This document shows positions 1-32,000 of a stretch of DNA of 32,000 nucleotides, in pieces. The position numbers and the translations under genes are program-made. Source of the DNA: Phycisphaera mikurensis NBRC 102666 (GTDB taxonomy: Bacteria; Planctomycetota; Phycisphaerae; Phycisphaerales; Phycisphaeraceae); NCBI RefSeq assembly GCF_000284115.1, contig NC_017080.1, positions 1,770,001-1,802,000 of the forward strand, read 5' to 3'. The notes beneath the pieces were generated by a model. The model had not been told where the DNA came from and made no database searches. It worked only from the letters and a program-made list of their open reading frames with translations. Each line of letters begins with the position of its first letter. Positions within the stretch are counted from its first letter, which is position 1.

Positions 1-736
1 CGCCGTCGCGGCCGGTGGCGCCCCGCAGCGGGAGGCCGGTGGCGGGGTCGAACCACACGTCCAGCGGGTCGGCCGGCCGGCCGTCCTCGCGTGCTTCGCG
101 GGGGAACAGCCGCAGGTGGACCGGCGGGTCGGCGGCCGGGTCGGCTCCGGGCAGGGCGGGCGGCAGCGACTCGGCGGGGGCGTCGGCGTCGTCGACGAGC
201 TCGACCCGGTAGAGCCGCTGCAGCTCCGCGGCGTCGACCCGCAGCGGGATCGGGAGCGTCCGCGTCAGGTCCTCGCCGCCGCCGACCTCCCGCAGACGCA
301 CGCGGCGCAGGCCGCGGTCGACGTCGAGCAGCCGCTGCCCGTCCCAGATCAGCGAGCGGTCCAGCTCACGCAGCGTGCCGTCGACGGCCTCGCCGTCGAG
401 ATCGATGCGGAAGCGGTCGACCGCCACGCCGCCCGCGGGATCGCTCGCCTGCCGGAGCCGGCCGAAGCGGACCTGCGCGTCGCCGAGGAGGCCCTGGACG
501 GTGGTGTAGCGCAGCCGCGCGTCGAGGCCGCCGCGGCCGCGAGCCGCCGCCTCGAGGCGGTGGAGCCAGCCGGCGGCGGAGGCTTCTGCGTCGGCGGCGG
601 CCTCCGCCGCCGCGGGCGGGCCGTCCGCCGCGGGCGAGGCGGCGGCCGCGTTGGGCAGGACCGCCGCGGCGAGGACCGCCCACGCCAGGGCACGCCGGCT
701 CACCGCCTCGGGTCCGGGATCTCCGCGTCGAGCCAT
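1..736 (-). CDS. Secreted protein of unknown function, possibly LolA-like fold; the 3' end runs off the window and it is absent from the supplied ORF track
   Basis: Manual translation of the minus strand from ATG (736-734) gives MARRGDPGPEAVSRRALAWAVLAAAVLPNAAAASPAADG..., a signal-peptide-like N-terminus. It continues RLRYTTVQGLLGDAQVRFGRLRQ..DRFRIDLDGEAVDGTLRELDRSLIWDGQRLLDVD. The frame stays open to position 1 and third-codon positions are almost all G/C. The codon-aligned + ORF 116..961 reads like antisense junk. Confidence 0.5.
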   Translation of the reverse strand, partial: MARRGDPGPEAVSRRALAWAVLAAAVLPNAAAASPAADGPPAAAEAAADAEASAAGWLHRLEAAARGRGGLDARLRYTTVQGLLGDAQVRFGRLRQASDPAGGVAVDRFRIDLDGEAVDGTLRELDRSLIWDGQRLLDVDRGLRRVRLREVGGGEDLTRTLPIPLRVDAAELQRLYRVELVDDADAPAESLPPALPGADPAADPPVHLRLFPREAREDGRPADPLDVWFDPATGLPLRGATGRDG

Positions 737-1105
737 GACCCCGCTACGGCCGCGGAGTTCGCGGAGTTCGCCGGTGCCGGAGCCGCCCGCCGCAGCGGCC
801 CGCCGTCGGCACCGGCCGGCTGGCGGCTGAGGTTCTGCCCCACCGGCAGGAGCAACGGGAGCATGAAGACGGCCACCTTCACCCGGAATCCGCTGGGGCG
901 GCGCAGCCGCAGCGGGGCGGGAAGCAAGAGCAGGCGGCGGCCGGTCATCGACGCAGCGTAACCGGCTGAACCGCTTTCATCCTCACGACCCGGCCACGCC
1001 GGCCCGCCGGCTCCCGGAGCGGAAGGGTCCGGCCGCGGTGCGCTCGCCCTACGCTCGCGGCCGCACCCGCCGTCGGAGCCCCGGCGATCCGCCCCGCGCG
1101 ACCCC

Positions 1106-2359
1106 GTGCCGACGAGTCCTCCCCCGATCCAGCGCGTGCGGTGGCGTCCGTGCCCGGCGGTGGTCGCCGCGTGGCTGCTCGTCCTGCTCACGCTGGCGCT
1201 GCCCGGCGGGTCGGTCCTCGCCCAGCCCGCGACCCCGCTGCAGGTCTACCGCAGCGCCCACTACCGCGTCTTCACCGACCTCTCCCGCGCCGAGGCGGAG
1301 GGCTACGGCCGGCACATGGATCTGGTCCACCGCTCGTACGAGCGGTTCCTGCGCCGGCTCCGTGGCGACGCAGGGGCCCCGCAGGCCCTCTATCTGCTGA
1401 AGGATCGGGCCTCGTACCTCCGCACGCTCGCCTTCTTCGGCATCGACGGCTCGGCCTCGGGCGGGATGTTCTTCTACGGACCCCGCGGCTCGGGCCTGGC
1501 GACCTGGGTGGGCGACCGGCCGCGGGGCGAGGTGCTGCGGACGCTGCAGCACGAGGGCTTCCACCAGTTTGCGCGGCTGAAGGCGGGCGACGGGCTGCCG
1601 ATCTGGGTCAACGAGGGCCTGGCCGAGTACTTCGGGGACGCGGTCCTGGTCGAGGGCGGGGTGCGGCACGGCATCGTCGATGCCGACCGCCTGCAGCGGC
1701 TCCGCACCGCCCGCGACGCGGGCGCCACGCTGCCGCTGGCGGTCCTGTTGGGCCTGGATCCGGAGCGTTGGCGCCTGAATCTGACCAGCGGCTCGCCCCG
1801 CGGCCCGCTGCAGTACGACCAGGCCTGGTCGGCCGTGCAGTTCCTCATCCACGGCGATCCGCGGGTGGAGGAGGCGTTCTCCGACTACCTCGTCGCCCTC
1901 AGCGAGGGCGTCCCGCACGAGGAGGCGTTTCCCTCGGCGTTCGGCTCGGACCCCAGGCCGATGCAGGCGGCGTACCTGCGCTACCTCGCGGCGTTGCGGC
2001 CGGATCCGTTCGGGGAGGCGCTCGCCGACCTGCGCTTCCTTGCGGAGGGGGTCCGCTTCCTGCGCGACCGCGACGGCCGGGTGCCGGGGGACATGGGCGG
2101 CTTGGAGGCGGCGCTGCGGGCCTCACGCTTCCGCGTGACCACCCGCTCGCACGGGGCCGAGCGGGCGGTCTCGGCCCTGGACCCGGGCAACTACCGCTAC
2201 CTGGGCGAGGACGGGCGGACGCACCGCTTCGTGCTCGGGCCGGCGGCCGCGCCCGGGCGGCCGCCGGAGATCCGGGCGGACGCGCTGCGGCCGCCGGCCC
2301 GCATCGAGTGGGTCCCCGACGGCCGCGGCGGGCTGGTGCCCGAGCTCGCCTTCGAGTGA
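1106..2359 (+). CDS. Secreted DUF1570-like putative zinc metallopeptidase (MA-clan motifs)
   Basis: 417-aa ORF with a GTG start. It has a hydrophobic signal-like N-terminus (AAWLLVLLTLALPGGSVLAQP), an HExxH motif (LQHEGFHQF) and a downstream NEGLAEYF (candidate third-ligand Glu). The overall look matches planctomycete DUF1570 proteins. The start codon is uncertain (1106 or 1139 GTG). Confidence 0.7.
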   Translation: MPTSPPPIQRVRWRPCPAVVAAWLLVLLTLALPGGSVLAQPATPLQVYRSAHYRVFTDLSRAEAEGYGRHMDLVHRSYERFLRRLRGDAGAPQALYLLKDRASYLRTLAFFGIDGSASGGMFFYGPRGSGLATWVGDRPRGEVLRTLQHEGFHQFARLKAGDGLPIWVNEGLAEYFGDAVLVEGGVRHGIVDADRLQRLRTARDAGATLPLAVLLGLDPERWRLNLTSGSPRGPLQYDQAWSAVQFLIHGDPRVEEAFSDYLVALSEGVPHEEAFPSAFGSDPRPMQAAYLRYLAALRPDPFGEALADLRFLAEGVRFLRDRDGRVPGDMGGLEAALRASRFRVTTRSHGAERAVSALDPGNYRYLGEDGRTHRFVLGPAAAPGRPPEIRADALRPPARIEWVPDGRGGLVPELAFE

Positions 2360-2362
2360 GCG

Positions 2363-2408
2363 CCGCGGACCGTCGGCCTCCGGGCCGGATCCCGGCCACG
2401 GTCCGCGG
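2363..2408. repeat. 46-nt palindromic element, copy A (CCGCGGACCG-N26-CGGTCCGCGG)
   Basis: Perfect 10-bp inverted arms at 2363-2372 and 2399-2408 with a 26-nt loop containing GGCCGGATCCCGGCC. It starts 4 nt after the stop codon at 2357-2359. Confidence 0.85.
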
Positions 2409-2429
2409 ATCTTCTGCCATGCTCACGCC

Positions 2430-3248
2430 ATGAGCCCCGCGCAACCCACCGCCCCCCGGCTTGCCGTCGTCGGCGCCGGCAACATGGCCGAGGCGATCCT
2501 CCGCGGCGCTTTCGCGGCCGGCGTGCTCGGGCCCGACGAGGTCGTCGCTGCCGACTTCAGCCCCGCGCGGCGGGGCGTGATGGCCGGCCTGGGCGTCGCC
2601 GCCGTGGAGGACGCCGCCTCGGCCATCGGTGGCGCGGAGGCCGTGCTGCTCGCGGTGAAGCCGCAGGCGCTCGGTTCGCTCGGTGCGCTCGGCCGGATCG
2701 ACCGCGACGCGCAGGTCGTGGTCTCGATCATGGCCGGCGTCCGCTGCGACCGCATCGCCCACGCCTGCGGCGGGCCGACCCGCGTCGTCCGCGTGATGCC
2801 CAACACGCCGCTGCTGGTCGGCCGCGGCGCCTCCGCCATCGCCAGCGGGCCCGACGCCCGCGACGGCGACGACGCTCTCGCGCTGGAGCTCTTCGGGGCC
2901 GCCGGCGTCGCCGTCCGCGTGAGCGAGGCGGAGCTCGACGCGGTCACCGCCGTCTCGGGCTCCGGCCCCGCGTACCTCTTCCACCTCGCCGAGGCGATGC
3001 AGGCCGCCGCCGTGGGGCTCGGCCTCGCCCCCGAGCTGGCCGATACCCTGGTCCGCCAGACGCTGCTCGGCTCCGCGGCGCTGCTCGCCGCGTCCGACGC
3101 GGATGCACCCCAGCTCCGCGCCCGCGTGACCAGCCCCGGCGGCACCACGCAAGCCGCCACCGAGGTTCTCGAGAACCGTGGCGTGCAGGATTCCATCCGC
3201 GCCGCGATCGCCGCGGCCGCCGCCCGCTCCGCCGAGCTCGCCGGCTGA
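2430..3248 (+). CDS. proC: Pyrroline-5-carboxylate reductase
   Basis: 272 aa. N-terminal Rossmann motif VVGAGNMAEAIL, plus MPNTPLLVG, SGSGPAYLF and TSPGGTTQAA, all typical ProC motifs. Confidence 0.9.
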   Translation: MSPAQPTAPRLAVVGAGNMAEAILRGAFAAGVLGPDEVVAADFSPARRGVMAGLGVAAVEDAASAIGGAEAVLLAVKPQALGSLGALGRIDRDAQVVVSIMAGVRCDRIAHACGGPTRVVRVMPNTPLLVGRGASAIASGPDARDGDDALALELFGAAGVAVRVSEAELDAVTAVSGSGPAYLFHLAEAMQAAAVGLGLAPELADTLVRQTLLGSAALLAASDADAPQLRARVTSPGGTTQAATEVLENRGVQDSIRAAIAAAAARSAELAG

Positions 3249-3307
3249 ACGCCGGCCCACCGCCTTTTCCGGGTCCCGCTCCGCCGCCCTCCTCCCTCGG
3301 AAACGCC

Positions 3308-3784
3308 ATGCTCGATGCCACCCTCCAGAAGCTCCAGCCCAAGCTGTTGCCCCTCGCCCTCTTGTTCTGCCGGCTCACGCTGGGCGGGATGTTCGCCCTC
3401 TCGGGCTTCGGCAAGGTGATGGGCGAGCTGCGCAACGGCCTGGGCACCTTCCGCGGCGGGTACTACGCCAAGCTCCAGCCGTCCTTCCTGCCGGACTTCA
3501 TCGCGACGCCCTACGGCTACGCGCTGCCCTGGGGCGAGCTGATCTTCGGCGTGCTGCTGCTCATCGGGCTCTTCTCGCGCCTGAGCGCCGCGGCGGTGCT
3601 GCTCATGCTCGGCTCCATCCTCACCGCCCAGGTGGTCGCCTTCGGCCCCAGCGCGGTGGACGGCCAAGGCCCGCCCTTCAACCCCAACTACGTGCTGCTC
3701 TCGGTCGCGTTCCTGCTGCTGGTCACCGGGCCCGGGAAGCTCTCGGTCGACGGCTTGATCTCCAAGAAGAAGACGGCGAGGTGA
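3308..3784 (+). CDS. DoxX-family integral membrane protein
   Basis: 158 aa with four hydrophobic helices and a DoxX-like N-terminal pattern (LLFCRLTLGGMFALSGFGKV). The stop overlaps the next gene's start (GTGA). Confidence 0.75.
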   Translation: MLDATLQKLQPKLLPLALLFCRLTLGGMFALSGFGKVMGELRNGLGTFRGGYYAKLQPSFLPDFIATPYGYALPWGELIFGVLLLIGLFSRLSAAAVLLMLGSILTAQVVAFGPSAVDGQGPPFNPNYVLLSVAFLLLVTGPGKLSVDGLISKKKTAR

Positions 3785-5550
3785 GCTTCCCAAGCCTCCG
3801 CGCCTTCGTCGAGGGCCTCGAAGCCGCGGGCGAGCTCAAGCGGATCGCCGCGCCGGTGTCCTGCCTGCTCGAGGCGACCGAGATCGCCGACCGCGTGAGC
3901 AAGTCGCCGGCGGCCCGGGTCTCCGCGCACGCGCCCGCCTTCGACCCGCTGCACCACGACGCCGGCGGGCACGCGCTGCTGTTCGAGGACGTGCGGCTGC
4001 CGGAGGGCTCGGGCGCGGCCTGCCCGCTGCTGATGAACGCCTTCGGCAGCTACACGCGCATCGAGATGGCCCTGGGCTGCGACGGCGAGGCCGGGGGGCT
4101 GGAGGCGCTGGCCGATCGCGTCGCCTCGCTCGTCAAGCCCGAGCCGCCGGCGACGCTGATGGACAAGGTCAAGAAAGGCCTGGAGCTCGCGCGGGTCGCG
4201 GGGCTGCCGCCGAAGGTCGTCAAGAGCGGGCCGTGCCAGGAGGTCGTCCAGACCGCGGACCAGATCGACCTGCTCTCGCTGCCGGTGATCAAGTGCTGGC
4301 CCGACGACGGCGACCCGCGGGCCTGCGGCTTCCACCTGAGCCCCGAGCAGGCGGGCACCGCGGCCGGCCGGGGCCGCTACATCACCCTCGCCGGCGTCTA
4401 CACGATCCACCCCGACGACGCCGGCAAGCCCGCCGGGGACCCCCGGCCCTCGCGGAACGTCGGCATGTACCGGGCCCAGCTGATCGACCGCAACAAGACG
4501 GCGATGCACTGGCACCTGCACCACGACGGCGCTGCGCACTGGCGGGCGTGGAAGGCGCACGACGACGCGGCGCGAGCCCGCGGGGAGCGCCCGCCCGGCA
4601 TGCCCTGCGCCATCGTGCTCGGCGGCGAGAGCGTGCTTCCCTACGCGGCCACCGCGCCCATGCCGCCGGGCATCAGCGAGCTGATCCTCGCGGGCTTCCT
4701 GCAGGGTTCGGCCGTCCGGCTGGTCCGCGCGAAGACGATCGACGTCGACGTGCCCGCCGAGGCGGAGATCGTCATCGAGGGCCACGTCGCCACCGACGCC
4801 GGCGGCCCCGGCATCGACGCCGAGGGCCTCGCCCGCGCCCTCCGCCACGACGGCGGCGAGCCGGGCGCCGAGGTCGCCGGGCTGCTGAGGGGCAGCGTGC
4901 TGGAGGGCCCCTTCGGCGACCACACCGGCTTCTACTCCCTGCCGGACCGCTACCCGGTCTTCACCGCCTCGGCCCTCACGCACCGCCGCGACCCGCTCTA
5001 CCCCGCCACGATCGTCGGGCTCCCGCCGCAGGAGGACTACTTCCTGGGCAAGGCGACCGAGCGGATCTTCCTGCCGCTGCTCAGGACGCTCGTCCCCGAC
5101 GTCCTCGACTACGACCTGCCGCGTTTCGGCTGCTTCCACAACGCCGTCTTCGTCAAGATCAAGAAGAGCTACCCCCTGCAGGCCCGCCGCGTGATGCACG
5201 CGATCTGGGGGGCGGGCCAGATGGCCTGGACGAAGCTGATCGTCGTGGTCGACCACGACGTCGACGTGCACGACCACGAGGCCGTGCTCTTCCACGCCGC
5301 CGCCAACGCCGACCCCGGCCGCGACCTGGAGCTGGTCCACGGCCCGCTGGACATCCTCGACCACGCCGCCCCGCGGCTGGGCGGCGGCACCAAACTCGGC
5401 ATCGACGCGACGCCCAAGTGGCCCGGCGAGGAGGTCAACGGGGCCGCCGTCCGCGCCTGGCCAAACCGCCTGGCGATGGACGCCGGCGTGCGGGCCCGCG
5501 TCGACGCGCGCTGGAGCGAGCTCTTCCCCGCGGCCTCCCGGGGCACCTAG
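3781..5550 (+). CDS. UbiD-family (prenyl-FMN dependent) decarboxylase, likely quinone biosynthesis
   Basis: The in-frame GTG at 3781 gives VSFPSLRAFVEGLEAAGELKRI, a UbiD-type N-terminus. Also present are GRYITLAGV, RNVGMYRAQLID..MHWHLHH and EGPFGDHTGFYS. The upstream part of track ORF 3178..5550 overlaps doxX and is not coding. Confidence 0.85.
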   Translation: MSFPSLRAFVEGLEAAGELKRIAAPVSCLLEATEIADRVSKSPAARVSAHAPAFDPLHHDAGGHALLFEDVRLPEGSGAACPLLMNAFGSYTRIEMALGCDGEAGGLEALADRVASLVKPEPPATLMDKVKKGLELARVAGLPPKVVKSGPCQEVVQTADQIDLLSLPVIKCWPDDGDPRACGFHLSPEQAGTAAGRGRYITLAGVYTIHPDDAGKPAGDPRPSRNVGMYRAQLIDRNKTAMHWHLHHDGAAHWRAWKAHDDAARARGERPPGMPCAIVLGGESVLPYAATAPMPPGISELILAGFLQGSAVRLVRAKTIDVDVPAEAEIVIEGHVATDAGGPGIDAEGLARALRHDGGEPGAEVAGLLRGSVLEGPFGDHTGFYSLPDRYPVFTASALTHRRDPLYPATIVGLPPQEDYFLGKATERIFLPLLRTLVPDVLDYDLPRFGCFHNAVFVKIKKSYPLQARRVMHAIWGAGQMAWTKLIVVVDHDVDVHDHEAVLFHAAANADPGRDLELVHGPLDILDHAAPRLGGGTKLGIDATPKWPGEEVNGAAVRAWPNRLAMDAGVRARVDARWSELFPAASRGT

Positions 5551-5804
5551 GGCTCCGGGTGGACGGGCACCGCTTCGTGCCGCATCAGCCGGTGCAGCCG
5601 GACGCCCACCTCCAGCACCGCCGCCGGCAGGAAGCCCACGAACACCACCGCCGCCGCGAGCAGCATCTGCAGCGGACGGTTCGCCAGGGCCGGCCCCAGC
5701 CAGACCGCGATGCCGAGCCCGGCGGCGAGGCCCAGGGAGGCGCCGGCGAGAAAGCAGCGGGCCCACCGCAGCCAGGCCGGAAGCGAGGCTTCGTCGTTGC
5801 GCAT
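5547..5804 (-). CDS. Small two-helix membrane protein (hypothetical)
   Basis: ATG at 5804 gives MRNDEASLPAWLRWARCFLAGASLGLAAGLGIAVWLGPA..LLAAAVVFVGFLPAAVL, with two hydrophobic segments. It is convergent with the UbiD gene and overlaps it by 4 nt. No family recognised. Confidence 0.4.
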   Translation of the reverse strand: MRNDEASLPAWLRWARCFLAGASLGLAAGLGIAVWLGPALANRPLQMLLAAAVVFVGFLPAAVLEVGVRLHRLMRHEAVPVHPEP

Positions 5805-5941
5805 GCCCGAGGGTAGAGAGGTGGGGGCGGTCCTGAAAATGGGTGTTTTGCCTCCCTCCCCCCTTGTCAACGCGGGACGGATCGGCCAGACTCTCGCCTG
5901 CGGCCGCCCGTGGGGCGCCGATGCCGATCCGGAGAGAGACC

Positions 5942-6679
5942 ATGCCGAGCGCAGCCCGCACCCGCACCCGCTTCCTCGCCTTCGCCTTCGCTCTCGCCGC
6001 GACCACCGCCGGCCCGGCCGCGGCGGTGCCGGTGTCCCTCACGCTCGCTCCGGCGGCCGACGGCCAGAACCGCGTCGGCTTCGTCGGCACGACGTCCTCG
6101 CCGCTGGGTCCGCTCAGCCTGCCCGGATCGAGCGACCTCTCCGGCACGATCGACCTGGACGTCGGCTTCACCGGCTCCGCGGTCACCAGCGTCCGCTTGC
6201 TCGACACCACCGACGTCGGCCTCAGCGACGTCACGCTTTCCGCCCTCGGTCTGACCGTGCTGGAGACCACCGGCGTCCGCGGCACGATCACCAGCGGCGA
6301 GATCCCGCTCAACCAGACCGGGAACTTCGACCTCGGCGGCGCGACGCTGTCGCTGGACGAGGGCTTCGTCGACGCGATCGGGGACGACCCGGGCAACAAC
6401 GACCTCGCTGGCAACCCGCTGGTGCTCACGCTCGCCTCCGGCGACTTCCTCAACCTCGCCGCCGTCGACGCCGGCGGCGGCCTCTTCGTCTTCACGCTCT
6501 CGGGGCCGGTGAGCTTCGCGGGCCGCGTCGACGACGACCCGGTCATCGACGTGACGGTGGCGGGAAACCTCCTGGCGACCGGCTCCGCCGTCGTGCCCGA
6601 GCCCGGCACGCTCGCCCTCGTCGCCAGCGGCTGCCTGCTGGTCATGCCGCGGAAGTGGTCGCGTCGCCGCACCGGCTAG
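5942..6679 (+). CDS. PEP-CTERM sorting-domain secreted protein
   Basis: ATG at 5942 is preceded by GGAGAGAG. There is a signal peptide (RFLAFAFALAATTAGPAAA) and the C-terminus VPEPGTLALVASGCLLVMPRKWSRRR is a textbook PEP-CTERM anchor (VPEP, hydrophobic helix, Arg cluster). Confidence 0.8.
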   Translation: MPSAARTRTRFLAFAFALAATTAGPAAAVPVSLTLAPAADGQNRVGFVGTTSSPLGPLSLPGSSDLSGTIDLDVGFTGSAVTSVRLLDTTDVGLSDVTLSALGLTVLETTGVRGTITSGEIPLNQTGNFDLGGATLSLDEGFVDAIGDDPGNNDLAGNPLVLTLASGDFLNLAAVDAGGGLFVFTLSGPVSFAGRVDDDPVIDVTVAGNLLATGSAVVPEPGTLALVASGCLLVMPRKWSRRRTG

Positions 6680-6687
6680 CGCACCGC

Positions 6688-6823
6688 GCGCAATTTTCCG
6701 ATCGCCTCTGCGGGCGAGTCGTGCCCCTCGCTTCGTCGGCTGCATCGCCCTGCAGGGGCAGGGCTGCTTCGCCTCCTCACGAGGAACACGACTCGCGGAC
6801 GCAGGCCGATCGGATAATTGCGC
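6688..6823. repeat. Long imperfect foldback element 1 (136 nt)
   Basis: Terminal inverted repeat GCGCAATTTTCCGATCG (6688-6704) / CGATCGGATAATTGCGC (6807-6823), 16 of 17 bp. It is extended by CCTCTGCGGGCGAGTCGTG / CACGACTCGCGGACGCAGG. Apical hairpin GCCCTGC-AGGG-GCAGGGC at 6747-6764. Confidence 0.7.
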
Positions 6824-6828
6824 ACGAT

Positions 6829-6995
6829 GCTCTAAGAGGCTGTTTCAGATCCTGCTGGGCTTCGCCACCCGTGGCCGCCCGCTGCCCGCGTCGGGCTCCG
6901 AACGGGGGGACCGCCCCCCGCTCTCACCCTCCTTGGCAGCGAACAGCCACGGGCGACTCGGGCGTGCAGCCGGTTCTGAAACAGCCTCTAAGCGC
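6829..6995. repeat. Long imperfect foldback element 2 (167 nt)
   Basis: Perfect 15-bp inverted repeat AGAGGCTGTTTCAGA (6835-6849) / TCTGAAACAGCCTCT (6975-6989), extendable to about 21 bp with 2 mismatches. Internal blocks pair (CCCGTGGC.., CGCTGCC). The exact centre is GGGGGG-ACCG-CCCCCC (6904-6919). It ends 5 nt before the GH130 stop codon. Confidence 0.7.
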
Positions 6996-6999
6996 TGCC

Positions 7000-8187
7000 T
7001 CATCCCGGGACGCACCGCGCCGCGGCGATGGCGCTGTCGGCGGTTCCGTAGTACAGCCACCAGGCCTCGCGGAACCAGGCGAGGCCCTCGATGAAGCACA
7101 CGCCGTCCACCTGGCCGGTCCGCTCGTAGGGCCGGTCGGGCACGAACATCGGCTCGGCGAGCCGGCGGATCGGCTCGGTGGGCTGGTCCGGGTCGAAGAG
7201 CAGCTGGCCGGGGCAGTAGCGGCGGGCGCCCTCCACCGTTCCGGGCTGGCTGCGGCCTTCGGTCGCGGCCACGCCGTTGTAGAGCAGGCGGATGCCGTCG
7301 GCCGCCCACAGCGCCGGCGGCCCGGGCTCGATCAGCCACGCGTCGAAGCGGCCGGCCCGCACGCCGGCCACCGGCCGCGGCACCGCCACCCCCGGCGTGA
7401 TGAGGTTGCCGACGCCGGGCACGAAGGTGCGGTCGGCGTGGTCCACGTGCTCCACCACCTCCCAGCGGATCAGGTCGTCGCTGGTGGCGCAGAAGATCTG
7501 CGACTCGCCGAAGTACATCCAGTACCGCCCGTGGACGCGTCGGGCCACCATCCGCCCGTCCGCCGTCGCGCGGCACACGATCGACCCGCTCTTGCTCCAC
7601 AGATCCGCGTAGCGGCCGTCCTGGAGCACGAACGCCGGGCCGTGGTTCGTCCATTCCAGCAGGTCCTGCGAGGTCGCCACGCACAGCCGGGCCCGCTCCC
7701 CGTCGTAGGCGGTGAAGGTCATGACCAGGCGGCCGGCGTCGTCCTCCACCACGCGGGGGTCTTCGCACCCGCCGGGCCAGGTGAATCCCTCGCCCGCACG
7801 CGGGAAGAGGACCGGCGCCGCGCGGCGCTCGAAGCGCGTCCCGTCGTCGCTGCCGGCCAGCCCGATCCGCGAGGTGCCGGCGCAGCGGCCCACCGCGTCC
7901 TCGGCCCGGTACAGCAGGTGGAGCCGCCCGCCGCGGACCACCGCCGCCGGGTTGAAGACGTCTTTCTGCTCCCAACGCACCCGGCCCGCGAGCGGGCAAT
8001 CGAAGGCGGCGTCCGGCCGCGGGAGCAGCACCGGATTCGCGTCGTCGAGCTTCTCGAAAGGACCGATCGCCCAGCCGGTTCCAGCGGCGTCGGCGGGCGG
8101 CAGCGGGGCGGGGGCGTCGCTCACGCGGCGACCGTACGCGCCGCCTCGCCACGGTCCCGCCGGATCCGCGGCATCGCGGGGGTTCAC
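7000..8187 (-). CDS. GH130-family glycoside phosphorylase/hydrolase (beta-mannoside type), cytoplasmic
   Basis: 395 aa with no signal peptide. It has a five-bladed-propeller-like pattern with GCEDPRVV, DVFNPAAV, YWMYFG and WWLYYGTADS, typical of GH130 (DUF377). The start is uncertain: GTG at 8187, or GTG at 8124. Confidence 0.8.
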   Translation of the reverse strand: MNPRDAADPAGPWRGGAYGRRVSDAPAPLPPADAAGTGWAIGPFEKLDDANPVLLPRPDAAFDCPLAGRVRWEQKDVFNPAAVVRGGRLHLLYRAEDAVGRCAGTSRIGLAGSDDGTRFERRAAPVLFPRAGEGFTWPGGCEDPRVVEDDAGRLVMTFTAYDGERARLCVATSQDLLEWTNHGPAFVLQDGRYADLWSKSGSIVCRATADGRMVARRVHGRYWMYFGESQIFCATSDDLIRWEVVEHVDHADRTFVPGVGNLITPGVAVPRPVAGVRAGRFDAWLIEPGPPALWAADGIRLLYNGVAATEGRSQPGTVEGARRYCPGQLLFDPDQPTEPIRRLAEPMFVPDRPYERTGQVDGVCFIEGLAWFREAWWLYYGTADSAIAAARCVPG

Positions 8188-8212
8188 CCGGCACCGTTAT
8201 CGTTGACCCTCC

Positions 8213-9898
8213 ATGTCCAGCTACACCCTGCCCGAACTGCTCGAACCCGAGCCCGTCGCCGCGCAGACCGCGGTGCTCGTGGCCAGCGGCGACTCCCGCT
8301 CCTCCGCCAACGCGAGATGCTGGCCTGCGCAGCAGGAGCTCGAAGCCGACGCCGCCGAGGCACTCGCGGGCCTCGGCTGGAGCGTCCGACGCGGCCACGG
8401 CACGGTCGGATCCGCCCACGGCGAGCACGGATTCATCGACAGCCAGGCCCGCGGCCGCGACGTCTTCGCGAGCATCCACCCCGACGCCCCCGTCGTCGTC
8501 GCCGAGGCCGTTTGGCAGTACAGCAGCCACGTGCTCGCCGGGCTCTGCCAGCACCGCGGCCCCGTGCTCGTGCTTGCGAACTGGTCGGGCACCTGGCCCG
8601 GCCTCGTGGGCGCGTTGAACCTCCGCGGCTCGCTCACCAAGGCCGGGCGGCCGCACAGCTTCCTCTGGGGCGAGGACTTCGCGGCCGAGGGCTTCATGAG
8701 CAAGCTCAGGCAGTGGTGCGACACCGGCACCATCGAGCACGCCATGCCGCAGGTCCACGCCCGCGGCGGCCTGCCCGCCGCCGAGAGGGAGCTCGGGGAG
8801 GCGCTCGCCGCCGAGCTCCAGCACCGACCGGCCATCCTCGGCGTCTTCGACGAGGGCTGCATGGGCATGTTCAACGCCATCGTCCCGGATCACCTGCTGC
8901 ACCCCACCGGCGTCTTCAAGGAGCGGCTCAGCCAGAGCGCGCTGTACGCCGCGATGCGAGAGGTCTCCGACGCCGAGGCGCAGGCCGTCCGCGGCTGGTA
9001 CGACCAGGCGGGCATCACCTTCGAGACCGGCGACGATCCAGAGACCGACCTCACCGAGGACCAGATCCTCGACCAGTGCCGCATGTACGTCGCGGCCGTG
9101 CGGATCGCCGACGCCTTCGGGTGCGACGCCATCGGCATCCAGTACCAGCAGGGCCTCAAGGACCTCGCGCCGGCGAGCGACCTCGTCGAGGGCACGCTCA
9201 ACTGCAGCGTCCGCCCGCCGGTGGAGCGGGCCGACGGCTCGGTGATCCGCGGGGGCGAGGCGATCACCCACTTCAACGAAGCCGACGAGTGCGCCGGGCT
9301 CGACGGCCTCGTCACCCACCGCGTCTGGACCGCGATGGGCATGAGCCCCGACAACACCCTGCACGACCTGCGCTGGGGCGATGAAGACCGCAGCGGCACC
9401 ACCGACGCGTACGTCTGGGTGTTCGAGATCTCCGGCTCGGTGCCGCCCACGCACTTCGCCCACGGCTGGCAAGGCGCCACCAGCAAGCGCCAGCCCCCGA
9501 TGTACTTCCGCCTCGGCGGCGGCTCGATCCAGGGCGTGAGCAAGGCCGGCCCCTGCGTCTGGTCGCGCATCTACGTGGCCGACGACCGGCTCCACATGGA
9601 CCTGGGCCGCTGCCGGGCGATCGACCTGCCCGCCGAGGAGACGCAGCGCCGCCTCGACGCCACCACCCCGCAGTGGCCGATCATGCACGCCGTCACGCAC
9701 GGCGTGTCCCGCGACGAGATGATGGCCAAGCACCAGGCCAACCACATCCAGCTCGTCTACGCCGATAGCGACGAGCGGGCCGACCGCGCCCTCGCCGCCA
9801 AGGCCGCGATGGCCGCCGCGATGGGCATCCGCGTCAACCTCTGCGGCGAAGCCGCCGACGGGATGAGGCTCGCCGACAAGCTCGCGTCGCTGACCTGA
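8213..9898 (+). CDS. L-fucose isomerase-family sugar isomerase (substrate unknown)
   Basis: 561 aa. The C-terminal third aligns by eye with E. coli FucI: [25 protein letters not shown] versus [25 protein letters not shown]; [10 protein letters not shown] versus STWPTTWFAP; [12 protein letters not shown] versus WGANHGVLTIGH. The size is comparable to FucI (591 aa). Confidence 0.7.
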
Positions 9899-10107
9899 GC
9901 GCCGAGCCGCGGCTTGCGCGCAGGCCGGTCGCACAGCGGCGTTTCAGGCGCTTGGCGGACGGCCTGCGCCCGTCGCTCTGCCTGCGGGCCGCCGGCGGCC
10001 ACGGTACGGACCGGGGGCTTCCGGGCGCGTCCGTTGATCGCGGTCCGCGGATTTCTGGCACGATGCGGGGTTTCCGAAGCGCTCCTCTTGATCCACGTCC
10101 ACGCCCC

Positions 10108-11580
10108 ATGACCCGCCACCTCCTCGCCGTCGACCTGGGCGCCTCCTCCGGCCGCGTCATGTGCTGCACGCTCACCGGGGAAGGCTCGGCCGGCACGCTC
10201 CGCCTCGACGAGGCCCACCGCTTCGCCAACCGCACCGTCTTCGTGCCCGACGACGGGCCGCGGGGCGGCCGCTTCACGTGGGACATCGTCGGCCTCTACG
10301 CCGACGTCCTCCACGGATTGCGCGAGGGCGGCCGGCGCTTCGGGGGCGCGGTCGACGCGATCGGCATCGACAGCTGGGGGGTGGATTACGGCCTGCTCGA
10401 CGCGCAGGGCCGGCTGATCGCCAACCCCACCGCGTACCGCGACCCGCGTCACCCGCCGGTGGCGGAGCGGGTGAACGAGGCGATCGGCTGGCCGGCCCTT
10501 TACGAGCGGACCGGCATCCAGAAGCTGCCGTTCAACACGCTGTACCAGCTGGCCGCCGACGCGGAGGACCCCTCCGAGCCGCTGGAGCGCGCCGCTTCCG
10601 CGCTGATGATCCCCCAGCTGCTGGGCTACTGGCTCGCCGGCGAGAAGAGGAGCGAGCACACGCTGGCGAGCACCGGCGGGTGCTACGACACCGAGTCGGC
10701 CGCGTGGTGTGGGGAACTCCTCACGCCGCGGGGCGTGCCCGAGAACCTGTTGCCGCCCGCCGTGCAGCCGACCGATCGCATCGGCACGCTGCGGCCCGGC
10801 GTCGCCGAAGACCTCGGGCTGCCCGCCGGCACGCCGCTGATCGCGGTGGGCAGCCATGACACCGCCTCCGCTGTGGCGGGGGCGCCGCTGTCGGGCCCGG
10901 GCAGCGCGTACCTCTCCAGCGGGACGTGGTCGCTGCTGGGCGTCGAGCTCGACGAGCCGATCCGCACGGCCGCGGCGCGCGACGCCGGGTTCACCAACGA
11001 AGGCGGCGTGAGCGGGACGATCCGGTTCCTGAAGAACCACGCCGGGCTCTGGCTCGTCCAGGAGTGTCGCCGAGCTTGGAATGAGGGGGGGAACGACTAC
11101 GGCTTCCCCGAGCTGGCGCACCTGGCCGAAGCGGCGGGGCCCTCGCGCTGCTCGATCGACGCCGACGACCCGCGTTTCGCCGTGCCCGGCGACATGCCCG
11201 CCCGCGTGCGGGAGGCCGCGGCCGAGCGCGGCGCGCCGCTCCCCGACGAACCCGGCGCCGTCATGCGCTGCGTGCTCGAGTCGCTCGCCGCCGCCTACGC
11301 GGGCAGCGTCCGGACGCTCGGCGAGCTGACCGGCCGCCCGGTCGACCGCCTCCACCTCGTCGGCGGCGGCGGCAACCACCGGCTGCTCAACCGCCTCACC
11401 GCCGACGCCTGCGGCGTGCCCGTGGAGGTCGGGCCCACCGAGGCCACGGTCGTCGGCAACGCGCTGGTGCAGGCGATGGCGCTGGGCCGCGTCGCCGACC
11501 TCGCCGAGGCCCGGGCGATCGTGCGGGCCTCGTTCCCGATCGAGACGGTGGAGCCGTCGCCGGGGCGGGCCACGGATTGA
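10108..11580 (+). CDS. rhaB: Rhamnulokinase (FGGY family)
   Basis: ATG at 10108. AVDLGASSGRVM, GIDSWGVDYGLLD, YRDPR, LPFNTLYQL, GSHDTASAV, YLSSGTWSLLGVE, TNEGG, LKNHAGLWL and HLVGGG all match E. coli RhaB closely. The upstream part of the track ORF (from 9952) is not coding. Confidence 0.9.
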   Translation: MTRHLLAVDLGASSGRVMCCTLTGEGSAGTLRLDEAHRFANRTVFVPDDGPRGGRFTWDIVGLYADVLHGLREGGRRFGGAVDAIGIDSWGVDYGLLDAQGRLIANPTAYRDPRHPPVAERVNEAIGWPALYERTGIQKLPFNTLYQLAADAEDPSEPLERAASALMIPQLLGYWLAGEKRSEHTLASTGGCYDTESAAWCGELLTPRGVPENLLPPAVQPTDRIGTLRPGVAEDLGLPAGTPLIAVGSHDTASAVAGAPLSGPGSAYLSSGTWSLLGVELDEPIRTAAARDAGFTNEGGVSGTIRFLKNHAGLWLVQECRRAWNEGGNDYGFPELAHLAEAAGPSRCSIDADDPRFAVPGDMPARVREAAAERGAPLPDEPGAVMRCVLESLAAAYAGSVRTLGELTGRPVDRLHLVGGGGNHRLLNRLTADACGVPVEVGPTEATVVGNALVQAMALGRVADLAEARAIVRASFPIETVEPSPGRATD

Positions 11581-12656
11581 GCGGCCGCCTGGACGAGCTC
11601 GTCGCGCTCTCCCGCGGGTTCGGCTCGCGGCCCGGCTTCGCCCTCGCGGGCGGCGGGAACACCTCCTTGAAGACGGCGGACCGGCTGTGGGTGAAGGCCA
11701 GCGGGCACCGGCTGGCGGCGATCGACGCGAGCGGCTTCGTCGAGCTCGACCGCGGCAAGCTCGAAGCGATGCTCGACGCGGCGGACTGGCCCGAGGAGCC
11801 GGCCGCGCGGGAGGCGCTCTTCGTCGAGCGGGTGATGGCGGCGCGGGTGGATCCCGCCGCGGGGAGGCCCAGCGTGGAGGCGCTCCTCCACCATCTGCTG
11901 CCGGAGAGGTTCGTCGTCCACACGCACCCGACGGCGGTGAACGCGCTGGCGTGCTGCGTCCGCGGCGGAGCGCTCGCGGAGGAGCACCTCGGCCCGTCAG
12001 CGCTGTGGCAGCCGTACGCCGACCCCGGCCTCACGCTCGCGCTGGACCTGCGGGCCCGCCTCGGCGGCGGCCGCGGCGGCGTGGTGCTGATGGAGAACCA
12101 CGGGCTGATCGTTTCGGGCGCGGACGCGGAAGCAATCGAAGACGCCACATCGTCTTTGTTGCGGGACCTCCCGGCGGCCGACGCCGCCGGCTTCGGCGGC
12201 GACCCGCTCCCCGCGGACCGCCGCACGCTTGCCGAGATCGCGGCCACGGTCCGCGGCCTCGCCGCGGATCGTGCGGTCGTCCCCTTCGAGACGCTCGCGG
12301 TCCGCGGACTGGTTGCCACCACCGGCGGCCGCGCAGCCGCCCTCGCCGGTCCGCTCACGCCCGACCAGATCGTCTACTGCGGCGGCTTCCCGGCCTTCGT
12401 GGAGGCGGGCGGTTCGCTCGGAGCCGCCGTCGCCGCCGGCCCGCGCATCGTCCTGATCGCCGGGCGCGGCGGCCTCGCGATCCACGCGACCAAGAAGCAA
12501 GCCGCCACCGCCGCCGCGGTCTACGACGACGCCGCGCAGGTCATGCTCGCGGCACACGCCCTCGGCGGCGTGAAGACGATGACGCCCGCCCACCGCGTCT
12601 TCATCGAGCAGTGGGAGGCCGAGTCTCACCGCCAGCAGGTGGCGGCGGACGCCTGA
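11577..12656 (+). CDS. Class II aldolase/adducin-domain protein (RhaE-like, candidate rhamnulose-1-phosphate aldolase) without a fused dehydrogenase
   Basis: TTG start overlaps the rhaB stop (TTGA). GGGNTSLK..LWVKASG and VVHTHPTAVNA (metal-binding His motif) resemble the N-terminal aldolase half of YuxG/RhaEW-type bifunctional enzymes. At 359 aa it has no SDR domain. Confidence 0.75.
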   Translation: MSGRLDELVALSRGFGSRPGFALAGGGNTSLKTADRLWVKASGHRLAAIDASGFVELDRGKLEAMLDAADWPEEPAAREALFVERVMAARVDPAAGRPSVEALLHHLLPERFVVHTHPTAVNALACCVRGGALAEEHLGPSALWQPYADPGLTLALDLRARLGGGRGGVVLMENHGLIVSGADAEAIEDATSSLLRDLPAADAAGFGGDPLPADRRTLAEIAATVRGLAADRAVVPFETLAVRGLVATTGGRAAALAGPLTPDQIVYCGGFPAFVEAGGSLGAAVAAGPRIVLIAGRGGLAIHATKKQAATAAAVYDDAAQVMLAAHALGGVKTMTPAHRVFIEQWEAESHRQQVAADA

Positions 12657-12693
12657 GGCCGCGTCCGGCGCCCGCACCACCTACGTTGGGCGG

Positions 12694-13800
12694 ATGATCA
12701 GGTATGGAATCATCGGCACGGGCGGCATGGCGAGCGGGCACGCGGAGCGGACGGGCAAGATCGAGGGCGTGGAGATGGCCGCGTGCTGCGACATCGACGC
12801 CGAGCGATCGGCGGCGTTCGCCGAGAAGCACGGATTCGCGGCGAGCGTGACCGCCTACGAGGACCTGCTGGAGCGGTGCGACGCGGTCGCCATCGTCACC
12901 CCCGACAAGTTCCACGCGCCGCTGACGCTCCAGGGGCTCGCCGCGGGCAAGCACGTGATGTGCGAGAAGCCGCTGACCACCACCTTCGCGGACGCCAAGG
13001 AGGTGGCGTCGGCCGCGAGAAAGGCCCACGACGCAGGCCAGGTGACCTTCATCAACTTCACCTACCGCAACTCCGCCGCGTGGCAGGAGGCCCGCCGGAT
13101 GATCGCCGACGGCGCGATCGGCGAGGTCCGCCACGCGACCGGCCGCTACCTGCAGGCCTGGCTGGCGGCGAAGGTGTGGGGATCCTGGACCCAGGAGCAG
13201 TGGCTTTGGCGCTGCGAAACCCCCAAGAACCCGGACGGCACGCCCGTGGGCCCGGCCGCCGGCGGCGTGCTCGCCGACGTGGGCTGCCACATCCTCGACT
13301 TCATCACGGGCCTGACCGGGCCGGCGTCCTCGCTTCGTTGCACGGCGAAGAGCTTCCCCAACGTCGATCCCGACACCGGCGAACGGCACACCACGTACCA
13401 GGGCCGCACGCTCGACGCGAACAGCTCGGTGAGCGTGGAGCTGGACCTCGACGGCGGCGGCCTCGCGCTGGCGCAGGCCACCCGCTGGGCGTCGGGACAC
13501 CCCAACCAGGTAGCGCTGGGGGTCTACGGCACCGAGGGCGCGATCGAGATCGACCTGGAGGACAGCTGGACGAAGCTCCGCCACTGCCTCGGCGAGGCCC
13601 GGCACCGCAGCGGCTGGACGGCGGTCGACCTGGCGAAGACGCCCACCAACTACGACCGCTTCATCGCGTCGATCGCGACGGGCGAGCAGGACCAGGCGGA
13701 CATCCTGCGGGGGGCAAAGATCCAGGCGTACCTCGAGGCCTGCGACCTCTCGGTGCAGGCCGACGGGGCCCGAACCCCGGTGCCCTCGCTGGGCCTCTGA
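12694..13800 (+). CDS. Gfo/Idh/MocA-family NAD(P)-dependent oxidoreductase
   Basis: 368 aa with N-terminal Rossmann motif YGIIGTGGMASGHA and the family EKP motif (VMCEKPLTTT). Confidence 0.85.
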   Translation: MIRYGIIGTGGMASGHAERTGKIEGVEMAACCDIDAERSAAFAEKHGFAASVTAYEDLLERCDAVAIVTPDKFHAPLTLQGLAAGKHVMCEKPLTTTFADAKEVASAARKAHDAGQVTFINFTYRNSAAWQEARRMIADGAIGEVRHATGRYLQAWLAAKVWGSWTQEQWLWRCETPKNPDGTPVGPAAGGVLADVGCHILDFITGLTGPASSLRCTAKSFPNVDPDTGERHTTYQGRTLDANSSVSVELDLDGGGLALAQATRWASGHPNQVALGVYGTEGAIEIDLEDSWTKLRHCLGEARHRSGWTAVDLAKTPTNYDRFIASIATGEQDQADILRGAKIQAYLEACDLSVQADGARTPVPSLGL

Positions 13801-13939
13801 GCGGACCGGAGCGCCCGCCCACGCCCGCCTCACGACCCGCGGCCGCCCGCACGGGCCGCGGGCGGCGGGGCCCGGAGGCAGGTCCCCGGCCGCCCGCGGG
13901 CCCGGCCCCTCGATCGGCGGCCCCTTTACAGTCGCCGGC

Positions 13940-15559
13940 ATGTCCAGCGACCGCGAGAAGCCCGGCGTCTTCTACGTCACCACGCCCATCTACTACGTGA
14001 ACGACAGGCCCCACCTCGGGCACGTCTACACGACGCTGGTCGCCGACGTGGCCGCCCGCTTCCACCGCCTCCGCGGCGACGACGTCTTCTTCCTCACCGG
14101 CGTGGACGAGCACGCGGCGAAGGTCAGCGACCGGGCCGCGGAGAACGGCATGGGGCCGCAGGCCTGGGCGGACCGCAACGCGCTGGCGTTCCGGGAGACC
14201 TTCGACAAGCTGCGCCTCACCTTCGACGACTTCGTCCGCACCAGCAGCGACCGGCACAAGGAGCGGGTGACCGCTTACGTGACGGAGCTGCTCGCCAGCG
14301 GAGACGTCTACGAGGGCCGCTACGAGGGCTGGTACGACGCGGGCCAGGAGGAGTACGTGCCGGAGAACAAGGCGGAGGCGCAGGGCTTCCGAAGCGAGGT
14401 CAACGGCAAGCCGCTGGTGAAGAAGAGCGAGACGAACTACTTCTTCCGGCTCTCGGCGTACCGCGAGCGGGTGCTCGCTCACATCGAAGCGCATCCCGGC
14501 TTCGTCCAGCCCGCGGCCCGCCGCAACGAGGTCGTGAACCGGATCAAGGAGGCGCAGGACGTGCCGATCAGCCGCACGGGCGCGGCGCTGGGGGCCGACG
14601 GGAGGAGGTGGGGCATCCCGGTCCCCGGCGACGCCGAGCAGACCATCTACGTGTGGATCGACGCGCTCTTCAACTACCTCACGTACGCGGACGACGAGCA
14701 CCGGCGGCGCTACTGGCAGGCCGGGGCGACGCACTACATCGCCAAGGACATCCTCTGGTTCCACGCGGCGATCTGGCCGGCCTTGCTGCTTGCCCTTCGC
14801 GAGCGGCCCGGCTACGGGTGGGTGAACCTGCCCCAAACGGTCTTCACGCACAGCTACTGGGTCAGCGACTCGGGCGAGAAGATGAGCAAGAGCCTCGGCA
14901 ACTTCCTCGACCCCGAGGCCATCGACCGGGCGGTGGAGGCCTACGGCATCGACGCGCTCCGCTACTTCCTGGCGACCAAGGGCCCGCTGGGCACGACCGA
15001 CGCCTCCTTCTCGGCGGAGCTGTTCGACACCGTCTACCACAGCGACCTGGCGAACACGTTCGGCAACTCGGCCTCGCGCGTCACGAACATGCTCGTGCGG
15101 TACTGCGGCGGCGCTGTGCCCTGCGCAGCCGACCGCGGTGGCGGCCTCGCGGAGGAGGCCGACCGGGCGGTGGCGGCGGCGACGGCCGCGTACGACGCCG
15201 GTGACCTGGAGGGCGCGGCGGAGGCGGCGCTCACGCTGGTCCGACGGGTCGATGCGTACGTCGAGGCGACGCAGCCCTTCAAGATGTGGAAGGCGGAGGA
15301 GCTGAAGGCGGAGGTGGGCCCGATCCTCGCCCGCTGCGTGGAGGCGCTGCGGGTGGCGAGCGTGCTGCTTTGGCCGATCACGCCGCACAAGGTGGAGGAC
15401 TTCTGGTCGCGGATCGGCTGCGGGGCGCAGGCGGAAGCGCTGGCCGACGGCGGCCGGGGCGACCTCGCGGCCTGGGCGGCGTGGGGCGGGCTGGCGGCGG
15501 GTATGGCGGTCCAGAAGGGCGAGGCGCTGTTCCCCCGCGTGGAGCCGGCGCCGGTCTGA
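13940..15559 (+). CDS. metG: Methionyl-tRNA synthetase (short form, no C-terminal tRNA-binding domain)
   Basis: 539 aa. HIGH-type motif PHLGHVYT, KMSKS motif, plus TTPIYYVNDRPHLGH and WIDALFNY. Confidence 0.95.
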   Translation: MSSDREKPGVFYVTTPIYYVNDRPHLGHVYTTLVADVAARFHRLRGDDVFFLTGVDEHAAKVSDRAAENGMGPQAWADRNALAFRETFDKLRLTFDDFVRTSSDRHKERVTAYVTELLASGDVYEGRYEGWYDAGQEEYVPENKAEAQGFRSEVNGKPLVKKSETNYFFRLSAYRERVLAHIEAHPGFVQPAARRNEVVNRIKEAQDVPISRTGAALGADGRRWGIPVPGDAEQTIYVWIDALFNYLTYADDEHRRRYWQAGATHYIAKDILWFHAAIWPALLLALRERPGYGWVNLPQTVFTHSYWVSDSGEKMSKSLGNFLDPEAIDRAVEAYGIDALRYFLATKGPLGTTDASFSAELFDTVYHSDLANTFGNSASRVTNMLVRYCGGAVPCAADRGGGLAEEADRAVAAATAAYDAGDLEGAAEAALTLVRRVDAYVEATQPFKMWKAEELKAEVGPILARCVEALRVASVLLWPITPHKVEDFWSRIGCGAQAEALADGGRGDLAAWAAWGGLAAGMAVQKGEALFPRVEPAPV

Positions 15560-15577
15560 GCGGCGCGGCACCGGCCG

Positions 15578-15623
15578 CCGCGGACCGCTGCGTTTGGTGG
15601 GGATCCTGCCCGCCGGTCCGCGG
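15578..15623. repeat. 46-nt palindromic element, copy D
   Basis: CCGCGGACCG (15578-15587) / CGGTCCGCGG (15614-15623) with a 26-nt loop containing GGGGATCC. It starts 19 nt after the metG stop. Confidence 0.85.
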
Positions 15624-15668
15624 GACCGGGCTTCAGCACGCCGCGGGACGTGCCGATGTCGCTCGTGC

Positions 15669-17795
15669 ATGCATGCCCCGCACCCCTCCCGCACGGCGCG
15701 TCTCCTCGATCCGGCCGCCGAACCCGCCGCCGCCTCGTTCCGGGTCGACGACGGCTTCCTGCGGAGGATGCGCGCGTCGTGCGTCGACCGGTCCGTGCGG
15801 CGTCTGACGCTGTCGTACACGGTCGGGCTGCTGCTCATCGCGGCGCTGACGGTGGGCGCGTACCTGCGGGTGGAGGGGGCGCTGCGGCAGCAGCGCAGCG
15901 ACGCGGCGGTCATCAACGTGGCGGGCAAGCAGCGGATGCTCAGCCAGCGCATCACCAAAGCGGCGATGGCCATGGCGGGCGGCGCTTCCGTGGGCGAGGG
16001 CGGGGCCGGCTTCGGCTCGGAGCTGCGCGAGGCGATTGCGGCCTTCGAGCTCGGCCACACGGCGCTGACGGTCGGCAACGACGCCGTGGGCGTGCCGCCG
16101 ACGGTGGATGCGGAAGCGGTGTCGCGGATCCGGCGGCTGGGCCCGTCCTTCGAAGCCCTGGTCGCGGCCGCCGAAGCCATCGCCGACGGGGCCGACCCGA
16201 AGGTCCACCTGCCGGTCCTCCTCGCCGAGCAGGCGCAGTTCCTGCCCGAGCAGGACGCGTTGGTCTCGCGGTTCGCCACGCTCTCGCGGGCGAAGGTCGC
16301 CCGGCTCGAGGCGGACCACGCCTGGCTGCTCTGGATCACGCTGGGCCTGCTGCTCGCGGAGGCGGTGCTGGTGTTCGCGCCGGCCGCCCGCGCCATGCGG
16401 CGCCAGCTGCAGATCCTGCACGAAGCCGGGGAGATCATGAGCCACGAGGCGAAGCACGACGCCCTCACCGGGCTGGCGAACCGCAACGCGCTGCTGCAGC
16501 ACCTCGAGGTGCTGCTGCACGCGGCCCACGGCGACGCGCAGGAGGAAGTCGCGGTGTACTTCCTCGACTTCGACCGCTTCAAGGCGATCAACGACAGCCT
16601 CGGCCACGAGGCCGGCGACCGGCTCCTCAAGGAGATCGCCAGCCGGGCGCGGGTGCTGATGGACGATCCCCGCGTGGGCCGGCTCGAGGCCTTCCGCCTC
16701 GGCGGGGACGAGTTCGTGCTCGTGCTGCACGGCCGCTCGATCGGCCACGAGATCCGTCCGCTGGCCGACCGCGCCCTGGTGCTGTTCGGCCAGCCCTGCG
16801 TGCTCGATGGGCACCCCTGCGTGTCCACGGCGAGCATCGGCATCGCGACCGCGTCGGGCCCACGCCCCGGCGACGCGTCGCGGACGCGGACGGCCTCGGA
16901 GCTGCTGCGCAACGCCGACCTGGCCATGATGCAGGCCAAGGCGGCGGGCAAGGCGCGGTACATGGTCTTCGACGAAACGATGTACCGCTACGCCCAGCGG
17001 CGGCAGCGGCTGGAGCACGATCTGCGGGAAGCGGTCGACACCGACCGGCTCGGCGTCCGCTACCTGCCGATCGTCTCCGCCGACCACTCCGGTCTCGTCG
17101 CCGTGGAGGCGATCGCCCGCTGGGACCACCCGCAGCTGGGGCTGCTGGAGGACGCGGAGCTGCTGGAGGTCGCGACCGACGCGGGGCTGGTGCACGAGCT
17201 GAGCGATCGGGTGCTCAGGCGGGTGAGCGTGGAGGTCGCCGCGGCCGCGGCGGCGCCGAACGCGGCACCGCTCCCGTGGATCCACCTCAACGTCTCGCGC
17301 GCCGAGGCTTCGCACCCGGCCTTCCCGGACCGCCTCGCCGCGGCGCTTGTGGACTGCCCTCCGCTGGCCGGGCGTCTCTGCCTCGAGTTCGCCGAGGACA
17401 ACCTCGGCCGCGGCCTCGATCACTTTTCGGGCCTCGTCCAGCGGGTGTCCGCGTTGGGCGTGAAGACCTGCATCGACGATCTCGGCGGGGCCCACGCCTC
17501 GCTGGGCGACCTCGCCCGCCTCGGCGTGGACCAGATCAAGATCCAGCCGGGCGTCAACTCGCCCGACCGGCTGGTCGATCCGCTGTCCCTTCTCGTGCCC
17601 CGCGCCGTCGTGGCCTTCGCCCGCGGGGTCGGCGTCGAGGTCACGGCCACCGGCGTCGACTGCGAGCCCGCGGTGGCGGTGGCGTTGGACCTGGGCGTCG
17701 AGGCGCTGCAGGGCCTGCACTTCGGCGGCCCGGGCTCGCTCGAGGAGGTCCTGCGCCGGGCGGCCGGGAGCGGCGGCATCCGGTTGGCGGCCTGA
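15669..17795 (+). CDS. Membrane sensor with PilJ/NarX-type periplasmic domain, a GGDEF diguanylate cyclase domain and a degenerate EAL domain
   Basis: NVAGKQRMLSQRITK (P-box-like PilJ/NarX N-terminal sensor motif) lies between two TM segments. RLGGDEFVLVL is an intact GGDEF motif. The EAL-like domain has YLPIV..VEAIARW, NVS, LEFAE, DDLGGAHASL, IKIQ, ATGVD and LQGL. The start is uncertain (ATG 15669 or 15768). Confidence 0.85.
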   Translation: MHAPHPSRTARLLDPAAEPAAASFRVDDGFLRRMRASCVDRSVRRLTLSYTVGLLLIAALTVGAYLRVEGALRQQRSDAAVINVAGKQRMLSQRITKAAMAMAGGASVGEGGAGFGSELREAIAAFELGHTALTVGNDAVGVPPTVDAEAVSRIRRLGPSFEALVAAAEAIADGADPKVHLPVLLAEQAQFLPEQDALVSRFATLSRAKVARLEADHAWLLWITLGLLLAEAVLVFAPAARAMRRQLQILHEAGEIMSHEAKHDALTGLANRNALLQHLEVLLHAAHGDAQEEVAVYFLDFDRFKAINDSLGHEAGDRLLKEIASRARVLMDDPRVGRLEAFRLGGDEFVLVLHGRSIGHEIRPLADRALVLFGQPCVLDGHPCVSTASIGIATASGPRPGDASRTRTASELLRNADLAMMQAKAAGKARYMVFDETMYRYAQRRQRLEHDLREAVDTDRLGVRYLPIVSADHSGLVAVEAIARWDHPQLGLLEDAELLEVATDAGLVHELSDRVLRRVSVEVAAAAAAPNAAPLPWIHLNVSRAEASHPAFPDRLAAALVDCPPLAGRLCLEFAEDNLGRGLDHFSGLVQRVSALGVKTCIDDLGGAHASLGDLARLGVDQIKIQPGVNSPDRLVDPLSLLVPRAVVAFARGVGVEVTATGVDCEPAVAVALDLGVEALQGLHFGGPGSLEEVLRRAAGSGGIRLAA

Positions 17796-17901
17796 GGGGG
17801 CCGCCGCGGCTTCGGCGTCGCCGCGCCCGCGTACCGTCGGGCGGCGTCCGGCGGCGTGGTTCTCGCGCGTCCGGCCTTCTCCTTCTCCCGAGCGCCCGCC
17901 G

Positions 17902-19353
17902 ATGCCCAAGCTCCTCGCCGCCGCCGCCGCCGCCGCGACGCTCCTCCCGGCGGTGGCGGTCGCGGCGGCTCCGGCCGGCGGCGGGCCGGGACCGATCTTC
18001 CGCATCGAAGCCGAGGACGCGCAGCTCACGGGCGTGCGAGCGGTCCGCGGGGCGGGCGACCCGTCCGACCACGCCGGCGACGGCTACGTCACCGGCTTCG
18101 TCGGCGACGACGCCCGCGTCCGCTTCGCCTTCCCGGCGGAGGCGGGGCTGCACGAGCTGCGGGTGGGCCACCGCTCGCCGCTGGGCGAGAAGGCGTACTT
18201 CCTGCGCGTCAACGGGTTGCAGATCGAGGAGCGCTTCGCGCGGACCGGCGACGGCTTCGAGGTGGACCGCACCGGCCGCGTGGAGCTGCGGGACGGCGTG
18301 AACGAGCTGGCGATCGCCCGCGGCTGGGGCCACTACGACCTCGACTTCATCGAGGTCTGGCCCGCCGACCCGCTCCCGGTGCCGACGGTCGCGGACCCGA
18401 CGCCCTCCAACCCGCGGGCCACGCCGGCCGCGCGGGCGCTGCTCCGCCGGCTCGCCTCGGTCTACGGCCGGGCGACGCTCTCGGGGGTGAACGCGCCCGC
18501 CGACGCCGACCACGTCGAGCGGGTGGCGGGCGTGCGGCCGGCGATGCGGTGGGCCGATCTCATGGACTTCTCGCCGAGCCGGATCGCCCGCGGCGCCGAC
18601 CCCGGCGACCTCGTCGAAGAGCAGCTCGCCGCCGCCGCCGAAGGCGCGGCCATCGGCCTGTCCTGGCACTGGAACGCGCCCTCGGGGTTGCTCGACGACC
18701 CCGCCTTCGTCGACGCCGAGGGGCAGGCGAAGGACGCCGCCTGGTACAAGGGCTTCTACACCTACGCCACCGCTTTCGACGTGGAGGCGGCGATGAACGA
18801 CCCGGCTTCGGCCGCGTACGCCGAGCTCGTGAGCGACATCGACGCGATCGCCCAGCCGCTGCGACGCTTCGCCGAGGCCGGCGTGCCGGTGCTGTGGCGG
18901 CCGCTCCACGAGGCCAACGGCGGCTGGTTCTGGTGGGCGGCGAAGGGGCCGACGCCCTACGGCAAGCTCTGGCGGCTGATGCACGACCGGCTCGTGAACG
19001 TCCACGGCCTGCACAACCTGCTGTGGGTCTACACCGGCGGACCGATCGCCTACCCCGGGGACGCCTACTGCGACCTGGTCGGCTGGGATGCCTACTACGC
19101 GGACCCGCGCGACCCGCTGACCGGAGACTGGCAGACGATGCTCGCGGCCTTCGACGGCCGCCGGATGATCGCCCTGACCGAGTTCGGCAAGGTGCCGGAC
19201 GTGCCGCGCATGCAGCGGCTGGGCGTGTGGTGGTCGTTCTTCGCTTCCTGGACCGGCGAGGACGGCCCGCGGGCGATGCCCGACGAGGAGCTCCGCCGCG
19301 TCTTCCACGCGCCCGGCGTGATGAACCTCCAGGCTTGGCGAGGCGTCCGCTGA
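17902..19353 (+). CDS. Secreted beta-mannanase, GH26 catalytic domain with an N-terminal CBM (CBM6/35-like)
   Basis: Signal peptide (AAAAAATLLPAVAVAAAP). A CBM-like module (FRIEAEDAQLTG..GYVTGF..LDFIEVW) is followed by the GH26 motif WRPLHEANGGWFWW and the nucleophile region IALTEFG. Confidence 0.85.
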   Translation: MPKLLAAAAAAATLLPAVAVAAAPAGGGPGPIFRIEAEDAQLTGVRAVRGAGDPSDHAGDGYVTGFVGDDARVRFAFPAEAGLHELRVGHRSPLGEKAYFLRVNGLQIEERFARTGDGFEVDRTGRVELRDGVNELAIARGWGHYDLDFIEVWPADPLPVPTVADPTPSNPRATPAARALLRRLASVYGRATLSGVNAPADADHVERVAGVRPAMRWADLMDFSPSRIARGADPGDLVEEQLAAAAEGAAIGLSWHWNAPSGLLDDPAFVDAEGQAKDAAWYKGFYTYATAFDVEAAMNDPASAAYAELVSDIDAIAQPLRRFAEAGVPVLWRPLHEANGGWFWWAAKGPTPYGKLWRLMHDRLVNVHGLHNLLWVYTGGPIAYPGDAYCDLVGWDAYYADPRDPLTGDWQTMLAAFDGRRMIALTEFGKVPDVPRMQRLGVWWSFFASWTGEDGPRAMPDEELRRVFHAPGVMNLQAWRGVR

Positions 19354-19358
19354 CGCGT

Positions 19359-19404
19359 CCGCGGATGGAGCGGGTCGGGGGCCGCGGCGGGCGACGATCC
19401 GCGG
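19359..19404. repeat. 46-nt palindromic element, variant copy E (CCGCGGATGG-N26-CGATCCGCGG)
   Basis: Same 46-nt span. The arms share the CCGCGGA/TCCGCGG core, giving 9 of 10 bp pairing. It starts 6 nt after the GH26 stop, in the convergent gap with sdhB. Confidence 0.7.
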
Positions 19405-19488
19405 GCTCGGGGCGGAGGCCGTCCCGGCTTCGCGACGACGCGGCCGGGCCCGCGCGAGCCCGCCGCGCCCGGCCGCCCGCGGCGGCGT

Positions 19489-20298
19489 TCACTTGCCCGC
19501 GAAGAACTTCTTCACGGCGTGGACGGTCAGCTGCCGGCCGGCCTTGCCGATCGCTTCGGTGAGCGGGATCTCCTTGGGACAGACCTTCACGCAGTTCTGA
19601 GCGTTGCCGCAGTCGCCGACGCCGCCGGGGCCGGCGAGGGCCTCGAGCCGCTCGGGCTTGAGCTTCTTGCCGGTCTCGTGCTGGTTGAAGTAGTACGCCT
19701 GGGCGATCGCCTGCGCCCCGAGGAAGGCGTTGTCCGCGGTGAACTGCGGGCAGGCCTCCAGGCAGCAGCCGCAGGTCATGCAGCGGGAGATGGCGTAACG
19801 CTCCTGCTGCTGCTCCGGGGTCTCCTGCGGCCCCTCCCCGAGGTCGTGCGTGCCGTCGATGGGCACCCAGGCCTTCACGCGGATGAGGTTGTCGAACATC
19901 CGCTGGCGGTCGACGAAGAGGTCGCGCACCACCGGGAACTTGGTCATGGGCTCCAGGGAGATCAACCGTTCGTCCGCGTCCTCGAGCAGGTCGGGCACGA
20001 GGGCGGAGCAGCTCTGCCGCACGCGGCCGTTGACGATCATCGTGCACGAGCCGCACACCTCCTCGAGGCAGCCGGACTCCCAGACGACCGGCTCGACGCT
20101 CTCGCCCTCGACGGTCGTGGGGTGGGCGGCGACGTACTGCAGCACCGAGATGACGTTCTGCGCGGGCCGCTCGGGCACCTCGAAGGTGTTCCAGTAGCTG
20201 GGCTGATCGGCGCCATCCTGCCTCTTGATGCGCACGCGGAAGGTCTTCGCGGCGGGGGAGGCGGCGTCGGAGGCTTTCGAGTCGGCGGGGGCGATCAT
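19489..20298 (-). CDS. sdhB: Succinate dehydrogenase/fumarate reductase iron-sulfur subunit
   Basis: 269 aa with three Cys clusters: CLEEVCGSCTM ([2Fe-2S]), CMTCGCCLEACP ([4Fe-4S]) and CGNAQNCVKVCP ([3Fe-4S]). Confidence 0.9.
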   Translation of the reverse strand: MIAPADSKASDAASPAAKTFRVRIKRQDGADQPSYWNTFEVPERPAQNVISVLQYVAAHPTTVEGESVEPVVWESGCLEEVCGSCTMIVNGRVRQSCSALVPDLLEDADERLISLEPMTKFPVVRDLFVDRQRMFDNLIRVKAWVPIDGTHDLGEGPQETPEQQQERYAISRCMTCGCCLEACPQFTADNAFLGAQAIAQAYYFNQHETGKKLKPERLEALAGPGGVGDCGNAQNCVKVCPKEIPLTEAIGKAGRQLTVHAVKKFFAGK

Positions 20299-20480
20299 GG
20301 CGGGTGTGGGAGCGGGACCGGTGCGGCGGAACTTTAGGGACGCGATCGGCCGGCGCGGCGGGCGGTGGGCACGCCGACCGCGTCTGCATCGGGGGTTTCG
20401 TCGGTGCCCCGACCCGCCTACGCTTGGGCGACGCCCGGCACCCGCAGGGCGTGGCTCGACGCTTCCTCTGGAGACGGCTC

Positions 20481-20894
20481 ATGCGATCGCCCCTTCCCCG
20501 CGTTCCCGCCGCCGGATCGCTGTGCTGCGTCGCGGCGCTCGCGCTGGGCGTCGGCTGCAGCTCGACCGCCTACGAGCGGGAGCAGCAGCGGCTCACGAGC
20601 CTGCAGCAGTCGCTCGCGGCCGCCGCCGAGCGGCTCAACGCCGCGGATCTCCCGGGGGCCGAGGCGCACCTCGACGAGGCCGGCGGCCTCGCCGAGAGCG
20701 ATTACGAGCGGCGGAAGGTGGCGAGCCTGAGGGGCGTCGTGGAGGGGGCGGACCGCCTCGCCGAGGGCGACGGGCCCGGGGCCGCCGCCGCCTGGTCGAG
20801 GATCCAGAGCCCGACCCTCCGCTACGAGGTGCAGGAAAAGGCGGCGGGCGTGGGCATCCAGGTGCCCGACCGCCCGGTGCCCGCTGCGGAGTGA
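20481..20894 (+). CDS. Putative lipoprotein, helical (hypothetical)
   Basis: ATG at 20481 is preceded by GGAGACGG. The signal sequence has a lipobox-like ALALGVGC|SS. The rest is Ala/Glu/Leu-rich and helical. No family recognised. Confidence 0.5.
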   Translation: MRSPLPRVPAAGSLCCVAALALGVGCSSTAYEREQQRLTSLQQSLAAAAERLNAADLPGAEAHLDEAGGLAESDYERRKVASLRGVVEGADRLAEGDGPGAAAAWSRIQSPTLRYEVQEKAAGVGIQVPDRPVPAAE

Positions 20895-20929
20895 TCCGGC
20901 CGCTTCTTCTCTCGCCCACGAGGTCCCCC

Positions 20930-22003
20930 ATGAACGCTTCTCCCTCCGGTTTCTGCTTCCGCGGCACGGCCCTCGCGGCCCTGCTCGCCGCCTCCGCCGC
21001 CTCGGCACAGGACAGCGTCTTCACCGAGCTGCCCGCGGAGCCGGCGGCGACGCCCTCGGCCGAATCCAGCGAGCGGGCGGGCCGGCCCGTCCTCGACGGC
21101 TACGACTTCGGCCAGGTGGTCGACACGATGGAGGCGTCGGTCACGCCGCTGCAAGAGGAGATGGACCGCAGCTTCGCGGTGCTGATCGAGCGGATGGGCG
21201 ATGCCGAGCGCCTGCTCGAGGAGGGCCGCACGCTCGAGGCGATGGAGGAAGCCTCGGCCGCGATCGACGGCGTGCTCGCCGTCCGCGACAGGGTCCTCGA
21301 GCCGATGTGGGACGGGCAGCAGGCGTTGCAGGAGCAGACCGGCGCCGCCCGGCTGCGGCTGGCCAAGGCGATGGCGGCGGTGGAGGCCGAGAAGCGTCCG
21401 GGCACCAGCGAGGCCGAGCAGCAGACCGAGGGCGTGCTGGACTCGATCGCGGCGCGGATCGCCAACGAGACCGACCCGAACCGCAAGAAGCGGCTGATGG
21501 CGCACTACCGCACGGTGCGGAACCTCGCCAGCGTGAAGAGCCTGACCGACCAGCTCTCCCCCGATCAGCGGAAGCTGTGGGTGAACGTGCTCTCGGTGCT
21601 GGACGACGCCGGGCTCGCCCACCAGCAGGTGCTCATGGGCAGCGAGGTGCTGTTCTCGCAGTTCGAGGCGACCTCGGCGAACCTCCGCGAGTTCATGCGG
21701 CTGCACCGCACCGTCGACGGGGCCAGCGAGCTCATCGAGATGGTCCGCGGCATGCAGCAGGACGGGTCGGGCTTCGCCGGCTTCGTCACGAACATGAGCG
21801 AGCTGCAGGACCGGCTCGCGGGCTTCAACACCTCGATGGAGGGCGCGCTGCAGGGGCAGATGGCCATCCTCGAGGGCCGCGTCGACGAGCTCGGCGGCCT
21901 GGAGGGCGACGTCCTCGGCGACGACGGCGTGATGATGTCCGCCGACGCCGACGCCGAGATGCAGAACCGCATCCGCCGGCTGCAGCAGGCCGACGACGAG
22001 TGA
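20930..22003 (+). CDS. Secreted all-helical/coiled-coil protein (hypothetical)
   Basis: The in-frame ATG at 20930 gives MNASPSGFCFRGTALAALLAASAASA|QDS, a signal peptide. The remaining 357 aa are Glu/Leu/Ala/Arg/Met-rich with long heptad-like helices. No family recognised. Confidence 0.6.
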   Translation: MNASPSGFCFRGTALAALLAASAASAQDSVFTELPAEPAATPSAESSERAGRPVLDGYDFGQVVDTMEASVTPLQEEMDRSFAVLIERMGDAERLLEEGRTLEAMEEASAAIDGVLAVRDRVLEPMWDGQQALQEQTGAARLRLAKAMAAVEAEKRPGTSEAEQQTEGVLDSIAARIANETDPNRKKRLMAHYRTVRNLASVKSLTDQLSPDQRKLWVNVLSVLDDAGLAHQQVLMGSEVLFSQFEATSANLREFMRLHRTVDGASELIEMVRGMQQDGSGFAGFVTNMSELQDRLAGFNTSMEGALQGQMAILEGRVDELGGLEGDVLGDDGVMMSADADAEMQNRIRRLQQADDE

Positions 22004-22023
22004 TCTTCCCCCACCCCCACCCC

Positions 22024-22512
22024 ATGATGAAGCGCACCTCCACCCTCCTCGCTCTCGCGGCGCTGCTGCTGGCGGCGCCTGCGCTGCTGCCCGCCGGCGT
22101 GCCCGGCGCCGCGGCGTTCGCCTCCGCACAGGAGATCACCCCCGAGGTGCGGGCCGACTTCGCCCGCCTCACCCGCGAGCGGAGCCAGGCCCACGCCCAG
22201 CTCCGCAAGCTCGACCGGCAGGCCGCGGACCGCGTCCGCGACGGCCGCGACGCGACCGAGGTGTACGCCGAGCAGATCAACACGCAGGACAAGCTGGACC
22301 TGATCCAGCTGCGCCTCGAGCTGCTCGCCACCCGCTACGGCCTCCCGCTGCAGCCGGTGGAGGCCCCGGAGGCCTCCGACGGCCGCGACCCTGTGGAGAA
22401 AGCGACCGACCGCGTGTTCTCGCGCGGCGAGGCACGGGCCCGGGATCAGCTCCGACGTGACGTGGAAGACTTCCTGCGGTCGATCGACTTCAGCGACTTC
22501 CTGGCGGAGTGA
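22024..22512 (+). CDS. Small secreted helical protein (hypothetical)
   Basis: ATG at 22024 gives MMKRTSTLLALAALLLAAPALLPAGVPGAAAFASA|QE, a signal peptide, followed by a charged helical region. 162 aa, starting 20 nt after the previous gene. Confidence 0.6.
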   Translation: MMKRTSTLLALAALLLAAPALLPAGVPGAAAFASAQEITPEVRADFARLTRERSQAHAQLRKLDRQAADRVRDGRDATEVYAEQINTQDKLDLIQLRLELLATRYGLPLQPVEAPEASDGRDPVEKATDRVFSRGEARARDQLRRDVEDFLRSIDFSDFLAE

Positions 22513-22536
22513 GGACGCATCGGCTCCGCCGATCGA

Positions 22537-22616
22537 GCGAAGAAGCGGGGAAGCGAAGAAGCGAAGAAGCGAAGAAGCGAAGAAGCGAGGAAGTCAAGAA
22601 GCGGGGAAGCGAAGGA
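22537..22616. repeat. Octanucleotide tandem array (GCGAAGAA-like) x10
   Basis: Units read gcgaagaa gcggggaa gcgaagaa gcgaagaa gcgaagaa gcgaagaa gcgaggaa gtcaagaa gcggggaa gcgaagga. The array starts 25 nt after the stop at 22510-22512. Confidence 0.9.
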
Positions 22617-22714
22617 GTCAGCAGAGTTGGAGTTCGGCACGTTTGCTCTTCAGGAGCCACCTCGGGGTCACTGCTCGCCCGGTCCCCCGCAGGTCCCAAG
22701 CCTCACTGTCTGAC

Positions 22715-22738
22715 TTCCCCGCTTCTCCGCTTCTTCGC
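22715..22738. repeat. Three inverted copies of the same octamer (ttccccgc ttctccgc ttcttcgc)
   Basis: The reverse complement is gcgaagaa gcggagaa gcggggaa. It can pair with the 3' units of the 22537-22616 array, with additional pairing GTCAGCAGAG/CACTGTCTGAC, giving a foldback of about 150 nt. It ends 24 nt before the exbB-like ATG. Confidence 0.85.
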
Positions 22739-22761
22739 CCGCCTCTCTCCCTCCTGCCGCC

Positions 22762-23181
22762 ATGCTGATGCGTTTCATGGAACTCGGCGGGCCGCTGATG
22801 TGGCCGCTGCTCGCGTGCTCCGTCCTGCTGGGCGCGGTGCTCTTCGAGCGGCTCTGGACGGTGGGCGTCCTCCACCTGATGCTCGGCGCGGCGGGCGGCG
22901 TCGGCCCCGCTGCGCTGGCCTGGCACCGGCGGGCGCTGCCGTTCTTCGTGGACGTGCCGCCGAGCATCGGGCTGCTCGGGACCGTCGTGGGCGTCATCCG
23001 CAGCTTCAACCTCGGCGGCGGCGGGATCGACACCGACGCGGTGGCCTCCGGGCTCGGGGTGGCCTGCATCACCACGGTCTTCGGGCTTTCGATCGCGATC
23101 GTCGCGTCGATCGCGCAGCACCTGCTGGACTGGATCACCGGGCAGCCGGAGCCGGGGCAGCCCGCAGAGGCGGGGGGCTGA
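22762..23181 (+). CDS. MotA/TolQ/ExbB-family proton channel protein, unusually short
   Basis: 139 aa with three hydrophobic helices. GLLGTVVGVIRSF and GLGVACITTVFGLSIAIVASI match the conserved TM2/TM3 region of ExbB/TolQ. The TM1-TM2 loop is only about 35 aa. Confidence 0.75.
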   Translation: MLMRFMELGGPLMWPLLACSVLLGAVLFERLWTVGVLHLMLGAAGGVGPAALAWHRRALPFFVDVPPSIGLLGTVVGVIRSFNLGGGGIDTDAVASGLGVACITTVFGLSIAIVASIAQHLLDWITGQPEPGQPAEAGG

Positions 23182-23182
23182 G

Positions 23183-23572
23183 ATGGCGTACAAGAGCTTC
23201 ATCGACCTGCTGTTCATCCTGCTGCTGTCGACGTTCGTGCTGCTCTCCGAGTCGGTGCGGATGGAGACGGTCGACGCGAACCCCGCGGAGGTCTCCGGCG
23301 GCGCCCTGGCGCTGGACGAAGCGGAGCGGGCGGTGCAGGTGGCGGTGCTGCCCGGCGGCCGCGTCGCGGTCGCGGGGGAGGAGGTGGACGACGCCGCGGC
23401 GGCGGGGCGGGTGCCGGCGGGGGCCTGGGCGCTGCTGGTGCCGGGGCCGGAGGGGCTCGGGCACCAGCGGGTGATGGAGGTCTGGGCGACGCTGCGGGCG
23501 GCGGGCCTGGACGTGCGGCTGGGCGTGAAGCCCGGCCCCGGGCCCGGCTCTGCCGCGAAGGAAGGCGTGTAG
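23183..23572 (+). CDS. ExbD/TolR-like protein (divergent)
   Basis: 129 aa, starting 1 nt after the exbB-like stop. The N-terminal single TM segment carries an embedded Asp (SFIDLLFILLLSTFVLL), as in ExbD/TolR. The periplasmic domain is divergent. Confidence 0.6.
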   Translation: MAYKSFIDLLFILLLSTFVLLSESVRMETVDANPAEVSGGALALDEAERAVQVAVLPGGRVAVAGEEVDDAAAAGRVPAGAWALLVPGPEGLGHQRVMEVWATLRAAGLDVRLGVKPGPGPGSAAKEGV

Positions 23573-23573
23573 C

Positions 23574-24581
23574 GTGTCTCGTGCCGCGCTGGTCCTGGGC
23601 TTGCTCCTCTCCCTCGCGGTGCACGCGGCGGCGCTGTGGATCGGGCGGACGCCGCCGCCGGCGGCGGCGGAGGCACCGGTGACGGTGGCGCTGGTGGAGT
23701 TGCCGCCGGAGCCCGAACCCGAAGCCGGGGCCGAGCCCGGAATGCCGCCGGAGCCGGAGCCGCCTGCTGCGCCCGAGCCCGCTCCCGAGCCCGAGTCCCC
23801 ATCGGAGCCGGAGCCGGAGCCAGAGCCAGAGCCGGAGCCAGAGCGAGAGCCAGAGCCGGAGCCTGTTGCCGCCTCGCAGCCGGCTCCGGAAGCCGCGCCC
23901 GAGCCCGCTCCCGAGCCTGCGCCCGCGCCGGAGCCCGCGCCCGTGCCCCCGCCCGCACCCGCGGCGGAGCCCGCACCCGTTGCCCCGCCGCGGATCACCC
24001 CGGCGGACGCGCCACCGCCGCCACGCGACGCCCAACCCGAACCCGAGCCCAAGGCCGAGCCCGCACCCGAGGCGGCTCGGGAAGCCGCGCCCGCCGCGAA
24101 CGATTCGCTGCTCCGATCCGACGCTCCCACGACCGATCGCCCCGGCCCGGTCCTCGGCATCGACTGGGGCACGCCCGAGGATGCGATCGCCACCCTGCGG
24201 GCCAACCGCATGGTGGTCGCCATCTGGCGGGCCGACCGCTCCGGCGAGGGCGGCACCTACCAGGGCCGGGTCGAGTTCGTCAACGGCCGCTGGCGTCGCG
24301 AGCCGATCGATCCCGCGTCGCTCCCGCGCTTCGCGCGCACCCAGCGCCGGCTCGACGACGTCCCCGCCTTCAACGACGCCCGCCGCGCCGCCCGGCTGCG
24401 GCTGGGCGAGCGGCTGGTGGTGCTGATGCCGGTGGAGGTCGAGCGGAAGCTGCGGGCGAGCCTCGCCGCCGCGGCCGCCGACCGCGGCCTGGCCTATGAC
24501 GACGTGCGGGTGTTCGCCGGCCGCTTCCGCGTCCGCGGCGGCGCCGTCCGCTTCGAGATCGTCGAGGTCGTGCCCCATTGA
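23574..24581 (+). CDS. TonB/TolA-like energy-transducer anchor with a Glu-Pro/Ala-Pro spacer and an unrecognised C-terminal domain
   Basis: GTG start 1 nt after the previous stop. The N-terminal TM segment carries the SxxxH signature (LSLAVHAAAL; compare E. coli TonB LSVCIHGAVV). A spacer of about 130 aa is (EP)n/(AP)n-rich. The C-terminal 150 aa or so lack the YP...TonB_C pattern. Confidence 0.6.
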   Translation: MSRAALVLGLLLSLAVHAAALWIGRTPPPAAAEAPVTVALVELPPEPEPEAGAEPGMPPEPEPPAAPEPAPEPESPSEPEPEPEPEPEPEREPEPEPVAASQPAPEAAPEPAPEPAPAPEPAPVPPPAPAAEPAPVAPPRITPADAPPPPRDAQPEPEPKAEPAPEAAREAAPAANDSLLRSDAPTTDRPGPVLGIDWGTPEDAIATLRANRMVVAIWRADRSGEGGTYQGRVEFVNGRWRREPIDPASLPRFARTQRRLDDVPAFNDARRAARLRLGERLVVLMPVEVERKLRASLAAAAADRGLAYDDVRVFAGRFRVRGGAVRFEIVEVVPH

Positions 24582-24583
24582 AT

Positions 24584-24629
24584 CCGCGGACCGCGGGCCG
24601 GATCCGCCCGCCCCGGCGACGGTCCGCGG
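24584..24629. repeat. 46-nt palindromic element, copy B
   Basis: CCGCGGACCG (24584-24593) / CGGTCCGCGG (24620-24629) with a 26-nt loop containing GGGCCGGATCC. It starts 3 nt after the TonB-like stop. Confidence 0.85.
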
Positions 24630-24651
24630 CTCCCGCTCCTGAGATGGCCCC

Positions 24652-25569
24652 ATGAGAAAGCTCCGCCCCCTGCTCGCCTGCCTCGCGCTGCTGTCCACGG
24701 GCCCGGTGTCCGCGCAGCCGGCGCGGGCGACTCCCGCGCCCGCCGCGGACGCTCCCGCCTCCAGCCCCCTCGCCGCCGCCTACGCGGTGCTCACGGCCGG
24801 CCGGACGCGCGAGGCCGAGCTGGCCTTCCTCCGCCTGGCGGCCACCGCGGGCCCCGGCGACGCGGGCGCGCTGCTGGGCGCCGGCCTCGCCGCCGCGGCC
24901 GCGGGTGACGCCGGTCCCGCCGTCAAGCGGCTGCGGGCCGTGCTCCGGCTCGGGCCCGGCGGTGCCCTCCGTGGCCTCCCGCCCCGCGATGACCTCCTCG
25001 GCGTCGTGACGGCGGGCCGGACGAACCTCGAGAACGGCTTGATGGAGACCGACGACGTCGGCGGCGTGCTCGTCTCCTCGGCGCTCCTAGACTTCTTGGT
25101 CGGCGACCTGGAGACGGCACGGCTGAGCCTCGCCGCCGCCGTCCGCCGCGACGGGATGCAGCCGGAAATGCGGAGCCTGGACCGGCTCCTCCAGAACGCC
25201 CGCCTCGGCCTCCAAGCGGAGGGCGTGCAGCCGACGCCGCGCGTCACGCCGCCCGCGGCCCCGCGGGAGGTCGCTCGGGCGCCCGCGCCCGAGCTCGCCC
25301 TCGAGTCCGCACCCGAGTCCGCACCCGAGCCCGCACCCGGGCTGGCCTCCGAGCCGCCCGCCGCACCCCGCCTGCTCCGCCCGGTGAACCCCGGGGAGGA
25401 CGCCGAGCGTCCGCGGATCTTCTTCGACTACGAGAAGCTGAACCTGCGGGTCAGCGAGATGGCCGGCAGCCTGGAGAGCTTCGAGAAGAAGCTGATGCAG
25501 TCGCTGATGCGGGAGGCGCCCCCGCCCGCTCCCGACGCCGCCGCGTCGCCGGCGCCGGCGGCTCCATGA
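24652..25569 (+). CDS. Secreted Ala-rich, TPR-like helical protein (hypothetical)
   Basis: Signal peptide MRKLRPLLACLALLSTGPVSA|QP, followed by helix-turn-helix repeat-like Ala/Leu/Gly stretches, an AP/EP-rich linker and a conserved-looking C-terminal amphipathic helix (IFFDYEKLNLRVSEMAGSLESFEKKLMQSLM). Confidence 0.55.
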   Translation: MRKLRPLLACLALLSTGPVSAQPARATPAPAADAPASSPLAAAYAVLTAGRTREAELAFLRLAATAGPGDAGALLGAGLAAAAAGDAGPAVKRLRAVLRLGPGGALRGLPPRDDLLGVVTAGRTNLENGLMETDDVGGVLVSSALLDFLVGDLETARLSLAAAVRRDGMQPEMRSLDRLLQNARLGLQAEGVQPTPRVTPPAAPREVARAPAPELALESAPESAPEPAPGLASEPPAAPRLLRPVNPGEDAERPRIFFDYEKLNLRVSEMAGSLESFEKKLMQSLMREAPPPAPDAAASPAPAAP

Positions 25570-25621
25570 CCAAAACCGCCGCCGAGCGCCCGCCCGAGCG
25601 ATCCCGCTAGGGTGCCGATCC

Positions 25622-27082
25622 ATGAGCGCTCCCGACGATCCCATCGCCGCTTCCGAAGGCTCCACCCGCACCGAACGCGATTCCATGGGCGAGATGCAGG
25701 TGCCGGCGCAAGCCCTCTACGGCGCCTCCACCGCCCGCGCCGTCGCGAACTTCCCGATCGCCCACCGCCCGCTCGCCCCCGCAATCCTGCACGCCTTCGG
25801 CGAGCTCAAAGCGGCCTGCGCGGAGGTCAACCTCGAGGCCGGGCTGCTGGAAGAGGACCTCGCCCGGGCCATCGTCGCCGCCGCCGAGGAGGTCGCGCGG
25901 GGCGAGCACGACGGGCACTTCCCGGTGGACGTCTACCAGACCGGCTCGGGCACCTCGACGAATATGAACGCGAACGAGGTCATCGCCAACCTCGCGAACC
26001 AGAAGCTCGGCCTGCCGAGCTCGCCCGGCGGCGACCGCGACCCCAACGCCAAGCCCCGGGTCCACCCCAACGACCACGTCAACCTGGGGCAGAGCAGCAA
26101 CGACACCTTCCCCACGGCGATGCACATCGCCGTCTCGCGGCAGATCCACGACCGGCTCGTCCCCGCGCTCAAGAAGATGACCGACCGTCTCGCCGAGCAG
26201 GCGATGCGCTGGGACGGCATCACGAAGATCGGCCGCACCCACGTGATGGACGCGACGCCGATCCGCGTGGGCCAGGTGTTCTCCGGCTACGCCGAGCAAG
26301 GCGAGTGTGCCGCCCGCTTCGCCATGCTCGCGCTCAAGAGCACCAACGACGGCGTGCCCATTGGCGGCACCGCCGTGGGCACCGGCATCAACACGCTCCC
26401 CGGCTTCGGCGGGAAGGTCTGCCAGAAGCTCAGCGAGCGGACCGGTCTCCGCTTCCAGGAGGCGAACAACCACTTCTGCGCCCAGTCCTGCAAGGACGAG
26501 TTCGTCTACGCGCACGGCTGCCTGAAGACCGGCGCGATCGCGCTCTCGAAGATCGCCAGCGACATCCGCCTGCTCGGCAGCGGCCCCCGCGCCGGCCTCG
26601 CCGAGCTGAACCTGCCGGCGATCCAGCCGGGCAGCTCCATCATGCCCGGCAAGGTGAACCCGGTGCTCTGCGAGTCGGTCATCCAGGTCGCCTGCCGCGT
26701 GATCGGCAACGACGCCGCCATCGCGACGGCCAACCTCGGCGGCGTCGGCTCGCTCTTCGAGCTCAACGTCGCGATGCCGGTGATGGCCGACGCCTTCCTG
26801 GAGTCGATTGACCTGCTCACCAACGCGACGCTCGTGTTCACGGAGAAGCTGCTCGACGGGCTCGAGGTCAACGAGGACCGCTGCCGGGAGCTGCTTTCCC
26901 GCTCGCTGATGACGGTCACCGCCCTCGCTCCCGAGCTCGGCTACGACGTCTGCTCGGACCTCGCGAAGGAAGCACACCGGTCCGACCGCACCATCAAGGA
27001 GCTGGTGCTGGAGCGTGGGCTGATGGAGGAGTCGGCGCTCGACGAGGCGCTCGACGCGGAGAAGATGACCCGGCCGGGGTGA
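25622..27082 (+). CDS. fumC: Class II fumarate hydratase
   Basis: 486 aa with GSSIMPGKVNP (fumarate lyase signature), QTGSGTSTNMNANEVIAN and HPNDHVNLGQSSNDTFPTAMHIA. The SSND.FPTAMH pattern is FumC-like rather than aspartase-like. Confidence 0.88.
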   Translation: MSAPDDPIAASEGSTRTERDSMGEMQVPAQALYGASTARAVANFPIAHRPLAPAILHAFGELKAACAEVNLEAGLLEEDLARAIVAAAEEVARGEHDGHFPVDVYQTGSGTSTNMNANEVIANLANQKLGLPSSPGGDRDPNAKPRVHPNDHVNLGQSSNDTFPTAMHIAVSRQIHDRLVPALKKMTDRLAEQAMRWDGITKIGRTHVMDATPIRVGQVFSGYAEQGECAARFAMLALKSTNDGVPIGGTAVGTGINTLPGFGGKVCQKLSERTGLRFQEANNHFCAQSCKDEFVYAHGCLKTGAIALSKIASDIRLLGSGPRAGLAELNLPAIQPGSSIMPGKVNPVLCESVIQVACRVIGNDAAIATANLGGVGSLFELNVAMPVMADAFLESIDLLTNATLVFTEKLLDGLEVNEDRCRELLSRSLMTVTALAPELGYDVCSDLAKEAHRSDRTIKELVLERGLMEESALDEALDAEKMTRPG

Positions 27083-27100
27083 AATCGACGCCCGCGGGAA

Positions 27101-27121
27101 GCCTCCGGTAACTTCGGAGGC
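27101..27121 (+). promoter_or_regulatory. GC hairpin abutting the folD start codon
   Basis: GCCTCCG (27101-27107), loop GTAACTT, CGGAGGC (27115-27121), with the ATG at 27122. The only SD-like GGAGG lies inside the 3' arm, 1 nt from the ATG. No U-tract follows. Confidence 0.35.
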
Positions 27122-27961
27122 ATGCCTGCAGAACTGCTCGACGGAACCAAGACCGCCAACGAGATCCTCGGGAAGATCCGCTCTCAGGTGGCGGTACGCG
27201 TCGCGGGGGGCGGCTCCAAGCCCACGCTGGCGACGGTGCTGGTGGGGGCGGACCCGGCGTCGATCACGTACACCCGGATGAAGCGGAAGCGCTGCGAGAG
27301 CGTCGGCATGCGGTCGCTGAAGGTGGAGCTGCCGGCGGAGACCACCACCGAGCAGCTGCTCGCCGAGATCGAGAAGCTCGGGAACGACCCCGGCGTGCAC
27401 GGCATCCTGCTGCAGCACCCCTGCCCGCCGCACATCGACGAGCGAGCGGCCTTCGAGGCGATTCCCACGGCCAAGGATGTGGACGGCGTCACGCTGGGCA
27501 GCTTCGCGGACATGTGGTTCGGCCTCGGAGGCTTCGACTCCTGCACGCCCGGCGGGATCATGCGGCTCTTGAGGGCCTACGACCTCCCGCTCTCGGGCAA
27601 GCGGGCGGTGGTGATCGGCCGGTCGGCGATCCTCGGCAAGCCGATGGCCGGGCTGCTGCTCGCCGCCGACGCGACGGTGACGATCTGCCACAGCCGCACG
27701 CCCGACGTCGCCGCGGCGGTGCGTGAGGCGGACGTGGTGGTGGCGGCGGTGGGGCGGGCGGAGTTTGTGAAGGGCGACTGGATCAAGCCCGGGGCGGTCG
27801 TCGCGGACGCCGGCTACAACGCCGGCAACGTGGGCGACGTGGAGCACGCCGCGGCGGCGGAGCGGGCCGCCTGGATCACGCCCGTGCCCGGCGGCGTGGG
27901 GCCGATGACGATCGCGACGCTGCTGGAGCAGACGCTGGTGGCGGCGGAACGCGACGCGTAG
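27122..27961 (+). CDS. folD: Bifunctional methylenetetrahydrofolate dehydrogenase/methenyl-THF cyclohydrolase
   Basis: 279 aa with LATVLVGADPAS..YTRMKRK, GILLQHP, GRSAILGKPMAGLLL and PVPGGVGPMTIA. Confidence 0.95.
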   Translation: MPAELLDGTKTANEILGKIRSQVAVRVAGGGSKPTLATVLVGADPASITYTRMKRKRCESVGMRSLKVELPAETTTEQLLAEIEKLGNDPGVHGILLQHPCPPHIDERAAFEAIPTAKDVDGVTLGSFADMWFGLGGFDSCTPGGIMRLLRAYDLPLSGKRAVVIGRSAILGKPMAGLLLAADATVTICHSRTPDVAAAVREADVVVAAVGRAEFVKGDWIKPGAVVADAGYNAGNVGDVEHAAAAERAAWITPVPGGVGPMTIATLLEQTLVAAERDA

Positions 27962-27980
27962 CGGGTTGGGGCGAGGGTCC

Positions 27981-28020
27981 CGTGGATCCGTGGATCCGTG
28001 GATCTGTGGATCCGCGGACC
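27981..28020. repeat. Octanucleotide tandem array (CGTGGATC-like) x5
   Basis: Units read cgtggatc cgtggatc cgtggatc tgtggatc cgcggacc. Each junction creates GGATCC/GATC. The last unit is the left arm of palindromic element copy C. Confidence 0.9.
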
Positions 28021-28057
28021 GTCGGCTCATCGCCGCAGGAACACGCTCGGTCCGCGG
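28012..28057. repeat. 46-nt palindromic element, copy C
   Basis: CCGCGGACCG (28012-28021) / CGGTCCGCGG (28048-28057) with a 26-nt loop, downstream of the folD stop. Confidence 0.85.
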
Positions 28058-28073
28058 AGGGGCGGCGGCGGGA

Positions 28074-28101
28074 GCCGTCCGTCCCGCCCCGTCCGTCCCG
28101 C
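28074..28101. repeat. 14-bp tandem duplication (CCGTCCGTCCCGCC x2)
   Basis: Exact direct repeat at 28074-28087 and 28088-28101. Confidence 0.8.
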
Positions 28102-28206
28102 CGCGTCCGACTCGCGCGCAGCCGGGTGGATCGCCCGCGGGAGGTCCGGCCGGGCGGCTCCCGGCGCGGTTGCCCGCGCTCCCTGCCAACGGCCGATACG
28201 CCGGGC

Positions 28207-30897
28207 GTGAACCTTCCACGCGTGCTGCTCCTGGGCTTCCTTCCGCTCGCGGCCTCGGCCGCGCGCGCGGAGCCCGAGCGGCTGATCGCCCGCTTCGACT
28301 TCGAGGAAACCAACGACGCGGGCGTGCAGCTGGGCAGCGGGCTGACGCTTCCGCGCTCGTGGGCACCGATCGGGCGGGACCCGGGCACGGGCGACCCGGC
28401 CTTCGCGCAGGTGCCGATCCACCGGGAGCTGATCGCGCGTGGCGGGCACCCGCTGTTCAACCCGGTCGGCTACGCCCCCGCGGAGGGGGAGCCGGGGTAC
28501 GTGCTGCGGCTGGCGACCCGCGGCGGCGACGTGGGGGCTTACCTCGCGGCGGGCGCGGTCCCGACCGAGGCGGGAGGCGTGTACCGGGTTGCGGCGCGGC
28601 TGAGGACGCGCGGGCTCGATCACGGGTCGGTCCGGGTGCTCGGCTGCATCGCCGACACCCGCGGCCGGCGGATCCCCGGGACGCTCGCGGCCGCGGCGCC
28701 GGCCGGGCCGGCGGACGCCGGCGGGTGGCAGGCGTGGGAGGTCCAGCTCGAGGCGCCGGCCGGGGAGGACGCGGGCGACGGATCGGTCGTCCTGGAGGTC
28801 GCGCTGCTGCAGCCGCGGCCCGACCCGACGGACCCGCTCGGCGACGAGCGCGTGCTGCCGGTGGAGACCGACGCGACGCTGGAGGTGGACGACGTGGAGG
28901 TCCGCCGCCTGCCCCGGGCGGATTGGACGACCCGGCAGCCGCTGCAGGTCGTCGAACTGCCGGCCCGCCCGGAGCTGCGGCTGCGGGCGAGCGACCTCGG
29001 CGTGGGGCAGCTGCGGGCCCGGCTCCGGCTGCGCGACCTCGACGGCCGCGTGGTCGCGTCGGAAGAGCGAGCGATCGACCAGGAGGGCGTGCTGCGGTGG
29101 CGGCCGGACCTCCCGCGCCTGGGCTGGTACGAGGCCGAGGCCGACGTCGTCGACGAGCAGGGGGCGGTGCTGCTGTCCCGCCGCCTCGCCCTCGTGCACG
29201 GGCCCGAGGAGCCGGCCGAGCCCCGCCGGGCCGACGCTCACCCTCGGTTCCTGCTCGACCTGTCCGACCTCCCGCTCGAACCCGCCCGGCTGCTGGGCGT
29301 CGCGGCCGCGTCGGGCCTGCCCGGCGTGCTGCTCCCGGCCTGGACCGAGACGCTGGAGGCGGAGGAGCTGCCGGCGCGGGCGGAGGCGCTGGCCGCCGCC
29401 GCACGGTCGCTTCACGCGCGGAGCATCAAGCTGGAGATCGCGCTGGGCCCGCGGCCGGCGGCGTTCACGTCCCGCAGCCCCGCGATGGGCGTCGGCGTGA
29501 TCGATCCCGGCGGCTTCTGGCGGCCGTGGATCGAGCCGCTGGTGGTGGGGGTCGGCGGGCGGACCGACGGCTGGTGGCTGGCCCGGCCGGCGGAGGCGGA
29601 GGCGGCGCCCGGAGCGCTCTTCGCGTCGTCTCCGGGGTTCTCGCGGCTCGTCGGGGACTGGGCGGCGGGCACGCGGGTCCGGCCGGTCGCGGGCTTCGAC
29701 CGCCTCGGTCTCGCCGGCGAGGCGGTCGCGGACACGGCGAGCGTGCTCCCTTTGCCGCTCGCGCCGGAGGACCCCGCGTCCATCGCCGGCGGCTGGGTCG
29801 CCGTGCGGCCGGAAGCCGCCGCCGCCACGTCGCGCCGCGTCCAGGCCGAAGCCTTCGCGAACACGTTGCTGGACGTGGCCGCCGCCCGGCCCGACGCCGG
29901 CTTCGTCGTGGGCCCGCTCGTCCGGCTCCACCGCGGCGAACCGGTGGCCACGCCGCTGCTCCCGGTCGCCCGGCGGCTGAGCCGCTGGACGATCGGCTTC
30001 GGGGAGGCCACGCCCTGGCGGGCCGCCGAGGGCGTGGAGGCCTGGGTGCTGCCCGGCGGCACGTTGGTGGTCCGGGCCGCGGCGGGCGGGCCGGTGGGCG
30101 CGGCGCTCGCGCTGGGGGAGGCGCCCGCAGCGGTCGTCGAGGACGTCTGGGGCAACCGCTGGAAGCCGGCCGGCGCGACCGCGAGCACTGCCGAGGTCCG
30201 CGTGGGGCGGAGCCCGCTGCGGGTCACCGGCCTGCCGCCGGGGCCGCTGGGCATGCGGGCGAGCTTCGGGATCGACCGCCCGCTGCTGGAGGCGACGCCG
30301 CGGCCCCAGCCACGCGTGCTGGTGCTGCGGAACCCGCACGACGCGGCGATCCGCGGCGAGCTGCGTGTCCGCACCCCGCCGGGGTGGACGGTCCGGCCGA
30401 CGCGGATCCCGCTGAACCTCGCCCCCGGCGCCACCGCCTCGCTGCCGGTGGAGCTGCAGGTCGCTCCGCACGCCCAGACCGGGACCGTCTTGCTTGATGC
30501 CGAGGCGGTTTACGACCTGCAGGGCCCGCGCACCGTCTCGCTGCGAACGCCGCTGACGCTGGGCGTTCCCGGGCTCCGGCTGCAGGCGAGCGTCGCCGAG
30601 GCCGCGCCACGCGGCAGCGGCGACCTTCTGGCGACGTGCGTCGCCTTCAACGACGGCGACACCGCCGCCGCCCTCACCGTGTTCGCGCAGGTCGCCGGCC
30701 AGCCTTACAGCGAGCGTCTGGCCCCGCAGGTGGAGCCGGGCGGCTTCGCGGTCTTCCGGTTCCGCTTCGCCGGCGCGGCCGAGGAGGCCACCCGCTCGCC
30801 GGTCCTCTGCGGGGTGAGACGCAGCGGCAACCCCGGAGCGCTCAACCGGCACCTCCTCCTCAAGCCGGCGGCCGGACGCGGGTCGGAGCGGGACTGA
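28207..30897 (+). CDS. Large secreted protein of unknown function (CBM/jelly-roll-like N-terminus, beta-sandwich-like C-terminus)
   Basis: The in-frame GTG at 28207 gives (M)NLPRVLLLGFLPLAASAARA|EP, a signal peptide. 896 aa. The N-terminal region resembles CBM4/9-type sensor modules (GGVYRVAARLRTRG..LEVDDVEVRRL). C-terminal segments resemble NEW3/CARDB-type sandwiches (GELRVRTPPGWTVRPTRIPLNLAPGATASLPVELQV). The upstream part of the track ORF (27982-28206) translates the repeats and is not coding. Confidence 0.6.
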   Translation: MNLPRVLLLGFLPLAASAARAEPERLIARFDFEETNDAGVQLGSGLTLPRSWAPIGRDPGTGDPAFAQVPIHRELIARGGHPLFNPVGYAPAEGEPGYVLRLATRGGDVGAYLAAGAVPTEAGGVYRVAARLRTRGLDHGSVRVLGCIADTRGRRIPGTLAAAAPAGPADAGGWQAWEVQLEAPAGEDAGDGSVVLEVALLQPRPDPTDPLGDERVLPVETDATLEVDDVEVRRLPRADWTTRQPLQVVELPARPELRLRASDLGVGQLRARLRLRDLDGRVVASEERAIDQEGVLRWRPDLPRLGWYEAEADVVDEQGAVLLSRRLALVHGPEEPAEPRRADAHPRFLLDLSDLPLEPARLLGVAAASGLPGVLLPAWTETLEAEELPARAEALAAAARSLHARSIKLEIALGPRPAAFTSRSPAMGVGVIDPGGFWRPWIEPLVVGVGGRTDGWWLARPAEAEAAPGALFASSPGFSRLVGDWAAGTRVRPVAGFDRLGLAGEAVADTASVLPLPLAPEDPASIAGGWVAVRPEAAAATSRRVQAEAFANTLLDVAAARPDAGFVVGPLVRLHRGEPVATPLLPVARRLSRWTIGFGEATPWRAAEGVEAWVLPGGTLVVRAAAGGPVGAALALGEAPAAVVEDVWGNRWKPAGATASTAEVRVGRSPLRVTGLPPGPLGMRASFGIDRPLLEATPRPQPRVLVLRNPHDAAIRGELRVRTPPGWTVRPTRIPLNLAPGATASLPVELQVAPHAQTGTVLLDAEAVYDLQGPRTVSLRTPLTLGVPGLRLQASVAEAAPRGSGDLLATCVAFNDGDTAAALTVFAQVAGQPYSERLAPQVEPGGFAVFRFRFAGAAEEATRSPVLCGVRRSGNPGALNRHLLLKPAAGRGSERD

Positions 30898-30939
30898 CCA
30901 CGCCGCCAGCGGCCCAAGAGCAGAGCCGCTTCCCGGGCA

Positions 30940-31133
30940 GCGCTCCGCTGATCGCGAAGAGCACATAAGCACGAAGTGCCGCGCCTCGATCACCCGATGC
31001 GCGCCCGCTCGTCATCCCTTGCGAAAGCAAAGCAGGCCGTCGCAACATGCAACGCAACAGCGGCCGAGCGTTCTCCAACCCGATCTGCCCCTCTTCGCGG
31101 CTTCGTGCCTTCGCGCCCTTCGCGATGGAGCGC
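30940..31133. repeat. Long imperfect inverted repeat in a lower-GC intergenic region, with an 8-bp-periodic arm
   Basis: GCGCTCC(GCTG)ATCGCGAAG (30940-30959) pairs with CTTCGCGATGGAGCGC (31118-31133). GCACGAAG (30969-30976) pairs with CTTCGTGC (31101-31108). The right arm is cttcgcgg cttcgtgc cttcgcgc c cttcgcga (31093-31125). The interior has a TTGC-GAAA-GCAA tetraloop hairpin and GCAAC x3. Confidence 0.5.
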
Positions 31134-31219
31134 AGCGTCCACCCGGGAGCAACAGAACAAGCTCCGACCCCGTCGCAAGCTCCTGTAAGGATTCCTCCCG
31201 GGCGGAGCCCCGATGCGGT

Positions 31220-32000
31220 TCAGGATCCGCCGAGCGCCGCCGCCTCGACCCGCCGCGTCTTGAGCAGCAGCAGCGCGGCCTCCAGCTGCGGGTCCAGCCC
31301 GAGGTCCAGCAGGTCCTCGGGCTGGAGACCCGGCACCTCCACCCGCTCCCGCGCTCCCTCGTCCTGCGGGTCGAGCGGGTCGAGGCCGACGCGTTGCACG
31401 GCCGGATGGCTGCGGGTGAGCAGCGGCGGCGCGGCACCGGGTCCGCGGAGCACGTCGAGCTCCTGGCGCAGCTCGACGCCCCAGGCGACGAACTGGTCGG
31501 GCACGGGGATCTCGATCGTCGGATCGATCCCCCACCGGTCCGCTCCCGGGGCCCGGTGGATCACGGCGCCGCCGGGGAGGCGGTAGTGGTGGGTCGTCAC
31601 CTTCATGCCCCAACGCGGCGGCCGGGTCGATCGCTCGCCGGGGTTCCAGAAGACGTTCTGCACCGAGCCCTTCCCGTAGGTCCGCTCGCCGACGACGGCG
31701 GCGCGGCCGGTGTCGCCGAGGATGCCGGCGACGATCTCCGCCGCCGAGGCCGAGCCCCGGTTGACGAGCACCGCCAGCGGCAGCTCGGTGTCGGTGCCGC
31801 GTCGGCGGGCCTGGTACTTGTCGCGGACGTTGCCGGCGGCGTCGATGGTCTCGACCAGAGGCCCGTCGTCGACGAAGAGGTCGGCGATCTCGATCGCGGA
31901 GCCGAGGAGGCCGCCGGGGTTGAAGCGGAGGTCCAGGATCAGGCCGTGCAGGCTGCCGTCGGCCCGGAGGCCCTCCAAACCGGCTTTCAGGTCGTCCGCC
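31220..32000 (-). CDS. ctpA: S41-family C-terminal processing peptidase (N-terminal part lies beyond the window)
   Basis: GLILDLRFNPGGLL, NRGSASAAEI (Ser nucleophile region) and GERTYGKGSVQ (catalytic Lys region). The frame stays open upstream of the TTG at 31978 to the window edge (..ADDLKAGLEGLRADG). Confidence 0.85.
   Translation of the reverse strand, partial: ADDLKAGLEGLRADGSLHGLILDLRFNPGGLLGSAIEIADLFVDDGPLVETIDAAGNVRDKYQARRRGTDTELPLAVLVNRGSASAAEIVAGILGDTGRAAVVGERTYGKGSVQNVFWNPGERSTRPPRWGMKVTTHHYRLPGGAVIHRAPGADRWGIDPTIEIPVPDQFVAWGVELRQELDVLRGPGAAPPLLTRSHPAVQRVGLDPLDPQDEGARERVEVPGLQPEDLLDLGLDPQLEAALLLLKTRRVEAAALGGS

Follow-up and report, generated by a model that had tools for sequence, protein, structure and literature searches.

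For a long time, TonB and TolA were the only known ways of transferring the proton-motive force to the outer envelope, and it was not until 2025 that a third type of output, a vWA domain, was put forward (Williams-Jones et al. 2025, PMC12204202), with the description of TonB/TolA-like anchors bearing such a non-TonB C-terminal domain in PVC bacteria. In the Vibrio TonB2 system, accessory proteins were found to be essential (PMC6957404). Planctomycetes have been reported to be devoid of Pal (PMC12204202 supplement), and TonB together with its receptors was present in only four of 13 planctomycete genomes (PMC3422733). Here we describe a cluster of seven genes, g1 to g7, from Phycisphaera mikurensis, located in a window of 32,000 nt (the whole stretch of DNA that was analysed), which is probably an undescribed form of the machines powering outer-membrane processes. 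The cluster adds a further output domain and its probable partners, all within one compact operon, which makes the target that the motor pulls on directly testable. It also bears on how the envelope is stabilised and divided in planctomycetes, which possess an outer membrane and peptidoglycan but only few TonB systems and no reported Pal.

Organisation and conservation of the cluster

The seven genes reside on the same strand (+) between positions 20481 and 25569 of the window. The third-position GC content of 0.88-0.98 across the open reading frames, in a genome of 74% GC, shows that all of them are coding, and the ORF check recovered them as the real, co-directional genes that the sequence-only reading had proposed. 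From g1 to g7, the spacings are 35, 20, 249, 1, 1 and 70 nt, and the claim that the motor genes are packed 1 nt apart therefore holds for both the g4-g5 and the g5-g6 gap. The genes g1 to g6 follow one another in this order in about 40 genomes of Phycisphaerales, where stop and start codons frequently overlap (-4/-1 nt), and the same order is also kept around very distant relatives of g2; the grouping of these genes as neighbours is thus upheld in related genomes. The flanking housekeeping genes sdhB, fumC and folD are not conserved beside the cluster.

The gap between g3 and g4 (22513-22761, 249 nt) had been described as repeat-laden, and it indeed harbours about ten tandem copies of GCGAAGAA at 22536-22620 as well as, shortly before g4 begins, an inverted partial copy at 22711-22738, the number of copies expected by chance being 0. 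As this gap separates g3 from g4, it might be argued that the locus does not form a single system at all, but consists of an ordinary exbB-exbD-tonB set beside unrelated hypothetical genes, or that it is a Zorya-like anti-phage module. However, in relatives the corresponding gap has a median length of 12 nt and the two genes often overlap; the insertion is thus species-specific and no conserved part of the system, and the preservation of the gene order across deep divergence largely refutes the notion of unrelated neighbours. With regard to a Zorya-like module, g4 does match ZorA (E 0.0045), but this weak match is confined to 50 residues of the generic MotA core, and no other PADLOC defence-family match was obtained, while Zorya requires the long ZorA tail, ZorB and effectors. 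Both variants are, therefore, hardly credible.

Downstream of g6, at the site of a previously noted palindromic element, a GC-rich hairpin with perfect 10-nt arms is found (24584-24629, +). Its predicted folding energy of -38.1 kcal/mol is not exceptional (z -1.69), it is devoid of a T-tract and terminator prediction does not call it; the element could be a candidate terminator or attenuator.

Motor subunits and transducer

The g4 product (22762-23181, +; 139 aa) is a minimal MotA/TolQ/ExbB-type proton-channel subunit with three transmembrane (TM) helices, as already suspected from the sequence. It matches Pfam MotA_ExbB (PF01618) with an E value of 9.8e-13 and 48.4 bits at a cutoff of 22.9, and its public annotation agrees with this assignment. 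Among 36 sequences, the TM2 motif GLLGT and the TM3 motif TT-x-x-G are conserved, as are the residues P67, G70-T74 and T104/T105, with T74 reaching 100% and T104/T105 94-97%. These channel-lining threonine residues are taken by us to be the equivalents of T148/T181 of ExbB. Of the large cytoplasmic domain that separates TM1 from TM2 in E. coli ExbB/TolQ, almost nothing is present in g4: here, as in most of its homologues, the two helices are linked by a loop of only about 30 residues; a loop of canonical ExbB length occurs only at the loci L032 and L039. The best NCBIfam models are exbB2, a short model, and tolQ, and the exbB, exbB2 and tolQ equivalogs all score far below their cutoffs.

The product of g5 (23183-23572, +; 129 aa) is a divergent ExbD/TolR-type subunit with a single N-terminal TM helix. 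The membrane-embedded aspartate that had been proposed for this protein, D8, is invariant in 34 sequences and resides within a SF(V/I)DLLFILL motif. The match to Pfam ExbD spans the full length of the protein but remains below the cutoff (E 1.2e-3; 19.4 bits, cutoff 25.4). Within the family, 23 of 34 members match Pfam ExbD at E <= 0.1, the best of them at 1e-6, and with the family profile, the solved ExbD structures (chains 7ajq_F and 6tyi_Y) are reached at E ~0.1. The defining residues of proton-channel subunits are present in both proteins, those of ExbB/TolQ in g4 and those of ExbD/TolR in g5. In one clade, the minimal ExbB and ExbD are exchanged for forms of canonical length within the same cluster, which indicates that g4 and g5 occupy a genuine ExbBD-type motor slot.

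The g6 protein combines a TonB/TolA-like anchor and a Pro/Glu-rich spacer (23574-24149, +) with a C-terminal domain (24150-24581, +). It starts with MSRAALVLGLLLSLAVHAAAL, which contains the S13-x3-H17 signature, and the helix is followed by a motor-box-like beta strand, PVTVALVEL. The anchor histidine is present in all 27 intact homologues and the serine at position -4 in 22 of these. In the L036-L038 clade the histidine is replaced by glutamine, which would be unexpected if this residue were essential. The EP/AP spacer, in which proline and glutamate make up a fraction of 0.61, ranges from 30 to 290 aa across the family; both the SxxxH anchor and the long spacer are thus present as claimed. 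In the public RefSeq model, g6 is truncated to 212 aa. The GTG start at 23574 used here is supported by MS(R/K) N-termini, which are conserved immediately behind g5.

The C-terminal domain is an alpha/beta domain of about 145 aa with the conserved motifs RIDWG ... YSNRLRVVD.VPAF ... ERLAVLVP, and its AF2 model reaches a pLDDT of 87.6 and a pTM of 0.80. Neither the window protein nor 31 family members have a significant Pfam match to this region, TonB_C and TolA included. Similarly, a profile search against the PDB yielded nothing significant and no TonB chain at E <= 10, and in the Foldseek search of the PDB, whose best hit had E 0.15 and TM <= 0.19, neither a TonB fold nor a vWA domain occurred among the hits. 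The periplasmic domain of ExbD was considered as a candidate relative and is unrelated (hhalign probability 0.7%). According to this confident model, g6 ends in a folded domain which is neither TonB_C nor TolA domain III, and the earlier notion of a non-canonical C-terminus is sustained by both profile and fold searches.

Periplasmic accessory proteins and flanking genes

Upstream of the motor genes, g1 (20481-20894, +; GC3 0.93) encodes a small protein of 137 aa with a TPR-like helical body. The lipobox cysteine that ends its signal peptide is invariant in 40 homologues, which identifies g1 as a lipoprotein, as had been assumed. HemY_N is weakly matched by eight of 34 family members, and distant equivalents of g1 match TPR_2/TPR_16. 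In 36 loci the gene immediately precedes g2, and the two often overlap by 4 nt. The best-conserved accessory component is g2 (20930-22003, +; 357 aa, secreted), with conserved motifs including LSPDQRKLW and LAHQQVLMGSE. It is all-helical, and its AF2 model (pLDDT 77) shows long helices. Its homologues are confined to Phycisphaerae/Planctomycetota, where every one of them is annotated as hypothetical, and of 1.84 billion representatives, a profile search retrieved just 76 clusters. Comparison with Pfam and with PDB sequences and folds yielded nothing significant. The secreted coiled-coil protein g3 (22024-22512, +; 162 aa, GC3 0.93) follows g2 in 38 loci, shares the C-terminal helix SIDFxxFL across its family alignment and has no significant PDB or Pfam match. 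As proposed, g1, g2, g3 and the C-terminus of g6 do not fit any well-characterised unrelated family, since none of them, either singly or across 31-60 family members, gave a significant match in Pfam, NCBIfam or PDB.

Downstream of the hairpin, g7 (24652-25569, +; 305 aa, GC3 0.93) encodes a secreted protein in which a TPR-like N-terminal domain is connected by a Pro-rich linker to a C-terminal helix. The gene itself is confirmed, but the TPR likeness previously assigned to it is weak (TPR_16, E 0.0086). The protein aligns over its full length with the gene downstream of g6 or g6b in eight related loci at 22-31% identity, g6b being an additional gene that immediately follows g6 in relatives and encodes a membrane-anchored protein. 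Full-length g7 is conserved only in the closest subclade, whereas its C-terminal coiled-coil motif, FDYEKLNLRVSEMAGSLESFEKKLMQSL (25423-25512, +), is conserved widely and also occurs on g6b. In the window and about 700 kb of loci, an HMM of the motif matches only open reading frames directly downstream of g6, and it also detects loci that had been left out of its building (L007, L014 and L017-L021). The motif is a candidate docking helix. In Mucisphaera, g1 to g3 and the motif protein are retained without an adjacent motor, which links this protein with the periplasmic module.

Two further explanations of the cluster may be considered. A lipobox-bearing S8 subtilase is encoded directly upstream on the same strand in at least 14 loci, and in 13-14 loci an ECF-sigma-like gene follows the cluster together with a membrane protein at the anti-sigma position. 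It might thus be speculated that the transducer senses or pulls a periplasmic complex and thereby controls the adjacent ECF sigma factor and/or the lipoprotein subtilase in trans-envelope signalling or regulated proteolysis, all the more as FecA-FecR-FecI sets an established precedent for TonB-dependent signalling at the cell surface via anti-sigma factors. However, the sigma factor match is slightly below the Pfam cutoff (Sigma70_ECF, E 6.8e-4) and no signalling-domain barrel is present. Moreover, in P. mikurensis and its closest relatives the cluster is flanked by no such sigma factor gene and no such protease gene, so that both fall outside the core of the system. We consider this explanation to be improbable. 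Even less probable is a motor that drives movement on surfaces, adhesion or secretion, in the manner of the Agl-Glt gliding machinery or the PVC vWA force transducers. Gliding of Myxococcus is powered by TolQR-type motors. A gliding-related role has also been proposed for TPR-flanked non-TonB transducers in PVC bacteria (PMC12204202). Nevertheless, the cluster and its conserved flanks lack a vWA domain, secretin, pilus, adhesin or large outer-membrane component, and the accessory proteins are all small and helical.

Proposed role and relation to known systems

We are rather confident that the generic mechanism is that of a motor and a new kind of transducer acting with co-encoded partners. In such a mechanism, g4 and g5 would assemble in the inner membrane into a 5:2 motor driven by the proton-motive force, and g6 would dock on this motor by its His-bearing helix to transmit mechanical work through the periplasm to the new C-terminal domain. 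The targets of this domain would be the co-inherited g1, g2, g3 and g7/g6b rather than a TonB-dependent barrel, and the C-terminal coiled-coil helix of g7/g6b would probably dock on the helical module of g2 and g3.

A different partner would be required if the motor and g6 energised a transporter of the outer membrane whose gene lies elsewhere in the genome, be it a TonB-dependent barrel or an equivalent specific to planctomycetes, with g1-g3 and g7 as accessory proteins like TtpB/TtpD. Such a Ton-type import would agree with the short exbB2 model as the best NCBIfam match of g4 and with the abundance of polysaccharide-utilisation genes in the window (GH26/CBM35, GH130 and sugar kinases), and tonB is often unlinked to the genes of its receptors (PMC12204202). 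On the other hand, the C-terminus of g6 is devoid of TonB_C, which recognises the TonB box in known systems, TonB-dependent receptors are rare in planctomycetes (PMC3422733), and no barrel gene is linked to the cluster in about 40 loci. A homologue of TtpC, or any second MotA-like gene, is likewise missing from the cluster, and DUF3450 (TtpB) is not among the 25 families listed of the 67 Pfam families matched at E <= 1 by 60 g2 homologues. Import is therefore an unlikely explanation.

With no barrel nearby, and by analogy, a Tol-Pal-like role in maintaining, tethering or remodelling the outer envelope seems most likely, and nutrient import less so. Thus, it might be hypothesized that the cluster represents a self-contained system of the Ton/Tol type, specific to the lineage of Phycisphaerales, which transduces force across the envelope and serves envelope maintenance; taken as a whole, this statement is tentative and has somewhat less than an even chance of being correct. 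It might further be speculated that the cluster functionally replaces Tol-Pal in Phycisphaerales and that this proton-driven system acts through its new transducer domain on a new lipoprotein and coiled-coil module, g1-g3 and g7/g6b, tethering or constricting the outer membrane during binary fission. To our knowledge, FtsZ is lacking in Planctomycetes. If this doubtful proposal were true, the helix of g7/g6b would be a new motor-coupling motif with a role analogous to that of the TonB box or TolA box.

Among the described systems, the vWA force transducers (Williams-Jones et al. 2025, PMC12204202) share with the cluster a three-part architecture beside a tolQ/tolR-like motor and TPR genes. The anchor and the spacer of g6 correspond to those of the vWA transducers; however, its C-terminus of about 145 residues is alpha/beta without a vWA domain by Pfam or fold, a single ExbD-like gene is present instead of a heterologous pair, and the conserved periplasmic proteins g1-g3 and the shared coiled-coil motif are additional. 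Tol-Pal with CpoB (tolQ-tolR-tolA-tolB-pal-cpoB) is likewise a self-contained operon in which motor and transducer are combined with periplasmic proteins or lipoproteins, one of them of the TPR/coiled-coil kind. An ancestral lipoprotein nature has been proposed for CpoB, and the Pro-rich spacer of g6 is typical of non-proteobacterial TolA. In contrast to Tol-Pal, the cluster is devoid of a TolB beta-propeller, a Pal/OmpA-like peptidoglycan-binding domain and TolA domain III, its accessory genes are located upstream of the motor, and its ExbB-like subunit is minimal. Membership in Tol-Pal is thus rejected, TolA domain III, TolB and Pal being absent from the seven proteins and from the rest of the window; the scan of the 32,000 nt for TonB-dependent receptors, TolB and Pal found none, in line with the sequence-only reading.

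The resemblance to Vibrio TonB2 (ttpB-ttpC-exbB2-exbD2-tonB2-ttpD2) noted in that reading applies to the gene order only, with a periplasmic protein, a short ExbB, ExbD, TonB and, in the last position, a TPR protein. TtpC is missing, and DUF3450 is not among the listed matches of the g2 homologues. In addition, g6 lacks the TonB C-terminal domain, and no link to iron regulation or a receptor is known. With canonical ExbB-ExbD-TonB, finally, the cluster has in common the channel residues, the membrane aspartate, the S-x3-H anchor and the Pro/Glu spacer; it differs in that the cytoplasmic domain of g4 is nearly gone, TonB_C is replaced and four to five extra conserved genes are part of the cluster.

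Gene content and conservation of the cluster

The cluster belongs to Phycisphaera mikurensis (Planctomycetota, Phycisphaerae, Phycisphaerales), and an exact match to the protein encoded by its fourth gene, g4, is present on contig JACHEL010000004.1 of P. mikurensis GCA_014207395.1. As long spurious ORFs are common in DNA of about 74% G+C, and the ORF scan yielded 61 overlapping ones, the composition of the codon positions was tested. All seven genes (g1 to g7) displayed a GC3 of 0.88-0.98 and a second-position GC of 0.44-0.60, as did the flanking fumarase gene and folD, and they are separated by gaps of 35, 20, 249, 1, 1 and 70 nt. Thus, the seven co-directional genes which the sequence-only reading had placed between positions 20481 and 25569 are borne out as described. 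A search with the g2 profile against one genome per species identified 41 loci, all of which appear to be derived from Phycisphaerales despite implausible names on a few MAGs. Five cluster-bearing contigs (L026, L031, L033, L039 and L043) are titled Singulisphaera, proteobacterium, Isosphaeraceae or Bifidobacterium, which probably reflects errors in MAG binning or labelling. In the relatives' loci, tblastn located g1-g2-g3-g4-g5-g6 colinearly on a single strand, the junctions usually being overlaps of 4 or 1 nt (median gaps 10, 8.5, 12, -4 and -1 nt), and a strict chain test recovered all six genes in 23 of 39 loci, most of the others being cut by contig ends. The genes g1 to g6 are tightly co-inherited, and the neighbourhood proposed for them is retained across the order. 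The genes sdhB, fumC and folD flank the cluster in P. mikurensis and are not conserved neighbours elsewhere. Metagenomic contigs with very distant relatives of g2 (profile E 1e-8 to 1e-18) either keep the gene order through MotA_ExbB and the next small gene (L045, L046) or keep a TPR protein, g2 and g3 up to the contig end or the end of the annotation (L044, L047). No g7 neighbours were found by tblastn in the relatives' loci, which full-length alignment and a motif HMM showed to be a problem of sensitivity.

The 249-nt gap between g3 and g4 is indeed as rich in repeats as initially noted: it contains about ten tandem copies of GCGAAGAA (22536-22620) and, immediately before the start codon of g4, a partial copy in inverted orientation (22711-22738), and array and inverted copy can pair into a long stem (-116.6 kcal/mol, z -2.18). 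Since the median gap at this position is only about 12 nt in relatives, it represents a species-specific insertion and not an operon boundary. The insertion is recent and might affect translation or transcription of g4 to g6. Scans of positions 20000-26000 for Rfam families, promoters and terminators returned nothing usable.

The proposed g4/g5 motor and g6 transducer

The product of g4 (22762-23181, + strand) exceeds the gathering score of Pfam MotA_ExbB (E 9.8e-13), and the motifs PP-x-x-GLLGT-x-x-G in TM2 and TT-x-x-G in TM3 are at least 94% conserved among 36 homologues, in agreement with the ExbB-type channel originally suggested. As the NCBIfam models exbB2 and tolQ match about equally, both far under their equivalog cutoffs, g4 belongs to the MotA_ExbB family and is not assignable to either the ExbB or the TolQ subfamily; its TM1-TM2 loop of only about 30 residues marks it as a minimal form. 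The gene g5 (23183-23572, + strand), starting 1 nt after g4, is predicted to encode a divergent ExbD/TolR. The Pfam ExbD model aligns with the whole protein at a score below the cutoff and is found again in 23 of 34 family members; in a search with the family profile, solved ExbD chains come up at E ~0.1. The membrane Asp noted at first reading, Asp8 within the only TM helix, shows no substitution in 34 sequences. In one clade, an otherwise equivalent cluster carries a canonical-length ExbB (~240 aa) and ExbD in the position of the minimal g4 and g5 (L039 11494-12808; L032 11754-12479), alongside a g6 whose C-terminal domain belongs to the same family, which argues that this slot encodes a true ExbBD-type motor.

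The putative transducer gene g6 (23574-24581, + strand) begins with a GTG 1 nt after g5. The RefSeq model (WP_184700419.1, 212 aa) starts at 23943 and, by omitting 23574-23942, is left with half of the spacer and no membrane anchor. The longer version is supported by 27 homologues, all of which begin with MS(R/K)...GL..S...H directly after their g5; His17 is conserved in all 27 and Ser13 in 22. These N-termini confirm the TonB/TolA-like anchor with its SxxxH signature and long spacer. The anchor is followed by a short alternating hydrophobic strand, PVTVALVEL, in the position of the 'motor box' described for TonB and TolA (PMC12204202), and the Pro/Glu-rich spacer ranges from ~30 to 290 residues across the family. 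In the clade comprising L036 (12656-13618), L037 and L038, a Gln replaces the anchor His (VVSAGLQSLV) and the C-terminal domain has strongly diverged. The channel signatures of g4 and g5 and the anchor signature of g6 are present.

The C-terminal ~145 residues of g6 form a conserved domain (family alignment A2), which is non-TonB. None of 31 members had a significant Pfam match, and profile comparison with the PDB gave no significant match, even with hits listed to E 10. While a single-sequence search retrieved 2 homologous proteins, an alignment built from the loci retrieved 17, enough for a confident model. AlphaFold2, provided with a 16-sequence alignment, predicted an alpha/beta domain (pLDDT 87.6, pTM 0.80), the best Foldseek values for which, among 350,542 PDB chains, were E 0.15 and TM 0.19. 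The earlier description of this C-terminus as non-canonical therefore holds. An LxVLVP-plus-helix element is common to this domain and the ExbD periplasmic domain; an origin by duplication of the latter was ruled out by hhalign (probability 0.7%).

Accessory proteins and a common C-terminal helix

The g1 product, with a Cys invariant in 40 sequences, is a predicted lipoprotein with a small TPR-like body (weak HemY_N match in 8 of 34 members); in distantly related clusters, the corresponding proteins match TPR_2 and TPR_16. The best-conserved component is g2, with 40-60% identity across the order, and its profile retrieved only 76 clusters among 1.84 billion representatives. No Pfam family was significant in 60 g2 members, and the AF2 model (pLDDT 77) consists of long helices with only generic similarities to helical bundles. 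Cytochrome b562 matches weakly in 23 of the 60 homologues, and some JGI names agree; a haem protein of this kind was ruled out, as all of these matches stay below threshold (best E 0.0054) and are confined to a single pair of helices with the widespread EGK..EA pattern. A ClyA/NheA-like toxin was likewise ruled out, the Foldseek values (TM <=0.30, E >=0.08) being generic for long helical bundles. For g3, a secreted coiled-coil protein, no significant match to Pfam or PDB was obtained. These accessory proteins thus remain without a recognised family, as had been proposed, and the database names of g1, g2, g3, g6 and g7 are hypothetical or uncharacterised (for g2, P. mikurensis hypothetical protein).

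In most relatives, an additional gene, g6b, starts at or overlaps the g6 stop (L003 13304-13927; L004 13097-13690; L008 12412-12894; L011 13464-14216; L016 13556-14341; L041 8180-9100; and others). Its product comprises a TM helix, a stretch that is disordered and acidic/Pro-rich and, at the C-terminus, an amphipathic helix, [VI]DYxxLxxx[LM]xxxxxxLxxFxxKL. In the closest subclade, the TPR-like gene following g6b also ends in such a helix. P. mikurensis has no g6b and only the TPR version: g7, weakly TPR-like by Pfam, is alignable over its full length with the gene that follows g6b and carries the helix as FDYEKLNLRVSEMAGSLESFEKKLMQSL (25423-25512). When all stop-to-stop frames in the window and in ~700 kb of loci were searched, the motif HMM matched only ORFs directly downstream of g6, including loci outside its building set. 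Based on its heptad-like hydrophobic spacing, this candidate docking helix probably joins a coiled coil. A Mucisphaera genome (L042 9420-11967) encodes g1 to g3 followed by a motif protein, with no ExbB-, ExbD- or TonB-like genes within 10 kb, indicating that the motif is associated with the periplasmic module.

Possible role and relation to known systems

Probably, g4 and g5 make up a 5:2 motor driven by protons, on which g6 would dock via His17 to transmit force, and the periplasmic proteins encoded alongside are its likely partners. Arguing from analogy and absence, we prefer to import an envelope role like that of Tol-Pal, exerted by a self-contained system: in none of the loci examined is a barrel gene linked to the cluster, the TonB-box-binding domain is absent from g6, Pal has been reported absent from Planctomycetes (PMC12204202 supplement), and of 13 planctomycete genomes only 4 were found to have TonB and its receptors (PMC3422733). 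That motor and g6 serve import is the less favoured reading; it would be compatible with tonB often being unlinked to its receptors (PMC12204202).

A signalling role is a further reading, suggested by genes flanking the cluster in other clades (L014-L035). A Peptidase_S8 subtilase with a lipobox (E 1.9e-20; e.g. L020 8099-9397) lies ~100 nt upstream of g1 on the same strand in at least 14 loci, and in 8-14 loci the stretch ~0.3-1 kb downstream of g6 encodes an ECF-sigma-like protein, a membrane protein at the anti-sigma position and a further membrane protein of 420 aa (e.g. L015 9340-10173; L026 15305-15847; L027 5399-6661), the sigma match being just under the Pfam cutoff. However, neither the sigma-like gene nor the protease is a core part, and the protease is missing from P. 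mikurensis. A second S8 gene lies ~9 kb downstream in L018 and L021, followed in L021 by a second g1-like ORF. A defence role is not supported. The surroundings in the window (7000-8187, - strand; 8213-11580 and 15594-19353, + strand) include GH130, an isomerase-like gene, an FGGY kinase, a PilJ-GGDEF-EAL protein and CBM35-GH26, which suggest use of mannan or another polysaccharide and c-di-GMP signalling.

Our literature searches found no description of this cluster, nor of Tol/Ton systems in Phycisphaerae. Being compact, the operon lends itself to experiments on its output. The likeness to the Vibrio TonB2/Ttp cluster drawn from sequence holds in part: gene order is common to both, and Vibrio TonB2 similarly requires accessory proteins (PMC6957404), whereas TtpC, DUF3450 (not among the 25 Pfam families listed for 60 g2 members) and the TonB C-terminal domain are absent here. 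The vWA force transducers (PMC12204202) have the same architecture and differ in output domain and accessory set. With Tol-Pal the cluster has the self-contained logic in common, but none of the periplasmic domains. The mechanism class is familiar, while the output domain, the set of partners and the motif are new.
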